A stretch of DNA of 64,000 bases from Candidatus Omnitrophota bacterium. GTDB lineage: Bacteria > Omnitrophota > Gorgyraeia > Gygaellales > Profunditerraquicolaceae. The stretch lies in the NCBI GenBank assembly GCA_026387335.1, contig JAPLLX010000002.1, positions 77,326-141,325 on the forward strand. Direction: 5' to 3'. A program made the position numbers and the translations under genes. Positions 1-64,000 of this stretch are shown piece by piece. Numbering within the stretch: the stretch's first letter is position 1; each line of letters begins with the position of its first letter. The notes below the pieces were generated by a model. That model worked only from the letters and a program-made list of their open reading frames with translations. It ran no database searches and was not told where the DNA came from.

Positions 1-1
1 C

Positions 2-940
2 GAACAGAAAATAAGAGCAGTCCTGTTTTACTTAAGTCTGGCGGTATTTTTCTCCGGGCTCCCGCTGATTTTATCATTCTCCTTAGGTTATAAGTTTGAC
101 CCGCGCACATTTAAGTTTACTAAGACCGGGATCGTCAGTTTAAAAACTCAGCCCCAGGGAGCAGATGTTTACCTGGACGGCAGGCTCCTGGATCAGAAGA
201 CCCCGCTTACTATTAATGAACTTCTCCCCGGTTCATATAATCTTAGGGTCGAGTTAAAACATTATTATCCGTGGTCCTCTCAAATCAATGTCCAACCGCG
301 TAAAGTCATCCGCTTTGAAAAAATAATACTTTTTCCTTCCCGCCCGAATATAGAACAGCTGAATCAGGATAAAGTATCGTATTTCTGGCTGGATAAAGCA
401 GGGGGGAGGGTCTATTATTTCAATCAAAATGATAATATTCTCTATAAGTCTAATCTTAACGGAGATAGGTTTGAAGAAATAGGAAGTATCCCGGCAGAAT
501 TTTCGGCGTTACCCAGGGAATTAAAAATTTCTCCCGACAGGCAAAAGATGCTTATCTTTAACGCGCATCAGATCTGTACGCTTTATTTAAAGCCGCAAGG
601 CAATTTATCATATGTTCAGGCGCCGGTAGTTTATAATTTTCCGAAAAAACAGATCAACAATGTATTCTGGCATTCAGACAGCTATCACCTTATTTTAGCC
701 ACGGATACTAATATTGAAGCTTTGGAGATTGAATCCCGGTCTGATCCGGTTGCCCTGGTAAGCCTGAACAATAAGATGGCGGATATATTTTATGATACCG
801 ATAAAGACACGCTTTATTTTATGGACTCCCAGAAAGGCGTTGACGAAGCTATCTACGAAAACGTATATAAACTGGAATTAAATAATGAAAATAATATTCT
901 AAATGAACTCATGGGGATAAGAAAGAATGTGGAAGAATAG
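2..940 (+). CDS. PEGA-domain protein, 5' end cut by window edge
   Basis: Frame 2 is open from nt 2 and continuous with the tracked ORF 548..940. A hydrophobic stretch LSLAVFFSGLPLILSF is followed by a PEGA-type signature GADVYLDGRLLDQKTPLTINELLPGSYNLRVE. Confidence 0.6.
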   Translation, partial: EQKIRAVLFYLSLAVFFSGLPLILSFSLGYKFDPRTFKFTKTGIVSLKTQPQGADVYLDGRLLDQKTPLTINELLPGSYNLRVELKHYYPWSSQINVQPRKVIRFEKIILFPSRPNIEQLNQDKVSYFWLDKAGGRVYYFNQNDNILYKSNLNGDRFEEIGSIPAEFSALPRELKISPDRQKMLIFNAHQICTLYLKPQGNLSYVQAPVVYNFPKKQINNVFWHSDSYHLILATDTNIEALEIESRSDPVALVSLNNKMADIFYDTDKDTLYFMDSQKGVDEAIYENVYKLELNNENNILNELMGIRKNVEE

Positions 941-2420
941 GACTATAAAGAGGTGGTTAGAGGTTATTCCGGGTTTTTTATCCTGGGCAATAGTGCTGGG
1001 CCTTATTTTATTAGCCATAGTTAACCCCGTTTCCTGCGCCGTTATCATCATAGTCTTTGATTTTTATTGGATCATCCGCACGGTTTATCTGACCACCCTC
1101 TTAGCTATGGCCCACCATAAGCTTTACCGGCAAAGGGATAAAGATTGGCTAAGCGAATGCCGGAAACTTAAAGATAATAGCGCCCTGAGCAGGTTAAAGC
1201 ACCTGGTCATCTTTCCGGTGTATAAAGAGGGAGTAGATATTTTAAGGCCGTCTTTAAGGGCTATACAGGAATGCAATTATCCGAAAGATAAGCTTATTGT
1301 GGTTGTGGCTTTTGAAGAACGTAATCCCAACTCCAGAGAGAACGCCTTAAGGTTAGAATCCGAGTTTAAAGATAAATTCTTTCGCTATATCTCCACTTTT
1401 CATCCGGATGGCCTTCTGGGCGAGAGCCGGACTAAAGGCGCCAATGCCACCTGGAGCGCAAAGAAGGCCAGGGAATTATTAAAATCCGAAAATATCCGGG
1501 ACGAAGATGTGGTTGTCTCTTGCTTTGACGCGGATACCTGCGTGGAAAAAGAGTATTTTGGCTGCCTCACTTACCATTTTATGACTTCAGCCAATCCGCA
1601 TCAGGCAAGTTACCAGCCTATCCCGGTCTATAACAATAATATATGGCAGGCTCCTTCATTTGCCCGGCTGGTTGAGATAAGCTCATCATTCTGCCAGATG
1701 ATTGAAAGCATGCGCCTGGAAAAATTCGTCACCTTTTCCAGCCATAGCATGAGTTTTAAGACTTTAGTGGATATAGGTTATTGGCCCGTGGATATGGTTT
1801 CAGATGATTCAGTAATTTACTGGAAGGCCTTTCTCTTTTTTAAAGGGGCCTACCGGGTGGTGCCGTTATATATTACAGTTTCCATGGATGTGGCCTATTC
1901 CAGCAATTTCTTTAAGACGATCCAGATGCAGTATAAGCAGAAGAGAAGGTGGGCCTGGGGGGTGGAGAACTTTCCGTTTTTAGTAAACGGGTTTTTAAAT
2001 GAGAAACAAATACCTTGGGCGGTAAAAATAAGAAGGTCGTTCCATCTTCTGGAAAGCCACGTGACCTGGGCGGTTTGGGCGATTATACTGGTTTTTATCG
2101 GGCCTCTGCCGCTTATTCTGGGCGGGACATTCTTTAATCAAATGGCTATAGGCTACAATTTGCCTAAGGTAACCGGCCTGCTTTTTAATTTTACTTTCCT
2201 GGCTAGCTTGGCTTGGATAGCCCTGAGCCGTATAATTTTGCCTCCCCGGCCAAAAGAGGTCAGCTGGATGAAAAATGTAGTGATGATACTGGAATGGTTC
2301 TTGGTCCCTTTTATAATACTGATCCTGGGATCTCTTCCGGCGCTGGACGCGCAAACGCATTTATTATTGGGCAGGTATATGGAATTTAATCCTACTCATA
2401 AAAGCAAGAGGATGGTATAA
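927..2420 (+). CDS. polytopic family-2 glycosyltransferase (processive beta-glycan synthase-like)
   Basis: 497 aa. N- and C-terminal TM segments, a DxD-like FDADTC and a Q(R/Q)xRW-like motif QYKQKRRWAWG. Overlaps the upstream ORF by 14 nt. Confidence 0.65.
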   Translation: MWKNRTIKRWLEVIPGFLSWAIVLGLILLAIVNPVSCAVIIIVFDFYWIIRTVYLTTLLAMAHHKLYRQRDKDWLSECRKLKDNSALSRLKHLVIFPVYKEGVDILRPSLRAIQECNYPKDKLIVVVAFEERNPNSRENALRLESEFKDKFFRYISTFHPDGLLGESRTKGANATWSAKKARELLKSENIRDEDVVVSCFDADTCVEKEYFGCLTYHFMTSANPHQASYQPIPVYNNNIWQAPSFARLVEISSSFCQMIESMRLEKFVTFSSHSMSFKTLVDIGYWPVDMVSDDSVIYWKAFLFFKGAYRVVPLYITVSMDVAYSSNFFKTIQMQYKQKRRWAWGVENFPFLVNGFLNEKQIPWAVKIRRSFHLLESHVTWAVWAIILVFIGPLPLILGGTFFNQMAIGYNLPKVTGLLFNFTFLASLAWIALSRIILPPRPKEVSWMKNVVMILEWFLVPFIILILGSLPALDAQTHLLLGRYMEFNPTHKSKRMV

Positions 2421-2477
2421 TAATTTCCAGTCGGAAAGATCAAATATCAGGATTTTAATTTTAGGGAGGCTAGAAAT

Positions 2478-3551
2478 ATGAGCATTAAGAAATTAATGCA
2501 AGAGATGGTTGAACGTAACGCCTCGGACTTATTTTATCGGGCAGGAGGGAGCGCGCGTTTAAAAATTGACGGTAAATTGCTTTCCGTGGATGAGAAAATA
2601 CTTACCGTTGATGATGTTGTCGCGGCAGCGCAGGAATTAACCACCGCCAAGCAGCGGGAGTTTTTCAAGCATAATTTAGATGTGGATTTTGCTATTTACT
2701 TAGAGGAGCTGGGTTTGCGGTTTCGGGTCAGCATATTTATGCAGAGAAACTGGCCCTCTATTGTCATAAGAAAAGTAAATAATACAACCCAGACGTTTGA
2801 GGAGTTAAGCTTACCGGCGGATGTTTTGAATAGATTATCCATGGAAAGAGGCGGCCTGGTCCTTTTAACCGGCAGTATGGGCTCTGGCAAATCTACGACT
2901 ATTGCCAGTATGATCGACCACATTAACAATAATAGCCGAAAACATATCCTGACCATTGAGGAGCCGATAGAGTTTACTTTTAAAGATAAAGAATCGCTTA
3001 TTAATCAAAGAGAACTGGGTATTGATGTTGCATCTTATCCGGCAGCCCTGCGCTCTTTTGCTTTACAAAGTCCCGATGTTTTATTTATCAGCAATATTCG
3101 CGATATGGAGACTATGGCTAGCGCTCTTACCGCGGCCGAAACAGGAGTATTGGTATTAAGCACCCTGCATACGATTAATGCCGCCCAGACTATAGAGAGG
3201 ATCATTAATTTATTTCCCGCGCATCAGCATCAGGAGGTCAGGAACCAGCTTTCTTCTCTTTTAAAAGGCGTCATATCTTTAAGGCTTGTTCCGGCAAAGA
3301 GCGGTAAAGGCAGGATCCCGGCTTATGAGGTTATGCTGCTTACGCCTACCATTAGCCGTTTGATCCGCGAAGGAAAGATTTGGGAAATCCCCCAGTTTAT
3401 TGATGATGGGTCAATTTTTGGAATGCAGTCTTTTACGCAGTCGCTGATAAAATTAGTCCGGGAGGGCAAGGTCAGCGAAGAAGACGCTATTTATTTCGCA
3501 GATAGTAAAGATGAATTTACCTTAGCGCTAAGAGGCATAAGAAGGAACTAG
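2478..3551 (+). CDS. pilT: PilT-like type IV pilus retraction ATPase (divergent catalytic residues)
   Basis: 357 aa. Walker A GSMGSGKST, PilT-type Asp and His box regions (PDVLFISNIRDMET, AETGVLVLSTLHT). RBS GGGAGG lies upstream. Confidence 0.8.
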   Translation: MSIKKLMQEMVERNASDLFYRAGGSARLKIDGKLLSVDEKILTVDDVVAAAQELTTAKQREFFKHNLDVDFAIYLEELGLRFRVSIFMQRNWPSIVIRKVNNTTQTFEELSLPADVLNRLSMERGGLVLLTGSMGSGKSTTIASMIDHINNNSRKHILTIEEPIEFTFKDKESLINQRELGIDVASYPAALRSFALQSPDVLFISNIRDMETMASALTAAETGVLVLSTLHTINAAQTIERIINLFPAHQHQEVRNQLSSLLKGVISLRLVPAKSGKGRIPAYEVMLLTPTISRLIREGKIWEIPQFIDDGSIFGMQSFTQSLIKLVREGKVSEEDAIYFADSKDEFTLALRGIRRN

Positions 3552-3565
3552 ACAGGAGAGTTGGG

Positions 3566-4673
3566 ATGTTAGATGAGATAAAAACCAAACTTAGCCTTAT
3601 CCAGATCAGCCTGGAGCAACTAAGAGGTTATCTTTGACATTGATAACAAAAAGAAGCTTATAGCGGATTTATCGGCGAAGATGTCCGAGCCCGGATTTTG
3701 GGATGCCGGCGAGAATTCTACGAAAATAGTCCGGCAGCTCAAAATCCTTAAAAATACGGTTGAACCGTGGGACTCCGCGGGTAAAAAATTTCAGGAGTTG
3801 CAAGAACTCACCCTTCTCCTTAAACCCCAGGATAGCGAATTCTTTTCAGATCTAAACAAGTCCGCGGATTCTCTTCTGAAGGAGTTGGGAGCGTTAGAAT
3901 TTAAGACTCTTCTATCCGGAGAACTTGACCCGAACAACGCGATTTTAAGCATCAACGCCGGAGCCGGCGGGACCGAGTCTTGCGATTGGGCAGAGATGCT
4001 TTTTAGGATGTATTCCCGTTTTTGCGAGAAGAGAGGCTGGAAGGTCAAGGCTATAGATGTGCTTTATGGAGAAGAAGCCGGCATAAAGAATGTCACGGTT
4101 TTAGTTGAAGGGGATTATGCTTACGGTTATCTTAAGGAAGAGCGCGGAGTGCATAGGTTAGTGCGTATATCGCCTTTTGACGCTAATAAGCGCAGGCATA
4201 CATCTTTCGCTTCGGTAGATGTGATCCCTGAAGTCCTGGAGGATATAGACGTAAAACTGGAAGAAAAAGACTTAAGGATCGATGTTTACCGTTCCAAGGG
4301 CGCGGGAGGCCAAAGCGTAAATACTACGGATTCCGCGGTGAGGATCACGCACCTACCCAGCGGAATAGTCGCGCAATGCCAGAACGAACGCTCGCAGCAT
4401 CAGAATAAACAGACAGCGTTAAAGATCTTAAAGGCGCGCATATATGATATGGAAAGGCTTGCTCGGGAAGCAGAGATGCTCAAAAATTACGCCGGAGGGA
4501 AAAAGAAGATAGAATTCGGAAGCCAGATCCGCTCTTATGTTATGCACCCCTACAGTATGGTTAAGGACCACCGCACAGATCATGAGACCGGGGATGTTTC
4601 TAGCGTCATGGATGGGGCCCTGGATGAATTTATTGAAGCGAATTTAAAGTTGCAAAAAGGAAGAAAAAAATAA
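3566..4673 (+). CDS. prfB: peptide chain release factor 2, expressed through a programmed +1 frameshift (3566..3634 joined to 3636..4673)
   Basis: A short frame, ATG 3566 through CTT 3632-3634, runs into in-frame TGA 3635-3637. The +1 frame starting at GAC 3636 is the same frame as tracked ORF 3681..4673. RF2 motifs SPF (ISPFDA) and GGQ (GAGGQSVN) are present. Confidence 0.9.
3623..3638 (+). promoter_or_regulatory. prfB autoregulatory +1 frameshift site (SD-like GAGG, then CTT TGA C)
   Basis: The sequence AGAGGTTATCTTTGAC matches the canonical CUU UGA C slippery/stop context with an upstream SD-like element. Confidence 0.85.
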
Positions 4674-7600
4674 TGTTAAGGTATATTAAAAAATTGGCTT
4701 TAAGCAGCAAGCAGAAACAGATCAATCGCCTGGCTCCCGGAGTGAAGATATTTTTACATCCGGATATGCCGCAGCCATCAATGCATAAAATGGCCCAGAT
4801 AAGCTCTATAGTGTATGCGGTTAACGCGCTGGAAGCAAAAGTCAGCGGTTTGACCGATGAGCAGTTAAGGGCCAAGACACCGGAATTTAAGGAACATATC
4901 CAGCGGGAGGCGAAAGTCTATGAGCAGGAATTACTGGAGTTGGAAGAGGCGATGCTCTCCGTGGCTATTCCGGAAGAAAAAGAGAAATTAAAGGAAAAGC
5001 TTAAATTTACGCGCAATAATGTTTTTAAAGATATCCTCCCCGAAGCGTTCGCGATAGTCAGGGAGGCGGCCAAAAGGACAATAGGCCTGCGGCATTTTGA
5101 TTCCCAGCTCGCCGGAGGCGTAATCTTACACGAAGGCCGGATCGCGGAGATGTCTACCGGTGAAGGAAAAACTCTGGTGGCGACCCTTCCGGCGTATCTG
5201 AACGCCCTTCTGGGTAGAGGAGTGCATATAGTCACGGTAAACGATTATCTGGCCCGCCGCGACTCAGAGTGGATGGGGCCGGTCTATGAATTTTTAGGGT
5301 TAAGTGTGGGGGTCATCCAGCATGAGATGTCCGACGAGCAAAGGAAGCTGGCTTATTCCTGCGATATCACCTACGGGACAAACAATGAATTTGGCTTTGA
5401 TTACCTGCGCGACAACATGAAGTATTCACTGGAAGATCTTGTGCAGAGGCCTTTTTACTACGCCATAGTTGACGAAGTAGATTCAATATTGGTGGACGAG
5501 GCGCGCACCCCGTTGATTATCAGCGGAGCGGCTGAGGAGTCTACGGGAAAATATTTTACCGCTAAAAATATCGCCGACCAGCTAAAGGGCAGGCGGGTTA
5601 CCGAGAGGGACGAGATAGACGCTAAATACAAGGGCCTGGATTTAGGCAAGGGCTTTGATTATGTGGCGGATGAAAAAGCCCAGACCATAGCCTTGACTGA
5701 TGACGGTGAAACAAGGGCAGCCCAGCTTTGGGGGGTAGAGAGCCTGCATAATATTGAAACTATAGAATGCCGGCATCATACTATCGCCGCCCTAAGGGCC
5801 AAAGAATTTTATGAGCGCGATGTAGATTATGTAATTAAGGATGGCGAAGTCATTATTGTTGATGAATTCACCGGCCGCATGATGCCGGGGAGGCGCTGGT
5901 CAGACGGCTTACATCAGGCAGTGGAAGCCAAGGAAGGGATGAAGATAGAACGCGAGAACCAGACGTTAGCCACGGTTACCTTTCAGAATTATTTCCGGAT
6001 GTATGAAAAGCTAGCCGGAATGACCGGGACCGCTTTTACTGAAGCCAATGAGTTTAAGAATATATACCAGCTGGATGTTATAGTCATCCCGACAAATAAG
6101 CCGCTAATCCGGGCAAATTACCCTGACCGTATTTATAAAACAGAAAAAGAAAAATTTGCAGCGGTAGTTGAAGAAATCGTCGAACTTTATAATTCAGGCA
6201 GGCCGGTTTTGGTAGGCACCATCTCAATTGATAAGTCTGAGCGGCTCGCGCAGATGCTTAAACTGCGCGGGATAACCCATCAGGTGCTTAACGCCAAATA
6301 TCATGAGTTGGAAGCGCAGATTGTCGCCCAGGCCGGAAGGTTTAAGGGTGTTACTATCGCCACCAATATGGCCGGCCGGGGGACAGATATTTTATTAGGC
6401 GGTAACCCGGAATTTATGGCTAAAAATGTAGCCAAACAAAAACTTAATACTGAAGATCCTGCTTATCAGGAAGAGTATAAAAAAATATTGGATAAATATA
6501 AGCAGGAGACTGAGACTGAGCATAATAAAGTAGTGGAATTAGGCGGCCTGCATGTTTTAGGGACTGAACGGCATGAAGCGCGCAGGATTGATAATCAGTT
6601 GCGCGGCCGCTGCGGCCGTCAGGGAGACCCTGGTTCATCCAGATTTTATGTTTCTTTAGGGGATGACCTGATGCGGCTTTTTGGTTCTGACCGGCTTATC
6701 GGCATTATGGATAAGCTGGGGTTAGAAGAAGGCCAGGTCATTGAGCATCCCTGGGTCAGCCGCTCCATTGAAATTGCCCAGAGGCGGGTTGAGCAGCATA
6801 ACTTTGAAATAAGAAAGCAGCTTTTGGAATATGATAATGTAATGAATAAGCAGAGAGAGATAATTTACGGCCAGCGCCACCAGATCCTGCAGGGGATTTC
6901 TTTAAGAGAGAGAGTGTTGGAGATCGCCGAAGCCGTTGTGGATAATCTTATGAGTATCTATTTTCCGGATAATTCTTCCGGAGCTGATCCGGACTTGGAA
7001 GGTTTTGTGACCGCGCTAAATTCTAAATTCGCTTTAGTGCCCGCCGCGGAAATGCTGAATAATAATTCTAAAAACGGCCTTAGGCAAGAATTATTTAATC
7101 AGGTAATCAGCCTTTATGAAAATAAAGAAAAGGCAATCGGCTTAGATTTAATGCGGCATTTAGAGCGTATGGTATTCTTGCAGATCATTGACGCCAAATG
7201 GAAGGATCATTTATACGCTATGGATAGCCTGCGCGAAGGCATAGGGTTACGCGCTTATGGCCAACGCGATCCGTTAGTGGAGTATAAACGCGAGGCATTT
7301 GGTATGTTTAGTCAAATGGTCGCTTCCATTGAAGAGGAGTCAGTAGAGGCTATTTTCAAACTGCAACCGTCCCAGCCGCAGAGTTTTAGAGGGGCATTTA
7401 GTTCCGTGCATCAGGAGCTTTCGCATCCTGAGATTACCGGACTACAAGGCCCCCAAGAAGGAGACAGCGGCGAAGATTTTGCAGCCGCTGAAGAAGGGCC
7501 ATCCCAAAAAACAGTAAAATTATCCCACCCTAAAGTCGGACGCAATGAGCCTTGCCCTTGCGGTTCCGGCAAAAAATATAAAAAATGTTGCGGCAAATAA
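4673..7600 (+). CDS. secA: preprotein translocase ATPase SecA
   Basis: 975 aa. DEAD-like motor motifs (MSTGEGKTLV, VDEVDSILVDEARTPLIISG, TNMAGRGTDI) and a C-terminal zinc motif CPCGSGKKYKKCCG. Start overlaps the prfB stop (TAATG). Confidence 0.95.
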   Translation: MLRYIKKLALSSKQKQINRLAPGVKIFLHPDMPQPSMHKMAQISSIVYAVNALEAKVSGLTDEQLRAKTPEFKEHIQREAKVYEQELLELEEAMLSVAIPEEKEKLKEKLKFTRNNVFKDILPEAFAIVREAAKRTIGLRHFDSQLAGGVILHEGRIAEMSTGEGKTLVATLPAYLNALLGRGVHIVTVNDYLARRDSEWMGPVYEFLGLSVGVIQHEMSDEQRKLAYSCDITYGTNNEFGFDYLRDNMKYSLEDLVQRPFYYAIVDEVDSILVDEARTPLIISGAAEESTGKYFTAKNIADQLKGRRVTERDEIDAKYKGLDLGKGFDYVADEKAQTIALTDDGETRAAQLWGVESLHNIETIECRHHTIAALRAKEFYERDVDYVIKDGEVIIVDEFTGRMMPGRRWSDGLHQAVEAKEGMKIERENQTLATVTFQNYFRMYEKLAGMTGTAFTEANEFKNIYQLDVIVIPTNKPLIRANYPDRIYKTEKEKFAAVVEEIVELYNSGRPVLVGTISIDKSERLAQMLKLRGITHQVLNAKYHELEAQIVAQAGRFKGVTIATNMAGRGTDILLGGNPEFMAKNVAKQKLNTEDPAYQEEYKKILDKYKQETETEHNKVVELGGLHVLGTERHEARRIDNQLRGRCGRQGDPGSSRFYVSLGDDLMRLFGSDRLIGIMDKLGLEEGQVIEHPWVSRSIEIAQRRVEQHNFEIRKQLLEYDNVMNKQREIIYGQRHQILQGISLRERVLEIAEAVVDNLMSIYFPDNSSGADPDLEGFVTALNSKFALVPAAEMLNNNSKNGLRQELFNQVISLYENKEKAIGLDLMRHLERMVFLQIIDAKWKDHLYAMDSLREGIGLRAYGQRDPLVEYKREAFGMFSQMVASIEEESVEAIFKLQPSQPQSFRGAFSSVHQELSHPEITGLQGPQEGDSGEDFAAAEEGPSQKTVKLSHPKVGRNEPCPCGSGKKYKKCCGK

Positions 7601-9561
7601 GAAAACAATTAGCAACTGAGTTAATTTTATGTTTCTCTAGCGCGCTCCTGCTTATCCTTTCCTTTTCTTCAAGTAAGTGGTGCTGGGTATTCGCCTGGGT
7701 GTCTTTTGTGCCGTTGTTTTTTGCTCTGGAGAACAAAGGGGCTAAGCGAGCGTTTGGCCTGGCTTACTTTACGGGAATATTATTCTGGTCAGGCACAATA
7801 TATTGGTTAGCTAACGTAACTATTTTCGGCCAGATCCTTTTAATCCTGTATCTTGCGCTTTATTTTGGCCTGTTTGGTTTATTAATGACCCGGCCATTTG
7901 CCAAATGCAGCCTGTTATTTATACCCGCATTATGGGTCTTCCTTGAATATGCGCGCAGCCATCTTCTAACGGGCTTTCCCTGGGCTTTGCTGGGTTACTC
8001 GCAGTACGCGAATCTGGCGATTATCCAGATTGCCGATATCGCCGGAGTCTGGCTCGTCTCTTTCCTGGTCATGTTTGTGAATGTCGCTATTAAGGAAGCA
8101 TGGTCCAGGAGGCAGCGCAGGTATCTATTTTTTGCCGGTATTTTTTTAGCCCTCAGTCTTGCTTATGGGTCTTTAAGGTTGCCTAAGATCGAGAGCCCGG
8201 AGACATTAAGAATATCTGTTGTGCAGGGGAATATCCCGCAGGAGTTAAAATGGGAAGAGAGGGCCAGAGAATTTGTAATCAACAGGTATTTTAAGTTAAC
8301 CGGTGAGGCCAAGAAAGACGCGCCGGATTTAATCATCTGGCCTGAAGCAGCCCTGCCGGTAGTCCTGGAAGAGCAACCTCTTTATTATGAAAGATTAAGC
8401 CGGTACACAAAAACAATCGGCCGGCCGTTAATTTTTGGCGCGGTCACCAGCCGTAACGACGCTTATTATAATAGCGCGCTGCTCTTATCTAAAGAAGGCA
8501 GATTATTAAGGAGTTACGATAAGTTCCACCTTGTTCCGTTCGGTGAGTTTATTCCTTTCCGAAAGGCTTTTCCGTTCCTAGAGACAATCGCTCCCATTGG
8601 CGATATTACCAGGGGCCGGGATTATACCCTGTTTAATATCCAGCATCAGGGTTTAAGGATAAGGCATCAATTCGGGGTATTGATCTGTTTTGAAGATGTT
8701 TTTCCGGAATTAGCCAGGGAATTTGTAAACAAGGGCGCGGATTTTCTGGTCAATATTACCAATGACGCCTGGTTTGGCAAGACTACCGAAGCCTACCAGC
8801 ATCTGGCCGCTTCGGTTTTTAGGGCGGTAGAGAACAGGGTTTGCCTGGTGCGCTCGGCCAATACCGGCATCTCCGGATTTATCGACCCGCAAGGAAGAGT
8901 TGTTCCTTTAGCTGACGCGCAAGGTAATTTAATTTTTACCCCGGGCTATAAAACAGAGAATATATTTTTGCCCGCGCATGCGTCATTTTACGGTTATTAC
9001 GGAGATTTTCTGATTCCTCTATGTTTATTGCTTCTTATATATATTATACTTTTTTCTTTATATAAAAAGGCGATGCGTAAGATCCTGCTGATTTCTCTGC
9101 TTATTTTGGCTATTTATTCAGCGATAAATTATTATTTCGCCGATAAATATTATTTTCTTTGCCCTATACGTTACGATACTAGTCTTATTGTCCGTAGCGA
9201 TTCCCGGGGGGATGGTTTTTTCGGCTCCAGCCGTAATGGCAATAGGATGCATCAGGGGATTGATTTGTTTGCCCAGGTCGGCACTCCGGTTTTGGCAGCT
9301 CGTTCGGGTATAGTTACGGCGGCCAAGAGCAACCGGGGTATGGGTAAGTATGTTATCATCCGCCATAGTTTTAATCTGGTCAGTATTTACGGACACCTCT
9401 CCCAGATTTTCGTTACTAAGAATCAAATCCTGCGCCAGGGACATATTATCGGCAGCGTTGGCAAGACCGGAAACGCCAGGCATCCCGGGATACAGCCGCA
9501 CTTGCATTTTGAGGTCAAGAAAAACGGCATTCCCCAGGATCCCTTGGAGTATTTAAAATAA
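7585..9561 (+). CDS. lnt: apolipoprotein N-acyltransferase continuous in frame with a C-terminal M23 (LytM-type) metallopeptidase module
   Basis: Lnt catalytic triad contexts are IIWPEAALP, YDKFHLVPFGEFIP and VLICFED. From ATG 9073 there is no intervening stop, and the frame continues with a TM helix plus M23 motifs HQGIDL and HLHFE. Confidence 0.75.
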   Translation: MLRQIRKQLATELILCFSSALLLILSFSSSKWCWVFAWVSFVPLFFALENKGAKRAFGLAYFTGILFWSGTIYWLANVTIFGQILLILYLALYFGLFGLLMTRPFAKCSLLFIPALWVFLEYARSHLLTGFPWALLGYSQYANLAIIQIADIAGVWLVSFLVMFVNVAIKEAWSRRQRRYLFFAGIFLALSLAYGSLRLPKIESPETLRISVVQGNIPQELKWEERAREFVINRYFKLTGEAKKDAPDLIIWPEAALPVVLEEQPLYYERLSRYTKTIGRPLIFGAVTSRNDAYYNSALLLSKEGRLLRSYDKFHLVPFGEFIPFRKAFPFLETIAPIGDITRGRDYTLFNIQHQGLRIRHQFGVLICFEDVFPELAREFVNKGADFLVNITNDAWFGKTTEAYQHLAASVFRAVENRVCLVRSANTGISGFIDPQGRVVPLADAQGNLIFTPGYKTENIFLPAHASFYGYYGDFLIPLCLLLLIYIILFSLYKKAMRKILLISLLILAIYSAINYYFADKYYFLCPIRYDTSLIVRSDSRGDGFFGSSRNGNRMHQGIDLFAQVGTPVLAARSGIVTAAKSNRGMGKYVIIRHSFNLVSIYGHLSQIFVTKNQILRQGHIIGSVGKTGNARHPGIQPHLHFEVKKNGIPQDPLEYLK

Positions 9562-9563
9562 AT

Positions 9564-10709
9564 ATGTTCAATATTATTTTATTAGGCGTCACCAGTTTAT
9601 TGACGGATATCTCCAGCGAAATGGTTTATCCGATACTCCCGGTTTATCTGGTTACAAAACTTGGGGCTAGTCCGGCTATATTGGGTTTAATTGAAGGCAT
9701 TGCTGAAAGTTTAGCCAGCTTGCTTAAGGTATTCTCAGGTTATTTCTCGGATAAGATTAAACTAAGAAAACCTTTTACTATATTTGGCTACGCCGCTTCT
9801 ACCGTTGGGAAATTTCTTCTCTATATTTCTACAAGCTGGGGTTATGTTTTGGTAGCCCGGATAGTGGACCGTTTCGGAAAAGGGATGCGCACTGCTCCGC
9901 GCGACGCCTTGATTGCGGAGAGTAGTAAGGAGAGGAAAAGAGGGGCGGCTTTCGGATTACACAGGGCTTTAGATTCGCTGGGCGCTTGCCTGGGAGTTTT
10001 AGGCGCCTATTTTTTGATTACTCATTATCAGGGTGAGTTTAAGAATGTTTTTCTTCTTGCGCTTATACCGGCGATATTAGGTGTGTTATTCCTTTTTTTC
10101 GTCAGAGAGAAGAAGGCTCCCGCGCCGAAAGAAGCCGGCAATAAAATTGAATTCAGATGGCGCGCTCTGGATAAAAGACTAAAGCTCTTCCTGGTATTCA
10201 CATTTGTATTTACTCTTGGTAATTCGTCTAATCAATTCCTGCTCTTACGCGCGCAAAATCTGGGTAATCCCCTCCCCATAGTTATACTATTGTACCTTTT
10301 TTATAATATAAGTTACGCTATTGTTTCGTATCCAGCTGCGCGCCTTTCGGATAAAATAGGCAGAAAGAAACTGCTTGTCGCAGGTTACCTATTTTACGCC
10401 CTGGTTTATTTAGGGTTTGCCTTAAACAAATCGCCGCATAATTTCTGGTTTTTATTCGGCGTCTATGGATTATATATAGGATTTACCGAAGGTGTAGAAA
10501 AAGCGCTGGTAGCGGATATCGCACCGAGCGAACTTCGCGCTACAGCCATAGGTTTACACGCCACGCTTGTGGGTATAGGTTTATTGCCGGCGTCAATATT
10601 TGCCGGATTACTTTGGAAATCTATCGGTCCGCAAGCCGCGTTTTATTTCGGCAGCTTTATGGGGCTAATCTCAAGTATAGGATTTTATTGGGTTTTAAAG
10701 GGGATATAA
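9564..10709 (+). CDS. MFS transporter
   Basis: 381 aa, about 12 predicted TM segments, MFS loop motif DRFGKG/DKIGRKK. Confidence 0.7.
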   Translation: MFNIILLGVTSLLTDISSEMVYPILPVYLVTKLGASPAILGLIEGIAESLASLLKVFSGYFSDKIKLRKPFTIFGYAASTVGKFLLYISTSWGYVLVARIVDRFGKGMRTAPRDALIAESSKERKRGAAFGLHRALDSLGACLGVLGAYFLITHYQGEFKNVFLLALIPAILGVLFLFFVREKKAPAPKEAGNKIEFRWRALDKRLKLFLVFTFVFTLGNSSNQFLLLRAQNLGNPLPIVILLYLFYNISYAIVSYPAARLSDKIGRKKLLVAGYLFYALVYLGFALNKSPHNFWFLFGVYGLYIGFTEGVEKALVADIAPSELRATAIGLHATLVGIGLLPASIFAGLLWKSIGPQAAFYFGSFMGLISSIGFYWVLKGI

Positions 10710-10731
10710 ACTAGGGGGTTTGACCTAAAAA

Positions 10732-12129
10732 ATGCTTAAAAAATTAATTACTATTTTAATATTATTGCTGCTTTATTCCGCACTAGGAATAAGCCTGGCC
10801 TTAGCCCAAAGCGCTTACGGCACAATAACTGCGTTTAATAAAGATGACCGCGTCCTTATACTTGCCCCGCATCCGGATGATGAAACTTTAGGTTGCGCAG
10901 GCGTGATCCAAAACGCGCTAAAAGCCGGGGCAGAAGTAAAAATAGTTTATCTTACTAACGGGGATAATAACGAGTTTGCTTTTATTGTTTATGAGAAGAG
11001 GTTGACTTTTAAGAAGGGCGAGTTTATCCATATGGGCCAGGTGCGCAGGCAAGAAGCGATTGAGGCAATGAAGCTATTGGGTTTAAACGAAGATAACCTG
11101 GTATTCTTAGGTTACCCGGATTTCGGGACATTTACCATATTCACAAAATATTGGCAGGCGCTTAAACCCTACCGGAGTATGCTTACGCGTTCGACAAAAG
11201 TGCCTTACCAAAATGACTTGTCATTCGGCGCTCCTTATGTCGGAGAAAGTATCTTAAGCGATTTGGAGAAAATCCTGCTTAATTATAAACCGACGCAGGT
11301 TTTTGTCGCGCATCCGGCGGATGTTAACCCCGACCATAAATCGCTTTATCTGTTTTTCCAGATAGCTTTGCGTAATTTAAGAAAACAAATTCCTGATCCC
11401 AAGGTATATCCTTATCTTGTCCATTCTTCAGGCTGGCCTAAACCGCGGCATTATCATCCAGAATTAAGCCTGGAGCCGCCGGTTAACCTTACGGATTCTC
11501 AAGGAAAGTGGCTGAAGTTGGATTTGACCCCGCTAGATTTAGAAAATAAGCACAAAGCCGTACTCTGTTATAAAAGCCAGACAGAATCCAGCGCTTTTTA
11601 CCTGTTGTCATTCGCGCGTAAAAATGAATTATTTGGAGATTATCCCGAGATTGAATTAAGCCGGCAGGTTTCTTTAAAAGAGCGGGCAATTGCCTTTTTC
11701 GGCTTCTCTAAGATGTTCACGAATTCAGAAGAAGAGGGGACCCTGGCTAATGACAGCCTTATAGAAAATCAGGGAGAGGTAAGTTATGCCGTTGTAGATA
11801 ATTGCCTGCTTATACGCGTGGAGAAGGATAAGGAGCTAATACACAGGTTCAGCTTAACGCTTTATATTTTTGGGTTTAACGCTAAAGTCCCGTTTTCTTC
11901 TATGCCTAAAATACGCATAGTAACTAAGTCTAATAAGTTTAAAGTTTATGACGGCAAGAAAATAATTAATCCCGGCAGTATCCGTTTGGATTTGACCGCC
12001 GACGATTTAGTCTTACGTATACCGCTGAACATATTGGGGGACCCTGAATTTATACTTACTTCGGTAAAGGCGCGGGGAGAGAAGTCAGCTTCAGGCACCT
12101 CGGGTTTTAGAAAAATTGTTATCAAATAA
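10732..12129 (+). CDS. PIG-L/LmbE-family deacetylase with signal peptide and extra C-terminal domain
   Basis: Signal-like N-terminus, PIG-L motifs ILAPHPDDETLGCAG and HPADVNPDH. The C-terminal portion of roughly 170 aa has no motif I recognise. Confidence 0.7.
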   Translation: MLKKLITILILLLLYSALGISLALAQSAYGTITAFNKDDRVLILAPHPDDETLGCAGVIQNALKAGAEVKIVYLTNGDNNEFAFIVYEKRLTFKKGEFIHMGQVRRQEAIEAMKLLGLNEDNLVFLGYPDFGTFTIFTKYWQALKPYRSMLTRSTKVPYQNDLSFGAPYVGESILSDLEKILLNYKPTQVFVAHPADVNPDHKSLYLFFQIALRNLRKQIPDPKVYPYLVHSSGWPKPRHYHPELSLEPPVNLTDSQGKWLKLDLTPLDLENKHKAVLCYKSQTESSAFYLLSFARKNELFGDYPEIELSRQVSLKERAIAFFGFSKMFTNSEEEGTLANDSLIENQGEVSYAVVDNCLLIRVEKDKELIHRFSLTLYIFGFNAKVPFSSMPKIRIVTKSNKFKVYDGKKIINPGSIRLDLTADDLVLRIPLNILGDPEFILTSVKARGEKSASGTSGFRKIVIK

Positions 12130-12143
12130 CAGGAGGAGGCAAC

Positions 12144-12629
12144 ATGCTAGAGCTCAAATTAATTGAGGTCAAAAAACCGCAGGATGTTAATTTAATATTG
12201 GGCCAGAGCCATTTTATTAAAACAGTAGAAGACCTTTATGAGGTTTTGATGAATAGCGTGCCGGGTATAAAATTCGGTTTGGCCTTTGTTGAATCCAGCG
12301 GGGCCTCTAAGGTAAGATCAGAGGGTAACGACCCGGAATTAAAGTCGTTGGCTTCCTCAAACATCCTGGAAATAGGCGCGGGCCATAGCTTCATCATATT
12401 TATGCGCGACGCCTTTCCGATTAATGTCTTAAATGCGATTAAAAACATCCCGGAAGTCTGCTCCATATACTGCGCGACAGCCAATCCTTTAAAGGTAATA
12501 GTAGCCCAAACGCAAGATGGTTCGGGTATCCTGGGAGTGATTGACGGCGGAAAGCCTAAGGGCGTGGAAAACGAGGCAGATATAGCTTGGCGCAAAGATT
12601 TCTTGCGTAAAATCGGATATAAGCTATAA
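12144..12629 (+). CDS. adenosine-specific kinase family protein (PF04008-like)
   Basis: 161 aa. Size and overall sequence resemble the small archaeal/bacterial adenosine-specific kinase family. Recognised from memory, not searched. Confidence 0.5.
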   Translation: MLELKLIEVKKPQDVNLILGQSHFIKTVEDLYEVLMNSVPGIKFGLAFVESSGASKVRSEGNDPELKSLASSNILEIGAGHSFIIFMRDAFPINVLNAIKNIPEVCSIYCATANPLKVIVAQTQDGSGILGVIDGGKPKGVENEADIAWRKDFLRKIGYKL

Positions 12630-12682
12630 TCTTTCTTACAAAATTAAAGCCGCTAAGATTTGACTTGTTTAAGTGAGGGGAT

Positions 12683-13594
12683 ATGGATTTAAAAAAAATA
12701 CGTAAAAGCATTATTGGGTTTTTAAGCTGGTTTGGTTTGACTACCTGTTCCCTGATAGTCAGGATTATGCCCGCGAGCTTCCTCTATTGTTTCGCTGATT
12801 GCGTAAGCTTTTTAGCCTGTAGATTTGCCGCTAAACAAAAACGGATTGCCTTGGAGAGCCTAAGTTTTGCTTTTGGCGAGGAGAAAACTGCTTTTGAGCT
12901 TGAGCAGATTGCCAAAGATTGTTTTACTATTATGGCTAAATCGGCGGTAGAATTGATGTTCTTTTTTGATAAGCCGTCTATCTTGAAGAAGCGGGTTACG
13001 CTTGTGGGCAGGGAAAATTTGGATAGCGCGTTAGCCAAAGGCTGCGGAGTGGTTTTAGTTAGCGCCCATTTCGGTAATTTCCCGCTTTTACTCGGGAGGC
13101 TGGCGGTTGAAGGCTATATAGCTGGAGGTATAATGAAGCCGATGCATGATGCGGGTGTAGAGAGGATTTTTTTGGAAAAACGCAAAAAATTCGGGGTCAA
13201 AACCATCTACAGCCAGCCGCGCAATGCTTGCGTAAATAATACCATTCAAGCGTTACGTAACAATGAGTTAGTTTTTATCCCGATAGACCAGAATTTCGGA
13301 ACCGGCGGAGTTTTTGTTAATTTTTTCGGCAGGAAAGCAGCTACTGCAGCAGGGCCGGTTGTCTTTGCCCAGCGCACGGGCGCGGCACTCTTACCCTGTT
13401 TTATAGTCAGGCAGCCCAATGATACGCATAAAATTATCTTTGAACCGGCGGTAAAACTAGAAGAGGGTAAGGATTCCCGGGATACCGTTCTTATAAATGT
13501 TCAGAAACTGACTAATATCATTGAGGCATATATCCGCAGATACCCGGCGGAATGGGGATGGATCCACCGCAGATGGAAGAGCCAGCCGGGCTAA
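12683..13594 (+). CDS. LpxL/HtrB-family late lipid A (lysophospholipid) acyltransferase
   Basis: 303 aa. N-terminal TM segment, HX4D-type region SAHFGNFP, C-terminal YPAEWGWIHRRWK typical of the family. Confidence 0.7.
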   Translation: MDLKKIRKSIIGFLSWFGLTTCSLIVRIMPASFLYCFADCVSFLACRFAAKQKRIALESLSFAFGEEKTAFELEQIAKDCFTIMAKSAVELMFFFDKPSILKKRVTLVGRENLDSALAKGCGVVLVSAHFGNFPLLLGRLAVEGYIAGGIMKPMHDAGVERIFLEKRKKFGVKTIYSQPRNACVNNTIQALRNNELVFIPIDQNFGTGGVFVNFFGRKAATAAGPVVFAQRTGAALLPCFIVRQPNDTHKIIFEPAVKLEEGKDSRDTVLINVQKLTNIIEAYIRRYPAEWGWIHRRWKSQPG

Positions 13595-13616
13595 AAGGTA
13601 AAAGGAGGATCGACAA

Positions 13617-13817
13617 ATGAGCCAGACAGCTAAAGAAAATGCTTCAAAAAAATATTTTGCTACTTTTTTTAAGGTTATTCTGGGTTTGCTATTCTTAGGG
13701 TTAGGAGCCTGGGCGATCTTAAAATGGTGGAGCCTTCTTTTTATGATAATCAAGGGATGCCTGGGCCCGTTATTGCTTTTGGCAGGTATAATTACTTTAA
13801 TCATAGCCAAAGAATAA
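13617..13817 (+). CDS. small two-TM membrane protein
   Basis: 66 aa with a good RBS (AAAGGAGG) and two hydrophobic helices. Confidence 0.4.
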   Translation: MSQTAKENASKKYFATFFKVILGLLFLGLGAWAILKWWSLLFMIIKGCLGPLLLLAGIITLIIAKE

Positions 13818-13884
13818 GATTTAAGGTATAATTATTTATAGTTTGATCCAGGTTAGCTGGCGTTAAGAAAGCTTAGGAGGGATA

Positions 13885-14451
13885 ATGGTCGGTGTATTAA
13901 AAAGAGAATTAGCCTTGAGTAAGCAGGCCAATAGGATTTGCGCCGTATTATTTTCGGTGATTTTTATCGCTCTTGGCGCTTTTGTGCGCCTACCTTTGCC
14001 TTTTACGCCAGTCCCGATTACCTTGCAGACATTTTTTGTTTTGTTATCTGCCGGCCTTTTAGGCAGGAGATTAAGCGTAATTACGCAATCAAGTTATATG
14101 CTATTAGGGGCATTGGGCTTACCGATATTTGCAGGAGCAGCCAGCGGTTTAGGTTATTTTATTTCTCCTACGGCCGGCTATTTGTTCGGATTTATCCCGG
14201 CTGCTATTATCGCTGCGCTATATTTAAGGCGCGCCGGAGATAATCCGCGTTTGATACTACAGGTTTTTTGCCTATCCAGTATAATTATTTTATCAGCCGG
14301 GTCCATCTGGCTTAAGGTCAGCCTTAGAATTCCGTTAAGTCAGGCCTTGGTTATCGGGTTTGCGCCGTTTATCATCGGCGACTTCTTAAAAGCGACAGCC
14401 GCAACCTGGGTTTATTTAAAGCTTAAGGCCCGCTTCGGGAATATCTTATAA
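13885..14451 (+). CDS. bioY: biotin transporter S-component BioY
   Basis: 188 aa with a BioY-like N-terminus (PLPFTPVPITLQTFFVLLSAGLLG) and 5-6 TM segments. Confidence 0.8.
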   Translation: MVGVLKRELALSKQANRICAVLFSVIFIALGAFVRLPLPFTPVPITLQTFFVLLSAGLLGRRLSVITQSSYMLLGALGLPIFAGAASGLGYFISPTAGYLFGFIPAAIIAALYLRRAGDNPRLILQVFCLSSIIILSAGSIWLKVSLRIPLSQALVIGFAPFIIGDFLKATAATWVYLKLKARFGNIL

Positions 14452-14473
14452 GATTACCTCCCCGCTAGCTTTC

Positions 14474-14502
14474 TTGACAAGAATTACCATTCATGGTAAA
14501 TT
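14474..14502 (+). promoter_or_regulatory. sigma70-type promoter (TTGACA-N17-TAAATT with TGG extended -10)
   Basis: TTGACA at 14474-14479 and TGGTAAATT at 14494-14502, 28 nt upstream of ATG 14530. Confidence 0.5.
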
Positions 14503-14529
14503 AATCTAAGGTTAAAGGAGGGGCTACTC

Positions 14530-14988
14530 ATGAAAATAAGGATAATCGCGATATTAGCGGTATTGGTATTAGCAGGCACAGTCTTAGGCTTCAGTGAGGA
14601 GAAGGCGCTCCCTGTTCCCGAAGAAACTCCTGCCGCGGCAACCACCCCGGTCATCCAGGAAAATAGCGATTTAGCAAATACGCAGTGGGTTTGGGGCGAG
14701 GTCATAAGCGTGAATGCGCAAGATAAAACACTTAGCCTTAAATATCTGGATTACGAGACTGACCAGGAAAAAGAGATGTCCATAATAACGGATGACTCCA
14801 CCAGCTATGATAATGTTAAGTCCCTGGGAGAAATCCAGCCTAAGGATAACTTAAGCGTTGATTATATTTCGAAAGACGGTAAGAATATCGCTAAGACTAT
14901 AGGTTTAGAGAAGGCCGAAAACGCGCTGCCCGCGGCGAATAATATTGACGCAGGGGTAAATATCCCGGCTCTTCAGGCAAGTCAATAA
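14530..14988 (+). CDS. secreted hypothetical protein
   Basis: 152 aa with RBS AAAGGAGG and a signal peptide MKIRIIAILAVLVLAGTVLG. No recognisable motif. Confidence 0.4.
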   Translation: MKIRIIAILAVLVLAGTVLGFSEEKALPVPEETPAAATTPVIQENSDLANTQWVWGEVISVNAQDKTLSLKYLDYETDQEKEMSIITDDSTSYDNVKSLGEIQPKDNLSVDYISKDGKNIAKTIGLEKAENALPAANNIDAGVNIPALQASQ

Positions 14989-15018
14989 TCTAGATTTTCC
15001 TATTAGCTAAAAACGCAT

Positions 15019-15045
15019 AAGGCAGGGTATTCACCCTGCCTTTAA
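15019..15045 (+). terminator. intrinsic terminator-like hairpin
   Basis: AAGGCAGGGT-attc-ACCCTGCCTT is a perfect 10-bp stem followed by a short T run. Confidence 0.55.
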
Positions 15046-15046
15046 T

Positions 15047-15733
15047 ATGATGAAGCTTAAATATATTTTAGTTATTGGTTACGGTATTTTGATTTTGGCT
15101 GGCTGCGCGGTCTTAAATAAACCTGTTCAGTTTGTCGATGATTTTATAGGCTCAACCTTTTTCCCTCCATATTCCGGGCCGAAGGCCAGGGTGGTCGTAG
15201 CTGATTTTGAGATTAAGACGGTTAATATTACTACTGAAGTGAACTTAGGCTTGCGCGATATGTTAATAGAGGAATTAAATAAAACCAATCGTTTTTTAGC
15301 GGTCTCTGCCCCTAAGGATTACGCTGAAAAAAACACCGGATTGATTATCGCGGCTGAGGTAATAAATTTTGATCCGCTTATATCCGGCGGAAGCGAAGGT
15401 ATCGGCGGAGGAGGAAGTTCAGCCAGCGGTACGCTGGGGAGTTTATTGGGCGTGAGCACCAATAAATCAGTCGTGGCTTTAAATATCCGTATAGTTGACG
15501 CGCTGTCGTCTAAAGTATTAGTCGCGGAGCGCCTTACGGGACAGGCCGTGGATACGGGCAGCTTAAGTCGGGAACACCATCATAAGGGAAGTAATTTAAA
15601 CGAAGGCCTATCCGCCTATGCCAATACCTCTATGGGGGAAGCAATCAATAAGTGTATTGCTGAAGCCGTAAGGTATATTGTGCGCAAGGTTCCGGATAGC
15701 TATTATAAAGGGGATAAAAATGGGAAAGCGTAA
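15047..15733 (+). CDS. lipoprotein, CsgG-like (curli-type secretion channel family) candidate
   Basis: Lipobox ILAGC, a Gly/Ser-rich loop GGSEGIGGGGSSASG, and size and pattern reminiscent of the CsgG family. Weak call. Confidence 0.35.
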   Translation: MMKLKYILVIGYGILILAGCAVLNKPVQFVDDFIGSTFFPPYSGPKARVVVADFEIKTVNITTEVNLGLRDMLIEELNKTNRFLAVSAPKDYAEKNTGLIIAAEVINFDPLISGGSEGIGGGGSSASGTLGSLLGVSTNKSVVALNIRIVDALSSKVLVAERLTGQAVDTGSLSREHHHKGSNLNEGLSAYANTSMGEAINKCIAEAVRYIVRKVPDSYYKGDKNGKA

Positions 15734-15800
15734 GCGCAGGGGCAAACTTAACTGGCGTTCCAAAAAAGCAAATAAGGGCAGAAAGCCAAACTTAGGCTAA
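15720..15800 (+). CDS. 26-aa highly basic micro-protein, Thx-like ribosomal protein candidate
   Basis: Not in the ORF track (under 60 aa). MGKRKRRGKLNWRSKKANKGRKPNLG follows SD AAGGGGA. The pattern MGK..RRGK..W..R resembles bTHX of Thermus and Bacteroidetes. Confidence 0.25.
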   Translation: MGKRKRRGKLNWRSKKANKGRKPNLG

Positions 15801-15823
15801 TCAAGGGGATTTAGGTTTACGTT

Positions 15824-16564
15824 ATGGTCCTAGGCTGGATTCTCATAAGCACATTATTGGTCAGCGTTATTTCGCTTATCGGCATATTTACGCTGGCGAT
15901 AAAAGAGGAGAGGCTGCATAAGATTATTTTTAGCCTTATCGGATTCTCCGCCGGCGCGCTTATCGGCAGCGCCTTCCTGCATATTCTGCCGGAAGCTTTA
16001 GAAAAAACAAACAGTACAGTTGTTTTTTATTATCTTATTCTGGGGTTAACCCTGTTTTTTTTGCTGGAGAGATACCTCCACTGGCGGCATTGCCATGATA
16101 AAGACTGCGCTGTGCACGCCTTCACTTATTTAAATCTTTTCGGGGAAGCCTTCCATAATTTCATTGATGGCATTGCCATTGCCGCCAGCTTCATCATTTC
16201 ATTTAAATTGGGGCTGGCTACTACTTTAGCGATCATACTGCATGAGATCCCTAAGGAGCTGGGGAACTTCGGAGTGCTTATTTACGGCGGGTTTAGCCGC
16301 AATAAGGCCCTGCTTTATAATTTTATTTCGGCTTTAGCGGCGGTTATCGGGGCGCTTGTAGGATATTTTATCTCTGATTTCGCGCACGGTTTTTCCGATT
16401 TTATTATGCCTTTGACCGCGGGCGGATTTATTTATATCGCCACCTCTGACTTAATCCCCGAGATACATAAAGAAAAGGACCAAAGGCGCGCGACCCTGGC
16501 TTTTGTTTCTTTCTTATTCGGGATTCTATTTATGGCGCTAGCCAAAATATTACTGCCGGAGTAG
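15824..16564 (+). CDS. ZIP-family divalent metal (zinc) transporter
   Basis: 246 aa with the signature HEIPKELGNFGVL and a His-rich loop HWRHCHDKDC. Confidence 0.8.
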   Translation: MVLGWILISTLLVSVISLIGIFTLAIKEERLHKIIFSLIGFSAGALIGSAFLHILPEALEKTNSTVVFYYLILGLTLFFLLERYLHWRHCHDKDCAVHAFTYLNLFGEAFHNFIDGIAIAASFIISFKLGLATTLAIILHEIPKELGNFGVLIYGGFSRNKALLYNFISALAAVIGALVGYFISDFAHGFSDFIMPLTAGGFIYIATSDLIPEIHKEKDQRRATLAFVSFLFGILFMALAKILLPE

Positions 16565-16606
16565 GAACATTTCCCTATTTATAGCGAAAAATACATTATC
16601 AAGATC

Positions 16607-17614
16607 ATGAAAGCGATTGCTTTGATTTCAGGAGGTTTGGACAGCATTCTGGCGGCAAGGATAATTAAAGAGCAGGGTATTGGAGTCCTGCCTTTGAATT
16701 TCAAGATTCCTTTTTGCCAGCGTAAAAAACAAGCCTCCCAGGATAACGACATAAATTCATTAGTAAAGAGAAGTCTAGGCCAAGAGCTTAAGGTGGTTGA
16801 CATAAGCAGTGAATTTCTGGAACTGGTTTTAAAGCCAAGGCACGGATTCGGTTCAAATATGAATCCCTGCATAGATTGCAAGATTTTTATGTTAAAAAAG
16901 GCTAAAGAGTTGTTGCGTTTTTTTGACGCGCAATTTGTAGTTACCGGGGAGGTCTTGGGCCAGAGGCCGATGTCACAGCACAGAAGGGCGCTGGATACTA
17001 TTGAGAAAGAGAGTGGTTTAGACGGCCTCTTGCTTAGGCCATTGTGCGCTGGTGTCCTTGCGGAAACCCGGCCTGAGAAAGAGGGTTGGGTCAAGCGCGA
17101 TAGATTATTTAAATTTAGCGGCCGTTCCCGCAGGCCGCAGATGGATTTAGCCAGAGAATTTAGCATAGATAATTATCCTAACGCCTCCGGAGGTTGTCTG
17201 TTAACCGACCCGCGATTTTCTAATAAGCTCAGAGACCTTATTTCCCACCAAGCCCTAAACTTAGAAGATGTGGGGTTATTAAAGATAGGCAGGCATTTCA
17301 GGCTATCCGAGAAGGCCAAGTTAATTGTCGGCCGCAACGAAGAAGAGGACAGGGAACTGGAATTAAGCGCCCGCGGGAATGATTATATATTTATGCCAAA
17401 TCCGGAATTGGCTGGTCCGACTTGTTTGGGCAGAGGAGAGTTTGATAACGACTTAATCCAACTCTCTTTACAGATAACCTGTCATTATTGCGACTTAAAT
17501 ACAACTAAAAGCGCGAGGTTAATCTATTATCGGGCCGGGATTAGCCCACGGGAAGAATCTTCCTGGGAGGTTTCTCCTCTCCCGGAGGATAAACTTAAAT
17601 TATTCAGACTATGA
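16607..17614 (+). CDS. PP-loop ATP pyrophosphatase, ThiI/MnmA-like thiolation enzyme candidate
   Basis: PP-loop ISGGLDS and cysteine motif NPCIDCK. 335 aa. Confidence 0.5.
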   Translation: MKAIALISGGLDSILAARIIKEQGIGVLPLNFKIPFCQRKKQASQDNDINSLVKRSLGQELKVVDISSEFLELVLKPRHGFGSNMNPCIDCKIFMLKKAKELLRFFDAQFVVTGEVLGQRPMSQHRRALDTIEKESGLDGLLLRPLCAGVLAETRPEKEGWVKRDRLFKFSGRSRRPQMDLAREFSIDNYPNASGGCLLTDPRFSNKLRDLISHQALNLEDVGLLKIGRHFRLSEKAKLIVGRNEEEDRELELSARGNDYIFMPNPELAGPTCLGRGEFDNDLIQLSLQITCHYCDLNTTKSARLIYYRAGISPREESSWEVSPLPEDKLKLFRL

Positions 17615-18621
17615 AAGAAGCGTTACTTTATGAAAAATTGGATAAAAGTTTAGTACATTGTTATTTGTGCAGCCATCACTGTAAGATTGCCGACCAGGGA
17701 TTCGGTTTTTGCGGGGTTCGGCAGAATTTAGAAGGGACATTGTATACCCACGCTTATGGGAATGTAATTTCCGCGCAGGTTGACCCTATTGAAAAGAAAC
17801 CGCTCTATCATTTTTTACCGGGTTCAAGCAGTTTTTCAATAGCCACCCGGGGTTGTAATTTTCGTTGCGGGTTTTGTCAGAATTGGGAAATATCCCAGCA
17901 ATCTTTTAAGGATGGAAGCAGCAGCCTGGGGGAAGAAGAATTAAGCCCGTCCGATATAGTAGAAGAGGCTCTGAAAAACGACTGTAAAAGCATAGCTTAT
18001 ACTTATACCGAGCCGACCATATTTTTTGAATATGCCTATGAAACCGCCAGGCTGGCCAAAGAAAAAGGCCTACGTAATATTTTTGTTACCAACGGCTATA
18101 TGACTAAAGAGTGCTTGATTATGATTAAGCCGTATTTAGACGCCGCGAATGTGGACCTTAAGTTTTTCAACGATGCTTCCTATAAAAAGATTTGTTTAGG
18201 TAGTTTAAGTCCGGTATTGGATTCTATCAGGCTTATGAAGGAATTAGGGATATGGATAGAGATAACTACTTTGCTTATACCTGGAGAGAATGATTCTGAT
18301 GTAGAATTATCCGGGATAGCCCGTTTTATCTCCGGCGTTGATAAAGGCATCCCCTGGCATATTTCCCGCTTCCATCCTGATTATAAGTTCAGCGAATACC
18401 CGGTTACCCCGCAAGAGTCACTTAAAAAAGCGTATTCTATCGGCCGGGAAGCGGGTTTAGACTTTATTTATATAGGTAATGTTTCAGGTTGGGGGAGTGA
18501 TACGGCTTGTCCGGCTTGCAAAAAAAGATTAATTAGAAGAGATTATTTTAATATTTTAGAGTATAATATCAAAGAAAGCAGGTGTATTTATTGCCGGGAG
18601 CGCCTACCGGGAGAATTTTAA
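17611..18621 (+). CDS. AmmeMemoRadiSam-system-type radical SAM enzyme
   Basis: N-terminal CxxCxxxC region, radical SAM cluster CNFRCGFCQNWEISQ, and typical length of 336 aa. ATGA overlap with the upstream gene. Confidence 0.7.
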   Translation: MKEALLYEKLDKSLVHCYLCSHHCKIADQGFGFCGVRQNLEGTLYTHAYGNVISAQVDPIEKKPLYHFLPGSSSFSIATRGCNFRCGFCQNWEISQQSFKDGSSSLGEEELSPSDIVEEALKNDCKSIAYTYTEPTIFFEYAYETARLAKEKGLRNIFVTNGYMTKECLIMIKPYLDAANVDLKFFNDASYKKICLGSLSPVLDSIRLMKELGIWIEITTLLIPGENDSDVELSGIARFISGVDKGIPWHISRFHPDYKFSEYPVTPQESLKKAYSIGREAGLDFIYIGNVSGWGSDTACPACKKRLIRRDYFNILEYNIKESRCIYCRERLPGEF

Positions 18622-18640
18622 GGCGGATTAAGGGCTGAAG

Positions 18641-19309
18641 ATGAAGATAATCAATCCGGAAAAATGTATTGTTTTTTTTGATTTTGATAATACCATCGCC
18701 ACCTGCGATGTATTTGATAATATGCTCCCGCGTTTCTCCCAGGATGACCTTTGGGTCAAACTGGAGAAGGATTGGCAAAAGGGGAGAATCGGCTCGCACG
18801 CCTGCCTTGCCGGACAGATTAACGGGATAAGTATTAGCAAACAGGCGTTGGATAAGTATTTGTCCGGGATAAAACTGGACCCCTATTTTAAGAAGATCGT
18901 AAAGTTGCTCGCGGTGCATAAGATAACCGTGGCGGTATTAAGCGATAACTTTGACTATATATTAAAACGCATACTAGGCTTTAACTCCATTAAGAACCTT
19001 AAGGTTTATTCCAATAAGCTAAAGTTCGTTAAAGATAAGCTTATCCCGTTTTTTCCGTTTAGGAGCAAAAAATGCCAGGTCTGCGCCCATTGTAAGACAA
19101 AAAACCTCTTGGCAAATGTTTCCCAGGATTCTATAATAATCTACGTAGGTGACGGCCGTTCCGACATCTGCCCGTCACAGTATGCGGACCTGGTCTTCGC
19201 TAAAGACGCGCTCTTAAAATATTTTCAGGATAAAAAACTTACCTGTTTTGCTTATAAGTCTTTAAAAGATGTGTATACTTATTTAAAAGGAGTTTTGTAT
19301 GAACAATAA
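18641..19309 (+). CDS. HAD-IB phosphatase (MtnX/PHOSPHO-like)
   Basis: Motif I FFDFDNTI, motif IV GDGRSD, plus a CxxCxxC insertion (CQVCAHCK). Confidence 0.6.
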   Translation: MKIINPEKCIVFFDFDNTIATCDVFDNMLPRFSQDDLWVKLEKDWQKGRIGSHACLAGQINGISISKQALDKYLSGIKLDPYFKKIVKLLAVHKITVAVLSDNFDYILKRILGFNSIKNLKVYSNKLKFVKDKLIPFFPFRSKKCQVCAHCKTKNLLANVSQDSIIIYVGDGRSDICPSQYADLVFAKDALLKYFQDKKLTCFAYKSLKDVYTYLKGVLYEQ

Positions 19310-20717
19310 ACTGGCCAACAAAAAAACCAAGATCAATAACAGTCCCGCTCTTTCAGATGACCTTTTAGCCCTGGAAGCGAAATATTGTTCCTGGGGCGAT
19401 ACAGTCCATTACGCGGATAAGCTAAATATATTCAAGTCCGCCGAAGGAAGTTTTTTGTATGATAACAACGGAGTCGAGTACCTGGATCTGCAGATGTGGT
19501 ATTCAGCGGTTAATTTTGGCTACAAGAATAAGCGCCTGAACGCGGTCTTAAAAAAACAGATTGATACCCTGCCTCAGCTGGCCTGCCAGTATTTACACGA
19601 AGAGAAGATACGGCTAGCCGCGAAAATCGCGCGGAAAAACGAAATGGCTTTTGAAGAAAAAGGCAGAGTCCATTTTAATGTCGGAGGCTCTTCCGCTCTG
19701 GAGGATGCGCTCAAGTTGATCCGGAATCATTCCGGCCGCAGCCTGGTTTTCGCTTTCATGGGCGGTTACCACGGCCGGACATTGGCTGCCTCGGCAGTTA
19801 CCTCAAGCTTTCGCTACAGGGAGCGCTTCGGACATTTTGGTGACCGGGCGCAGTTTATCCCGTTTCCTTACTGTTTTCGCTGCCCTTATGACAAAAAGAA
19901 GGATTTTTGCGACCTTTATTGCCTGAAACAATTTGAAAGACTCTTTGAAACAGAGTACCATTCCGTAGTCAATAAAAAAACGAATAAATGTGAATTCTCC
20001 GCTTTTATTGTGGAAGCAGTCCAGGGAACAGGCGGTTATGTCATTCCGCCTCAGGAGTATTTTTCAGGCTTAAAAGAGATCCTGGACAGATACGGTATAC
20101 TCTTTGTTGATGATGAAATACAGATGGGTTTCTTTAGGACCGGAAAACTCTGGGCCATAGAGCATTTTAACGTCACTCCGGATATAATTGTCTTTGGCAA
20201 GGCCTTGACTAACGGTTTAAACCCGATTTCGGGCGTCTGGGCGAAAGAAAAACTGATCTCTCCCGATGTTTTTCCTCCGGGATCCACCCATTCGACATTC
20301 TCCTCCAACCCCTTAGGCACCGCGGCAGGGTTAGAGGTAATGAAATTAATTGAAGAATCAAATTTTGCCGTGGATATCCCTAAGAAAGGGCAATATTTCA
20401 TCAATCATTTTAAGAAGCTGCAAAAGAAATACCCGCAGATAGGCGACGTAGATGGTTTAGGCCTGGCTATACGCGTGGAGATGTGTGAAAAAGACGGTTA
20501 TACGCCCAGCAAGGAATTAGCCGACAGAATAGTGAATTTAGGCTTAAGCGGAAACCTGGGAGCGGGTAGTAAAAAACGCGGGCTGATATTAGATATCGGA
20601 GGATATTACAAAAACGTCTTTACCATGGCGCCTTCTTTTTATATCACCGAAAAAGAGATAGACCTGGCAGTCGAGCTTTTTGAAGAAGCGCTCTCTAAGG
20701 CCCTCAAGAAAGCTTAA
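19299..20717 (+). CDS. class III PLP-dependent aminotransferase
   Basis: 472 aa with DDEIQMGFFRTGKLWA and the PLP lysine context VFGKALTNG. Confidence 0.75.
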   Translation: MNNKLANKKTKINNSPALSDDLLALEAKYCSWGDTVHYADKLNIFKSAEGSFLYDNNGVEYLDLQMWYSAVNFGYKNKRLNAVLKKQIDTLPQLACQYLHEEKIRLAAKIARKNEMAFEEKGRVHFNVGGSSALEDALKLIRNHSGRSLVFAFMGGYHGRTLAASAVTSSFRYRERFGHFGDRAQFIPFPYCFRCPYDKKKDFCDLYCLKQFERLFETEYHSVVNKKTNKCEFSAFIVEAVQGTGGYVIPPQEYFSGLKEILDRYGILFVDDEIQMGFFRTGKLWAIEHFNVTPDIIVFGKALTNGLNPISGVWAKEKLISPDVFPPGSTHSTFSSNPLGTAAGLEVMKLIEESNFAVDIPKKGQYFINHFKKLQKKYPQIGDVDGLGLAIRVEMCEKDGYTPSKELADRIVNLGLSGNLGAGSKKRGLILDIGGYYKNVFTMAPSFYITEKEIDLAVELFEEALSKALKKA

Positions 20718-20740
20718 AGAAAATTCAATCCTCGCCTTGT

Positions 20741-21670
20741 ATGCTTAGTCAAGATATCCGCGTACTGGATTTTGATGGCAGCGTTAGAAAGCAGCAGGGC
20801 CTTCTGCATAAATATCCGCATCAAATTGTATCCCTGGGAGATTTAGCCCCGCGTTCCCGGCTTTGGATGGATAAGCGCGTAAGACTTGGTATTAGCGAAC
20901 GCCTGGATAAAACTAGACGTAATTGCGTTACTTTCCTGGGTTCGGGAGATTTTCATAACATTACACCGCTACTCCTGGAAAAATTTGAGGAACCGATTTC
21001 ACTTATTGTTTTTGATTTTCATCCTGACTGGGATACGCTCCCGCCGCGTTTTGGCTGTGGCTCCTGGGTAAGTGATGCTTTAAGAAGAAAGAATATTGTA
21101 AAATGCCTGCTTATCGGTATCGCCTCCGATGATATTTCTTTTCCCTGGATACAAAGCGGAAATTTAGGCAGCCTTAATAATGACCGGCTGGAAATCTATC
21201 CCTACGCGCATGAGCCCTCAACGGTATTTTTGCGAAAGGTTCCGGAGAATATTTCTTTAAGGAAAAAAGTTGGTTTCTTAAAAACCCGGCTCTACTGGGA
21301 GGAGCTAAGAAGTAAGAACTTAATGGATTTTTTTAGCCCGCTCTTTAGCCGCCTGCCGGTAAAAGATGTATATGTTTCCATAGATAAGGATTGCCTGGAG
21401 AGTAGAAGCGCTCTGACTAATTGGGAAGAAGGCAGGTTAACCCTAGCGCAGCTTCTTCTAATACTTGAACTAATAAAGAAAAACCTCAATATTGTGGGTG
21501 TGGATATTACGGGAGATTATTCCAGGATTTCTATTTCCGGAAGGCTAAAAAGCATCTTTTCTCGGTTAGACCATCCTAAGGCAGTCCAAGCGGATAAGTT
21601 ATCGGAAGAAGCAGTAACCCGCGTAAATGAAGAGACCAATCTCAAGATACTCAAAACCCTTATAGCGTAA
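20741..21670 (+). CDS. arginase-fold (ureohydrolase-like) protein with divergent metal motifs
   Basis: Motif echoes are GSGDFHN (vs GGDHS), FDFHPDWD (vs DAHxD) and SIDKDCL (vs SxDxD). Confidence 0.4.
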   Translation: MLSQDIRVLDFDGSVRKQQGLLHKYPHQIVSLGDLAPRSRLWMDKRVRLGISERLDKTRRNCVTFLGSGDFHNITPLLLEKFEEPISLIVFDFHPDWDTLPPRFGCGSWVSDALRRKNIVKCLLIGIASDDISFPWIQSGNLGSLNNDRLEIYPYAHEPSTVFLRKVPENISLRKKVGFLKTRLYWEELRSKNLMDFFSPLFSRLPVKDVYVSIDKDCLESRSALTNWEEGRLTLAQLLLILELIKKNLNIVGVDITGDYSRISISGRLKSIFSRLDHPKAVQADKLSEEAVTRVNEETNLKILKTLIA

Positions 21671-21673
21671 GTC

Positions 21674-22534
21674 TTATTTATACTTTGCAAAGAAAGATAT
21701 AGTCTGATCAGCGACTTTATCCCTCTCTTGGTCGGCGATAATAATATGGTAAGAATCCTCAAAGAGCACGACGTTTTTATCTTTAGCGGCAATATGATTA
21801 TATATATAGTAGGAATTCTTCGGGCTGGTTACGTCATCGTCCTTTGCTTGTAATAGCTGTATCGGGGTAGTTACTTTATCTAATAAGCGCATAACGTGTT
21901 TGGTTAACAGGGAGTTTTGCTCCATACTGGAGACAGGTATGACCGGATAACCATAGAGATGGACCTTGCTGTAATCAAATAAGTCCGATTCTTTGTAGAA
22001 ACTTTCGATCCTCGACCTTAACCTTTCGTTCTTCACTCCATAAGGATATCCCTCTTTAAGATAAAAATAGTATTTAAGAGGCGTCCTGTAAATAAGAGGC
22101 AGCAGGATCCTTAGCTTGGGCGTGGCCCAACCGTCAAAAAAGAGAGTAGGCGAAAAACAGTTAATCGCTTTTATTTTATTAGGGAATTCATAGGCCAGGA
22201 GTATCCCTAAAAGCGCCCCGAATGATAACCCGGCTACAAATATATTATCATAGGATGATTCATATTTCAGGAATTCCCGTTTTATCCCGCTGTATAACTC
22301 CTGCCAGGTTTTTCTTTTTAATACCGATATAGATTGGTTATGCCCGTCCAGCATGGGCGCTGCTACTGAAAACCCTTCTTTATTCAGGCGCGCTCCTATG
22401 GAGCTCATTTCTTTAGCGGTCCCAGTAAGCCCATGGATAAGAAAGCAAAGGTTTTTCCCTCCTTCTAAGAAAAAGCTTGAGTCCGGTATATCATTTATCT
22501 GGCGGCGGTCTTCGGCAAGAGAGAAGATGATCAT
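21674..22534 (-). CDS. alpha/beta-fold hydrolase (esterase/lipase)
   Basis: 286 aa with oxyanion HG (IHGLTG) and nucleophile elbow GLSFG. Confidence 0.6.
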   Translation of the reverse strand: MIIFSLAEDRRQINDIPDSSFFLEGGKNLCFLIHGLTGTAKEMSSIGARLNKEGFSVAAPMLDGHNQSISVLKRKTWQELYSGIKREFLKYESSYDNIFVAGLSFGALLGILLAYEFPNKIKAINCFSPTLFFDGWATPKLRILLPLIYRTPLKYYFYLKEGYPYGVKNERLRSRIESFYKESDLFDYSKVHLYGYPVIPVSSMEQNSLLTKHVMRLLDKVTTPIQLLQAKDDDVTSPKNSYYIYNHIAAKDKNVVLFEDSYHIIIADQERDKVADQTISFFAKYK

Positions 22535-23752
22535 TTATATTTTCTTTATCCTTTCAATCAGGGAGCAGATATCTTTTTGGGTTAAGAAACGGCTGGTAGT
22601 CAAGGTAATATGGTTTTTGGCGATTGCCCTGGCGTTGGGATAAACTGCGTCACCCACCATATCTTTTAGGTAAGCGTAATCGGTGATAGCCGCAAGGTAG
22701 ATTAACGCTACGCCTAATCCGGAGTTATGTAAAATATTGAATACCTTATCGCGTTGCGCTGTTTCGTCAAAGAGCAGGGTAAGGTAAGGGTAATTGGCAG
22801 TAGAGCCGTTAGGTTCGGTAATCAATTTTATCCCCTGGAGGCCTTTTAAGCCTTCTATATAATCTGCCGTGGTTTTTCTCTGGTTGGTTATTTCGTTTTC
22901 CAGGCGATCAAACATCGCGTGAGCCACCGATTTTCTCATCTTGGATACTTTATGGAGCGGGAAATCAACGCTAAAATATTCAATAAACGCCTTTTCCATC
23001 TTGCCCTGCAGCTGCCAGAAAAGCTGCGGAAGCCTGAAGACGAACCAGAAGAGGAAGGGCCTGTAAAAAATCCAATAGCCGAATAATTCCAGGACTTTTA
23101 AGCATTCAGAGAAGAGGTCGGTTTTAGCTAGACGATTCAATTCGCTGTCAATGAGCGCGGCGAATTTAAGGCTGCTTACAATTACTCCTCCTTCGTAGGT
23201 AGTCAGGCCTTTACCCCGGCAGAGGCTAAAGAAGGCGAAATCTCCCAGTGTCCCGGTTTTTTTATTTTGATATACCGCGCCTAAGCTTTGCGCGCAATCT
23301 TCAACGATAAATATTTTATTTTCTTTTACTATATCTTGTATTACTTGAAAATCCGCCGCTATGCCGGCTAAATGCACGGCTACAATTGCCAGTATGTCGT
23401 TATTATTTGCGCATAATTTTTTTAACTGGTTGACTTCAAAATTGAAGTCAACTTTATTAATGTCGCAGACCGCCACCTTTAATCCCGCCCTCTTGATGGC
23501 TAATGGAATAAGTGGGCAGATAAAAGCAGGGATAATAACGGTTTTTCTTGGGGAGAGCTTTTTTAACGCTTCTAGTATGATATAAAAAGCAGCTGTCCCC
23601 GAATAAGTTATAGCCGCGTAAGAGGCGCCCAGATACTTTTTAAAATCTTCTTCTAAAGAAGCGGATGGGTTTCTTTTAGAGAAGGCGCAAAAGATATCCC
23701 TGGCGTAAAGAGGCAGGCCGGCTGTGGGTGGTATTTCTCGGAATAAGCTCAT
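22535..23752 (-). CDS. DegT/DnrJ/EryC1-family sugar aminotransferase (ArnB-like)
   Basis: 405 aa with the PLP-lysine region FFSLCRGKGLTTYEGG. Directly abuts the downstream hydrolase gene. Confidence 0.8.
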   Translation of the reverse strand: MSLFREIPPTAGLPLYARDIFCAFSKRNPSASLEEDFKKYLGASYAAITYSGTAAFYIILEALKKLSPRKTVIIPAFICPLIPLAIKRAGLKVAVCDINKVDFNFEVNQLKKLCANNNDILAIVAVHLAGIAADFQVIQDIVKENKIFIVEDCAQSLGAVYQNKKTGTLGDFAFFSLCRGKGLTTYEGGVIVSSLKFAALIDSELNRLAKTDLFSECLKVLELFGYWIFYRPFLFWFVFRLPQLFWQLQGKMEKAFIEYFSVDFPLHKVSKMRKSVAHAMFDRLENEITNQRKTTADYIEGLKGLQGIKLITEPNGSTANYPYLTLLFDETAQRDKVFNILHNSGLGVALIYLAAITDYAYLKDMVGDAVYPNARAIAKNHITLTTSRFLTQKDICSLIERIKKI

Positions 23753-23823
23753 TTTAGCATTAGTATTTCACCTATTCTATGCTAAAATACTTCATAATTC
23801 AAGCTACTTATTGTAAGCCGCTT

Positions 23824-24945
23824 ATGGAAAACCTAACTTGCCAAATTCTGGATTCAGTCGCCAAAATCCGCAAAAATGACTGGGATAGGGTTTTTGGAGA
23901 TATCCCCGAGGGGTATGAATTTTATAGGACGATTGAGGAGTCCGGGCTCAAAGAATTTACCTTCTTTTATCTTATTCTCTATAATAACCAGTGCTTAGTT
24001 TTAATTGCCCCCATTTTTATCGCGGATTTTAACCTGGATATTGCTGTTGAGGGATGGCTCAAAAATGTTATTGCGTCTGTGCGTAAGATTATCCCCCGTT
24101 TTTTAATGATGCGGACCATCTTTTGCGGTTCGGTGTTCGGAGAGCATGGCGTTATCGGTATAGATAAAGGCGCGCAGGAAAATCCGGCTATCCCGCGAGA
24201 ATTGTTAAAAGGCCTGGAAGACTTCCGTAAACAAAAAAAAGCCAGCCTGGTGATGTTTAAAGACTTTCTTAAAAACTCGCCGGGGTTTTTAGATTCATTT
24301 AAGCAAAAAGGCTTCTTTCGGGTCAATAGTTTCCCTTGCGCAGCCAGTGAAGTTAATTTCCCTGATTTCCAGGGGTATTTACAGAGCTTGGGGCATTCTA
24401 CCCGAAAGAACCTGCGCCGTAAGCTCAAAGAAGCCTATAAAGAGTCCAAGATAAGCGTAGAAGTAGCGGATAATGTTGCTAATATCATAGACGAGATTTA
24501 CGGGCTTTACCTGCAGGCGCATCGCGACGGCGCGACAAAATTCGAGAAACTTACCAAAGTGTTCTTTTTAAAGGTATCCGAACACATGGCTCCTTATGTA
24601 AAATACTTCTTATATTATGTTAACGGCAAGTTAGGCGCGTTTAATCTCTGTTTTGTGCAAAAAAATTTATTCATTGATAAATTCATTGGTTTCGATTATG
24701 ATATATCTAGAAGGCACCATTTATATTTTGTCAGCTGGTGTTATAATGTGGAATGGTGCATTAAGCATTCCATACCTTTTTATCATACCGGCCAGACGGA
24801 TTACGAAGCTAAGGTAAGGTTGGGATCAAAACTTATACCGCTTTATGCTTACCTGAGGCATAAAAACAAAGCCGCAAATTTATTTTTTAAAGCCTTAAGC
24901 TTAGTTTTAAAGCCCGATAATTTTGATAGAGAGATCAAAACATGA
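23824..24945 (+). CDS. FemAB-like/GNAT-fold acyltransferase (PF04339-like) candidate
   Basis: The tracked ORF starts at 23779. The internal ATG 23824 (MENLTCQILDSVAKIRKNDWDRVF) gives the family-typical N-terminus and leaves a 71-nt divergent promoter region. Confidence 0.45.
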   Translation: MENLTCQILDSVAKIRKNDWDRVFGDIPEGYEFYRTIEESGLKEFTFFYLILYNNQCLVLIAPIFIADFNLDIAVEGWLKNVIASVRKIIPRFLMMRTIFCGSVFGEHGVIGIDKGAQENPAIPRELLKGLEDFRKQKKASLVMFKDFLKNSPGFLDSFKQKGFFRVNSFPCAASEVNFPDFQGYLQSLGHSTRKNLRRKLKEAYKESKISVEVADNVANIIDEIYGLYLQAHRDGATKFEKLTKVFFLKVSEHMAPYVKYFLYYVNGKLGAFNLCFVQKNLFIDKFIGFDYDISRRHHLYFVSWCYNVEWCIKHSIPFYHTGQTDYEAKVRLGSKLIPLYAYLRHKNKAANLFFKALSLVLKPDNFDREIKT

Positions 24946-25367
24946 TAAAAGTATTTAAAAAAAAACTTACCCTTAAAATATTAGTTTTTCTTATTCTGAC
25001 CGACTTTTTGGAGACGTTCACCCACCTTTGCTTTAAGAAGAGCGCCCTTACCGAGAGCGATTTTGTTATAAATAAATTACCGGATGCGCTGATTTTCTTA
25101 CAGAGTGTTTTTTCATCCGGATTTTTATGGCTGGGCCTTTTTTCTGTAGTAGTAACATTTATTATCTGGTCAAGCCTGCTTTCTAAGATTGATTTAAGCG
25201 TTGCCGTACCGGTATGCAGTTTTAGCTATATCCTTATCCCGATAGCTTCTATTATCTTCCTGCAGGAAAAGGTAAGCCTTTTCAGGTGGTCAGGGGTATT
25301 ATTCATATTATTGGGGGTGGTTTTTGTTTCCCTGAGCGCCTCAGAGAAGGAGCATATCCTAGAATGA
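24942..25367 (+). CDS. small EamA/SMR-like 4-TM protein, ArnE-like flippase subunit candidate
   Basis: 141 aa with 4 TM segments. ATGA overlaps on both sides. Confidence 0.5.
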   Translation: MIKVFKKKLTLKILVFLILTDFLETFTHLCFKKSALTESDFVINKLPDALIFLQSVFSSGFLWLGLFSVVVTFIIWSSLLSKIDLSVAVPVCSFSYILIPIASIIFLQEKVSLFRWSGVLFILLGVVFVSLSASEKEHILE

Positions 25368-25750
25368 GAGAAGGACTAGGATTCATCTTATTTCTTATAG
25401 CCCTCACCAGCATCTGCGATACTATAAATCAACTTTTCTTAAAATCCGCGATTAACTCCCTTTTTTCGCCTTCAGGAAATATCCGGGAAATATTAAGGTT
25501 CATTTTCAAGCTGCTTCTGGTGCCCAGGGTCTGGGTCAGCTTCTTATTCAGTTTAATTTCGTTATGTATATGGCTATTTGTATTGAGCCAAGTGGATTTA
25601 AGTTTTGCCTTTTCCGCGGATAGTATGCATTATATTTTTATTGCTCTTGCCTCAAGGTTTATATTGAAGGAGAAGGTTTGTTTTAAGCGCTGGGTAGGAA
25701 TAATACTTATCGTGGTAGGTATTATGATGGTGAGCGTAAGCGTAAGCTAG
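25364..25750 (+). CDS. small EamA/SMR-like 4-TM protein, ArnF-like flippase subunit candidate
   Basis: ATG 25364 overlaps the upstream stop (ATGA) and is preferred over the tracked upstream start at 25286. 128 aa, 4 TM segments, paralogous in layout to the preceding gene. Confidence 0.5.
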   Translation: MREGLGFILFLIALTSICDTINQLFLKSAINSLFSPSGNIREILRFIFKLLLVPRVWVSFLFSLISLCIWLFVLSQVDLSFAFSADSMHYIFIALASRFILKEKVCFKRWVGIILIVVGIMMVSVSVS

Positions 25751-25838
25751 GCAAGAATACTCCTATATGCTTTAAGAAGTAAAATAAGCTTAAAGCCAAG
25801 AGGCGTGCCGAGTAGATTTTAGTAAAAAAGGAGGGAAG

Positions 25839-25937
25839 ATGATCTGGCTGTGGATAATTTTAGGTATTGTTGTCGTGGTTATTTTGTTTAGGAAATTTTG
25901 CGGTAAATGCGGGTGCGGCTGTTCCCCTAAGAAATAA
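25839..25937 (+). CDS. 32-aa TM micro-protein with Cys-rich tail (FeoB-associated Cys-rich membrane protein-like)
   Basis: Not in the ORF track. RBS AAAGGAGGGAAG precedes MIWLWIILGIVVVVILFRKFCGKCGCGCSPKK, and a terminator follows. Confidence 0.45.
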   Translation: MIWLWIILGIVVVVILFRKFCGKCGCGCSPKK

Positions 25938-25972
25938 ATCAGTCATAGACTAGGTCGCTATTTTAGAAATGG

Positions 25973-26003
25973 GGCCAGAGAAATAATTCTGGCCTCATTT
26001 TTT
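25973..26003 (+). terminator. intrinsic terminator
   Basis: GGCCAGA-gaaataat-TCTGGCC stem followed by TCATTTTTT. Confidence 0.55.
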
Positions 26004-26005
26004 AC

Positions 26006-26034
26006 TTGACAAATGATACAATTATGGTATCATT
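26006..26034 (+). promoter_or_regulatory. promoter of the Rrf2 gene with an overlapping inverted repeat (candidate autoregulatory operator)
   Basis: TTGACA at 26006-26011 and TGGTATCAT at 26025-26033. The inverted repeat AATGATAC-N7-GTATCATT (26012-26034) spans the spacer and -10 element. Confidence 0.55.
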
Positions 26035-26051
26035 TCTGAAGAAAGGAGAAG

Positions 26052-26450
26052 ATGAAATTAATCACCAGGAATACGGATTACGCATTAAGGGCGGTATGTT
26101 TTATGGCTAAACATAAGGGGAAGGTTGTTTCGGTCGCAGAATTGACCCGAAAATTACGGGTGCCCCGGCCGTTCTTAAGAAAGATACTCCAATCATTAAA
26201 CAGAAGCGGGATACTTAAGTCTCTTAGGGGACAGGGAGGCGGGTTCATCCTGGCGAAAGATGCGACGCAGATATTTCTAATGGATATAATGCGCATATTT
26301 CAGGGGAAATTGAGGCTAAACGATTGTCTGCTCAAAAAACTTATCTGTCCTAATAAAAGAAGCTGTCCTTTAAGAAAAAAGATCGCTAAAATTGAAAGTT
26401 ATGTGCTTAAAGAGTTAAGTGCTATTAATATAGCGTCATTATTGGAATAA
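26052..26450 (+). CDS. Rrf2-family transcriptional regulator
   Basis: 132 aa with MKLITRNTDYALRAVCFMA, a wHTH, and C-terminal cysteines (CLLKKLICPNKRSC) that could bind an Fe-S cluster. Confidence 0.85.
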   Translation: MKLITRNTDYALRAVCFMAKHKGKVVSVAELTRKLRVPRPFLRKILQSLNRSGILKSLRGQGGGFILAKDATQIFLMDIMRIFQGKLRLNDCLLKKLICPNKRSCPLRKKIAKIESYVLKELSAINIASLLE

Positions 26451-26577
26451 GAGAGAGAATATTGATGAATAAGTGTCCGGGGCAGGATGCGCAAAAGCAG
26501 TTGCCATATTGCTTAGTTTGTTGTATCTTAATATCACAGGTAAACAGGCTGCCGATAGGCAGCCAGGGAGGTGAAAT

Positions 26578-26637
26578 ATGAGTTGCGGATGCGGTTGTGG
26601 GACAAAGAAGAAAAAGAAAAAAGCCAAAAAGAAGTAG
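26578..26637 (+). CDS. 19-aa Cys/Lys micro-ORF (MSCGCGCGTKKKKKKAKKK)
   Basis: Not in the ORF track. Strong SD (CAGGGAGGTGAAAT), followed by a perfect 9-bp terminator. Shares the CGCGC motif with the 25839 micro-protein. Confidence 0.3.
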   Translation: MSCGCGCGTKKKKKKAKKK

Positions 26638-26647
26638 TTTTTTAGTC

Positions 26648-26685
26648 CGGGCGCCGTTTTAGCAAGCGGCGCCCGCTTATTTTCT
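26648..26685 (+). terminator. intrinsic terminator (or attenuator) upstream of the superoxide reductase gene
   Basis: CGGGCGCCG-N10-CGGCGCCCG is a perfect 9-bp GC stem followed by CTTATTTTCT. Confidence 0.65.
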
Positions 26686-26698
26686 AACGGAGGCAGCG

Positions 26699-27094
26699 AT
26701 GGCGGATTTAAAAGATTTATTGCAAAACGCAGATTGGAAAACCGAAAAACATGTTCCGGTTATTGAAGCCCCGGATAAGATCAACAAGGGCGAACCAGTA
26801 AAGGTTACTGTCAGTGTTGGCAAGCAGGTAGCCCATCCTAATACCACTGAACACCATATTAGATGGATCGAGGTCTATTTTCTGGGCCAGGGAGAAAAAT
26901 TTCCTTATCAGCTAGGCAGGTTTGAGTTCTCCAGCCACGGCGAATCAGCCCAGGGGCCCAACACCAGCACTATTTTTACTCAGCCGGAGGTTCTGCTTAC
27001 TTTTAAAACTGAGAAAAGCGGGACGATCCTGGCCGTTGCTTATTGTAATATCCATGGTTTGTGGAAAAACGCAAAAGAAATCCAGGTTGAATAA
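26699..27094 (+). CDS. sor: superoxide reductase, 1Fe neelaredoxin type
   Basis: 131 aa with EKHVPVIE, HPNTTEHHIRWIEVYF and CNIHGLW ligand motifs. No N-terminal desulforedoxin domain. Confidence 0.85.
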   Translation: MADLKDLLQNADWKTEKHVPVIEAPDKINKGEPVKVTVSVGKQVAHPNTTEHHIRWIEVYFLGQGEKFPYQLGRFEFSSHGESAQGPNTSTIFTQPEVLLTFKTEKSGTILAVAYCNIHGLWKNAKEIQVE

Positions 27095-27119
27095 TTTTAG
27101 CGGGATGAAACTTAAAAGC

Positions 27120-27148
27120 CTGTTCCTTAGGCAGGCAGGGAGGTAAGT
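27120..27148 (+). promoter_or_regulatory. conserved pre-SD element, copy B (CTGTTCCTTAGGCAGGCAGGGAGGTAAGT)
   Basis: Near-identical to 30041-30070 and related to 26556-26577 and 28355-28377. Lies immediately 5' of ATG 27149. Confidence 0.45.
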
Positions 27149-27442
27149 ATGTGTATGCTGGGTAAAATGGCCGGATATTTTGCTTTAGTACCTGCGACGA
27201 TGTTATTGGTAGTAAGCTTCTTTGTTTTGTTTACGCTCGGAAAGGTTGTTTCCCGTAATCTAAAGTTATTCGGAGCGGTGATTGTGGCCCTACTTTGGCT
27301 AAGCGCGCTGCTGATTTTTTCTACCGGAGCCTATACTACTGTTAAGGGTAGGCCGCCTTTTAAGTGCCCGATGATGGAGATGATGAAAGGTAAACAGGAT
27401 ATGATGCCTGGTGGTATGATGCAAGCCCCGCAACCCAAGTAA
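27149..27442 (+). CDS. membrane protein with Met-rich C-terminal tail
   Basis: 97 aa with 2 TM segments and tail [22 protein letters not shown]. Confidence 0.35.
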
Positions 27443-27455
27443 GGAGATATTCAAT

Positions 27456-27614
27456 ATGGATAAATACAAGTGCACTGTCTGCGGTTATATTTATGATCCT
27501 AGCCAAGGCGATTCTGTCGGGGGAATCCCCGCTGGTACGCCTTTTGATAAACTGCCCGCGGATTGGGTCTGTCCTGAGTGCGGAGTAGGCAAGGACATGT
27601 TTGAGAAGATTTAA
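27456..27614 (+). CDS. rub: rubredoxin
   Basis: Not in the ORF track (52 aa). [15 protein letters not shown]...[16 protein letters not shown] has both CxxCG knuckles. RBS AAGGAG. Confidence 0.9.
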
Positions 27615-27642
27615 CCGGGCAAGCTTAGTTTTAGGTACTTAA

Positions 27643-28347
27643 ATGGCTCAGGAATTATCCGTAAGAGTTAAAGAAATAATTCCCAGGACCTATAATGTCA
27701 AAAGCGTTCGGCTGGATATAGGTCAGGAAGCAGAATTTAAGGCCGGGCAGTTTCTTGCGGTCACACTGCAGGATAATCCGGGCCTAAAAAGATACCTTTC
27801 CATATCCAGCTCGCCCACTGAAAAATCTTACCTGGAATTTACCAAGAAGCTTACGGAAAGCGCTTTTTCAAAAGTCCTCCTGAAACTTAAGCCCCAAGAT
27901 CCCGTTAAGATCCAATACCCTATGGGTAAATTTACTCTGGATGACGCCTATACAAATATCGCGTTTTTATCCGGGGGGATCGGCATTACCCCTATAAGGA
28001 GCATAGTTAAATATGTTGTGGACAAAAATTTGGGGACGGATATGGTTTTAATCTATGCCAACCGGTCAGTAAAAGATATCGTCTTTAAAGAAGATTTTGA
28101 CGCGCTGCAGAAAGTTTATCCAAAGCTAAAAGTCGTCCATGTGCTTGGCGAACCTGCCCCGGATTTTAAGTGTATTCCCGGATTAATCAACGTCCAGGTG
28201 ATTAAAAACGAGGTGAGCGATTATCTAAATAGAAGATTTTATCTGTGCGGCCCGCCCCAGATGGTGGAAGTCATGGGAAAAATACTGACTGACGGATTGA
28301 AATTAGCTAAAGAAAATATAATTACGGAAAATTTTCAGGGGTACTAG
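27643..28347 (+). CDS. ferredoxin-NAD(P)+ reductase-like FAD/NAD(P)-binding oxidoreductase
   Basis: 234 aa with FAD motif RYLSISS and NAD motif GGIGITP. Confidence 0.7.
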   Translation: MAQELSVRVKEIIPRTYNVKSVRLDIGQEAEFKAGQFLAVTLQDNPGLKRYLSISSSPTEKSYLEFTKKLTESAFSKVLLKLKPQDPVKIQYPMGKFTLDDAYTNIAFLSGGIGITPIRSIVKYVVDKNLGTDMVLIYANRSVKDIVFKEDFDALQKVYPKLKVVHVLGEPAPDFKCIPGLINVQVIKNEVSDYLNRRFYLCGPPQMVEVMGKILTDGLKLAKENIITENFQGY

Positions 28348-28377
28348 AAAAATAACAGGCAGGGAAGGAGAAACGAT

Positions 28378-29571
28378 ATGGCAGTTTTAGAAATATTACC
28401 GGGCATCTATTCTGTAGGAGTTGTGGACTGGAACGTACGTAATTTTCACGGGCATACCTATACTACAAAGAGGGGCACTACCTATAATGCCTATCTTATT
28501 ATTGATGAAAAAGTCACCCTTATCGATACGGTTTACGGGCCTTTTGCCGCGGAGTTGATGGAAAATATCCGGCAGGTTATACCCGTGGAGAAAGTAGATT
28601 ATATTATCGCTAACCACGTGGAGACAGACCATAGCGGCGCGCTCCCTGAAATTATGAAACTCGTTCCGAAAGCTAAAATATTCGGGACAAAAAATTGCCA
28701 GGAAGGCCTCTACCGTTATTATTACGGCGACTGGGATTTTGGAATAGTTAAAACCGGAGATAAATTAAAATTAGGCAAAAGGAGTTTAACGTTTATTGAG
28801 GCTCCTATGGTCCATTGGCCGGATAGCATGTTTACCTATTGTCCCGAAGAAGAATTACTTATGCCCAACGACGCCTTTGGCCAGCATCTGGCGACTAATG
28901 AACGTTTCGCCGACCAGGTTGATCCGTGCGCGTTGTGGGATGAAGCGGCGAAATATTACAGCAATATACTCTGGCCGCTGGGGGCAGTCATCTTAAAGAA
29001 AATAGAAGAAGTCCTGAAATTAAACATTCCCATAAAGATTATCGCTCCCAGCCACGGCGTTATCTGGCGTAAGGATCCTATACAGATAATCAATAAGTAT
29101 GTCAGTTGGGCCAAGAATGAAACTTTGGCCAAGGTAGTCCTGGTCTATGAATCTATGTGGGGAGCGACTGAAAAGATGGCCCGTAAAATTATTGAGGGAG
29201 TCCAAAAAGAAGGGTTAAGCGTAAAGTTGTTTGATATAACCGGCTCTGACCGCACGGAAGTTGTTAAAGAGATGCTGGAGGCAAAAGGTTTTATTTTCGG
29301 TTCGTCAACCCACGATAATGGGATACTTACTACGCTGGCCGGCTTTCTGGAATTTATAAAGGGATTTAAACCGAAGAACAGGCTGGCCGCCAGTTTCGGC
29401 TCTTATGGTTGGGCCGGCGGGGCGGTTAAGCAGATAGAGGATATAGCAAAAGAAGCCGGCCTGGAGTTGGCAGCAACCGGATTGCAGGTAAAATATATGC
29501 CGGATAAGGATGACTTAGAAAAGTGTTTTGAATTCGGCAGGAATTTCGCTCTAAAGATAAAAGGGAAGTAA
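28378..29571 (+). CDS. fprA: flavodiiron protein (FprA / rubredoxin:oxygen oxidoreductase type)
   Basis: 397 aa with metallo-beta-lactamase diiron motif NHVETDHSGA and a C-terminal flavodoxin domain. Confidence 0.9.
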   Translation: MAVLEILPGIYSVGVVDWNVRNFHGHTYTTKRGTTYNAYLIIDEKVTLIDTVYGPFAAELMENIRQVIPVEKVDYIIANHVETDHSGALPEIMKLVPKAKIFGTKNCQEGLYRYYYGDWDFGIVKTGDKLKLGKRSLTFIEAPMVHWPDSMFTYCPEEELLMPNDAFGQHLATNERFADQVDPCALWDEAAKYYSNILWPLGAVILKKIEEVLKLNIPIKIIAPSHGVIWRKDPIQIINKYVSWAKNETLAKVVLVYESMWGATEKMARKIIEGVQKEGLSVKLFDITGSDRTEVVKEMLEAKGFIFGSSTHDNGILTTLAGFLEFIKGFKPKNRLAASFGSYGWAGGAVKQIEDIAKEAGLELAATGLQVKYMPDKDDLEKCFEFGRNFALKIKGK

Positions 29572-29574
29572 GCA

Positions 29575-30039
29575 ATGAGTCAGCTTAGTGAAACGGTTAT
29601 TCATTTTCTTCAAAGACAGGGGTGCGTTGTTGTCTCTAGCATTGATAGCCGGGGTTTTCCTCACTCTGCGTGCAAGGCGATAGTCAAAATTGAGAATAAT
29701 GGGACTGTTTATTTGTTGGACGCTTACCAAGGAAAAACTTTTCATAACCTGAAAAATAATCCTTTAGCCAGCGTGACTTCTTTTGACGAAGATAAATTCG
29801 CCGGTTATTGCCTTAAGGGCCGGGCGAGGATCTTATCCAAAGAAGAGCTGGATGCCGAAATAATCAAAGCTTGGGAGGAGAGGATCGTCAGCAGGTTAAC
29901 CCAGAGATTGCTTAAGAATATTCAGGGCGGGGCGAAAGGCCATCCAGGCCATCCGGAAGCTTTACTCCCTAAGCCCGAGCATATGATTGTTATTGATGTG
30001 GAAGAAGTTGTTGATCTTACGCCGCAGCATTTAAAGTAA
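29575..30039 (+). CDS. pyridoxamine 5'-phosphate oxidase-like FMN-binding split-barrel protein
   Basis: 154 aa. Family-like pattern only, a weak motif-level call. Confidence 0.5.
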   Translation: MSQLSETVIHFLQRQGCVVVSSIDSRGFPHSACKAIVKIENNGTVYLLDAYQGKTFHNLKNNPLASVTSFDEDKFAGYCLKGRARILSKEELDAEIIKAWEERIVSRLTQRLLKNIQGGAKGHPGHPEALLPKPEHMIVIDVEEVVDLTPQHLK

Positions 30040-30040
30040 T

Positions 30041-30070
30041 CTGTTCTTTAGGCAGACAGGAGGTAAAAGG
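30041..30070 (+). promoter_or_regulatory. conserved pre-SD element, copy D (CTGTTCTTTAGGCAGACAGGAGGTAAAAGG)
   Basis: See copy B. Lies 5' of ATG 30076. Confidence 0.45.
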
Positions 30071-30075
30071 AAAAT

Positions 30076-30312
30076 ATGGCTAAGAAGGTTAAGATTTATA
30101 GCACTCCTACTTGTCCGTGGTGTATCCGGGTCAAGCAGTTTTTAAAAGAAAATAATATAGTTTTTGAAGATTATGATGTTTCTTCCGACCCGGCAAAGGC
30201 TGAGGAGATGGTTAAAAAAACCGGGCAAATGGGTGTGCCGGTATTGGATATTGAAGGCGAAATCATCGTCGGGTTTGATAAAGAGAAAATAAAAGCGTCT
30301 TTAGGGTTCTAA
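30076..30312 (+). CDS. glutaredoxin-like protein (NrdH/YruB type)
   Basis: 78 aa with CPWC active site and GVPVL motif. Confidence 0.75.
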   Translation: MAKKVKIYSTPTCPWCIRVKQFLKENNIVFEDYDVSSDPAKAEEMVKKTGQMGVPVLDIEGEIIVGFDKEKIKASLGF

Positions 30313-30322
30313 GTTTTAAGCT

Positions 30323-31231
30323 ATGCAGACATACGATTTGATTATTATTGGCGCCGGGCCGGCAGGGATTACCGCCACCGTATACGCGGCGCGCAAGAAA
30401 ATGGATTTCCTGGTTATAACCGGGGATATCGGCGGCCAAACCGCCTGGAGCTCAGATATTGAGAATTATACCGGATATCAATTTATTAGCGGGCCGGATT
30501 TAGTGCAGAAATTTGAGGAGCATATGCGCAGTTACCATACAAACGTCAAAGAAGGAGAAGGGGTAACTGAAGTAGAAAAGTCCGCAGGGCTGGTTTTGGT
30601 AAAGACTGACAAGGGCCTAGAATATCAAGCTAAATCCGTCATCATCGCTTCCGGCAAGCGCTCAAGAGAACTGAATGTTCCGGGCGAGAAGGAGTACAGA
30701 AATAAAGGCGTCAGCTATTGCGCTACTTGCGATGGGCCTATTTTTAGCGCTAAAGATGTGGCGATTATCGGAGGAGGGAATTCCGCCTTAGACGCTTGCC
30801 TGCAGTTAATAAGGATCGCCAGGCAGGTTTATATTATCAATAATGTTCCCCAGCTCGCCGGAGACGCGATTATGCGCCAGAAAGTAGAAGCAGCGGCGAA
30901 TGTCAGCATTTTTAATAATTCTAAAGTAACTGCTGTTTTGGGCGATAAGATGGTGAAGGCCATCAGGATAAATCAAGAAGGTGAGGAAAAGACGCTTAGC
31001 GTCCAAGGGGTCTTTGTTGAAATCGGGCTCATCCCTAATTCAGACTTTGTTAAAGGCGTGGAGAAGAACGCTCAAGGTGAAATCATTATCAATAACCGTA
31101 ACGCGACAAATATCCCCGGAATTTTTGCCGCAGGCGATGTCACGGATGTCTCCGAAAAACAGATTATTATCGCCGCGGGTGAAGGTTCCAAGGCCTGCCT
31201 ATCCGCCTTTCGTTATTTAGCCCGACATTAA
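30323..31231 (+). CDS. trxB: thioredoxin-disulfide reductase-like flavoprotein
   Basis: 302 aa with GAGPAG, redox-active CATCDG and GGGNSA. Confidence 0.8.
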   Translation: MQTYDLIIIGAGPAGITATVYAARKKMDFLVITGDIGGQTAWSSDIENYTGYQFISGPDLVQKFEEHMRSYHTNVKEGEGVTEVEKSAGLVLVKTDKGLEYQAKSVIIASGKRSRELNVPGEKEYRNKGVSYCATCDGPIFSAKDVAIIGGGNSALDACLQLIRIARQVYIINNVPQLAGDAIMRQKVEAAANVSIFNNSKVTAVLGDKMVKAIRINQEGEEKTLSVQGVFVEIGLIPNSDFVKGVEKNAQGEIIINNRNATNIPGIFAAGDVTDVSEKQIIIAAGEGSKACLSAFRYLARH

Positions 31232-31253
31232 AAGTTAATAAAGAAATAAATAC

Positions 31254-31296
31254 TTGACAAAATCCGCGTATCTTGTATACTCTACTATTATAATAG
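31254..31296 (+). promoter_or_regulatory. promoter of the second Rrf2 gene plus a perfect 12-bp palindrome (candidate operator)
   Basis: TTGACA at 31254-31259 and TATACT at 31276-31281. The palindrome CTATTATAATAG at 31285-31296 sits near the predicted transcription start. Confidence 0.55.
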
Positions 31297-31312
31297 AGAT
31301 TATCTAGAATAA

Positions 31313-31753
31313 ATGAAAATCACCTATAAGGGCGATTACGCCTTAAAGACAATTTTGGATTTAGCCGCTCATTTCGGGAACGGACCGGTGGTCATCAACG
31401 ATTTATCCCGGCGCCTGGATATCCCCACAAAGTTCCTAGAGCAGATACTTTTGGATTTAAAGCGGGCGCACTTTGTGGAGAGTAAGCGCGGTAAGATCGG
31501 AGGCTATTCTTTGGCCAGGCATCCAGGGCAAATTACCCTGGGAGAGGTGACCCGTTTTATTGACGGCCCGATTGAGCCGATTGCCTGCGTAGATAAAAGA
31601 TATTCCGGCTGTCATGACGCGGGAGCCTGTGTTTTTAGAAGCATTTGGGGCCAGGTAAGCAGCTCAACCGCCAAGATCATAGATAATATAACCTTTGAAG
31701 ACCTTTTGAAAAGGTCAAAGAGGACAAATAAGTCTTTCAATTACCAAATTTAA
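31313..31753 (+). CDS. Rrf2-family regulator (CymR/IscR-like)
   Basis: 146 aa with Rrf2 N-terminus MKITYKGDYALKTILDLA and three spaced cysteines (CVDKRYSGCHDAGAC). Confidence 0.85.
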   Translation: MKITYKGDYALKTILDLAAHFGNGPVVINDLSRRLDIPTKFLEQILLDLKRAHFVESKRGKIGGYSLARHPGQITLGEVTRFIDGPIEPIACVDKRYSGCHDAGACVFRSIWGQVSSSTAKIIDNITFEDLLKRSKRTNKSFNYQI

Positions 31754-32671
31754 ATGAAAATAGCCAAAGATATTACAGAATTAATCGGCAATACCCCTTT
31801 GGTTAAACTTAACCGTTTAACCAAAGATTCCCTGGCCAACGTTGTGGCCAAGCTAGAAGCATTTAACCCCTGTTCTTCAATAAAGGATAGGATAGGCTTG
31901 AATATGATTGAACAGGCGGAAAAAGACGGCAAGATTAAAAAAGACACCATTATTGTTGAGCCGACTTCCGGGAATACGGGGATCGCTTTAGCTTTTGTCT
32001 CGGCGGTAAAGGGCTATAAATTGATTTTAACTATGCCCGAGACGATGAGCCTTGAGCGCCGCCAGCTTTTGTCAGCTTTTGGAGCTGAAATCATCCTTAC
32101 TCCCGGAGCTGAAGGGATGTCTGGCGCAGTAAAGAGGGCCGAGGAGTTAGCTAAGAGCGATAAGCGTTATTTTATTCTGCAGCAGTTTGAGAATCCAGCG
32201 AATCCGGATATCCACCGGCGCGTGACTGCGCAGGAAATTTGGCGCGATACAGACGGAAAGATTGATATTTTAGTTGCGGGCGTGGGTACAGGTGGTACAA
32301 TCACAGGTATAGCCGAAGCGCTGAAAAAGAAGAAAGCTGCGTTTAAAGCAGTTGCTGTTGAGCCGGAAGATTCGGCGGTTTTATCCGGTGATAAACCCGG
32401 GCCGCATAAGATCCAGGGGATTGGCGCGGGTTTTATCCCGCAAGTATTGAATACGAAGATCATTGATGAGGTGATCCGGGTTTCCAATGATGATGCCCTG
32501 GAAACTTCCCGTAGGCTAGCTAAAGAAGAAGGTATCTTAGCGGGGATATCCAGCGGCGCGGCTACTTTCGCGGCGATAGAAATTGCCAAGAGAAAAGAGA
32601 ATAAAGGAAAATTAATCGTGGTAATCTTGCCGGATACAGGCGAACGGTATCTGAGCACAGGATTATTTTAA
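31754..32671 (+). CDS. cysK: cysteine synthase A (O-acetylserine sulfhydrylase)
   Basis: 305 aa with the PLP lysine in NPCSSIKDR, plus GNTG and GTGGT loops. Confidence 0.9.
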
Positions 32672-32682
32672 GGGGGATAAAA

Positions 32683-32904
32683 ATGAGAGATAGAATTGAG
32701 AAGGCATTAGCAAAAGTAAGGCCCATGTTGGAAGCTGACGGCGGAGATGTGGAGTTGATTGATGTGACAGCCGACGGTGTGGTTAAATTAAAGCTTAAAG
32801 GAAGCTGCGGTTGCTGCCCAATGAGCTCAATGACTTTAAAGATGGGTATTGAGAGGATTATTAAACAAGAGGTTCCGGAAGTCAAAGAGGTTGTGGCAAT
32901 ATAA
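32683..32904 (+). CDS. nfu: NifU C-terminal domain (Nfu-type) Fe-S carrier
   Basis: 73 aa with motif GSCGCCPMS. Confidence 0.8.
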   Translation: MRDRIEKALAKVRPMLEADGGDVELIDVTADGVVKLKLKGSCGCCPMSSMTLKMGIERIIKQEVPEVKEVVAI

Positions 32905-32925
32905 ATATTATTTTAGAGGTAATCA

Positions 32926-34140
32926 ATGAAAACGATTAAAGAGATAAATGAAAAAATTAAAAGAGGCGAAGTAGTTGTAGTCACTGCCGAAGAGGTCATT
33001 GATTTGGTGGAAAAGAAGGGAGCCAAAAGGGTGGCCCAGGAGGTTGACGTTGTGACTACCGGCACCTTCGGCCCGATGTGTTCATCGGGAGCCTATTTTA
33101 ATATCGGTCATTCTAAGCCCAGGATAAAAATCGGTGGAGGGATCTGCACGCTTAATGATGTTCCCGCCTACACCGGTTTTGCCGCGGTGGATATTTATAT
33201 TGGCGCCACCGCTCTTCCCGATAATGACCCGCGCAATAAAGTTTACCCGGGAGAATTTAAATACGGCGGCGCGCATGTCATTCAGGAATTGACCGCCGGA
33301 AACGATGTGCGTTTAGAGGCCAGCGCCTACGGCACAGATTGCTACCCGCGCAAGAAATTAGCGACCCTTTTGAATATAAAAGACCTGAATGAAGCGGTGT
33401 TATTCAATATCCGTAATGCCTATCAAAATTATAATGTGGCGGTAAATTTATCGGATAAACCCATATATACCTATATGGGGCTGCTTAAACCGAACCTGGG
33501 TAACGCTAATTATTGTTCCGCTGGCCAGCTTTCACCGTTGCTTAAGGATCCTAAATACCGTTCAATAGGCATAGGGACTAAGATATTCCTAGGCGGAGGC
33601 GTTGGTTACGTTGCCTGGCAGGGGACTCAACACAATCCCTCTGTTTTGCGAAAAGAAAACGGCGTACCGCAGGCGCCCGCAGGTACTTTAGCGGTCATCG
33701 GCGACTTAAAACAAATGAAACCGCAGTGGTTAGTCGGAGCAAGTATGCTGGGTTACGGAGTTACTCTTATCGTCGGTATAGGTGTTCCTATACCGGTTCT
33801 GGATGAAGAAACAATCCAATACGCCGCAATCCGGGATAAAGATATTTATGCCCAGGTTATAGATTACTCTCAAAATTATCCGCAGTGCGTAGGTTCATCG
33901 CTGGGTGAGGTAAATTATGCCCAGCTCAAAACCGGTAAAATAACTCTTCAGGGTAAAGAAATACCGACAGGCAGCCTCTCCAGTTATTCCAAGGCCCGCG
34001 AGATTGCCGAGGAATTAAAAGCTTGGATTAAAAGGGGAGAATTTACGCTGACTGAACCGGTGGAGAAGATTCCGGGGCAAGAGTCCGGCTATAGCTTTAA
34101 AATGCTTAAAGAGCGCCCGATAATTGAAAAAGAGGTATAA
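32926..34140 (+). CDS. COG1900/DUF39 homocysteine biosynthesis protein (MA1821-like)
   Basis: 404 aa. Family-typical N-terminus KTIKEINEKIKRGEVVVVTAEEV, and paired with the NIL-ferredoxin gene downstream. Confidence 0.75.
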   Translation: MKTIKEINEKIKRGEVVVVTAEEVIDLVEKKGAKRVAQEVDVVTTGTFGPMCSSGAYFNIGHSKPRIKIGGGICTLNDVPAYTGFAAVDIYIGATALPDNDPRNKVYPGEFKYGGAHVIQELTAGNDVRLEASAYGTDCYPRKKLATLLNIKDLNEAVLFNIRNAYQNYNVAVNLSDKPIYTYMGLLKPNLGNANYCSAGQLSPLLKDPKYRSIGIGTKIFLGGGVGYVAWQGTQHNPSVLRKENGVPQAPAGTLAVIGDLKQMKPQWLVGASMLGYGVTLIVGIGVPIPVLDEETIQYAAIRDKDIYAQVIDYSQNYPQCVGSSLGEVNYAQLKTGKITLQGKEIPTGSLSSYSKAREIAEELKAWIKRGEFTLTEPVEKIPGQESGYSFKMLKERPIIEKEV

Positions 34141-34143
34141 AAA

Positions 34144-34551
34144 ATGGTTTCTAAGAGAATAGTCCTGCATTTTCCGACTCGCCTGGTTGACCAGCCGATA
34201 GTCTATAAACTGGTCAAAGAATTTGATTTGCAGTTTAATATCCTGAAGGCCTTTGTTACTCCGCAAGAAGAGGGCCTTATGGTTGTGGAGCTAAACGGAA
34301 AAAGAGAAAATTTTGATAAGGGGATAGAATATTTACAGTCTTGCGGGGTGCGCATCCAATCCTTAGCTCAAGATGTTATCAGGAATGAAGATAAATGCAC
34401 GGAATGCGGCGTATGCGTCCCGATCTGTCCGACTGAGGCCCTGGTAGTTGACCCCGCAACGCGCAAGGTAATTTTTCATAATAAAAAATGTATTGCCTGC
34501 GAGCTCTGCGTTAAAATCTGTCCTCCGCGCGCCATGGAAGTGCATTTCTAA
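34144..34551 (+). CDS. NIL domain plus 2x[4Fe-4S] ferredoxin (MA1822-like partner)
   Basis: 135 aa with an NIL-like N-terminus, then CTECGVCVPICP and CIACELCVKICP. Confidence 0.75.
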   Translation: MVSKRIVLHFPTRLVDQPIVYKLVKEFDLQFNILKAFVTPQEEGLMVVELNGKRENFDKGIEYLQSCGVRIQSLAQDVIRNEDKCTECGVCVPICPTEALVVDPATRKVIFHNKKCIACELCVKICPPRAMEVHF

Positions 34552-34558
34552 GTTTACA

Positions 34559-35365
34559 ATGCGGCTTAAAAATAAATTATCCAGGTTAAAGAAGATACTT
34601 TTAAAATCCGGCTCTTGTGTAATCGCTTTTTCCGGCGGAGCGGATAGCGCGTTTTTGTTAAAAACAGCTTCTTTAGTTTTGCCTAAGGCAAAAATACTGG
34701 CAGTCACCGCAAATTCCGCCACCTACCCTAAAGAAGAATTGATCTTGGCGAAAAAAATCGCGGGTACCTTCGGCGCAAAGCATAAAATAATCAATACGGC
34801 GGAATTAAAGAACAAAAGATTTATCGCCAATACCCGCCAACGCTGCTATTTTTGTAAAAAAGAACTTTTTACCAAGCTAAAAGATATCGCCAGGCAAAAC
34901 AAACTCGTGTTTGTTTTTGACGCCAGTAACATTTCGGATAAATCCGATTTTCGCCCCGGGGAAAAAGCAAAAAAAGAATTAGGTATTCGTTCGCCGCTGC
35001 AGGAAGCGGGTATTACCAAAGCCGATATCCGGACTTTAAGCAAAAGGCTGGGCCTTTTGACCTGGAATAAGCCGGCTCAAGCTTGTTTAGCCTCCCGGAT
35101 CCCTTACGGAATAAATATCTCTAAGCCTATACTTAACCGTATTAATAAGGCGGAGAACTTTTTAAAGAAGTTAGAATTCTCACAAGTAAGGGTCAGGCAC
35201 TATAACGGGTTATGCCGGATAGAGGTCCCTAAGAATAAAATCGCCAGGCTGTTCAATAAAAGCCAAAGCCTAATCGACAAACTAAAAAAAATAGGCTATA
35301 ATTATGTTACTGTGGATCTGGAAGGTTACCGCGTAGGCAGTTTAAATGAGGTGGTTAAAAAATGA
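34559..35365 (+). CDS. LarE-like PP-loop ATP-dependent sulfur transferase
   Basis: ATG 34559 is preferred over the tracked start 34493, which overlaps the ferredoxin gene. PP-loop FSGGADS and conserved QACLASRIPYG. Confidence 0.65.
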   Translation: MRLKNKLSRLKKILLKSGSCVIAFSGGADSAFLLKTASLVLPKAKILAVTANSATYPKEELILAKKIAGTFGAKHKIINTAELKNKRFIANTRQRCYFCKKELFTKLKDIARQNKLVFVFDASNISDKSDFRPGEKAKKELGIRSPLQEAGITKADIRTLSKRLGLLTWNKPAQACLASRIPYGINISKPILNRINKAENFLKKLEFSQVRVRHYNGLCRIEVPKNKIARLFNKSQSLIDKLKKIGYNYVTVDLEGYRVGSLNEVVKK

Positions 35366-36525
35366 AGAATATTTATTTAGATTATGCGGCAACTGCTCCC
35401 TGCGACCCGGAAGTAGTCAAAGAGATGGAGCCTTATTTCTTCAAGAAATTCGGCAATGCCTCCAGTCTTCATGCTTACGGACAGGAAGCCAAGAAAGCCC
35501 TTGAGGATAGCCGCCAAACTACAGCCGAATTTTTAGGCGCCAAGAGCGAAGAAGTAATTTTTACTTCCGGCGGAACAGAGTCAGACAATAATGTTATTTT
35601 TGGGGTAGCTGGCGCCTTAGAAAGCAAAGGCAACCATATTATTACTTCCGCGATAGAACATCACGCCATCATTGAGCCTTGTAAAGTTTTAGAGAAGAAA
35701 GGTTTTAAGGTCACTTATCTGGGAGTTGATCAGGACGGAGTGGTTTCTCCCGATGACGTTAAAAAGGCGATTACCGACCAGACAATCCTTATTTCTATAA
35801 TGCAGGCGAATAATGAAATCGGCACAATCCAGCCCATTTCCCAAATCGGTAAAATTGCCAAAGAAAAAGGAGTTTGTTTCCATACTGACGCGGTGCAAAC
35901 CGTAGGGCATATCCCGGTAAATGTTGATGACCTCAATGTTGACCTTTTATCGCTTTCGGCCCATAAATTTTACGGGCCCAAAGGCGTAGGCGCTTTGTAT
36001 ATCAGAAAAGGCACGCGCATAGGAAGATTTTTGTGCGGCGGAGACCAGGAGAAGGGAAGGCGCGCCTCCACTCATAATATTAGCGGTATAGTAGGTTTAG
36101 CCAAGGCCATAGAGTTGTGCGCTAAGGGTATGGATAACGAAACCAAGTTTTTGCTATCTTTACGCGATAAATTGATTAAAGAAATACCGAAGACAATCCC
36201 GGAGGTCCGGCTTAACGGCCATCCGAATCAGCGACTTCCGAACAATGTTAATTTCTCTATAAAATACATAGAGGGAGAGTCTATTCTTTTAAGTTTAGAT
36301 ATGCTGGGGATTGCCGCTTCCACCGGTTCAGCCTGCACTTCCAGTTCTTTAGAGCCTTCTCATGTGCTTTTAAGCATCGGCTTAGACCACGCGACTGCCC
36401 ATGGCTCGCTCAGGATCAGTATGGGTAGATGGACCAAAGAATCCGATGTAAATTATTTGCTGGAAAACCTTCCTAAAGTAGTTGAGAAGCTGCGCGCTAT
36501 GTCTCCGCTTTACGAGAAAAAATAA
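35362..36525 (+). CDS. nifS: cysteine desulfurase (NifS/IscS class)
   Basis: 387 aa with PLP lysine SAHKFYGPKG and catalytic Cys loop STGSACTS. Confidence 0.9.
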   Translation: MKNIYLDYAATAPCDPEVVKEMEPYFFKKFGNASSLHAYGQEAKKALEDSRQTTAEFLGAKSEEVIFTSGGTESDNNVIFGVAGALESKGNHIITSAIEHHAIIEPCKVLEKKGFKVTYLGVDQDGVVSPDDVKKAITDQTILISIMQANNEIGTIQPISQIGKIAKEKGVCFHTDAVQTVGHIPVNVDDLNVDLLSLSAHKFYGPKGVGALYIRKGTRIGRFLCGGDQEKGRRASTHNISGIVGLAKAIELCAKGMDNETKFLLSLRDKLIKEIPKTIPEVRLNGHPNQRLPNNVNFSIKYIEGESILLSLDMLGIAASTGSACTSSSLEPSHVLLSIGLDHATAHGSLRISMGRWTKESDVNYLLENLPKVVEKLRAMSPLYEKK

Positions 36526-36542
36526 ACGCGTTAAAATAAATA

Positions 36543-37499
36543 ATGCAAAATAAAATTTTAGGTTTGTTAAAGAAAAAAGAGGGTTATGTTTCCGGCGAGG
36601 ATATAAGTGCTCATTTAAAAATAAGCCGCCAGGCGCTTTGGAAGCATATACAGGAGTTAAAAGATAAAGGTTACCTGATTGAAGCGGTCCCGCATTTAGG
36701 CTATCGCTTAAGCGCTAGCCCCGATAAGCTCTTTGAATTTGAAGTCGCCAGAGACTTAAATACAACGATTTTAGGGAAAAAGATCTTTTATTTTGAGACC
36801 TTAAGCTCGTCTATGGATAAGGCTATGGAGTTGGGGGTCAGTGGCGCAGCCAGCGGGACTTTGATTATGACTGAGACGCAGACCAAAGGCCGGGGTAGGT
36901 TGGGTAGGGTATGGTTCTCTCCAAAATATAAGGGTTTGTACTTCTCTTTGATTTTGCGGCCGGATATGCTTCCTACACAGGCATCTATCCTTACCTTGTT
37001 AAGCGCCGTAAGTATCTGTGAGGCGATTAAGGAAGTCAGCGGAATTGACGCGCAGATAAAATGGCCGAATGATATTTTAGTGCATAATAAAAAAATCGGC
37101 GGCATATTGACCCAGATAACCGCGGAGACTGATAAGATAAACTTTGTGAATATCGGTATCGGAATAAATGTGAATAATGATAAGAAAGCTTTAATAAGCA
37201 CGGCCACTTCCTTAAAAGAGCAAAAGAAAGAAGAGGTAAGCCGTATAAGCCTGTTACAAGAGATACTGCGCAGGATGGAAGCTAATTATTTAGCCTTAAA
37301 TAAAAAGGGAAGCGGCCCGATACTTGAGAAATGGCGCCAGTACGCTACTACTTTAGGCAGGCGGGTTAAAATATATTGCCGGAGTAAACATATTGAGGGA
37401 GAAGCGGTAGATATAGATACCGACGGTTCGCTTTTGTTACGCAGGGACTCCGGTTTTGTAGAAAAGGTTTCTGCCGGGGATGTGGTGCACTGCAGATAG
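36543..37499 (+). CDS. birA: bifunctional biotin-protein ligase and bio repressor
   Basis: 318 aa with an N-terminal wHTH, GRGRLGRVW and KWPNDIL. Confidence 0.9.
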   Translation: MQNKILGLLKKKEGYVSGEDISAHLKISRQALWKHIQELKDKGYLIEAVPHLGYRLSASPDKLFEFEVARDLNTTILGKKIFYFETLSSSMDKAMELGVSGAASGTLIMTETQTKGRGRLGRVWFSPKYKGLYFSLILRPDMLPTQASILTLLSAVSICEAIKEVSGIDAQIKWPNDILVHNKKIGGILTQITAETDKINFVNIGIGINVNNDKKALISTATSLKEQKKEEVSRISLLQEILRRMEANYLALNKKGSGPILEKWRQYATTLGRRVKIYCRSKHIEGEAVDIDTDGSLLLRRDSGFVEKVSAGDVVHCR

Positions 37500-37528
37500 C
37501 CTATTGTAAACTATAATTAGATAATAAG

Positions 37529-37556
37529 TTGACAATAAGCCACGGCCATTTATAAT
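37529..37556 (+). promoter_or_regulatory. consensus sigma70 promoter (TTGACA-N16-TATAAT)
   Basis: The -10 element ends 7 nt before ATG 37564 and no SD lies between them, so the transcript may be leaderless. Confidence 0.5.
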
Positions 37557-37563
37557 ATGCCGT

Positions 37564-39357
37564 ATGCATAAGATAAAGTGGCACGGCTTATTTTTTGCAA
37601 TAATTCTAGCGGGTACTTTTTCTTTTGCCTTGGCGCAGGATGATACCTCGACAGACTTAGATAGAATAGTTGTTTCTAAGAGCAGAAACTTGTTTTCAGG
37701 CGGGTATTCTTTAAGTGCTGCCGACCTAGAAGCCCTTCCGGCAAGCTCAATTATTGAAGCAGTAGGTTCATTACCTTTAGATTTACAGAGCCGCTCACCG
37801 CACTCAGGGATCCAAGCAGATTTTTCTTTACGCGGGTCAAGTTTTCAGGATGTGCTTCTTCTTCTTAACGGCCGGCGGATTAACGATCCCCAGACAGCCC
37901 ATTTTAATTCCGATATTCCCTTTACCCGCGCGGATATCTCCAAGGCCCAGGTTTTGCCTTCAGCTTCTTCATCGCTTTTTGGCCCGGACGCGATAGGAGG
38001 GGCGGTTAATTTCATTATTAAAAGGCCGCAAGAGAAAAAATACGTTTTAGAATTATCCGGGGGCCAGCATAACACTTTTTCAGGGCTTTTTAGCGCCAGC
38101 GATAAGATTAAAGACTTGGGGTTAAGGCTATCCATAGAGAGAGCGCAGTCATCCGGGTTCCATGAGGACACAGATTATAAAAAATTTACCACAAGTATCG
38201 CTTCTTCTCTAGCCTTGCCGTTGGGCTCCTTTGATTTTAATATGGGGTATCAGCAAAAGGAATTCGGAGCGTTTGATTTTTATACCCCCGGAAAAAATAA
38301 TCCTTCCAAGGAGTGGACAAGGACGTATCTTTTAGATACCGGATTCAATTTAGATAAGGATGGTTTGGTGATTAAGCCGAATTTTATCTGGCGCAGGCAT
38401 TTTGATAAATTCCAGCTGGATAAAACAGGGGTGAAAAGTAATTTTGTCAGTAATCACCGTAACGACACATATACACCGAGTATTTATTTTCAAAAGGAAT
38501 TTTTAAGCCTGGGCAAACTCGGTTTTGGCCTGGAATATGGAGATGAACGTATTACCTCCACTACTTTAGGCAGGCACAATAGGGAGCACAAAAGCCTATT
38601 TATTGATGACGCGCTAGATTTAACTCCAGCGCTTTCTTCAGGCTTATCTTTTCGCCTGGATGATTTTGACAGTTTTAATACAGCTTATACCGGCTCCTTA
38701 ACCTTGCGCTACGAAATCCTTAGCCAAAACTTTTTGCATTTTGCGGTTTCCCGGAATATTCGCGTGCCTTCTTTTACCGAGCTTTATTATAGCGATGACG
38801 GTTATACTATAGGTAACTCTAATCTTTCAGCCGAGAAGTCCCTGAATTACGAAATCGGTTACGAAATCAAAAAAGAGAGATTTTCCTTTAGCCCGACACT
38901 ATTCTTCCGCAGGGAGGATGATTTTATTGACTGGGTAATGGCTGGTTCAAGATGGCAGGCTAAAAACATTTCCGGCGCGGATGTGCTTGGGATAGAAACT
39001 CGATTCGGATGGGAAATAAATAAAATTGCTAGCGTAAATACCAATTATACCTATATTAATAAATTCACGAATAATGAGTACCTTTTTAAATACGGGCCCA
39101 ACTATGCCCGGCACCTGTGGAATACCGAATTTGTCTTCCAGCTTCCTTTCGGCGCTCAAAGTATAGGTTTTACCTATAAAAAGAAACCCGGTCGAGACGG
39201 CTGGTTTCTGCTTAACGCCCGCGCAAACTTCAATTTAAATAAAAATACCTCTTTATTTATTACGGGGACAAACCTGCTTAATACCGGTTATCAGGAGATA
39301 GAGGGGATACCTCAGCCCGGAAGGTGGGTAGATTCCGGATTTAGGCTTGAATGGTAA
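37564..39357 (+). CDS. TonB-dependent outer-membrane receptor
   Basis: 597 aa with a signal peptide, plug-domain motifs (DRIVVS, LLLNGRRINDP, FGPDAIGGAVNFI) and a C-terminal beta-barrel ending in an aromatic residue (GFRLEW). Confidence 0.8.
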   Translation: MHKIKWHGLFFAIILAGTFSFALAQDDTSTDLDRIVVSKSRNLFSGGYSLSAADLEALPASSIIEAVGSLPLDLQSRSPHSGIQADFSLRGSSFQDVLLLLNGRRINDPQTAHFNSDIPFTRADISKAQVLPSASSSLFGPDAIGGAVNFIIKRPQEKKYVLELSGGQHNTFSGLFSASDKIKDLGLRLSIERAQSSGFHEDTDYKKFTTSIASSLALPLGSFDFNMGYQQKEFGAFDFYTPGKNNPSKEWTRTYLLDTGFNLDKDGLVIKPNFIWRRHFDKFQLDKTGVKSNFVSNHRNDTYTPSIYFQKEFLSLGKLGFGLEYGDERITSTTLGRHNREHKSLFIDDALDLTPALSSGLSFRLDDFDSFNTAYTGSLTLRYEILSQNFLHFAVSRNIRVPSFTELYYSDDGYTIGNSNLSAEKSLNYEIGYEIKKERFSFSPTLFFRREDDFIDWVMAGSRWQAKNISGADVLGIETRFGWEINKIASVNTNYTYINKFTNNEYLFKYGPNYARHLWNTEFVFQLPFGAQSIGFTYKKKPGRDGWFLLNARANFNLNKNTSLFITGTNLLNTGYQEIEGIPQPGRWVDSGFRLEW

Positions 39358-39372
39358 AAGATTATTGCTATA

Positions 39373-39672
39373 ATGTTATCTATGTTTATTCATGTTGTTT
39401 TATTCCAGGTTAAGCCTAAAGAAGTGGCCAAATACCGCAAGGATAGCCTGATGTGGGCCAGTTATACTAAGAAAGCTAAAGGATTTGTGGCGTATTTTAC
39501 TATGAAGCGTTACGGTCGCCTTAATCAATACGCTTCAGTGTATGAATGGGATAGAAAAGTTGATCACAACCGCTTTATGAAGAAATACCACGATTGGTTG
39601 GTAAGCAAATCCAAAGCCAAGGTAAAAGTGCTGGGTTATTATAACCTTAAAGGCATAGATAGGCTAAGGTAA
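39373..39672 (+). CDS. small ABM/Dabb-like ferredoxin-fold protein (candidate)
   Basis: 99 aa. Only the pattern of an antibiotic-biosynthesis-monooxygenase-like fold. Its position after a TonB receptor is reminiscent of IsdG-type proteins, but this is weak. Confidence 0.3.
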   Translation: MLSMFIHVVLFQVKPKEVAKYRKDSLMWASYTKKAKGFVAYFTMKRYGRLNQYASVYEWDRKVDHNRFMKKYHDWLVSKSKAKVKVLGYYNLKGIDRLR

Positions 39673-39688
39673 AAATACCTAAAAAAAC

Positions 39689-39716
39689 TTGAAATTCGCC
39701 TATTTTATGGTATACT
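39689..39716 (+). promoter_or_regulatory. promoter of the giant ORF (TTGAAA-N16-TATACT with TGn extended -10)
   Basis: TTGAAA at 39689-39694 and TGGTATACT at 39708-39716. Confidence 0.55.
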
Positions 39717-39781
39717 TTCTTAAGTTTTAGGTAGTTAGGATTAGCGTTCCCGCTGGAGGGCGGAAACGCGGAGAAGTCTAT

Positions 39782-39829
39782 AAACCAGAATGCCACGAAC
39801 AAGGGTCGGCTTTCTGGTTTTTTATTTTC
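39782..39829 (+). terminator. intrinsic terminator inside the 5' leader of the giant ORF (attenuator or riboswitch expression platform)
   Basis: AAACCAGAAtGCC-N13-GGCtTTCTGGTTT stem followed by TTTTTTATTTT. It ends 36 nt before ATG 39866. Confidence 0.65.
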
Positions 39830-39865
39830 CGGTATTATTAAAGAGATTAAAAAAGGAGTTAGGGA

Positions 39866-42800
39866 ATGAAAGTCAAATTAAGAAAAATCCTATCTTTAGC
39901 TTTAACCATTAGTTTACTTTTTCAGCAAATAGGTTTTGCCCAGATAGCTACCGAACTTAACCTGGTCAATCACTTCGCCAGGATGGCTAGCAGTCTCACA
40001 GTAGAGAAATTTCGGCCCCTGCACCTGCGTTATTTCTCTTACGACAACTTAAATGACAATTTCAAGGTATTGGTGGATAAAGGTGACTTCGAGAAGGGAC
40101 TGTCCCCGAAGGGGGCTGTCCCTGAAGAGAAACTTAAAGAAGAAACCAAAACCCTCCTTAGCTACTTCCTTGTAGGAGTTACTCTTCCAGATAGTATGTT
40201 CTGGGTTAACCTGCGCCCTGATTCCGAAGACCAGATAATAGACCAGTATCTGGAGAAGACAGATATAGGTAAGATAATGCTGGAAGCAGATCTCCAGCTA
40301 AAGAAAGACACCGCGCTAATGACTTCTCCGGCTACCCCTGAAGGTAGGGAATACTGGGATAGGCTCTATAAGAAGGCAGCCGAGCTTTATGGCTATGATA
40401 ATGTTAGCATACCTACCTTAACCCGGCCCTGGATAGTCCCCGGAGAAATAATTGTCCGGGAATCTCAAGACTCAGCCTATGTTTATAAAGCTAATCTTAA
40501 GGTAATGCTGGAGCAGGATTACTTAAAAGATTCTAGTAACTATAACTTTAAAGACAGCCGCTCCAAAGCCCTGAATGAATACTCATCCGAACTAATAAGG
40601 GAATTAATTATCCCTAAGCTCACTAAAGAAGTAAACTCCAGCAAAAGATACGCTCCTTTACGCCAGGTATATTACTCTTTAATCCTGGCCCGCTGGTTTA
40701 AACTGCGCTTTAGCGGCAAAACCGGCACCTATGCTTCGCTCATTAACACTAGGAATTTAACTAACTTAATATCTAAAGACTCCTGGTCCAAGACCGATTA
40801 TTTTAAACAATACCAAAAATCCTTCTCTGAAGGCGAATACAATATCCAAGAACCAGTGCGTACCCCTACAGGCCAGGTAATCAGGAGTTACTTTAGCGGC
40901 GGGATAGATGTAGCTAGTAGCGCTATTAATACTCAGAATGGCGTTAGTAATCTTAAAGCGGCGTTGCCCCTTTCTTTGTTTTCTCGAACCGGAGTCATAA
41001 TAGGAGGAAATGCCGCAAGGCCTTTTAGCGTAAATCTGCAGCCCGTTGTTGCCGCTTCAGTCGGCGCCGCCTCGCCGGTTAAAACCTCTAGCCCGATATT
41101 TACTCTTGATGATAGAAATGGGGTAGTCTTTTCTGTTTATCCCAGAACAGAAATAAGAGAGGATCAACTAAGAGAGGCGGCGGAGGTTTTGAAAAACCGG
41201 ATTTTTAACTATCCAAAAAATGGCAAGATTATTGATATTCAGCTAGTCCCTGGCTCTAAGCGGCAGATAGCTTATCCTACGCGCTGGAAAATAGTTATAG
41301 AGCATAAGCCTGATTTAGAAGAAACTCTGGTTACATTAGTAAATGATCAGGGCAAAGTTATTATTAATATAGGCTATTCTATCGATAGTAAAGCGCTCGA
41401 TTTACCAGAAAAACTTCTTAACGAACACCTGCAGATGGCATTGATTAGCGCCGCATCCAGAATAAGGTTTAATTCACTGGCCGCCGCCTCGCCGGTTAGT
41501 TCATTAGAAAATCAAGCATATCTTCTTGCTTTAACCTTGGGCATAAAAGATTCAGAAAGGAAGTATGTCGCGGTGGTATTTATGATGCCTTTGATAAAAG
41601 CCTTTATGGATAATAGTAATCCTCCTCCGACTTCAAGCCAGGCCAAAGAATTCTATCAGAGAATAATAAATAATACAGACAAGACAGTTTCAGTTGAAGT
41701 TTTAGCCCGGTCGTTTGCTTTCCTTTCAAATCCGAACGCTAGCTTGTCGGAAAAAGAAAAATTCAACAGCTCGCCGGTGACTTCAAATTTAGCTAAGGCA
41801 GTTGAGGAAGCGCAAAGCCAGTTGCCGGCAGATGTAAATGAACAGATTTTAAAGTTTATTGTTACCGGCGATGAAAATGGAAGAATACTTTATCCTATTT
41901 GGCCGCAAGATTCTGTTATGGTCGGACATGTCAGAGATGACCGGGCTGGATATTTTGCCAGAGGCCTGCAGAATAGAGGCTTTAAAAATTTATTAGGATA
42001 TATTAAATTTACCAATGATTTCCAAGGTAAAGCTGTTTTGTCCGAAGAAACTATCGCTAGTGTTCCAAATACTTTTTTTGAGAGAATATCCAACAAGGGG
42101 TATCAAGTGTTGGTGATTTCTGAAGATGAGAAGAAAAGCCATACGGGTAAAAACGCTGCCGGTAGGAAAAAGGACGGGCTTTTCCCCGGGCAAAAACAGA
42201 TTGTAATACCTATGCAGAAATCTGAAATGGCCTATGTAGATACTCCCCAGATGAAAATGAAAGAATGCGCTGACGAGGTATTAAATGGACTGGATGACGA
42301 TGCTACAGATTTTATTTTAGTTAATCTGCTAAGTTCAGATATGATGAAACACACCGGTAACTTCCAAGCGGCAAAAAAAAGTAATGAAATAACCGACCAG
42401 CAGATCGGAAGAATAAAAGAAAAGGTTGATAGAATAAAAAGCCATATTCTGGGTGATATGATGAAAGAAGTCAATAAATACTTATCTAGAGAAGAGGCCA
42501 GTCAGCTTTATGTTTTACTATTGAATAATTATGCTGAATTTTTAGCAAGGCTGAAGAATAAAAACCAGGAGCTCTATAAACGGATAAAAGATTTAGAAGC
42601 CAAAATTCCCATCTTTGTTATTACTGCTGACCATGGCGCTTCTGAGGCAGGTCTCACTGATAATCCGAAGGAATCCGACACTTTCCATACAGCCAATCCA
42701 GTGCCGTATATTATTTATGATCCCCTAAGAACTCAAAAATTAGCTTTAAAGTCCGGACAGACCATCAGGAATAACGGGGCTACATTATTACACCTATTAG

Positions 42801-45800
42801 GCGAAGAGATCCCCCAAGGGTCTGATCCCAGCTTGCTGCCTGATGATTATCAAGGAAGTAAGCGTAGGATCACGATGGCTGTTTTGGATGGCTGGGGTAT
42901 AAACCCTGATCAGAATTATCCCTGGGATGCTATCCGGCTGGCCAATACACCTAATTATGACTGGATGGTTGAGAATGCGTCTTTCACTCAGGTCCAAGCG
43001 CACGGTGAAGTGATCGGATTAAGAGGCCCATTATCTTTGGAAGAAGGTAGACACCATTTAAGAGGCCTGCAAGCAGGCCAGACTGACGTTGGCCACCTGC
43101 ATTTGTTCTCACTGAGAGAGATTAAACAACCTTTATGGTATGTAGACAGGCTTATCAAAGGCAGTATACGCGATGGCGTTTTTGATGAAAGCAAACCCGA
43201 AGTCCAGGTATTGGTAAAAGAATTACAAAGGGTTAAGGATAATAATTTGAGATTTCATTATATAACCATCGCTTCTGAGGGTGGAGTGCATTCTTCGCTC
43301 TATCATATGTATGCCTTGATGAGATTAGCTAAGAAAATCGGCTTAAGGCAGGATCAATTTATTATCCATTTTGCCGCTGACGGTAGGGATGTGCCTACGC
43401 GCACCGCGCATCTATACATTCAGGATGTTGAAAAACGCATTGAAGAAATTGGAATAGGCGTAATTGCAACGGTATTTGGCAGGGATATGTTCGTACGTAA
43501 GGATGGCGCAGAAAATATCACTAATCGCATCATTGATGTAATGGAGGGTATTAATCTGGATGCGCAGGATGTCACGCAGGTAAAATCTGTCGCCAGCTCG
43601 GCGGTCACAGCAGTAGAATCTTTGAGAAATGATATTCTAACTAGGCTAAAAGAACGGATAAAAGATGATTCTGTTGTTAACCTGGTAAGGTCAAACTACT
43701 TATTTTATACGGCGAATACTCCTTCTAAATTAGCAAAGGCACTTGTTCAGATAGAAGAGAATCTGGATGGATTGATTATGTCTGCCACCGAAGAAAGATC
43801 GAGAGACCTGCAGACGCTCCAAGAATCAATAGAATCAGAACTGGCTAAACTTGTCTCCGTCGACTTGCCGGTGGAGACTATCAGTGAATTTGCAAAGATA
43901 GTTGAAAAACTGGCTGGTTATGGAGATGTAAGTTTTGATATATCGGGAACGGGAACTTTGAGAATACGCTATGCTGGTAATTTGTCTATGGTAGATAAGG
44001 TAGAAGCCGACAAGCTTCTGGTTAAGGCTAGAAAATTAATAGTAGAAGTTTCTTCTATAATAGGAAAAAAGATAAGCCAGTCATATGTGATGAAATTCCC
44101 GCAGGGGACTTTAGCTGCTAAGATAAGGGAAGATTTACTGCTTGAAAAAGCAAGGATATCAGAAAGTTTCGCCAGCTCGGAGGTTACTTATATAGACATA
44201 AATGAAGTAAGGCCGCCGGATAAGAGTTTTACTTTTCAACCCACAAATGGAGTGAGAATTTTTATTAATAATCGTGTCAATTGGTATACTCTGCAATTGG
44301 CTAGGTATGAGCCGGGAAAGAAGAATTATTTGATATTTAAGATTGGCAATCAACCTGTTCATTACGCTTACCTGAGCAGTAATCTTACAATTGGCCAACA
44401 GGATGTTGTTAGGACTATAATGAGAAAAATAGAGAATGGAACTCAGCTGTGGACAGAAATAGACTTAATCCAAGCGTTGGAAAAAGCATTATCTATGTCA
44501 CAATATAAGCCTAAAACTCAAGAATTACCGTCACCAATTATAATAGAACCTATTGTAGATAATAAAATTAAAGTGGAGTCGGGTGATTCAGAGCGCGCCA
44601 GCTCGCCGGTGCAGAAGGAAGAAAGATCGAACTATCTATTCTCTGGGTTACAGGAGGCAACCTTAGATGCAATTGGGGATATCCAGGGATTGGCAAGTTG
44701 GGCGCCTTTAATAGAAGAAGGCCCCAGCGGCGTAGAGCTAGGTATGGATATTATAATGAAGGAATACGGTTTAGATTCAGATAAGCCTATTCTTACGCAA
44801 CGATTAGCCGAACCAGGTAATTTTAAAGAGCTTTTGGAAAAAATCGATAAATTATATGAGTTTTTGGAAAAAAAATTAGAGAGCTTTTCTAAATTACTCG
44901 CTGATGTTAAAGAACAACAAAAGAAAATAATGACCCAGCATATAAGTAGTGTTAGCGACCAGGGTAAGGGTATAGAAAAAAGTTCCGTTTATTGGGGGAG
45001 TGAGTTTGTTTTAGAAGTTGCAATTAATAACATTGAAATAGCAATGCTTAAGTTAAGGCAAGCTGTTGAGAAAGTCAAAGGAGATATAGCTATTGTACCC
45101 AACTCATATATCGGGACTAAATTAAAGGAAGGCGCCAGCTCGGCGGTAACCAGAGAGAAAAAAGAGTCAGTTAACCTTTTAGGCGGAAGCACGCAAAAAA
45201 GAGTGCTTAGGGTTTATGAAGAGAAGGGCAGAGATTTAATAGCTACAGCCCTAGCTACAGGCCTTACTTTGGATATTGTATCTGAGTATGTTAAGGACGC
45301 CAAGCGTAATCCGGCCAGCTCGGCGGTGACGGAAAAAATTAAGGAAACGTTTCGCCAAGGAGGACTTTCCTTGAGTGAGTATACTATGGATTATATCGCG
45401 AAAAGGTTAAGCTCCATATTAAAGGATGGCGATGATATTGATAGAGATACTGCTGCTAAAATATTAATTAGCGTATATGATAATAATAAGCTTGCGGGTG
45501 GAACTCGAGCCCTCGGTCAAGTGTTTGCAACGCTTAATGATGCCAGGGAATTGCGGGAAATGGTAAAATACATCCGCGATCAGAAGGATAAATCTGTTGC
45601 CAGCTCGGCGGTGCATCATAAAATAATCAACCTCTACGATTTTGATTCTATCAAGGCGAAGAAAATAGATCCAAGTATTTTAAAAAATAGATTCATAGAG
45701 AAAATAGAAGAATTAATAGCAGATGTAAGGGAAGGTAAGAGAAGAGAATTTGCCGGTGAGTTGATACGATTAGCGAAAGCTGATGAGAACCTTTATACGA

Positions 45801-46357
45801 TTTGGTTTACCGATACAACATGGGTAGATATTAGACCTCAAGGGACAGAGATAGATATTAATTTTAGGTGTCGAGCTGGAATAGAGCAAAGCGTTGTGTG
45901 GGATGTTAGGCGTTTGATTAAGCTTTCCCAGTCAGAATTGTTAGTAGGAACCGTCGGCTCGGCGGTGCAGACTCCTGAGGAGACCGCAAGTTCAGCGTTG
46001 ACTCCCGGCGGTATTGATTTCCGCGCTCTACCGATGAGCATCCAGCCGATGGGAAGTTTTGCGGGCCTGAATTTTAAGCTGCCGCAGTTGACTCAAGCGC
46101 AGCTTAAGCAAATCAATATTGAATCAGAGATGCAACAGGTTAAGAATCTGGTAGAATCAGGGATTGTTCCTTCCGGAGACAGGATTAAAGAGCTTATCGC
46201 CGCTTGCAGCCAGAAGGGGAAGATTAGTTATTATGTAGATAATCTATTACTCTGCCTGGTAGATATATGTAAACTTGAAGAGCAGAATGCCTTTGAAACT
46301 TCCCCGGAGCTAAGAGAGGCGCTGGCGATTGTTGATTCGCTTGGCGGGCAGGTATAA
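39866..46357 (+). CDS. giant secreted mosaic protein (2163 aa) with embedded circularly permuted iPGM-like phosphatase domain; function unknown
   Basis: Uninterrupted 6.5-kb ORF with RBS AAAAGGAG and signal peptide MKVKLRKILSLALTISLLFQQIGFAQ. Has recurring ASS(A/P)V junctions, iPGM motifs (see findings), and a C-terminal PGGIDFRALP region. Confidence 0.9.
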   Translation: MKVKLRKILSLALTISLLFQQIGFAQIATELNLVNHFARMASSLTVEKFRPLHLRYFSYDNLNDNFKVLVDKGDFEKGLSPKGAVPEEKLKEETKTLLSYFLVGVTLPDSMFWVNLRPDSEDQIIDQYLEKTDIGKIMLEADLQLKKDTALMTSPATPEGREYWDRLYKKAAELYGYDNVSIPTLTRPWIVPGEIIVRESQDSAYVYKANLKVMLEQDYLKDSSNYNFKDSRSKALNEYSSELIRELIIPKLTKEVNSSKRYAPLRQVYYSLILARWFKLRFSGKTGTYASLINTRNLTNLISKDSWSKTDYFKQYQKSFSEGEYNIQEPVRTPTGQVIRSYFSGGIDVASSAINTQNGVSNLKAALPLSLFSRTGVIIGGNAARPFSVNLQPVVAASVGAASPVKTSSPIFTLDDRNGVVFSVYPRTEIREDQLREAAEVLKNRIFNYPKNGKIIDIQLVPGSKRQIAYPTRWKIVIEHKPDLEETLVTLVNDQGKVIINIGYSIDSKALDLPEKLLNEHLQMALISAASRIRFNSLAAASPVSSLENQAYLLALTLGIKDSERKYVAVVFMMPLIKAFMDNSNPPPTSSQAKEFYQRIINNTDKTVSVEVLARSFAFLSNPNASLSEKEKFNSSPVTSNLAKAVEEAQSQLPADVNEQILKFIVTGDENGRILYPIWPQDSVMVGHVRDDRAGYFARGLQNRGFKNLLGYIKFTNDFQGKAVLSEETIASVPNTFFERISNKGYQVLVISEDEKKSHTGKNAAGRKKDGLFPGQKQIVIPMQKSEMAYVDTPQMKMKECADEVLNGLDDDATDFILVNLLSSDMMKHTGNFQAAKKSNEITDQQIGRIKEKVDRIKSHILGDMMKEVNKYLSREEASQLYVLLLNNYAEFLARLKNKNQELYKRIKDLEAKIPIFVITADHGASEAGLTDNPKESDTFHTANPVPYIIYDPLRTQKLALKSGQTIRNNGATLLHLLGEEIPQGSDPSLLPDDYQGSKRRITMAVLDGWGINPDQNYPWDAIRLANTPNYDWMVENASFTQVQAHGEVIGLRGPLSLEEGRHHLRGLQAGQTDVGHLHLFSLREIKQPLWYVDRLIKGSIRDGVFDESKPEVQVLVKELQRVKDNNLRFHYITIASEGGVHSSLYHMYALMRLAKKIGLRQDQFIIHFAADGRDVPTRTAHLYIQDVEKRIEEIGIGVIATVFGRDMFVRKDGAENITNRIIDVMEGINLDAQDVTQVKSVASSAVTAVESLRNDILTRLKERIKDDSVVNLVRSNYLFYTANTPSKLAKALVQIEENLDGLIMSATEERSRDLQTLQESIESELAKLVSVDLPVETISEFAKIVEKLAGYGDVSFDISGTGTLRIRYAGNLSMVDKVEADKLLVKARKLIVEVSSIIGKKISQSYVMKFPQGTLAAKIREDLLLEKARISESFASSEVTYIDINEVRPPDKSFTFQPTNGVRIFINNRVNWYTLQLARYEPGKKNYLIFKIGNQPVHYAYLSSNLTIGQQDVVRTIMRKIENGTQLWTEIDLIQALEKALSMSQYKPKTQELPSPIIIEPIVDNKIKVESGDSERASSPVQKEERSNYLFSGLQEATLDAIGDIQGLASWAPLIEEGPSGVELGMDIIMKEYGLDSDKPILTQRLAEPGNFKELLEKIDKLYEFLEKKLESFSKLLADVKEQQKKIMTQHISSVSDQGKGIEKSSVYWGSEFVLEVAINNIEIAMLKLRQAVEKVKGDIAIVPNSYIGTKLKEGASSAVTREKKESVNLLGGSTQKRVLRVYEEKGRDLIATALATGLTLDIVSEYVKDAKRNPASSAVTEKIKETFRQGGLSLSEYTMDYIAKRLSSILKDGDDIDRDTAAKILISVYDNNKLAGGTRALGQVFATLNDARELREMVKYIRDQKDKSVASSAVHHKIINLYDFDSIKAKKIDPSILKNRFIEKIEELIADVREGKRREFAGELIRLAKADENLYTIWFTDTTWVDIRPQGTEIDINFRCRAGIEQSVVWDVRRLIKLSQSELLVGTVGSAVQTPEETASSALTPGGIDFRALPMSIQPMGSFAGLNFKLPQLTQAQLKQINIESEMQQVKNLVESGIVPSGDRIKELIAACSQKGKISYYVDNLLLCLVDICKLEEQNAFETSPELREALAIVDSLGGQV
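43592..45613 (+). repeat. dispersed in-frame 14-mer GCCAGCTCGGCGGT (4 exact copies, 2 one-mismatch copies)
   Basis: Exact copies start at 43592, 45134, 45314 and 45599. One-mismatch copies start at 44171 (GCCAGCTCGGAGGT) and 44597 (GCCAGCTCGCCGGT). Degenerate relatives start at 41066, 41480, 41768, 45956 and 45986. Confidence 0.9.
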
Positions 46358-46381
46358 AGCCGGTTTAGAGGCAAAATTTAG

Positions 46382-46409
46382 TTGACAATTGCATAATTTA
46401 GTGTATACT
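46382..46409 (+). promoter_or_regulatory. promoter of the cold-shock gene (TTGACA-N16-TATACT)
   Basis: TTGACA at 46382-46387 and TATACT at 46404-46409. It leaves a leader of about 115 nt containing hairpin AACCGTAAGG-N15-CCTTACGGTT (46444-46478) followed by a T run. Confidence 0.55.
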
Positions 46410-46532
46410 TATTTAATAGTGAACAAGGGAGTAGAAGGTCTTGAACCGTAAGGAGAAAGAGCGACACACCTTACGGTTTTTGTCTATTCTAGTAGTTTGC
46501 TAAAATTTTAGAAGGAAGGAGGAATTGCGGCA

Positions 46533-46733
46533 ATGGCAAAAGGTAAAGTAAAGTGGTTTTCCAACCAAAAAGGTTATGGGTTTATTACTCCTGAGAATGG
46601 TAATGATGTCTTCGTGCATCATACAGCTATACAGGGTGATGGCTATAAGACTTTAGAAGAGGGCCAGGAAGTGGAGTTTGAGATTGAAAAAGGTCCGAAG
46701 GGCGAGCAAGCTACAAAAGTAACCAAGTTATAA
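46533..46733 (+). CDS. cspA: cold-shock protein (CspA family)
   Basis: 66 aa with RNP1 KGYGFI and RNP2 VFVHH. Confidence 0.95.
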
Positions 46734-46759
46734 CCTAAAAAAGAAAAAAGAAAGCAAAT

Positions 46760-46816
46760 AAAGGGGACGGTTCTATTTTTTCAGGTTTAAGATTAAAAAA
46801 TAGAACCGTCCCCTTT
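46760..46816. terminator. long perfect hairpin, terminator-like (A-run 5' and T-run 3' of a GC core)
   Basis: AAAGGGGACGGTTCTATTTTTT-N13-AAAAAATAGAACCGTCCCCTTT forms a 22-bp perfect stem. Confidence 0.7.
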
Positions 46817-46838
46817 ATTCGTATGCTATAATTACCGT

Positions 46839-47951
46839 ATGAAAAAACGCGTAGTGGTGGGGATGAGCGGAGGGGTGGATTCTGCGGTAGCCGCGGCTCT
46901 GTTAAAAAAACAGGGCTATGAGGTTATTGGGGTAACTATGTGTTTTAATCTTAAGGATTCAGCCCGCAAAAAAGCCGGCTGCTGCAGCCTTCAAGGGATA
47001 GAAGACGCCCGTAGAGTAGCTCATAAGTTAGGGATAAAGCATTATGTTTTGAATATGGGCAAAGTTCTGGAAGAGCGGGTAATCAAGAATTTCTGCCAAG
47101 AATATCTTTTAGGCCGCACGCCTAATCCCTGCGTGCTATGCAATCAATACCTTAAATTCGGCGAGCTACTTAACAAGGCACATGTTTTGGGCGCTGATTT
47201 TTTAGCTACGGGCCATTATGCTCGTGTAGTTAAAACAGCTTCCGGTTTTTTGTTAAAGAAAGCAAAAGACCCAAAGAAAGACCAATCCTATTTTTTATAT
47301 CGTCTTAATCAAGCTCAACTTAAGCATATAATTTTTCCTTTAGGTAATTATACCAAGGAAGAGGTGCGGGATTTAGCCCGGAAATTTAAACTCCCTGTTG
47401 CCGAGAAGAAAGCGAGCCAGGAGATTTGTTTTCTTCCGGATGATGATTACCGGGCGTTTTTAAAGGCAAGAATCAATAAAGATATGAAGCCGGGTCCGGT
47501 AGTAGACACTCAAGGCAATATCGTAGGCCAACATAAAGGCATTGCCTATTATACGATTGGTCAGCGCGAAGGCCTGGGGATTGCCAAGGGTTACCCGGTA
47601 TATATAACCAGAATAGACCCTAAGACTAATAAGATTTTTATCGGTTCCAAAGAAGACGCCTCTAAGCGCGAGTTTATAATTAAGGAACTGCATTATGCCC
47701 TTAAAGCCCCTATAAAAAAGAAAGTTGCCTTTAAGGTGAAGATAAGATATAATCATAAAGAAGCTGAAGCAAGGATTATTCCTTCCGGTAAAAAAGCTAC
47801 AGGCCACAAGGCCGTGGTTTGGCCTCCGATAGCCAAAGCCAAAATAGTTTTTAAAAAACCGCAATTTGCTATAACTCCCGGGCAATCAGCAGTTTTCTAT
47901 AGAGAGAACAGGGTTTTAGGCGGAGCTATTATTGATAAGGTTATAGATTAG
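46839..47951 (+). CDS. mnmA: tRNA 2-thiouridine(34) synthase
   Basis: 370 aa with PP-loop VVVGMSGGVDSAVAA and catalytic cysteines (PNPCVLCN, ICF). Confidence 0.9.
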   Translation: MKKRVVVGMSGGVDSAVAAALLKKQGYEVIGVTMCFNLKDSARKKAGCCSLQGIEDARRVAHKLGIKHYVLNMGKVLEERVIKNFCQEYLLGRTPNPCVLCNQYLKFGELLNKAHVLGADFLATGHYARVVKTASGFLLKKAKDPKKDQSYFLYRLNQAQLKHIIFPLGNYTKEEVRDLARKFKLPVAEKKASQEICFLPDDDYRAFLKARINKDMKPGPVVDTQGNIVGQHKGIAYYTIGQREGLGIAKGYPVYITRIDPKTNKIFIGSKEDASKREFIIKELHYALKAPIKKKVAFKVKIRYNHKEAEARIIPSGKKATGHKAVVWPPIAKAKIVFKKPQFAITPGQSAVFYRENRVLGGAIIDKVID

Positions 47952-48869
47952 ATGACTAAGGAAATCTCCAGTTTAGAAAATAAAATCAAAGAGCTTAAAA
48001 AGCGGCATAACGCTATAATTTTGGCGCATAATTATCAACTCCCCGAAGTCCAGGAGGTGGCGGATTTTAGGGGCGATTCTTTGGAGTTGAGCCGCGTGGC
48101 AGCTAAGACTGACGCCAAGGTGATTATTTTCTGCGGGGTTTATTTTATGGCTGAGACAGCCTCAATCCTTTCTCCGGATAAATTAGTGATCGTTCCGGAT
48201 GCCAACGCGGGTTGCCCGATGGCCAATATGCTCAGCGCCCAAGAATTAAGAAAGCTTAAAGAAAAGCACCCGCAAGCCGTGGTTGTAGGTTATGTAAATA
48301 CGTCGGCGGAAGTCAAAGCGGAATTAGATTATTGCTGTACATCTACGAACGCGGTAGCCGTGGTTAATGCTCTTAAAGGTAAAGAAGAAATTATTTTTGT
48401 CCCGGATAAATACCTGGCTGATTATGTATCTAAACAAACCGGTCGGCAGCTGATTACCTGGAATGGTTTTTGTCCTACCCATATAAAGATTCTCCCTGAA
48501 GATATAAGGCGGGAAAAGAAATTCCATCCTTTCGCTAAAGTTATAGTGCATCCGGAGTGTTTGCCTCAGGTTGTGGCTATGGCTGACGCGGTTTTATCTA
48601 CGAGCCAAATGGCTAAATACGCCAAAGAAACAGAAGCTAAAGAGATGATCATAGGCACAGAAGTGGGGATTATTTACCGGTTGAAGAAGGATAACCCCGG
48701 AAAGGAATTTTATCCCGCTTCCGAACGCGCTATTTGCCCGAATATGAAACGCACTACGCAAGATAAAATACTCTGGGCCCTGGAAGAATTGAAAGAAGAA
48801 GTTAAGGTTCCTGATGATATACGGCAACGGGCTAAAAAAGCAATAGACAGGATGTTGGAGATAGTTTGA
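47952..48869 (+). CDS. nadA: quinolinate synthase
   Basis: 305 aa with a NadA-like pattern (ILAHNYQ, VHPEC, three cluster Cys contexts). Confidence 0.9.
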   Translation: MTKEISSLENKIKELKKRHNAIILAHNYQLPEVQEVADFRGDSLELSRVAAKTDAKVIIFCGVYFMAETASILSPDKLVIVPDANAGCPMANMLSAQELRKLKEKHPQAVVVGYVNTSAEVKAELDYCCTSTNAVAVVNALKGKEEIIFVPDKYLADYVSKQTGRQLITWNGFCPTHIKILPEDIRREKKFHPFAKVIVHPECLPQVVAMADAVLSTSQMAKYAKETEAKEMIIGTEVGIIYRLKKDNPGKEFYPASERAICPNMKRTTQDKILWALEELKEEVKVPDDIRQRAKKAIDRMLEIV

Positions 48870-49462
48870 ATATCCCCATAGCTTATGAAGACGAGTGGCT
48901 TCTGGTAGTAGATAAACCTTCAGGGCTTCTCACCGTGCCTACTCCTAAAAACGAACAACGCACGCTTACCAGTATTTTAAATTTATATCCCTGCCACCGG
49001 CTTGACCGGGAGACCTCCGGTTTGATAATCTACGCGAAAGATAAAAGCGTTCAACAAAAAATGATGGATGAATTTCGGGATAGAGAGGTTAAGAAAACTT
49101 ACATTGCTTTCATCCGGGGAGTCCCTTATAAAAACGCGGGAGAGATCAAGAATAAAATAGAAGGTTTAAGCGCCGCGACGCGTTACAAAGTTATTGCAAA
49201 AAGAAAAGATTTTGCTATTGTAGAAGTGCATCCTCTGACCGGACGGACTAACCAGATAAGGATCCATTTTAAGCAGATCGGCCATCCCATATTGGGAGAG
49301 ACTAAATACGCGTTCCGCAAGGATTTTAAGATTAAGGCCAAAAGGCTTATGTTACAAGCGAAGGAGTTAAGTTTTCCTCACCCCGTAACCGGCGCGCAAG
49401 TTCAAGTACGCCTGGATCTTGCTATGGATATGGCGGGGTTTTTAGAGAAACATCCGCATTAA
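48866..49462 (+). CDS. RluA-family pseudouridine synthase
   Basis: TTG start overlapping the nadA stop. Catalytic motif HRLDRETSG. Confidence 0.8.
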   Translation: MNIPIAYEDEWLLVVDKPSGLLTVPTPKNEQRTLTSILNLYPCHRLDRETSGLIIYAKDKSVQQKMMDEFRDREVKKTYIAFIRGVPYKNAGEIKNKIEGLSAATRYKVIAKRKDFAIVEVHPLTGRTNQIRIHFKQIGHPILGETKYAFRKDFKIKAKRLMLQAKELSFPHPVTGAQVQVRLDLAMDMAGFLEKHPH

Positions 49463-49474
49463 GGAAATTGGAAT

Positions 49475-50245
49475 ATGGATTTGATTCAGGCTTGTATATT
49501 GGGGATCATTGAAGGGATCACGGAGTTCCTGCCTATTTCTTCCACCGGGCATTTAATGCTCGCCAGCCGCAGTATGGGAATTGCCCAGACAGAGTTTGTC
49601 AAAAGTTTTGAGATCGCGATTCAATCCGGAGCTATTCTGGCGGTAGTTATTCTTTACTGGAAGACGTTATCTAAGGGTATTGATATCTGGAAGAAAATCT
49701 TAACCGCGTTTTTACCGACCGCGGTAATCGGAGTATTATTATACAAGGTTATTAAGACCTTCTTTTTGAGCAGCAGCTCAGTAGTGCTTTGGTCGTTATT
49801 CTTAGGGGGCGTCGCGCTTATACTTTTTGAAATTTTTCACGGAGAGAGGCAAGGTTCTTCGGAGGAATTAGTTTCCATCACTTATCCCCAGGCCCTAATT
49901 ATCGGTTTTTTTCAGTCGATTGCCATTATTCCGGGAGTTTCCCGGGCGGCAGCGACTATTGTAGGGGGTCTGGCGTTGGGTTTAAAACGCAAAACAATAG
50001 TGGAATTTTCTTTTTTACTGGCCATTCCCACAATGTGCGCCGCGACTGCCCTGGATTTGGCCAAGAGCGCTAAAAGCTTTAGAACAGATCAATTTTTGGT
50101 TTTAGGTGTCGGGTTCATTGTTTCATTTCTGGTCGCCCTTTTAGCCATAAAATTTCTCCTTGTTTTCATAAAGAAACATACGTTTATTCCTTTTGGGATA
50201 TACAGAATACTTATAGCTGCGGCATTCTGGTTAAGAATGGGGTAG
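49475..50245 (+). CDS. uppP: undecaprenyl-diphosphate phosphatase
   Basis: 256 aa with BacA motifs GIIEGITEFLPISSTGH and PGVSRAAATI. Confidence 0.9.
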   Translation: MDLIQACILGIIEGITEFLPISSTGHLMLASRSMGIAQTEFVKSFEIAIQSGAILAVVILYWKTLSKGIDIWKKILTAFLPTAVIGVLLYKVIKTFFLSSSSVVLWSLFLGGVALILFEIFHGERQGSSEELVSITYPQALIIGFFQSIAIIPGVSRAAATIVGGLALGLKRKTIVEFSFLLAIPTMCAATALDLAKSAKSFRTDQFLVLGVGFIVSFLVALLAIKFLLVFIKKHTFIPFGIYRILIAAAFWLRMG

Positions 50246-50254
50246 GAGGTAAAT

Positions 50255-51157
50255 TTGAGTATATTGGTCTTGGGGACAGTGGCGCTGGATAATGTAAAGA
50301 CTCCTTTTGGCCAAAGAAAACAGTTGCTCGGAGGTTCAGCCGCGCATTTTTCTATGGCCGCGCGCATTTTTACCAAAGTGAACCTGGTCGCTATTGTCGG
50401 AAAGGATTTCCCTCAAAGGCATATCCAATTTTTAGAGGCTAAAGGCATAAATCTTAGCGCGCTTATCCGCGAGGCTTCGGGAAAGACCTTTCAGTGGTCA
50501 GGAGAATATAGGGGGGATTTAAATACCGCTATTACTTTAAATACCGAATTGGGGGTCCTGAGCACGTTTAAGCCTGAGATCTCCGAAGAGCAGAAAAGGA
50601 TAGAACACGTTTTTTTGGCTAATGTTGACCCGGATATACAGCGGCACCTCTTGGGGCATATGCGTTCGCCCAAATTAATCGCTTTGGATAGCATGAATTA
50701 TTGGATCAATAATAAACGTAAGGCGTTGATACGTTTATTGAAACAGGTGGATATTTATGTAGCCAATGATCAGGAGGCCCGGGCTTTATCCGGCGAACAT
50801 AACTTAATCCAGGCGGCCCGCGCCTTGCGCTCTTTTGGCCCCAGGATGGTTTTAATAAAAAAGGGCGAGCACGGAGTTTTGTTTTTCAGCGATAAATTCA
50901 TATTTTCTCTTCCGGCATATCCGGCGGATAAAGTGATTGATCCGACCGGAGCAGGAGATACCTTTGCCGGAGGCTTCATGGGTTATTTGGCTAAATCCAG
51001 GATCCTCAATATGCAAAATATAAGAAAAGCGCTGGTATTCGGGACAATCGCGGCGTCATTTAACATCGAAGATTTTGGTTTGGAAAGGACCTCCAAACTT
51101 ACCCTGAAAGATCTGAATAAAAGGCTCGCCCATTTTAAAAAGTGTATTTTAATCTAA
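50255..51157 (+). CDS. PfkB-family sugar/nucleoside kinase
   Basis: TTG start. C-terminal motif DPTGAGDTFAGGF. Confidence 0.7.
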   Translation: MSILVLGTVALDNVKTPFGQRKQLLGGSAAHFSMAARIFTKVNLVAIVGKDFPQRHIQFLEAKGINLSALIREASGKTFQWSGEYRGDLNTAITLNTELGVLSTFKPEISEEQKRIEHVFLANVDPDIQRHLLGHMRSPKLIALDSMNYWINNKRKALIRLLKQVDIYVANDQEARALSGEHNLIQAARALRSFGPRMVLIKKGEHGVLFFSDKFIFSLPAYPADKVIDPTGAGDTFAGGFMGYLAKSRILNMQNIRKALVFGTIAASFNIEDFGLERTSKLTLKDLNKRLAHFKKCILI

Positions 51158-51190
51158 TACCCGTAGAATACCGCGGGTGAGGGAGGATTT

Positions 51191-51640
51191 ATGTTAGAAG
51201 AAAAGATTCTTAACGACTATAAAGAAGCGATGAAGGCCAGGGATACGCTGAAGAGTGCGGTATTAAGTTTCCTAAGGGCGGATATGATGAATGCCGCTCT
51301 CGCTAAGAAAAAGGCTTCTCTTGATGACAGCGAGGCAGTTGCTATAATTAAGAAGCAGATCAAGCAGCGTCAAGACTCAATTGAGCAGTTTACTAAAGGA
51401 GAGCGCCTGGAGATGGCCGAGAAGGAGAAAAAGGAAGCAGAGATATTAAAAACCTATCTTCCTCCTGAAATGTCTGGCGATGAGATCAAAAAAGTGATTG
51501 AAGAAGTTGTCGCGGCTACCAGCGCTTGCGGCATGAAGGATATGGGCAAGGTTATGAAAGAGGTTAACGCTAAAATCGCCGGACAAGCTGACGGTAAATT
51601 AGTCAGTGATCTGGTAAGAACGAGGCTTTCAGCCGGGTAA
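51191..51640 (+). CDS. GatB/YqeY-domain protein
   Basis: 149 aa with a YqeY-like pattern (ILNDYKEAMKARD...LKTYLPP). Confidence 0.8.
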   Translation: MLEEKILNDYKEAMKARDTLKSAVLSFLRADMMNAALAKKKASLDDSEAVAIIKKQIKQRQDSIEQFTKGERLEMAEKEKKEAEILKTYLPPEMSGDEIKKVIEEVVAATSACGMKDMGKVMKEVNAKIAGQADGKLVSDLVRTRLSAG

Positions 51641-51647
51641 TCAATTT

Positions 51648-52745
51648 ATGGAAACCTATTTCTTAAAAAATGATGACCTGCTAAAATTTTATGAACGTAT
51701 AGCTCAGGAATATGAGTTGTATGTTCCGGTTAGGTCTAGGCTAGCGTATAAGGATGAGTGCGGATGCAAGCCGGGGTTTCCTACCGATGATTATTTCTTA
51801 AGGAAATTTTCGCAAGTAAATAAAGAGGATATAGTCTTTAGCGATTACCGCTGCGTAGAGCCTACCCGCGCGTTCTTCACCCATTATAAAGAAGAAGTCA
51901 GCGCGTATTTTGAAGACGCGCCCTTAAAAGAGAAGAGGGAGCGGCCTTTGGCCCTCTGCGGGATAAAGAATTGCGATATATTTTCCTTAAAAATACAGGA
52001 TTTTGTATTCCTGGAAGGAGATGAAACAGACCAGCTTTATAAGACCAGGAGGGATGGCGCTTTAATAATTTCTAGCGATTGCCCGCATTTTAAAGAAGTT
52101 TGTTTCTGCAGGGCGTTTGATATCAATCCCTATCCGCTCGAAGGTTTTGATTTTAACCTGGCGCCGCTGAATAACGGTTACCTTCTGGATGTAGCGTCGC
52201 CAAGAGCTAAAAGCATAGCTCTATCCTTAAAAAGTATATTAATTCCGGCGACATTGGGCCAGCTCTCGGGAAGAGCAGCCAAGAGAGAGTCGCTGGATCT
52301 GCGCCTGGATGAGCATCTCAAGCAATATAATATCCCCAAGAAAGAAACCCTGCAGGATACGGTATTATCTGGGTATAATTCCGGGATCTGGAATGATGAA
52401 GCGCGCACGTGCGTTGAATGCAATGGCTGCGTATTTATGTGCGATACCTGCCATTGTTTTCTGCTGGCGGATGAACCTTCAGCGCAGAATTCTAAACGGC
52501 TGCGCCTTTGGGACGGCTGCCTCTTTAAGAATTTTACCCGGGTGGCCGGAGGGGCCAACCCTTTACGCCTGCGTTATATGCGGCTGCGCAACCGTTTTTT
52601 AAAAAAATTTGATTTTTTTATTTCTAATCTAGGGATGCAAGCCTGTTGTGGCTGCGGAAGATGCATTGATGTCTGCCCGGGGAAAATTGATATACGCCGG
52701 ATATTGCGTAAACTATATGAAGAAAAACATCTACCAACCAGTTAA
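51648..52745 (+). CDS. Fe-S subunit, AsrA / sulfhydrogenase beta (HydB)-like
   Basis: 365 aa with cysteine clusters CVECNGCVFMCDTCHC and CCGCGRCIDVCP. Followed by the matching FAD/NAD subunit. Confidence 0.6.
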   Translation: METYFLKNDDLLKFYERIAQEYELYVPVRSRLAYKDECGCKPGFPTDDYFLRKFSQVNKEDIVFSDYRCVEPTRAFFTHYKEEVSAYFEDAPLKEKRERPLALCGIKNCDIFSLKIQDFVFLEGDETDQLYKTRRDGALIISSDCPHFKEVCFCRAFDINPYPLEGFDFNLAPLNNGYLLDVASPRAKSIALSLKSILIPATLGQLSGRAAKRESLDLRLDEHLKQYNIPKKETLQDTVLSGYNSGIWNDEARTCVECNGCVFMCDTCHCFLLADEPSAQNSKRLRLWDGCLFKNFTRVAGGANPLRLRYMRLRNRFLKKFDFFISNLGMQACCGCGRCIDVCPGKIDIRRILRKLYEEKHLPTS

Positions 52746-53535
52746 GGCTGTTATTGAGGAAATAATCGAGGAATCCTCAACGATAAAGACTTTCCGGCTT
52801 AAGCCCGAAGGGGATTTTAGTTTTTCTACCGGCCAGTTCATTGAATTGACTGTGCCCGGAGTGGGAGAAGCGCCATTTACCCCTTCTTCTGATCCGGGGG
52901 TCAAGGGAAGTTTAGACCTTACTATAATGAATGCGGGTGAAGTCACCTCTAAATTACATTCTCTGCGTAAAGGAGATGCAGTGGGCCTGCGCGGGCCTTA
53001 CGGCAAGGGTTATCCTTTGGATACGTTTAAGGGAAAGGATATTTTGATCGTCGGCGGCGGAGTGGGTCTAGCGCCGTTACGCTCGTTATTATTCAGTCTT
53101 TTCTCCAAGATCAATAATTACAATAAAGTCGTCTTGCGTTACGGCGCCCGCTCGCCAAAAGACATAGTTTATAAGACCTCTCTTCCTGATTGGGCCAAGA
53201 TGGAGCGAGTGGATGTTTTAGTCAGTGTAGATATAGGGGAACCTGCTTGGCAGGGGAACGTGGGTCTGGTGACTACGATATTAGGGAACGCTCCGATAGA
53301 TTTCACGAATGCCGTCGGAATAGTCTGTGGCCCTCCGATCATGATGAAATTTGTCACTTTGAAATTACTGGACATAGGTTTTAAGCCGCCGGATATATAT
53401 TTATCTATGGAAAAGAGTATGTCCTGCGGGCTGGGTAAATGCGGGCATTGCCGTTTAGGCAAATATTATGCCTGTAAAGACGGCCCGGTATTTACTTACG
53501 AACAGTTAAAAGATATCCAGGGTATTTGGGATTAA
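52717..53535 (+). CDS. FAD/NAD(P)-binding [2Fe-2S] subunit, AsrB / sulfhydrogenase gamma (HydG)-like
   Basis: ATG 52717 (MKKNIYQPVKAVIEEI) is preferred over the tracked start 52648. NAD motif GGGVGLAP and C-terminal CGLGKCGHCRLG. Confidence 0.7.
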   Translation: MKKNIYQPVKAVIEEIIEESSTIKTFRLKPEGDFSFSTGQFIELTVPGVGEAPFTPSSDPGVKGSLDLTIMNAGEVTSKLHSLRKGDAVGLRGPYGKGYPLDTFKGKDILIVGGGVGLAPLRSLLFSLFSKINNYNKVVLRYGARSPKDIVYKTSLPDWAKMERVDVLVSVDIGEPAWQGNVGLVTTILGNAPIDFTNAVGIVCGPPIMMKFVTLKLLDIGFKPPDIYLSMEKSMSCGLGKCGHCRLGKYYACKDGPVFTYEQLKDIQGIWD

Positions 53536-53539
53536 TGCG

Positions 53540-54034
53540 ATGAAAAGGTTATTTCTAGATTTAGATATTTGCGATAAGTGTAAAGAATGCAAGGTTACCT
53601 GTGATTATTTCTATCATCCGCAGAACGACGGTATTACGTCTTTACGCGAATACGCGACTTTCGCGACTATCTGCCGGCATTGTGAAGAAGCGCCCTGCGT
53701 GGATTCCTGTTATCATAACGCCCTGGAGAGGGCGCCTGACGGGCATATTAAGCGTTATAAGATGCGCTGCACAAGCTGTAAATCCTGTTCCATTGCCTGT
53801 CCTTTCGGAATTATTTTCCAGGATTTTATTCCCTATCTGGATTCTAAATGCGATTATTGCGTAGGTAAAAGCGCCGAACTTCCTAAATGCGCGTTTACCT
53901 GCCCCGAAAAAGCTATAGAGGTCAAAGAAGTCGAAGAGAGCTTAGAGCGGGATATTTATTTTGTGGGAGAACATTTAGCGGTGCATTCGCGTAAATGGTC
54001 AAGGGAGGATATACAACCCCCGAGAAAGAAATGA
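53540..54034 (+). CDS. poly-[4Fe-4S] ferredoxin, HycB-like electron-transfer subunit
   Basis: 164 aa with several CxxCxxC(xxxC) groups. Confidence 0.7.
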   Translation: MKRLFLDLDICDKCKECKVTCDYFYHPQNDGITSLREYATFATICRHCEEAPCVDSCYHNALERAPDGHIKRYKMRCTSCKSCSIACPFGIIFQDFIPYLDSKCDYCVGKSAELPKCAFTCPEKAIEVKEVEESLERDIYFVGEHLAVHSRKWSREDIQPPRKK

Positions 54035-54942
54035 AAGAAATTTTTTATTATTTAATATTTCCCGGTTTTTTATTCAGCGCGCTAGTAGGGCTAATGGCCG
54101 GTTGGATAGATAGAAAGTTGACGGCGCGCCTGCAATGGCGGGTCGGACCGCCCTGGCATCAGAATTTTACCGATATCGTAAAATTATTAGGTAAAGAGGT
54201 TATTGTCCCCGAAGGCGCCAGGCTTACGTTTTTATTTTCACCGTATCTGGGCTTGGTAAGCGCGATATTGGTAGCCGCCAGCTTAGGAAGGATCATAATT
54301 TCTCCGGCAAATAGTTTCGGCGCGGACTTGATCGTCTTTTTCTATCTTTTAAGCTTACCGGCCGTAGCCTTGATCATCGGGGCTTCTTCTTCCAGAAATC
54401 CGTTGGCTTCGGTAGGGGTATCCAGGGAGGTTAAACTTCTTTTAGCTTATGAGCTGCCGCTTATCCTCTCTATAATTACTGTGGTCATCAAAAGCAACGG
54501 GTCCCTCCAGATAGGCTCGATAATCCAGCAGCAGATGTTCTTTGGCTCCAATATTTTTTCATTTTCAGGCGCTTTGGCTTTTCTGGTCGCAATATTTTGT
54601 ATGCAGGCAAAATTAGGGTTAGGGCTTTTTGATGTTGCTGAAGCGGATCAGGAGCTTATGTGCGGGACCTTAATTGAATATTCGGGGCTGCCGTTGGCAA
54701 TATTTAAACTAACCAAGGCCTTAATGCTTTATACTGTCCCGCTTTTTATCATTGTTTTATTTTTAGGTTGCTCTTTAAGCCCGGCGTTACTGATCGCTAA
54801 ATATTTGATGCTGTTGGCTATAATGATATTGATCAAGAACACTAACCCGCGTTTACGCATAGACCAGGTTTTAAGATTCTTCTGGAGAATACCGACGCTG
54901 GCAGCCGGGGCAGCCGTTATTCTGGCTATGTTGGGATTATAA
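54031..54942 (+). CDS. NuoH/HycD-like membrane subunit of group 4 hydrogenase
   Basis: ATG 54031 overlaps the upstream stop (ATGA). Motif DRKLTARLQWRVGPP and about 8 TM segments. Confidence 0.8.
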   Translation: MKEIFYYLIFPGFLFSALVGLMAGWIDRKLTARLQWRVGPPWHQNFTDIVKLLGKEVIVPEGARLTFLFSPYLGLVSAILVAASLGRIIISPANSFGADLIVFFYLLSLPAVALIIGASSSRNPLASVGVSREVKLLLAYELPLILSIITVVIKSNGSLQIGSIIQQQMFFGSNIFSFSGALAFLVAIFCMQAKLGLGLFDVAEADQELMCGTLIEYSGLPLAIFKLTKALMLYTVPLFIIVLFLGCSLSPALLIAKYLMLLAIMILIKNTNPRLRIDQVLRFFWRIPTLAAGAAVILAMLGL

Positions 54943-54943
54943 T

Positions 54944-55369
54944 ATGGATATAAGACGTAAGGCTTGGACTAAATCTATCTGGGTATTTCATGTGAGCAAT
55001 GGCTCTTGCAATAATTGCGATATTGAAATCCTGGATTGTTTTACCCCCAGATTCGACCTTGAACGTTTTGGCATACAGCTTATCGGATCAGTCCGGCACG
55101 CCGACGCGCTTTTAATCACCGGGGCAATGAATAAAAAATCAATTCCCAGGATGAAAAAAATCTATGAACAAGCGGCTAAGCCCTGTGTGGTGGTAGCCTG
55201 CGGCACCTGCGCGTGTTCACAGCATATGTTCAGGGATAGCTATAATGTGGGGGAGCCTTTGGATAAAATATTACCGGTAGATGTCTATATTCCGGGTTGC
55301 CCTCCCAAGCCGGAGGCAATCATTGCCGGCATCGTAAAACTGGTAGATAAAGTAAGGAAGGGTAAATAA
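54944..55369 (+). CDS. [NiFe]-hydrogenase small subunit, NuoB/HycG/EchC-like
   Basis: 141 aa with N2-type cluster ligands (GSCNNCD, ACGTCA, PGCPP). Confidence 0.85.
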   Translation: MDIRRKAWTKSIWVFHVSNGSCNNCDIEILDCFTPRFDLERFGIQLIGSVRHADALLITGAMNKKSIPRMKKIYEQAAKPCVVVACGTCACSQHMFRDSYNVGEPLDKILPVDVYIPGCPPKPEAIIAGIVKLVDKVRKGK

Positions 55370-55373
55370 GCTT

Positions 55374-55802
55374 ATGGATATGCGCGACAGAATAAAAGAG
55401 AAATTACAGGATAAAATAAAAGATTGGCAGGAGAAGTCTATTAAGAGGATATACTTCGCAATAGACAAGAAAGATATTTTTAAGGTTACGCAGGTATTAT
55501 TTAAAGAGCTGGAACTAAGGTTTATCACTGCTTCCGCCACAGATATGCCGGATTATTTTGAGATTTTGTATCATTTCAGCAATGACCCTTCGGGCGAGAT
55601 CTATTCAGTCCGTGTTTTATTAGAAGATAAGCTTAAACCCGAAATCCAGTCAATAACCCCGATGTTTGCCGGCGCTGAATGGGTTGAGCGGGAGATCTGG
55701 GAGATGCTGGGGATTAATTTTAAGGGGCATCCGAATTTAAAAAAGCTTCTGCTGGCCGAAGAATGGCCGGAAGGTGAATATCCTTTGAGGAATAAAAAAT
55801 GA
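55374..55802 (+). CDS. NuoC/EchD-like subunit
   Basis: 142 aa with NuoC motifs (ANWYEREIWDM-like AEWVEREIWEMLGI, HPxL). Confidence 0.75.
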   Translation: MDMRDRIKEKLQDKIKDWQEKSIKRIYFAIDKKDIFKVTQVLFKELELRFITASATDMPDYFEILYHFSNDPSGEIYSVRVLLEDKLKPEIQSITPMFAGAEWVEREIWEMLGINFKGHPNLKKLLLAEEWPEGEYPLRNKK

Positions 55803-57007
55803 GCCATAAAATCATCGTGCCCATAGGGCCATATCACCCTTTACAGGAAGAGCCGGAATATTTCCAACTTTATGTTGAAGGCGAGCGGGTAGTTGATATA
55901 GATATAATTATCGGTTATAACCACCGCGGAATAGAAAAACTATCCGAGTCTAAACATTTTGACCAGGTGCCGTTCTTAGTCGAGCGTATTTGCGGCATTT
56001 GTTCGTCAAGCCATCCTTATGCTTATGTTTTAGCCGTAGAAAATATTTTAGGAGGAGAAGCAACTATTGTTCCGGAGAGAGCACTCTATATCCGCACAAT
56101 CATTGATGAACTCCAGAGGATCCACAGCCATCTCTTATGGTTGGGCCTGGCCGGACATTTTATCGGATATAATACTATCTGGATGTGGGCGTGGAAATAC
56201 CGCGAGCCGGTCCTGGATTGTTTTGAAATGGTTACCGGAAACCGGAATAACTACGCTATGTTCAAAGTCGGCGGAGTCAGGCGGGATATAAAAGACGAAG
56301 ATATTCCGGTCTTAAAAAAGATGCTGGACGAATTAAGCCCGGCGGTAGATTTATTCCGCGGCGCGATTATGGATGACCCGGTCATTAAAATGCGGCTTAA
56401 GGGCGTAGGGGTGTTGACCCGCCAACAGGTGATTGATTGGTGCGTTGTGGGCCCCACTGCCCGGGCCTCAGGAGTGAATATTGATATTCGCCGGGATGAT
56501 CCTTACGGAGTAATTGAGAGGCTGGATTGGAACGTAATTTTAGAAAAAGAGGGAGATATTTTTTGTAAAACCGTAGTCAGGATCCTGGAATTATATGAGA
56601 GTATAAGTATAATCCGGCAGTCCTTAAATAAGATCCCCAAGGGCGCTCCCATTGACGCCGAAGTCAAAGATATCCCTGCCGGAGAAGGCATCGGTAGAGT
56701 GGAAGCTCCCCGGGGTGAATGTTTCCATTATATAAAAAGCGACGGGACCAACCGGCCGATCAGGCATAAGATCCGCTCTCCGAGTTTTATGAATGTGGCT
56801 TCGGATAAAGTTTCGGCGGTAGGAGGGACGATTTCCGATGCTACGCTGACTCTAGCGGCGGTTGACCCCTGTTATTGTTGCACGGAGAGAGTGGCGGTTA
56901 TCCGCAAAACAGATAATCACAAAGTGATGAATGGCTGGGATTTGATTAAGTTGTCTCAAGAAAAGACCCTTAGACTAAAGGAGGTTTATTATGGTAGACC
57001 TGAATAG
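55799..57007 (+). CDS. group 4 [NiFe]-hydrogenase large subunit (NuoD/EchE/HycE-like)
   Basis: 402 aa with L1 motif RICGICSSSH and L2 motif DPCYCCTER both present. A tail of roughly 35 aa follows L2. Confidence 0.9.
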   Translation: MSHKIIVPIGPYHPLQEEPEYFQLYVEGERVVDIDIIIGYNHRGIEKLSESKHFDQVPFLVERICGICSSSHPYAYVLAVENILGGEATIVPERALYIRTIIDELQRIHSHLLWLGLAGHFIGYNTIWMWAWKYREPVLDCFEMVTGNRNNYAMFKVGGVRRDIKDEDIPVLKKMLDELSPAVDLFRGAIMDDPVIKMRLKGVGVLTRQQVIDWCVVGPTARASGVNIDIRRDDPYGVIERLDWNVILEKEGDIFCKTVVRILELYESISIIRQSLNKIPKGAPIDAEVKDIPAGEGIGRVEAPRGECFHYIKSDGTNRPIRHKIRSPSFMNVASDKVSAVGGTISDATLTLAAVDPCYCCTERVAVIRKTDNHKVMNGWDLIKLSQEKTLRLKEVYYGRPE

Positions 57008-57608
57008 TATTAAGGTAAAGATTAATCAAATGTCCAAAAGCGCTTCATCTATGTGGCAGCTTACTTATGACGCTTTCATTGAGCACGACGTGGACCTGAT
57101 CACCAAGGCCCTGCTTGAGGAAGATAAACTCAATGCTTTGGAAGAGGAAATCAATAAAGAAATAATCGGCTTAGCTCGTTCGTCAGTCACGCCGGAAGAA
57201 AAATCCAGAGTTATAACTTATGCCAATATTGCCGGGGATTTTGAGTTAATCGGAGACTACTGTAAGGATATTCTGGAGAGGATCCAGATAAAGATAGAAG
57301 AAAAGCTGCTTTTTAGCGAAGGAGCGGTGGAAGAATATAAGAACCTTTACAATAAAACCAAAGGCGCTTTGGATGAAGTTGTTTTTGTTTTGGAGAAAGA
57401 TAACCCCGCCCTGATTAAAGAAGTATTAAGAAAAGAGGAGCATATTGACAGCCTCGTGGATAAATACCGCCATAACCACGACCAGCGAATGCTTGTCGGC
57501 GAATGCACGCCTATGGGCTGTAATATGTTTTTGAACATGCTGGATTTTACAGCCGCGGTTTATTACCATATTAAAAAGATAGCTAAAAGCCTCTTAGAGA
57601 TAAAATGA
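56991..57608 (+). CDS. PhoU-like (PhoU/DUF47-type helical repeat) protein embedded in the hydrogenase operon
   Basis: 205 aa, all-helical, with two halves each carrying acidic E/DxxxD-type patches (EEDKLNALEEEINKE; KEEHIDSLVDKYRHNHD). Overlaps both neighbours. Confidence 0.4.
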   Translation: MVDLNSIKVKINQMSKSASSMWQLTYDAFIEHDVDLITKALLEEDKLNALEEEINKEIIGLARSSVTPEEKSRVITYANIAGDFELIGDYCKDILERIQIKIEEKLLFSEGAVEEYKNLYNKTKGALDEVVFVLEKDNPALIKEVLRKEEHIDSLVDKYRHNHDQRMLVGECTPMGCNMFLNMLDFTAAVYYHIKKIAKSLLEIK

Positions 57609-59338
57609 TGAATACCAGTTTATTCTTTTTACTTGCGCTTCCCCTGGCCGTTTGTTTAATTTTATTCTTTTTAGGCAAACAGGATAATCTGAGGAAGAAC
57701 TTAAGCTTAGCCGTATTCCTGTTAAGCCTGGTATTTTCCGTTTATTTATTTTTAAAGCCGCCCGGAGCCTGGAGCAGGTATTTATTTAACGGCTACGTTC
57801 TTACGCTCGGGCTGGATAAGCTCTCCCGCCTGATATTAATCTTCGCCAATCTTTTCGGGGTATTGGTCTGCTTATATTCTAAAGATTATATGAACGCTAA
57901 GCGCGGGTATTTCTCCTGGCTCCTGGGATTGCTGGTCTTTACTAATTTAGAAATACTGGCCACGGACTTTATTATATTCGTATTATCCTGGGGCGGTTCC
58001 ATCTTTATGCTCTACGCCTTACTTAACCTGGGTTCAAGTTTTAGCGCTAAAAAGGCCACGACAATATTAGGGTTTTCTTATATCTGTTTTATTATCGGCG
58101 CCTGTATCTATTCCAGGTTTAGCGGTTCATTCAGCATGTCAGGCGGGACGAGCATGGTTCTCAACCGGCCTGTATGCTGGCTAGCTTTTGGCTTGATGCT
58201 CACCGGCGCCCTGGCCAAGATGGGTTCGGGCCCATTTCATACCTGGATACCTACTGCCAGCGAAAATGCCCCTATTCCGGTTATGGCCATATTGCCGGCA
58301 TCTTTGGACAAACTGCTGGGCGTATACATACTCTCGCGCCTTTGCCTGGACTTCTTTGTGATGAATAGTTTTGTAATCGCGCTCTTGCTGATTACCGGGA
58401 GCCTCACTATAATTTTTGCGGTTTTGATGGCGCTTATCCAGCATGACTTAAGGAAGCTGCTGGCGTATCACGCGATAAGCCAGGCAGGATATATGGTCCT
58501 GGGTTTAGGCACCGGAAATCCCGTAGGGGTTATAGGCGCGATATTCCATATGTTTAACAACGCGATATACAAAAACGGGCTTTTCCTGGTGGGTGGCGCG
58601 GTAGAAAAAGAGAAGGGAACTTTTGACCTGGATAAATTAGGGGGCCTGGCCCGCTATATGCCGCTTACTTTTGCGAGCGCGCTGATTTTAGCTCTCTCCA
58701 TTTCAGGAGTCCCTCCTTTTAATGGTTTTGTTTCTAAGTTGATGATTTATCAGGGCACACTTTTAGGGCTTATGTCATCTTCAGGGATCTGGTTGCGTTT
58801 TGCTTTTATGTTTGCTTTAATTTCGGCGATGTTTGGCAGCGCCCTTACTTTGGCCAGTTTTATAAAATTTATCCACGCTATCTTTTTAGGCCAGGATAAT
58901 AACCTTAAGAAGAATAAAATAAGCGAGGCTCCCTGGAAGATGCTTACTCCGCTATTGGTCTTATCCGGGCTTTGCGTAGTCCTTGGGATATTCTCCAGCG
59001 CCTTTATCAGAGGAGAACTGGCTGCGTCTTTCTCATTCGCCCTAAATTATAGCGGAAAAATAAACAGTATGTTTGTCGCCTTGTTCTTAGGCGTAGCCTT
59101 ACTGGCGGGATTCCTTTTATGGAAAGTAATTTCTTCAGGCAAAGGGGTAAGGGAAGATAGCTTTTTTGTAGGAGGGGAGTCGGCCTACGGTTCGCCCAAT
59201 TTCCCGGCTACGGAATTTTATAAGACAATAGAGGACGTTCCTTTATTGTCTAAGGTTTATAAGTTTCTTAAATCCGGGAAATGGGATATCTATAACCTGT
59301 TAAACAAAATTTTGAAAATATGCGCCGTCCAAAAATAA
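57605..59338 (+). CDS. antiporter-like NuoL/M/N / HycC-type membrane subunit
   Basis: 577 aa with about 14 TM segments and conserved region KMGSGPFHTWIP. Confidence 0.8.
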   Translation: MMNTSLFFLLALPLAVCLILFFLGKQDNLRKNLSLAVFLLSLVFSVYLFLKPPGAWSRYLFNGYVLTLGLDKLSRLILIFANLFGVLVCLYSKDYMNAKRGYFSWLLGLLVFTNLEILATDFIIFVLSWGGSIFMLYALLNLGSSFSAKKATTILGFSYICFIIGACIYSRFSGSFSMSGGTSMVLNRPVCWLAFGLMLTGALAKMGSGPFHTWIPTASENAPIPVMAILPASLDKLLGVYILSRLCLDFFVMNSFVIALLLITGSLTIIFAVLMALIQHDLRKLLAYHAISQAGYMVLGLGTGNPVGVIGAIFHMFNNAIYKNGLFLVGGAVEKEKGTFDLDKLGGLARYMPLTFASALILALSISGVPPFNGFVSKLMIYQGTLLGLMSSSGIWLRFAFMFALISAMFGSALTLASFIKFIHAIFLGQDNNLKKNKISEAPWKMLTPLLVLSGLCVVLGIFSSAFIRGELAASFSFALNYSGKINSMFVALFLGVALLAGFLLWKVISSGKGVREDSFFVGGESAYGSPNFPATEFYKTIEDVPLLSKVYKFLKSGKWDIYNLLNKILKICAVQK

Positions 59339-59934
59339 GAGAATTAAAAGAGGTTATAAAGTCTTTATTCGGTCGCGCTTACACCAGCGATTTCCCGCGT
59401 AAGCCGCATACGCCTTACGAGAGGTTTCGCGGCAGGCCATATTTCCATGAGGAAGATTGCCTGGGTTGCACTGCCTGCGCTCAGGTCTGCCCGGCGAAAG
59501 CGATAGAGGTAAGCGATCAGGTGGCCGCAGGGGCAATAAAAAGAAAATTAACTGTTCATTGGGATATCTGCATATTTTGCGGGCAATGCGAGGCCAGTTG
59601 CCCTACCTTAAAAGGTATAATGCTCTCGCGGGAATTTGACCTGGCTACAACCGAGAAGAGGCAGGATTTAAAGCAGGTAATTGAAAAAGAGTTCGTAATC
59701 TGCGAATATTGCGGCGAGCCGATCCTGCCTTACGACCAGTATGTTTGGGTCGCTAAACGCTTAGGCGCGCTTACTTTTACCAACGCTTCGCTTCTGCTTT
59801 TTTATTTAAGAAGCGCCGGGCTGGCTTTAAAAGAAAGGTTTCTTGCCGGCAATAAACAGGCCGCTCTCAACCGTTCTACGCGCCTGAAAATCCTTTGTCC
59901 CCGCTGCCGGCGCGAGGCAGTAATCAAATCTTAA
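59320..59934 (+). CDS. NuoI/HycF-like 2x[4Fe-4S] subunit with C-terminal Cys4 extension
   Basis: CLGCTACAQVCP and CIFCGQCEASCP, then CEYCGEP...CPRCRRE. Confidence 0.7.
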   Translation: MRRPKIRELKEVIKSLFGRAYTSDFPRKPHTPYERFRGRPYFHEEDCLGCTACAQVCPAKAIEVSDQVAAGAIKRKLTVHWDICIFCGQCEASCPTLKGIMLSREFDLATTEKRQDLKQVIEKEFVICEYCGEPILPYDQYVWVAKRLGALTFTNASLLLFYLRSAGLALKERFLAGNKQAALNRSTRLKILCPRCRREAVIKS

Positions 59935-59940
59935 TTTATG

Positions 59941-59982
59941 CCCCTGCTGTTCCGAATGTCCGATAAAATGAAACAGCAGGGG
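59941..59982 (+). terminator. hairpin ending the hydrogenase operon
   Basis: CCCCTGCTGTT-N20-AACAGCAGGGG forms an 11-bp perfect stem with no clear T tract. Confidence 0.4.
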
Positions 59983-60042
59983 TAAATTCGCGCATTGACT
60001 TACTCTCTGCCTTCGGCGGATCGTAAGTCAAGCGCTCATTTA

Positions 60043-61239
60043 ATGTTTTCTTCATTACAGGTAAGAAATTACCGGGTCTATTGGCTTGGTATGTTTGTTT
60101 CGCTTATCGGCACCTGGATCCAGCAGGTAGCCCAGAGTTGGCTGGTCTTTGAGCTGACTAATTCGGCTTTTCTCCTTGGCGTGGTGGGATTTTTAAGCTC
60201 TATCCCCATATTCCTTTTATCATTATTCGGAGGCGTTTTAGCTGACCGCCTGAATAAAAGGAATATCCTCATATTAACCCAAACAATTTTTATGGTCCTG
60301 GCGTTTATATTGGCGGTCCTTACTCAAAATAAATTAATTACTCCTGCGCAGATTATGATTATCGCTTTGCTTAACGGGATAGTTATGGCTTTTGACGCGC
60401 CGGCCCGGCAGGCAGTAGTGGTAGAACTCGTCGGAAAAACCCATTTATTTAACGCGATAGCTTTAAATTCCGTGGCTTTTAATTCTTCGCGGATAATCGG
60501 CCCGGCTCTAGCCGGTATATTAGTCGCGACAATAGGCATGAGCGGTTGTTTCTATATAAACGGGATAAGTTTTTTGGCGGTACTGATTGCTCTTTGGACA
60601 ATTAGTATCAAGAGAGGGATTAATGACGTTAAATCCAAAGGAGCGTTCCACGATTTAAAAGAAGGCCTGATATTTATTAAGAATAATCGCCTGATTTTGG
60701 CTTTGATTTCTAATGTAGCGGTAATCAGCCTATTTGGCGTGGCCCATATTATACTTATGCCCATATTTGCCAATGATATTTTAAAGGTGGGGATTAAAGG
60801 CCTGGGGGTTTTATTGTCTGCTTCAGGGATGGGCGCGTTAATCGGGGCGCTGATTTTAGCTAAACTCGGAGATTCTAAGCGCAAGGGGAGGCTCCTTTGC
60901 GCTTCAACGATATTGTTTTCTTTCGCTCTTATAATTTTCTCTTTATCAAAAATATACTGGTTATCGCTTGTGGCTATGTTTTTGGTAGGAGGGACAAGTG
61001 TTACGGCAGTCGCCCTGATAAATACGTTATTACAGATGAGGGTTGAGGATAAATTCAGAGGCAGGGTAATGAGCGTATTTATGATTACTTTTGCCGGTTT
61101 GATGCCTTTTGGCAATCTTATCGCCGGGAGTATTGCCCAGGTAATGGGTGTTTCTTTCGCGGTTATGTTAGGTGGTAGCATTTGCGCGGCGTTTTTTCTG
61201 ACCGTTAATGTTGTCTACCCGAAAATAAGAGAAATCTAA
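60043..61239 (+). CDS. MFS transporter (EntS/MFS_3-like)
   Basis: ATG 60043 (MFSSLQVRNYRVYWLG) is preferred over the tracked non-ATG start 59995. About 12 TM segments. Confidence 0.7.
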   Translation: MFSSLQVRNYRVYWLGMFVSLIGTWIQQVAQSWLVFELTNSAFLLGVVGFLSSIPIFLLSLFGGVLADRLNKRNILILTQTIFMVLAFILAVLTQNKLITPAQIMIIALLNGIVMAFDAPARQAVVVELVGKTHLFNAIALNSVAFNSSRIIGPALAGILVATIGMSGCFYINGISFLAVLIALWTISIKRGINDVKSKGAFHDLKEGLIFIKNNRLILALISNVAVISLFGVAHIILMPIFANDILKVGIKGLGVLLSASGMGALIGALILAKLGDSKRKGRLLCASTILFSFALIIFSLSKIYWLSLVAMFLVGGTSVTAVALINTLLQMRVEDKFRGRVMSVFMITFAGLMPFGNLIAGSIAQVMGVSFAVMLGGSICAAFFLTVNVVYPKIREI

Positions 61240-61350
61240 GTAATTTTGATTGATTTTTCTAAAAGATTTGTTAAAATTATAGAAACCAGTAACACCCCGG
61301 GCTTATAAGGTATTGCGCGGGTGTGCCCTTCTGGTCAAGGAGGTGAGCAG

Positions 61351-61827
61351 ATGAAAAGATTCGGATTTATTGTTTTGGCTTCCGTAATTGCAATTTCAAT
61401 TTTCGGATGCGGTAAAAAGCAGCAAACGTTAGAAGAGATGCAGCAACCAATGTCTATGGAGACGCTTTCCACAATGTCTACTACAACCGCGCCTACTCTA
61501 GAGACAAAGGTAGAGAGCAAGGCCCCTGAAGCTAAGATTGAAGTAGGAACTCCTTCAGTAGTCAAAGCGGCAAAATTAGAACCCTTACCTCCGGCCGGTC
61601 CTTTTAAACCTACGGCTATCGAGATCCAGGCAGCGCTTAAGAACGCGGGTTTCTATACCGGAACAGTAGACGGCAAAATCGGAGCAAAAACCAAGAAGGC
61701 TATCTCAGAATTCCAGAAGGCAAATGGCCTGACAGGAGATGGCAAAGTAGGTCCTAAGACTTGGAGCGTATTAAGTAAATATCTTAATTCCCAGTCAGCG
61801 TCACCAACATCTTCCGGCGCCAGATAA
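61351..61827 (+). CDS. lipoprotein with C-terminal peptidoglycan-binding (PG_binding_1) domain
   Basis: ATG 61351 follows AAGGAGG. Lipobox SIFGC and the PGB motif FYTGTVDGKIGAKTKKAISEFQKANGLTGDGKVGPKTW. Confidence 0.7.
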   Translation: MKRFGFIVLASVIAISIFGCGKKQQTLEEMQQPMSMETLSTMSTTTAPTLETKVESKAPEAKIEVGTPSVVKAAKLEPLPPAGPFKPTAIEIQAALKNAGFYTGTVDGKIGAKTKKAISEFQKANGLTGDGKVGPKTWSVLSKYLNSQSASPTSSGAR

Positions 61828-61850
61828 GCTGAGCCAGTTTTAGTTTTAAG

Positions 61851-61890
61851 AAAAGTCCCGGCATTTTTGCTGGGACTTTTTTTATTTTTG
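61851..61890 (+). terminator. intrinsic terminator
   Basis: AGTCCCGGC-attttt-GCTGGGACT stem followed by TTTTTTTATTTTT. Confidence 0.7.
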
Positions 61891-61906
61891 GTGTTATAAT
61901 AACCTA

Positions 61907-63091
61907 ATGCTTGAATTTCCTAAAGAATTTCTCTGGGGCGCGTCTACTTCCGCTTATCAGGTTGAGGGCGATAATGTATCCAGCGACTGGTGGGAGTGGG
62001 AGAAGCGCGTTAATCTAAAATACCCTTCTGGGAAAGCAGCCCGCCATTACGAGTTTTACGCCCAGGATTTTGACCTGGCCAAAGAGTTAAATCACAATTG
62101 CCACCGTCTCTCTATTGAGTGGTCGCGCATTGAGCCTGAGGAAGGCAGATTCTCCGCTAAAGAGCTGGAGCATTATAAGCAGGTGATTTTGAGCCTAAAA
62201 GCGCGCTCGCTTAAGCCGATAGTCACCCTGCATCATTTCACTAATCCTATCTGGTTTGCCAAAGCCGGCGGTTGGCGCAATAAGCAAGCGGTGCAATATT
62301 TCCTGCGTTATGTTGAAAAAGTTGTAGGCGCGCTTGCCGGCGATGTGCCTTTTTGGGTGACCATCAATGAGCCGATGGTCTATACTTATTTTTCTTATTT
62401 TTTAGGCACCTGGCCTCCGCAGGAGAGGTCAATTTTAAGGGCCAGGCAAGTAACCGGGAATTTGGTCAAGGCGCATATTGCAGCCTATCATTTAATCCGC
62501 GATATTTATCAGAAGAAGAATCTAGAATATCCTCAAATCAGTATCGCCCAGAATATGCAGGCTTTTATTCCTTGCCTACCTAGCCTAAAGAATAAAATAT
62601 CCGCTTACTTCAGGCATAAATTTTACAATCTTGAGTTTATTGATAAATTGATCAGAAAGCACTCGATTGATTTTATCGGGATGAATTATTACAGCCCCAG
62701 CTGGGTGGGAAAGGTAAATTGTGCCAACCAGCCGGCTTTAAGAAAGAATTCCATGGGTTGGGACATATACCCGCAAGGCCTTTACGATTTATTGATGGGA
62801 CTAAAGAAATATAATCTTCCCGTATTTATTCTGGAAAACGGCATTTGCACTGATAATGACGCCTTAAGATGGGACTATATCCGGGAGCATCTTGAGAGTG
62901 TGAATAAGGCGTTGCTTGGCGGAGTAAAGATATTAGGCTACGTATATTGGTCTCTTCTGGATAATTACGAATGGGATAAAGGATTTGCCCCGCGATTTGG
63001 GCTGGTAGAGGTGGATTATAATACTTATAAACGCACGATCCGGGAGAGCGCCCGCAAATTCTCCGAAGTATGCAAGACCGGTAGATTATAA
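61907..63091 (+). CDS. bglA: GH1 beta-glucosidase
   Basis: 394 aa with acid/base TINEP and nucleophile ILENG. Confidence 0.9.
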   Translation: MLEFPKEFLWGASTSAYQVEGDNVSSDWWEWEKRVNLKYPSGKAARHYEFYAQDFDLAKELNHNCHRLSIEWSRIEPEEGRFSAKELEHYKQVILSLKARSLKPIVTLHHFTNPIWFAKAGGWRNKQAVQYFLRYVEKVVGALAGDVPFWVTINEPMVYTYFSYFLGTWPPQERSILRARQVTGNLVKAHIAAYHLIRDIYQKKNLEYPQISIAQNMQAFIPCLPSLKNKISAYFRHKFYNLEFIDKLIRKHSIDFIGMNYYSPSWVGKVNCANQPALRKNSMGWDIYPQGLYDLLMGLKKYNLPVFILENGICTDNDALRWDYIREHLESVNKALLGGVKILGYVYWSLLDNYEWDKGFAPRFGLVEVDYNTYKRTIRESARKFSEVCKTGRL

Positions 63092-63093
63092 TT

Positions 63094-64000
63094 ATGGAAA
63101 CAATTGAAAAAGATTTAATTATCCGGGAATTTCCTCTTTTCGCCGATTTATCGCCCAAAGAGCGCAAAATAATTAAAGAGCATTCCGGCGTTCTTTCCTT
63201 TAAGAAGGGCGATATCATTTATGAAGAAGGATCGTCCCCCAGCGGTTTTTACTGTCTTGTCCTGGGCCGGGTAGTTATTTATACTAAAGATACTCAAGGG
63301 GTCCAGAAAATCCTGGAATATCTGCATCGCGGTAAATACTTCGGGATAATTTCTCTGTTAACCAGCGAGCCGCATTCGGTGACCGCTCAAGCGACAAATG
63401 ACTGCGTGGTGTTAGTCATTAATAAAGAAGATTTTGATTTGGTTATTAACAAGATTCCCCGCCTGGCAATTGATTTGAGCCGGACCCTCTCCAGAAGATT
63501 GAAACGCAAAGACATACATCAGAAAGCTATCTTTGAAAGCACGGTTGTCTCAGTCTTCAGTTCATATTCTCAAGCCGGTAAAACAATTTACGCCCTGAAT
63601 TTAGCTTTAAGCCTTAAGAAAGAAACGCGTAAATCCATAATCATTCTGGATATTCTTTCAACTGACCAAACACATAGTTTGCCGGCGAGGCTGGATTTAG
63701 CAGGTGAGAAGATTTTTGATCTTTCCAAAGATATGGCGGATGCTCAAAAGGCGCCTAAGGATTTTATCCTCAAAAGCAAGTTTGGTATTGATTTATTTTG
63801 TTTCCATTATAGCCCCGAAGACGCTCTTTGCGTAAGAAGATTGCTGGGGATTTTAAGCGAGCTGGTAAACGAGTATCATTATATTATCCTGGATCTACCG
63901 TCACTGCTGGATAAAAACATCTTCAGTATCCTTAACCAGTCTGATTTTATCCATCTTTTAAGCGGGCCTGACGAACAGGAGTTGCAGAAAACGCATCTTC
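63094..64000 (+). CDS. cyclic-nucleotide-binding domain protein fused to a ParA/MinD/CpaE-like domain, 3' end beyond the window
   Basis: Not in the ORF track because it is open at the window end. cNMP-binding beta-barrel (FYCLVLGRVVIYT...GKYFGIISLL), then VVSVFSSYSQAGKT, a degenerate deviant Walker A. Confidence 0.65.
   Translation, partial: METIEKDLIIREFPLFADLSPKERKIIKEHSGVLSFKKGDIIYEEGSSPSGFYCLVLGRVVIYTKDTQGVQKILEYLHRGKYFGIISLLTSEPHSVTAQATNDCVVLVINKEDFDLVINKIPRLAIDLSRTLSRRLKRKDIHQKAIFESTVVSVFSSYSQAGKTIYALNLALSLKKETRKSIIILDILSTDQTHSLPARLDLAGEKIFDLSKDMADAQKAPKDFILKSKFGIDLFCFHYSPEDALCVRRLLGILSELVNEYHYIILDLPSLLDKNIFSILNQSDFIHLLSGPDEQELQKTHL

Follow-up and report, generated by a model that had tools for sequence, protein, structure and literature searches.

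Layout of the carrier ORF

The analysed window (the whole stretch of 64,000 nucleotides from a Candidatus Omnitrophota bacterium) holds an ORF of 2163 aa (39866..46357, +; from ORF translation), hereafter the carrier ORF, whose product corresponds to the NCBI MAG hypothetical protein NTW18_02340 of Candidatus Omnitrophica (P0001, 100% identity). It begins with a Sec-signal-like leader (MKVKLRKILSLALTISLLFQQIGFAQ; 39866..39943, +), in which a basic n-region, a hydrophobic core of ~12 aa and GFA|Q fit, by pattern inspection, a Sec signal peptide; a scan of the whole 2163-aa ORF recovered no hydrophobic segment beyond it. The leader is followed by a conserved N-module (aa ~27-400; 39944..41065, +) with an ordered core at aa ~50-320 and SGGIDVASSAI at its end, from which the leader helix (aa 2-30) stands separate in the AlphaFold (AF2) model. 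A conserved C-module (aa ~2041-2163; 45986..46354, +), starting with ASSALTPGGIDFRALP, lies at the other end. Neither module has a match in Pfam or NCBIfam, a PDB profile search with the N-module returned nothing meaningful, and no second copy of either was found within the 64-kb window.

Between the two modules lies a segment resembling cofactor-independent phosphoglycerate mutase (iPGM), delimited by the linker motifs NSSPV at its N-terminal edge (aa 634-638; 41765..41779, +) and ASSAV at its C-terminal edge (aa 1243-1247; 43592..43606, +). The helix-rich segments that separate it from the C-module (43607..45985, +) are divided by further ASS[APE]V motifs (at aa 1436, 1578, 1757, 1817 and 1912) and have no Pfam or NCBIfam match, and literature searches with ASSPV, ASSAV, GGIDF and other motifs of the linkers and the C-module produced only noise. 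The neighbours of the carrier ORF in the window (TonB-dependent receptor, MnmA, NadA, pseudouridine synthase, BacA, BirA and class-V aminotransferase) are unrelated, and tRNA and Rfam searches gave no matches.

A complete iPGM with its halves in swapped order

The module at aa ~634-1247 (window ~41765 to ~43606) is a complete iPGM with its halves in swapped order; the preliminary description had located it at 41880-43590, and its extent proved slightly larger. The first half (41780..42856, +; canonical ~215-505) covers the last stretch of the transferase domain together with the C-terminal portion of the phosphatase domain, including R690/R693, K756, D825/H829, D922/H923 and H941, with a clade-specific helical insert of ~55 aa (aa ~845-905) before the TADHG motif. 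A join of ~14 residues (aa 984-997, QGSDPSLLPDDYQG; 42815..42856, +) connects the old C-terminus to the old N-terminus, as judged from a phmmer alignment that stops at iPGM residue 500 and restarts at residue 2. The second half (42857..43591, +; canonical 2-~210) contains D1008, the nucleophile T1073, H1077, H1142, R1174/D1175, R1206 and R1211/K1212. The chain is broken within a transferase-domain surface loop, close to residue ~212 of the B. stearothermophilus enzyme, and in an alignment of 12 permuted homologues (27-65% identity to the module) the stand-alone sequences begin at the NSSPV position.

Comparison by phmmer with the B. stearothermophilus iPGM in the PDB, 1ejj (E = 7.8e-44), yielded three stretches in swapped order (aa 661-852 with iPGM 233-430, aa 912-983 with 434-500 and aa 998-1213 with 2-192). 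The Pfam profiles Metalloenzyme (PF01676; E = 4.3e-29, 102.2 bits, best stretch aa 731-857 with profile 66-190) and iPGM_N (PF06415; E = 2.9e-26, 92.7 bits, aa 1101-1231 with profile 5-129) both exceeded their cut-offs (24.3 and 27 bits, respectively) and were likewise swapped, not collinear, while TIGR01307 matched in three stretches of swapped order with 216.7 bits, below its equivalog cut-off of 330.65. The permutation had originally been proposed from motifs, all of which we recovered in the translation of the carrier ORF in the order given (with ITMAVLDGWG starting exactly at 42869), and every iPGM motif occurs once in the module. The two halves are also predicted to rebuild one fold: the AF2 model is a single compact unit (pLDDT 83.5, pTM 0.83) with a predicted two-domain iPGM fold, and the top 22 Foldseek matches in the PDB were all iPGMs.

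The six metal ligands (D1008, D825, H829, D922, H923 and H941, equivalent to iPGM Asp12, Asp403, His407, Asp444, His445 and His462) are invariant in the 12-sequence alignment. Where canonical iPGM has its phosphoserine nucleophile, Ser62, the module has Thr1073 (codon ACT, 43082..43084, +); both the retention of the ligands and this exact codon had been noted in the preliminary description. As Thr also occupies the nucleophile position in 26 canonical-order homologues, the Ser-to-Thr change is probably tolerated. The substrate ligands H1142, R1174, D1175, R1206, R690, R693 and K756 (His123, Arg153, Asp154, Arg185, Arg261, Arg264 and Lys336) are kept, the exception being Arg191, whose counterpart in the alignment is Lys1212, next to Arg1211. 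Throughout the 12 sequences the active-site residues are invariant or nearly so, except for the Ser/Thr nucleophile, Asp154 (kept in the Thr-type clade only) and Arg191. An insert of ~15 aa precedes the nucleophile, and the loop after K336 changes from the canonical EKYAHVTFFFNGG to EKKSHTGKNAAGR; given this altered loop and the 55-aa insert, the specificity could have shifted.

With canonical iPGM (GpmI; PF01676 + PF06415, TIGR01307; 1EJJ, 1O98) the module thus shares the two-domain fold, the binuclear-metal ligands and the phosphoglycerate-binding Arg/Lys/His set, at ~25-35% identity over both halves, but it differs in being permuted at a transferase-domain loop, in its Thr nucleophile and two inserts, in its sub-cut-off equivalog score, and in being embedded in a 2163-aa protein. 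Phosphopentomutase (DeoB) and the NPP-type phosphodiesterases, of the alkaline phosphatase superfamily, are also among the closest known systems; unlike secreted alkaline phosphatases/NPPs, which consist of the core alone, the module has a complete iPGM transferase domain.

Distribution of the permutation and the carrier family

The permuted iPGM is widespread, yet we found no description of a circularly permuted iPGM in the literature searched. Among GTDB species representatives, 38 of 76 classifiable loci are permuted, with the same order and break point in independent assemblies from several phyla, and hence the swapped order is not an assembly artefact. Two clades were recognised. The Thr-type clade (mainly MAGs labelled Omnitrophota) has the Thr nucleophile and the helical insert and occurs both free and embedded; its leaderless stand-alone members (P0123 and P0125-P0128, 606-624 aa) share the nucleophile and the inserts with the module. 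In the GTDB representatives, seven of nine Thr-type genes lie in large ORFs; four of these ORFs open with hydrophobic leaders, which represent at least three unrelated types, and the remaining three are truncated by the contig's 5' end; P0121, P0122 and P0124 carry leaders of their own. The Ser-type clade (P0147, P0150, P0247 and others), found mostly in MAGs labelled Anaerolineae/Chloroflexota and also in other phyla, has the same order, keeps GNSEVGH and is without the module's inserts. Stand-alone permuted homologues as a whole (490-624 aa) have the break point and order of the module and are free of leader and carrier modules. The half-by-half bit scores of the two clades did not separate one from two permutation events. 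The embedding within a larger protein, initially regarded as unusual, is therefore one form among several, given the leaderless proteins of ~610 aa and the second permuted clade in other phyla. Genes beside the stand-alone homologues are unrelated and offer no functional clue.

The carrier ORF belongs to a large Omnitrophota family built on a common plan (conserved Sec-like leader and N-module, variable cargo, conserved C-module), having the leader and N-module at its start and the PGGIDF C-module at its end. The leader is strongly kept across this family, where it starts 111 members; the C-module is common to ~115 relatives (terminal in 92 of 115), and 86 have both modules at their termini. 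Glycolysis or pentose-phosphate enzymes were present, among the matches listed, in 56 of 120 N-module relatives, and the cargo includes PGK, enolase, GAPDH, TPI, PPDK and guanylate kinase. In P0038 the order is N-module, GAPDH, TPI, PGK, permuted iPGM and C-module. The phylum strings many sugar-metabolism enzymes, the permuted iPGM among them, onto leader-bearing chains. The preliminary description's placement of the module in a large protein holds good, and the Sec-signal-like leader suggests that the carrier may be exported; its extracellular location is a sequence-based prediction, at odds with the ATP-/NAD-dependent cargo of the family.

Glycolytic and sugar-phosphate domains have already been reported, in two preprints, from giant proteins of Omnitrophota (bioRxiv 10.1101/2023.11.21.568195; bioRxiv 10.64898/2026.06.07.730766). 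As described there, the 'Archaeovorins' (West-Roberts et al. 2023) and 'multi-enzyme metabolic clusters' (10.64898/2026.06.07.730766) share with the carrier the phylum, a signal-peptide-like start and the stringing of glycolytic and sugar-phosphate enzymes on a single chain, but the giant multi-enzyme proteins reach at least 10,000-30,000 aa, whereas the carrier has 2163 aa and is without internal TM segments. Archaeovorins are characterised by at least 30,000 aa, HEAT repeats, glycosyltransferases and TM helices; the carrier is far from this length and had no HEAT or GT matches in Pfam. Its family is set by specific N- and C-modules, neither being mentioned in the passages of the two papers that the analysis covered, and the word 'mutase' is absent from their main text.

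Proposed role and alternative readings

From the observed permutation, conserved active site, fold and family context we infer an activity, a substrate and a location: the module is probably a catalytically competent, permuted metal-dependent iPGM that interconverts 3PG and 2PG within a glycolytic/gluconeogenic set of enzymes that is tethered or co-localised. The chain would start in the surface loop of the transferase domain, continue through the C-terminal portion of the phosphatase domain, reach the original N-terminus by way of the short join and finish in the transferase domain again, so that the halves should form the usual two-domain enzyme. Two divalent metals, held by D1008, T1073, D825, H829, D922, H923 and H941, would activate Thr1073 to accept the phosphate from 3-phosphoglycerate; the glycerate, held by R690, R693, K756, H1142, R1174, R1206 and R1211/K1212, would then reorient, and the phosphate would be handed back to its other hydroxyl. 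The permuted iPGM is the recognisable cargo of this carrier, and since sister carriers hold neighbouring glycolytic steps, its role would be the 3PG/2PG step of such a set. Calls of apgM and/or gpmA are present in the majority of the Omnitrophota genomes that were sampled from Table S5 of Seymour et al., which makes the module probably not the only PGM of the cell; we set aside the idea that it is the organism's sole one.

The substrates first suggested, phosphoesters on host or partner surfaces, found no pointer in our data: the conserved phosphoglycerate-binding residues and the glycolytic sister cargo point to ordinary glycolytic chemistry, and 3PG/2PG interconversion is predicted as the most likely activity, ahead of an attack on host surface phosphoesters. 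What counts against a mutase is the sub-cut-off TIGR01307 score, the Thr in place of Ser, and a Sec-like leader that predicts a location with no obvious glycolytic role. The module could instead be a neo-functionalised, exported phosphotransferase (phosphatase, phosphodiesterase or mutase), secreted or displayed on the surface and acting on extracellular or host/prey phospho-compounds, as the preliminary description had it, which we consider unlikely. NPP-type enzymes use Thr as their nucleophile, and the changed loop after K336 and the extra helical insert would suit a new substrate, but phosphatases and NPPs are without the phosphoglycerate-binding transferase domain that the module retains entire, together with its Arg/Lys/His ligands. 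Export would accord with the leader (Sec-like and detached from the N-module), with the preponderance of Thr-type genes in large, partly leader-bearing ORFs and with the separate leaders of P0121, P0122 and P0124; the same clade, however, has leaderless stand-alone members, and PGK, GAPDH, PPDK and guanylate kinase have no obvious use beyond the cytoplasm. Predictions in the two preprints place such domains outside the cell (bioRxiv 10.1101/2023.11.21.568195; bioRxiv 10.64898/2026.06.07.730766), although West-Roberts et al. themselves caution that their localisation call may be wrong.

Much less probable still is a catalytically inert, iPGM-derived scaffold or ligand-binding unit within the carrier: the low equivalog score, the surrounding long segments without recognisable function and the other PGM types common in the phylum would agree with it, but catalytic and metal residues are kept down to 27% identity, which is not expected of a pseudoenzyme. 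Circular permutations usually arise when a tandem duplicate is trimmed at its two ends, and the module might accordingly be imagined as a misassembly or a decaying duplication remnant rather than one functional unit. This artefact is effectively refuted by the 606-624-aa proteins made of nothing else in the same order, by the 38 independently assembled permuted loci with an identical break point and by the compact AF2 model, and each motif is present as a single copy.

The architecture of the permuted iPGM explains the sub-threshold equivalog and KO scores and the 'hypothetical' labels of these genes, and such scores can make the PGM step seem missing or mis-typed in pathway reconstructions. 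The permuted iPGM also offers a natural test of how far a two-domain phosphate-transfer enzyme tolerates changes in chain connectivity and a Ser-to-Thr nucleophile. A more speculative view, to which we give little credence at present, is that Omnitrophota arrange a whole stretch of glycolysis as a string of enzymes that is exported or tethered, with modules at work in the periplasm, at the surface or in the host: the leader and N-module would take the carriers across or onto the membrane, and the ASSxV-delimited modules, including the permuted Thr-type iPGM, would act perhaps after proteolytic release. If true, these ultra-small, host-dependent bacteria would run their lower glycolysis in a non-cytoplasmic or scaffolded compartment, and the Thr-type permuted iPGM would be a variant adapted to such a setting. 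With members of 1-4 kaa (vs 30-150 kaa), the carrier family is a tractable entry point, and it bears on the reason for the fusion of central-metabolism enzymes into leader-bearing proteins in Omnitrophota and on the place where these enzymes work.

Sequence order, active site and predicted fold of the module

The iPGM (cofactor-independent phosphoglycerate mutase, GpmI) module lies wholly within a single 2163-aa ORF (39866..46357, + strand; module aa ~634-1247), which is identical to the NCBI MAG protein 'hypothetical protein NTW18_02340 [Candidatus Omnitrophica bacterium]'. The swapped order of the iPGM halves, proposed in the preliminary description, was borne out by Pfam and phmmer matches. 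The Metalloenzyme profile matched in three stretches (E 4.3e-29; best aa 731-857, profile positions 66-190) and iPGM_N at aa 1101-1231 (E 2.9e-26; profile positions 5-129). Among PDB sequences, phmmer recovered Bacillus stearothermophilus iPGM (1ejj, E 7.8e-44) in three pieces (aa 661-852, 912-983 and 998-1213, equivalent to 1ejj residues 233-430, 434-500 and 2-192), an order that places the C-terminal 55% of the canonical enzyme ahead of its N-terminal 40%. The remaining ~40 canonical residues are covered by the module flanks (the helix following canonical Arg191 is located after aa 1213, and the one preceding the 'DEF..P' motif before aa 661), and no part of iPGM is absent. The permutation cut falls on the surface, in a transferase-domain loop close to residue ~212 of the B. 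stearothermophilus enzyme, and aa 984-997 connect the former termini. The 'hypothetical' label fits the TIGR01307 score of the module, which is below the cut-off (216.7 vs 330.65 bits).

At the level of sequence, the active site of the permuted module is complete: canonical Asp12, His66, His123, Arg153/Asp154 and Arg185 correspond to D1008, H1077, H1142, R1174/D1175 and R1206, and Arg261/Arg264, Lys336, Asp403/His407, Asp444/His445 and His462 to R690/R693, K756, D825/H829, D922/H923 and H941. The position of Arg191 is taken by K1212 (with R1211 adjacent), and that of the nucleophile Ser62 by T1073, the threonine codon (ACT, 43082-43084) being exactly where it had been reported. Across 12 aligned permuted homologues (27-65% identity to the module) most of these residues were invariant or nearly so, the exceptions being the Ser/Thr nucleophile, Arg191 and Asp154 (retained by the Thr-type clade alone, which is named, like the Ser-type clade, after the residue at the nucleophile position). 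As the Thr-bearing motif GNTETGH also occurs in 26 canonical-order homologues among the matches listed (P0145, P0151, P0155 and 23 others, ~540-557 aa), the Ser-to-Thr change is recurrent and not tied to permutation.

AlphaFold2, supplied with the alignment of 12 permuted homologues, returned a single, confident model of aa 628-1262 (mean pLDDT 83.5, pTM 0.83), for which the top 22 Foldseek matches in the PDB were all iPGM (best E 4.4e-08, with 290-349 columns aligned); the structural alignments are sequential and span only about half of the permuted chain. The high pTM, together with the complete ligand set, supports the prediction that the two halves rebuild one fold. A ~55-residue helical hairpin (aa ~845-905, window ~42398-42580), modelled at high confidence and found only in the Thr-type clade, is inserted before the TADHG motif; it might act in docking or oligomerisation.

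Distribution of the permutation

Searches using the iPGM module alone as query recovered two groups of permuted proteins. The Thr-type clade (45-75% identity) is found embedded in further large proteins (P0002-P0004, P0008, P0241, P0242), in proteins that bear a short hydrophobic leader of their own (P0121, P0122, P0124) and as stand-alone enzymes without a leader, 606-635 aa long (P0123, P0125-P0128), whose start and stop coincide with the module edges in the carrier ORF. The Ser-type proteins (490-570 aa; P0147, P0150, P0247, P0256 and others) share the break point, have the canonical GNSEVGH motif and are devoid of inserts; where named by a source, they are called ordinary iPGM.

With one genome per GTDB species, the C-half preceded the N-half in 38 of 76 classifiable loci. 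Thr-type loci were labelled Omnitrophota (6), Elusimicrobiota (1) and Planctomycetia/Pirellulaceae (2), and Ser-type loci mostly Anaerolineae/Chloroflexota, with some Aminicenantes and others (including L013-L017, L019-L021, L023 and L027-L029, from MAGs). Seven of the nine Thr-type loci reside within large ORFs (four beginning with a hydrophobic leader, three cut at the 5' contig end) and two are stand-alone. In a neighbour-joining tree, with stand-alone Ser-type proteins as outgroup, embedded copies formed one subclade, sister to mostly stand-alone copies; half-by-half scores did not discriminate whether the two clades share one permutation origin. Judged from these sequences, the permutation is a family trait, of which the literature searched yielded no description.

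The carrier family and its cargo

At least ~950 proteins (a lower bound, from 8,000 candidates scored) have end regions in common with the carrier ORF, and every one named to phylum level belongs to Omnitrophota. Relatives share aa 1-~400 (58-79% identity) and likewise aa ~2040-2163, and differ in the middle. The N-module (~370 aa; 39866-41065 with the leader) and the C-module (~120 aa, 45986-46354, opening with PGGIDF, echoed by SGGIDV at the N-module end) recur in relatives P0002-P0120; the C-module is terminal in 92/115, and both modules are terminal in 86. A near-identical leader (R/K-rich, then ILSLVLSFGLLFQQxGFAQ) starts 111 of 119 relatives. Its ~12-residue hydrophobic core and GFA|Q site resemble a Sec signal peptide; in the model it forms a helix standing apart from the N-module, and the carrier ORF has no further hydrophobic segment. 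Searches of PDB, Pfam and NCBIfam detected no relative of the N-module core (aa ~50-320), and ~1000 residues beyond the iPGM and end modules (41066-41764, 43607-45985) had no Pfam/NCBIfam match; these are common to few relatives only (e.g., P0005, aa 1757-1827 and 1895-2035).

By Pfam matches, 56 of the 120 listed relatives contain central carbohydrate-metabolism enzymes (PGK, enolase, GAPDH, TPI, PGM/PMM, cupin-type GPI, FBP aldolase/phosphatase, transaldolase, transketolase, PEP synthase/PPDK, ApgM, iPGM); the cargo of other relatives includes guanylate and adenylate kinases, receiver domains, radical SAM, TPR and HEAT. Consecutive glycolytic steps are found on single polypeptides in P0038 (3108 aa: N-module, GAPDH, TPI, PGK, permuted iPGM, C-module) and P0073 (3600 aa: GAPDH, PGK, aldolase-like domain, TPI, enolase). 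The motif [AS]SS[PA][VLI], about 60-fold enriched in 120 family proteins (224 observed vs 3.8 expected from shuffling), sits between domains wherever mapped and may be a linker or processing site. Short sites of this type occur at aa 350, 634, 1243, 1436, 1578, 1757, 1817, 1912 and 2041 of the carrier ORF, NSSPV (aa 634) and ASSAV (aa 1243) flanking the iPGM module.

Directly upstream of the carrier gene lie a TonB-dependent receptor gene (37564-39357), a 99-aa ORF without family match (39373-39672) and a promoter-like site (39689-39716). The long ORFs of the window are nearly all on the + strand and cumulative GC skew climbs steadily; the whole 64 kb had no tRNA genes and no Rfam families above threshold.

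Function and location

The best-supported reading is a permuted, putatively functional phosphoglycerate mutase that is cargo of a protein family which would co-localise glycolytic enzymes. The preliminary description, right about the permuted iPGM, had envisaged an exported enzyme attacking host surface phosphoesters; that proposal keeps the Sec-like leader as its one support, and is opposed by the conserved phosphoglycerate site, the existence of free homologues without leader and the ATP- and NAD-dependent cargo of sister carriers. For the carriers, the cytoplasmic face, the periplasm, the cell surface and the host are candidate workplaces.

The giant 'Archaeovorins' of Omnitrophota have been reported to contain TPI, GPI, FBPase, PGM/PMM, FBA and PPDK domains, predicted to be extracellular with the authors' own warning that this localisation might be wrong (West-Roberts et al., bioRxiv 10.1101/2023.11.21.568195), and another preprint reports 'multi-enzyme metabolic clusters' in its set of proteins of >=10 kaa, read as membrane-associated or exported (2026 preprint, 10.64898/2026.06.07.730766); 'mutase' is absent from the main text of both. 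Within two portions of Table S5 (Seymour et al., PMC10066038), apgM (K15635) and/or gpmA (K01834) are assigned to most Omnitrophota genomes, and gpmI (K15633) to only some of them. The permuted module is thus probably not the sole phosphoglycerate mutase of the cell, and it represents a variant form of a known enzyme family, housed in a type of Omnitrophota multi-enzyme protein that has been described before.

Follow-up and report, generated by a model that had tools for sequence, protein, structure and literature searches.

The ten-gene region at positions 51,648 to 59,934 of the window, the 64,000-nucleotide stretch of Omnitrophota DNA analysed here, is predicted from its sequence to encode a Hun-type membrane-bound [NiFe]-hydrogenase of the CGIC-CYCC clade, in a derived, reduced form. 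This assignment is based on domain and PDB matches, on the shared CYCC hallmark, on a gene order found in 36/36 assessable related loci and on a transcription unit in Kosmotoga olearia. We consider it probable that the complex would work reversibly as an NAD(P)H:H+ oxidoreductase and couple this reaction to the movement of ions. The Hun family, related clusters and the proposals of NAD(P)H or ferredoxin coupling are already known. What seems to be new is the in-place deletion of seven Mrp-like genes and the presence of an Omnitrophota-specific PhoU gene inside the operon.

Hun was described in silico as a 16-subunit hydrogenase-antiporter supercomplex with AsrAB-like HunAB and a CGIC-CYCC HunG that HydDB assigns to group 4g, in hosts that include Omnitrophica and Kosmotoga (Glass et al. 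2021, bioRxiv 10.1101/536078). Its HunA/B, HunC, NuoH/B/C-like subunits, CGIC...CYCC large subunit, HunH and HunP follow the order of the window. Compared with Hun, the window has 10 genes instead of 16, lacks HunI-O (the seven-gene Mrp-like Na module) and carries a PhoU gene, of which Glass et al. 2021 make no mention. Sister arrangements have also been described (Carnevali 2019; PMC13582414, a 2026 survey of group 4), and Bird 2019 likewise noted a related cluster. An earlier note on this DNA had said that its reading would fall if the large subunit belonged to a subgroup known to carry the module, and to a large extent it does.

Organisation of the locus

The ten open reading frames all lie on the + strand and are tightly packed:

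51648..52745, +: g1, HunA-like Fe-S subunit (SHI-beta/AsrA-like), 365 aa, Pfam Fer4_22 1.3e-26; overlaps g2 by 29 nt
52717..53535, +: g2, HunB-like FAD/NAD(P)-binding [2Fe-2S] subunit (SHI-gamma/AsrB-like), 272 aa, Pfam FAD_binding_6, NAD_binding_1, DHODB_Fe-S_bind; gap of 4 nt to g3
53540..54034, +: g3, HunC-like polyferredoxin (HycB/CooF-type), 164 aa, Pfam Fer4_11; overlaps g4 by 40 nt, or by 4 nt if the g4 ATG is 54031
53995..54942 (alternative start 54031), +: g4, NuoH/MbhM/HycD-like membrane subunit (HunD), 315 aa, Pfam NADHdh 4.9e-59; gap of 1 nt to g5
54944..55369, +: g5, NuoB-like hydrogenase small subunit (HunE), 141 aa, Pfam Oxidored_q6 1.7e-29; gap of 4 nt to g6
55374..55802, +: g6, NuoC-like subunit (HunF), 142 aa, Pfam Complex1_30kDa 1e-26; overlaps g7 by 4 nt
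55799..57007, +: g7, [NiFe] large subunit (HunG-like, NuoD-type), 402 aa, Pfam Complex1_49kDa 3.6e-67 and NiFeSe_Hases; overlaps g8 by 17 nt
56991..57608, +: g8, PhoU-fold protein inside the operon, 205 aa, Pfam PhoU 9.5e-21; overlaps g9 by 4 nt
57605..59338, +: g9, single antiporter-like subunit (HunH/MbhH/MrpA-like), 577 aa, Pfam Proton_antipo_M 6.7e-45
59320..59338, +: g9/g10 junction, overlap of 19 nt
59320..59934, +: g10, NuoI/HycF-like 2x[4Fe-4S] subunit (HunP-like), 204 aa, best full-length PDB match HycF (7z0s_F, 4.5e-20)

All ten genes have strong Pfam or NCBIfam matches (E 1e-11 to 4e-67), and dN/dS values of 0.03-0.13 against five close relatives, for which dS is saturated, indicate purifying selection. 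The ten tightly coupled genes of the earlier note are thus borne out, while its gene list named nine functions and missed the tenth, the PhoU-domain protein at 56991-57608. For g2, the longest-ORF start (GTG 52648) was rejected and the real start is the ATG at 52717. The signals of a promoter and terminator scan of the locus were not above chance, so the operon boundaries are not given by the sequence alone. When about 50 more ORFs were surveyed with Pfam, no FDH, CODH, AsrC, hyp or HycI gene turned up elsewhere in the 64 kb, in agreement with the earlier claims that the hydrogenase has no formate or CO dehydrogenase partner and that the window holds no hyp or protease genes. The same survey together with tblastn showed no Mrp genes elsewhere in the 64 kb.

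Electron-input subunits

The only strong PDB match of g1 is the beta subunit of Pyrococcus furiosus sulfhydrogenase I (SHI; 9nez_B, 1.1e-28). Its NCBIfam scores for ShyB (150 bits), HydB (126) and AsrA (95) are all far under the curated cut-offs. Fifteen cysteines (C109/145/152/154, C255/258/261/265, C268/270/291 and C333/336/339/343) are invariant or nearly so among 32 family members, which implies at least three [4Fe-4S] clusters. The g2 product matches SHI gamma (9nez_C, 3.2e-56). In 41 sequences drawn from at least six phyla, conservation reaches 90% or more for its motifs GEAPFTPSS, RGPYG, VGGGVGLAPLR, VCGPPIMMK, SCGxGKCGHC and CKDGPVF. The [2Fe-2S] cysteines do not vary within the family alignment. 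The best PDB match of g3 is the E. coli FHL subunit HycB (7z0s_B, 1.9e-12), and each of its 16 cysteines is conserved in 38-40 of 40 sequences, implying four [4Fe-4S] clusters. In the alignments, the ligand sets are invariant in every Fe-S subunit of the family.

Ni-Fe core and its maturation

Both Ni-Fe motifs of the large subunit can be read intact, as the earlier note had it: L1 is RICGICSSSH (C65, C68) and L2 is DPCYCCTER (C358, C361). In what we take to be the HydDB group 4 pattern, one of [AGST] stands at the L2 position where g7 has Cys. The CYCC form occurs in 50/50 family loci with a readable L2 and was not found in the Atribacterota outgroup. Among solved large subunits P. furiosus MbhL comes nearest (6cfw_L, 4.1e-84), and HycE also matches (7z0s_E, 2.5e-73). 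The g7 product is 82-93% identical to many Omnitrophota proteins and 57-59% identical to Kole_0568 of K. olearia. In g5, four cysteines (C22, C25, C89 and C119) stay unchanged throughout 51 sequences, as expected for the ligands of a single proximal [4Fe-4S] cluster. In g10, the eight cluster cysteines are invariant in 34 sequences, as are C128, C131, C193 and C196, which form an extra CxxC...CxxC.

A C-terminal tail of 38 residues follows L2 in g7. We expect the large subunit to be matured by C-terminal cleavage, with genes outside the window. The endopeptidase maturation suggested earlier gains indirect support from K. olearia, where HycI, HypF, HypC and HypD directly follow the cluster.

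Conservation and transcription of the gene order

Wherever the upstream DNA reaches far enough, related loci have the order beta-gamma-HycB-H-B-C-D (36/36); they come from Omnitrophota, Mcinerneyibacterium, WOR-3, Bipolaricaulota and Dehalococcoidales. This order spans at least six phyla and is also present in the cultured K. olearia. The synteny of the AsrAB-like pair with group 4 cores, which the earlier note had proposed to check, holds, and its label 'chimeric' does not fit a linkage that is old and conserved across phyla rather than a one-off. Co-transcription is likewise seen in relatives. In K. olearia, RNA-seq assigns the beta- and gamma-like genes to the transcription unit of the large subunit (Kole_0568-0575), with RPKM values that co-vary. 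On pyruvate the expression of this cluster is weak, with RPKM 30-200 compared to about 1900 for the Fe-only hydrogenase. In atribacterial metatranscriptomes the complex is co-transcribed with the adjacent oxidoreductase (Bird 2019).

Membrane arm and loss of the Mrp-like genes

The g9 product matches MrpA (6z16_A, 4e-38) and MbhH (6cfw_H, 2.8e-33), and in a tree it is the orthologue of the first antiporter-like gene, proximal to the large subunit, in relatives that bear Mrp genes. In those relatives Mrp-like genes (MbhD/E, MnhB, NuoK-like, MrpD, MrpE, MrpF and MrpG) occupy some 4 kb at the g9/g10 junction, and the Pfam families of this Mrp-type membrane module are also those of P. furiosus MBH. 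One relative, L022, has a large subunit 87% identical to that of the window, the same flanks and all seven genes at the junction. None of the seven was found there in the window or in L001-L007/L055. Gene order in the flanking chromosome is conserved, which speaks for deletion in situ. On this comparative evidence, we conclude that the window clade deleted all seven Mrp-like genes in place, leaving an Ech/FHL-like two-subunit membrane arm, and that an ancestor of the Mrp type came down to a single antiporter-like subunit by secondary loss. The core had been called Ech/FHL-type; the resemblance stands for the two-subunit arm but not for its origin, nor for the large subunit, which is nearest to MbhL.

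The lysines of TM7, TM8 and TM12 are kept in g9. At the TM5 Glu position of MbhH and MrpA, g9 and all its orthologues have Gly, while the family's own MrpD-like subunits keep the Glu. Because this residue is missing from the sole antiporter-like subunit, pumping is not assured.

A PhoU-fold protein inside the operon

The AF2 model of g8 (pLDDT 92, pTM 0.90) has PhoU structures as its top Foldseek matches: 4q25 (TM 0.89), 1t72 and 1sum. It has 369 homologues, and among the 120 matches listed every source name is Omnitrophota or Omnitrophica. The gene was not found in the non-Omnitrophota loci examined or in the K. olearia cluster. Its invariant residues include E85, G88, D89, E96, R97, R160, H163, R166, C172, P174, D185 and H193, and its dN/dS against close relatives is 0.03-0.07. 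It is probably a lineage-specific accessory, regulatory or assembly factor.

Electron donor and proposed mechanism

In the mechanism we favour, electrons from NAD(P)H would enter at the flavin of the gamma-like subunit, travel through some eleven Fe-S clusters and reduce protons to H2 at the Ni-Fe site. The reaction would be reversible and coupled to ion movement through the NuoH-like/MbhH-like arm. By textbook potentials, making H2 with electrons from NAD(P)H costs energy under standard conditions, so that at high H2 an ion gradient would drive H2 evolution; ions could be exported during H2 oxidation or when H2 is very low. A seven-gene Mrp-like Na+/H+ module, present in the ancestor, was deleted in place in the lineage of the window. 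The endergonic step, the missing TM5 Glu and the weak expression in K. olearia on pyruvate were counted against this mechanism.

Entry of NAD(P)H is suggested by the homology of g2 to the gamma subunit of the NADPH-oxidising SHI, its closest characterised homologue, by the conserved FAD/NAD(P)/[2Fe-2S] motifs, by the invariant Fe-S ligands and by purifying selection. SHI gamma and beta have been described as taking part in NADPH oxidation (PMC13582414). Synteny, together with AlphaFold 3 models of sister clusters (PMC13582414), leads us to infer that the beta/gamma pair would dock on the HycB-like subunit. The NAD(P)H- or sulfur-linked ion-motive hydrogenase suggested earlier fits this evidence, but it belongs to a subgroup already described, for which such coupling had been proposed: Bird 2019 suggested 'ferredoxin or NADH ... 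and/or reduce sulfur compounds'.

Against NAD(P)H entry, ferredoxin is favoured as the HunABC donor in the published interpretation of the family (Glass et al. 2021), and the HydDB entry for group 4g is putatively ferredoxin-coupled. HunA, HunB and HunC would then pass electrons from reduced ferredoxin to the Ni-Fe site as in P. furiosus MBH, and the FNR-like subunit would have no physiological use of pyridine nucleotides. MbhL, to which the large subunit comes nearest, depends on ferredoxin, and the exergonic step from ferredoxin to H2 could power ion export without further assumptions. MBH, however, presumably takes ferredoxin without beta, gamma or HycB-like subunits, which makes the retention of three extra subunits, with a strict FAD/NAD(P) site kept across six phyla, puzzling. 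With NADPH also bound by the closest characterised homologue of g2, we regard a ferredoxin-driven enzyme as possible but rather unlikely.

Another, improbable option is a branched or confurcating enzyme, in which H2 would be made from NAD(P)H together with ferredoxin or another substrate as a second donor of low potential. The same idea was proposed for sister clusters in which the gamma-like and HycB-like genes flank one for an Fdh-like protein; AlphaFold 3 models of these clusters show a three-way Fe-S network suggestive of bifurcation or confurcation (PMC13582414). A molybdopterin protein lies between HunB and HunC in the Dehalococcoidales locus L050, in Saganbacteria (Carnevali 2019) and in some Hun MAGs (Glass et al. 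2021), and the extra CxxC...CxxC of g10 could be an additional site. This third branch is, however, missing from the window and nearly all Omnitrophota loci, and no second flavin or known bifurcating site was recognised in the sequence.

It is very doubtful that the beta/gamma pair is a sulfur, polysulfide or sulfite reductase to which the hydrogenase gives, or from which it removes, electrons. Homology to AsrA/AsrB and sulfhydrogenase subunits and the suggestion of Bird 2019 speak for such a role, but the scores are far under the AsrA/AsrB equivalog cut-offs (95 vs 323 bits for g1, 227 vs 289 bits for g2), and an AsrC/siroheme subunit is found neither in the window (Pfam survey) nor in the hun operon (Glass et al. 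2021). Equally hard to credit is the idea that the first two genes encode a soluble NAD(P)H:acceptor oxidoreductase of their own, with no physical tie to the hydrogenase beside it: the promoter and terminator scan decides neither way, but the genes overlap or nearly abut, stay next to each other in the same order in each of the 36 loci that could be assessed across phyla, share a transcription unit and co-vary in K. olearia, and the HycB-like connector occurs only in the Hun-type family.

Comparison with known systems

The group 4b clusters with a non-catalytic Fdh-like protein and SHI-gamma/beta homologues (PMC13582414) and the 'enigmatic' Mrp-Mbh hydrogenase of Saganbacteria RX5A with asrA, asrB and cooF (Carnevali 2019) share with the window a beta/gamma-like NAD(P)H module and a CooF/HycB-like connector on a group 4 core. 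The window differs in lacking the molybdopterin/Fdh-like gene and the Mrp module; among its relatives, L050 has the Fdh-like-bearing form. P. furiosus MBH (group 4d, PDB 6CFW) contains the nearest solved large subunit, and its MbhH is the nearest solved antiporter-like subunit for L022, whereas MrpA scores higher for g9. MbhH keeps the TM5 Glu that is Gly in the window family, and the Mrp part is lost in the window.

E. coli FHL-1 (group 4a, PDB 7Z0S) and Ech-type enzymes (4e) have a two-subunit membrane arm (NuoH-like plus one antiporter-like) like that of the window, and in the PDB g3 and g10 are matched best by HycB and HycF of FHL-1. The window nevertheless has no formate dehydrogenase, its large subunit is separate from NuoC and more similar to MbhL, and its arm stems from secondary loss and not from descent from Ech or FHL. 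Among characterised proteins, the beta and gamma subunits of the soluble SHI (group 3b, PDB 9NEZ) are closest to g1 and g2, with cofactor ligands conserved, but the core of the window is of the membrane-bound NuoD/NuoB type and not a group 3 alpha/delta pair. Respiratory complex I follows the same modular logic: a flavoprotein module that oxidises the nucleotide feeds a chain of Fe-S clusters, joined to a NuoBCDI module and a membrane arm of NuoH and antiporter-like subunits. In the window, by comparison, the input is FNR/PyrK-like and not NuoEFG, and the acceptor site would be a Ni-Fe centre reducing protons in place of a quinone pocket.

Gene content of the cluster

Ten ORFs fill the region 51648-59934. 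Neighbouring genes share 4 to 40 nt at six of the nine junctions and are 1 to 4 nt apart at the others; the true start of g2 is ATG 52717. The genes are referred to as g1 to g10 in their order along the cluster.

Genes of the cluster, in order, on the + strand, with the databases that gave the matches
51648-59934, +: whole cluster, filled by ten ORFs
g1, +: Fer4_22 protein, best matches sulfhydrogenase beta ShyB/HydB, then AsrA (Pfam, NCBIfam)
g2, +: FAD_binding_6 / NAD_binding_1 / DHODB_Fe-S_bind protein, matches AsrB and HydG (Pfam, NCBIfam)
g3, +: polyferredoxin, Fer4_11 (Pfam)
g4, g5, g6 and g7, +: NuoH-, NuoB-, NuoC- and NuoD-type, respectively (Pfam, NCBIfam)
g8, +: PhoU-domain protein (Pfam, NCBIfam)
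g9, 57605-59338: single Proton_antipo_M protein (Pfam)
g10, 59320-59934: NuoI/HycF-like (Pfam, NCBIfam)

The ORFs, the Pfam and NCBIfam matches and the intact Ni-Fe motifs confirm the ten-gene cluster that the earlier note had described from the sequence, with corrections. The subunit types named there hold, and the gene that it had left unnamed, g8, encodes a PhoU-domain protein. All ten genes show dN/dS values of 0.03-0.13 against five close relatives, at saturated dS; the value for g4 against one relative (L006) was disregarded as an alignment artefact. Elsewhere in the window, a Pfam survey turned up no formate dehydrogenase, CO dehydrogenase, AsrC, hyp, HycI or Mrp gene, in agreement with the earlier statements that the cluster has no formate or CO dehydrogenase partner and that hyp and protease genes are missing from the window. 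A scan of the window for promoter and terminator consensus sequences gave nothing above shuffled expectation, and the operon boundary is not set by sequence signals. Since 1-2 kb separates yqeY from the first gene in several relatives, yqeY is probably not part of the cluster.

The Ni-Fe large subunit and the CYCC family

The large subunit g7 carries the L1 motif RICGICSSSH (C65, C68) and the L2 motif DPCYCCTER (C358, C361), both intact as previously read, followed by a tail of 38 residues. In the small subunit g5 the four ligands of the proximal cluster, C22, C25, C89 and C119, are invariant and account for one [4Fe-4S]. Four Ni-Fe cysteines on a NuoD-type large subunit, together with a NuoB-type small subunit with one [4Fe-4S], are a feature of group 4, and the window enzyme is a predicted group 4 [NiFe]-hydrogenase.

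The best 120 protein matches of g7 are 82-91% identical to it, and those with a source name are nearly all labelled Omnitrophota or Omnitrophica; loci of GTDB species representatives reach 93% identity. DPCYCCTER, with its extra cysteine, is found in every one of the 50 family loci whose L2 is readable; the Atribacterota outgroup has DPCIACMDR, without CYCC. When g7 was compared with 1.84 billion 50%-identity representatives, no more than two full-length ones were above 55% identity and the others reached at most 49%, so that the family stands isolated. CYCC is present among these representatives in P0241 and a few fragmentary ones and absent from the others; the second representative above 55%, P0242, has DPCYSCTER instead. 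The CYCC family is compact and well separated.

Relationship to Hun and other named systems

Glass et al. (2021, bioRxiv 10.1101/536078) named Hun, a 16-subunit Ni-Fe hydrogenase-Na+/H+ antiporter supercomplex with AsrAB-like HunAB and a large subunit, HunG, with CGIC-CYCC. In the same work HydDB puts Hun in group 4g, at a distance from the other members of that group, a molybdopterin protein is described between HunB and HunC in some MAGs, and Atribacteria, Firmicutes, Omnitrophica, Elusimicrobia, Bacteroidetes and Kosmotoga are among the hosts. The window cluster shares with Hun the large subunit with CGIC in L1 and CYCC in L2, the immediately upstream pair of AsrA-like HunA and AsrB-like HunB with the Fe-S protein HunC after it, and the NuoH-, NuoB-, NuoC- and NuoI-like subunits with the antiporter-like HunH. 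The Mrp-like Na+/H+ module HunI-O of the 16-subunit, four-module complex is absent. The cluster is therefore very probably a reduced Hun-type hydrogenase, and a variant rather than canonical Hun because one of the four published modules is missing.

Judged by its genes, the cluster is not Ech, FHL (E. coli formate hydrogenlyase), group 3b or Asr, and shares resemblances with each. The earlier reading of the core as Ech/FHL-type did not survive: g7 matches MbhL of the Pyrococcus furiosus membrane-bound hydrogenase (MBH) better than HycE of FHL (285.8 vs 250.3 bits, PDB sequences), the Mrp-less state is nested in Mrp-bearing relatives and there is no formate dehydrogenase. Ech (4e) and FHL (4a) are resembled in subunit count only. 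With the group 3b sulfhydrogenases the cluster shares beta and gamma homologues, but its catalytic pair is NuoD/NuoB-type and not group 3 alpha/delta. This pair, and the scores of g1 and g2 under the NCBIfam sulfhydrogenase equivalog cut-offs (150 vs 690 bits and 194 vs 650 bits), rule out a group 3b identity. AsrABC is likewise ruled out, by AsrA and AsrB equivalogs that are not reached (TIGR02910 95 vs 323 bits, TIGR02911 227 vs 289 bits) and by the absence of an AsrC-like gene from the window.

Conserved gene order and the Kosmotoga olearia locus

We compared the ten window proteins with 57 loci of GTDB species representatives by tblastn, gene presence being called from tblastn with coverage filters. 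The order beta-like, gamma-like, HycB-like, NuoH, NuoB, NuoC, NuoD was found in 36 of the 36 loci whose upstream sequence was long enough and whose large subunit is related (54-93% identical to g7), including those of Candidatus Mcinerneyibacterium (L037), WOR-3 (L040), Bipolaricaulota (L048/L049) and Dehalococcoidales (L050). Only the two Atribacterota loci L052 and L053, at 44% identity, deviate from it.

One of the two clusters above 55% identity holds Kole_0568 of Kosmotoga olearia TBF 19.5.1, a cultured isolate of the Thermotogota. The K. olearia locus has the same order and a complete Mrp module, followed by HycI, HypF, HypC and HypD, and its proteins are 33-57% identical to those of the window. 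In Kole_0561-0574 the order matches the NuoH-, NuoB-, NuoC- and NuoI-like and HunH-like genes of the window. In RNA-seq-based transcription units reported for K. olearia, Kole_0568-0575, from the large subunit through the beta-like gene, form one unit, and the genes of the cluster have one common low, temperature-dependent expression profile. The first antiporter-like gene, MbhD/E and MnhB appear as one 'pseudogene', Kole_0567, in expression tables of 2017; an independent gene call of this region (L058, CP001634.1) gives three intact ORFs of 599, 178 and 152 aa.

Some loci have arrangements of their own. In L042 (Omnitrophota, 62% large-subunit identity) the order differs, with the NuoI-like gene 26 nt after the large subunit and the antiporter-like gene about 2.7 kb beyond it. 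The Dehalococcoidales locus L050 has a 582-aa molybdopterin oxidoreductase (5881-7629) between the gamma-like and HycB-like genes, and is an Fdh-like-bearing form as described for Saganbacteria (Carnevali et al. 2019) and group 4b clusters.

Apparent loss of the Mrp module

In most relatives the antiporter-like and NuoI-like genes are about 4 kb apart. In L022, an Mrp-bearing relative with an 87% identical large subunit, this stretch encodes MbhD/E, MnhB, a NuoK-like subunit, a second, MrpD-like antiporter subunit, MrpE, MrpF and MrpG, none of which is found in the operon or elsewhere in the window. All seven Mrp genes are absent from the window and from eight species-level relatives (L001-L007, and L043/L055, which are one MAG), and in the Mrp-less loci the NuoI-like gene comes straight after the antiporter-like gene.

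In neighbour-joining, unbootstrapped trees, g9 groups with the first, large-subunit-proximal MbhH-like gene of Mrp-bearing loci, and the large subunits of the Mrp-less group are nested among Mrp-bearing Omnitrophota. The chromosome order mnmA-nadA-rluA-uppP-pfkB-yqeY-[cluster]-MFS-peptidoglycan-binding protein-GH1 is common to both forms. Together these observations point to an in situ deletion as the origin of the Mrp-less form. The predicted membrane arm of the window enzyme consists of two subunits, like that of Ech or E. coli FHL by composition and not by descent. The large-subunit and antiporter trees place different Mrp-bearing loci nearest to the Mrp-less ones, a conflict that hints at exchange of modules.

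Three antiporter-like genes are present in the Omnitrophota loci L011 (11811-15097) and L015, where an extra antiporter-like gene of 463 aa directly 3' of the PhoU gene is followed by one of 632-645 aa; the latter is the closest relative of g9. We also considered whether Mrp loss tracks freshwater habitat. This is unsupported, as Mrp-bearing and Mrp-less relatives are both groundwater or lake MAGs by their record titles.

Residues of the antiporter-like and NuoI-like subunits

In the MbhH-like subunit of the whole family the TM5 glutamate is replaced by glycine, whereas MbhH, MrpA and the family's own MrpD-like subunit keep it. Around residue 130, g9 and its orthologues in L001-L051 read 'WG', as against 'LE' in MbhH (6cfw_H) and 'WE' in MrpA, and therefore the TM5 glutamate is missing. 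The lysines of TM7, TM8 and TM12 are retained throughout the family. The HycF-like g10 has eight cluster cysteines and four extra ones (C128, C131, C193 and C196; CxxC...CxxC, residues 128-196) that are invariant in 34 family members and could bind zinc or a further cluster.

A PhoU-fold gene in the operon

The AF2 model of g8 (pLDDT 92, pTM 0.90) is a six-helix PhoU fold. The Foldseek match to 4q25 has a TM-score of 0.89, with 1t72 and 1sum also among the top matches, at a sequence identity to PhoU structures of only about 17%. A classical PhoU is not what we find: the fold fits, but the TIGR02135 score lies below the equivalog cut-off (52 bits vs 130) and there is no pst/phoR linkage. The Pfam survey shows no pst genes in the window, and the neighbours of g8 are hydrogenase genes. 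Homologues of g8 number 369 at the level of detection, and among the 120 listed every source name is Omnitrophota or Omnitrophica.

The place of the PhoU gene varies by locus: in some it follows the large subunit directly, in others it immediately precedes the NuoI-like gene. It is absent from some Omnitrophota loci, from all non-Omnitrophota loci and from K. olearia. Among the invariant residues are an E/D motif in the first repeat, R160, H163, R166, C172, P174, D185 and H193. A role in regulation, assembly or metal handling can be speculated upon. A limited full-text search of the literature on PhoU and NiFe hydrogenase clusters found no PhoU linked to a hydrogenase operon.

Proposed electron donor and ion coupling, and significance

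The central idea of the earlier note, a group 4 hydrogenase that is ion-motive and linked to NAD(P)H or sulfur, has already been proposed for this family. Bird et al. 2019 described the atribacterial complex as co-transcribed with an adjacent oxidoreductase and suggested ferredoxin or NADH as electron source, and/or the reduction of sulfur compounds. Omnitrophota genome papers simply list 'group 4g, Mrp-linked', and the descriptions of the Hun family and its sister clusters cited here do not mention the Mrp-less form or the PhoU gene. Within the literature searched, three elements are new: a clade of at least eight Omnitrophota species has apparently lost the Mrp module in situ, Omnitrophota hun operons contain a PhoU-fold gene, and the TM5 Glu of the MbhH-like subunit is replaced throughout the family.

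We lean slightly towards a mechanism that is NAD(P)H-linked and ion-coupled. The FAD, NAD(P) and [2Fe-2S] motifs of the gamma subunit of P. furiosus soluble sulfhydrogenase I (SHI) are retained in g2 and at least 90% conserved in 41 sequences. In g1 every cysteine group common to SHI beta is retained, the SHI-beta cluster counts being counts of conserved cysteines only. There are 16 conserved cysteines in g3, and in the PDB it matches best HycB, which is the connector in E. coli FHL. Electrons from NAD(P)H would enter at the flavin of g2 and reach the Ni-Fe site over about eleven Fe-S clusters, in a reversible reaction. The potential of NAD(P)H is about -320 mV and that of H+/H2, at 1 atm, about -414 mV, so that H2 evolution from NAD(P)H would require very low H2 or the input of an ion gradient. 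Coupling would run through the NuoH-like/MbhH-like arm, with perhaps roughly one ion exported per H2 oxidised, and without Mrp the enzyme would lack the Na+/H+ exchange that has been proposed as a step in MBH-type enzymes. The large subunit is probably matured by C-terminal cleavage, given its conserved tail and the HycI and Hyp genes after the K. olearia cluster. We know of no biochemical demonstration of an NAD(P)H-linked energy-converting [NiFe]-hydrogenase, and found none in the literature searched.

The main rival is the ferredoxin that Glass et al. (10.1101/536078) proposed as donor, which fits the MbhL-like large subunit but leaves the strictly conserved nucleotide-binding subunit unexplained. 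The sister clusters with an Fdh-like protein could plausibly work by a branched or confurcating mechanism. In group 4b clusters a non-catalytic Fdh-like protein stands alongside homologues of P. furiosus SHI gamma/beta, and a three-way Fe-S network that would couple H2 and NADPH with an unknown substrate was proposed from AlphaFold 3 models (PMC13582414, 2026), but in the window cluster the third branch is missing. A role of the beta/gamma pair as a sulfur or sulfite reductase would have to do without AsrC, and the pair as an independent enzyme goes against the conserved synteny and the co-transcription in K. olearia.

Beyond the NAD(P)H-linked mechanism itself, we consider a further joint reading possible, although rather doubtful. 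In it the ten genes would encode a minimal and self-sufficient NAD(P)H:H+ oxidoreductase, a functional analogue of complex I in which protons replace quinone. Its FNR-type input module would have been recruited independently, its membrane subunits would number only two, and the PhoU-fold protein, specific to Omnitrophota, would belong to the membrane arm as a new subunit with a part in regulation or assembly. If this were true, a fermenter could shed NAD(P)H as H2, spending or exchanging an ion gradient.

The Hun family is common in subsurface and groundwater bacteria and is known from genomes alone. Among the loci compared, the ten-gene version, with two membrane subunits and without Mrp, is the smallest natural form of the family and therefore the most tractable target for expression, structure and tests of donor and ion coupling. 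Experiments are feasible now because the cultured K. olearia has the full form beside maturation genes. One conserved chromosomal site appears to document the collapse of an Mbh/Mrp-type complex to an Ech/FHL-like layout, which bears on module gain and loss among complex I relatives.

Other features of the window

Upstream of the cluster, a 2163-aa ORF (39866-46357, + strand) has Pfam matches only to pieces of the phosphoglycerate-mutase type, which stand in an unusual order (Metalloenzyme at residues 731-857, iPGM_N at 1101-1231), and is mostly unannotated. We considered it as an Omnitrophota 'giant ORF' and rejected this, as those are defined as >20 kb and it is far shorter. An apparent oxygen/redox stress cluster (26052-31231, + strand) encodes an Rrf2 regulator, desulfoferrodoxin, an FNR-like NAD-binding protein, a flavodiiron protein (ODP/flavodoxin), a PNPOx-like protein and a thioredoxin-reductase-like protein, and is followed by a second Rrf2 regulator at 31313-31753. 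At 32926-34551 (+ strand) a homocysteine-biosynthesis (HcyBio) gene precedes a NIL-domain 2x[4Fe-4S] ferredoxin, and a similar NIL-ferredoxin gene lies directly upstream of the beta-like gene in the related locus L026 (5269-5676).
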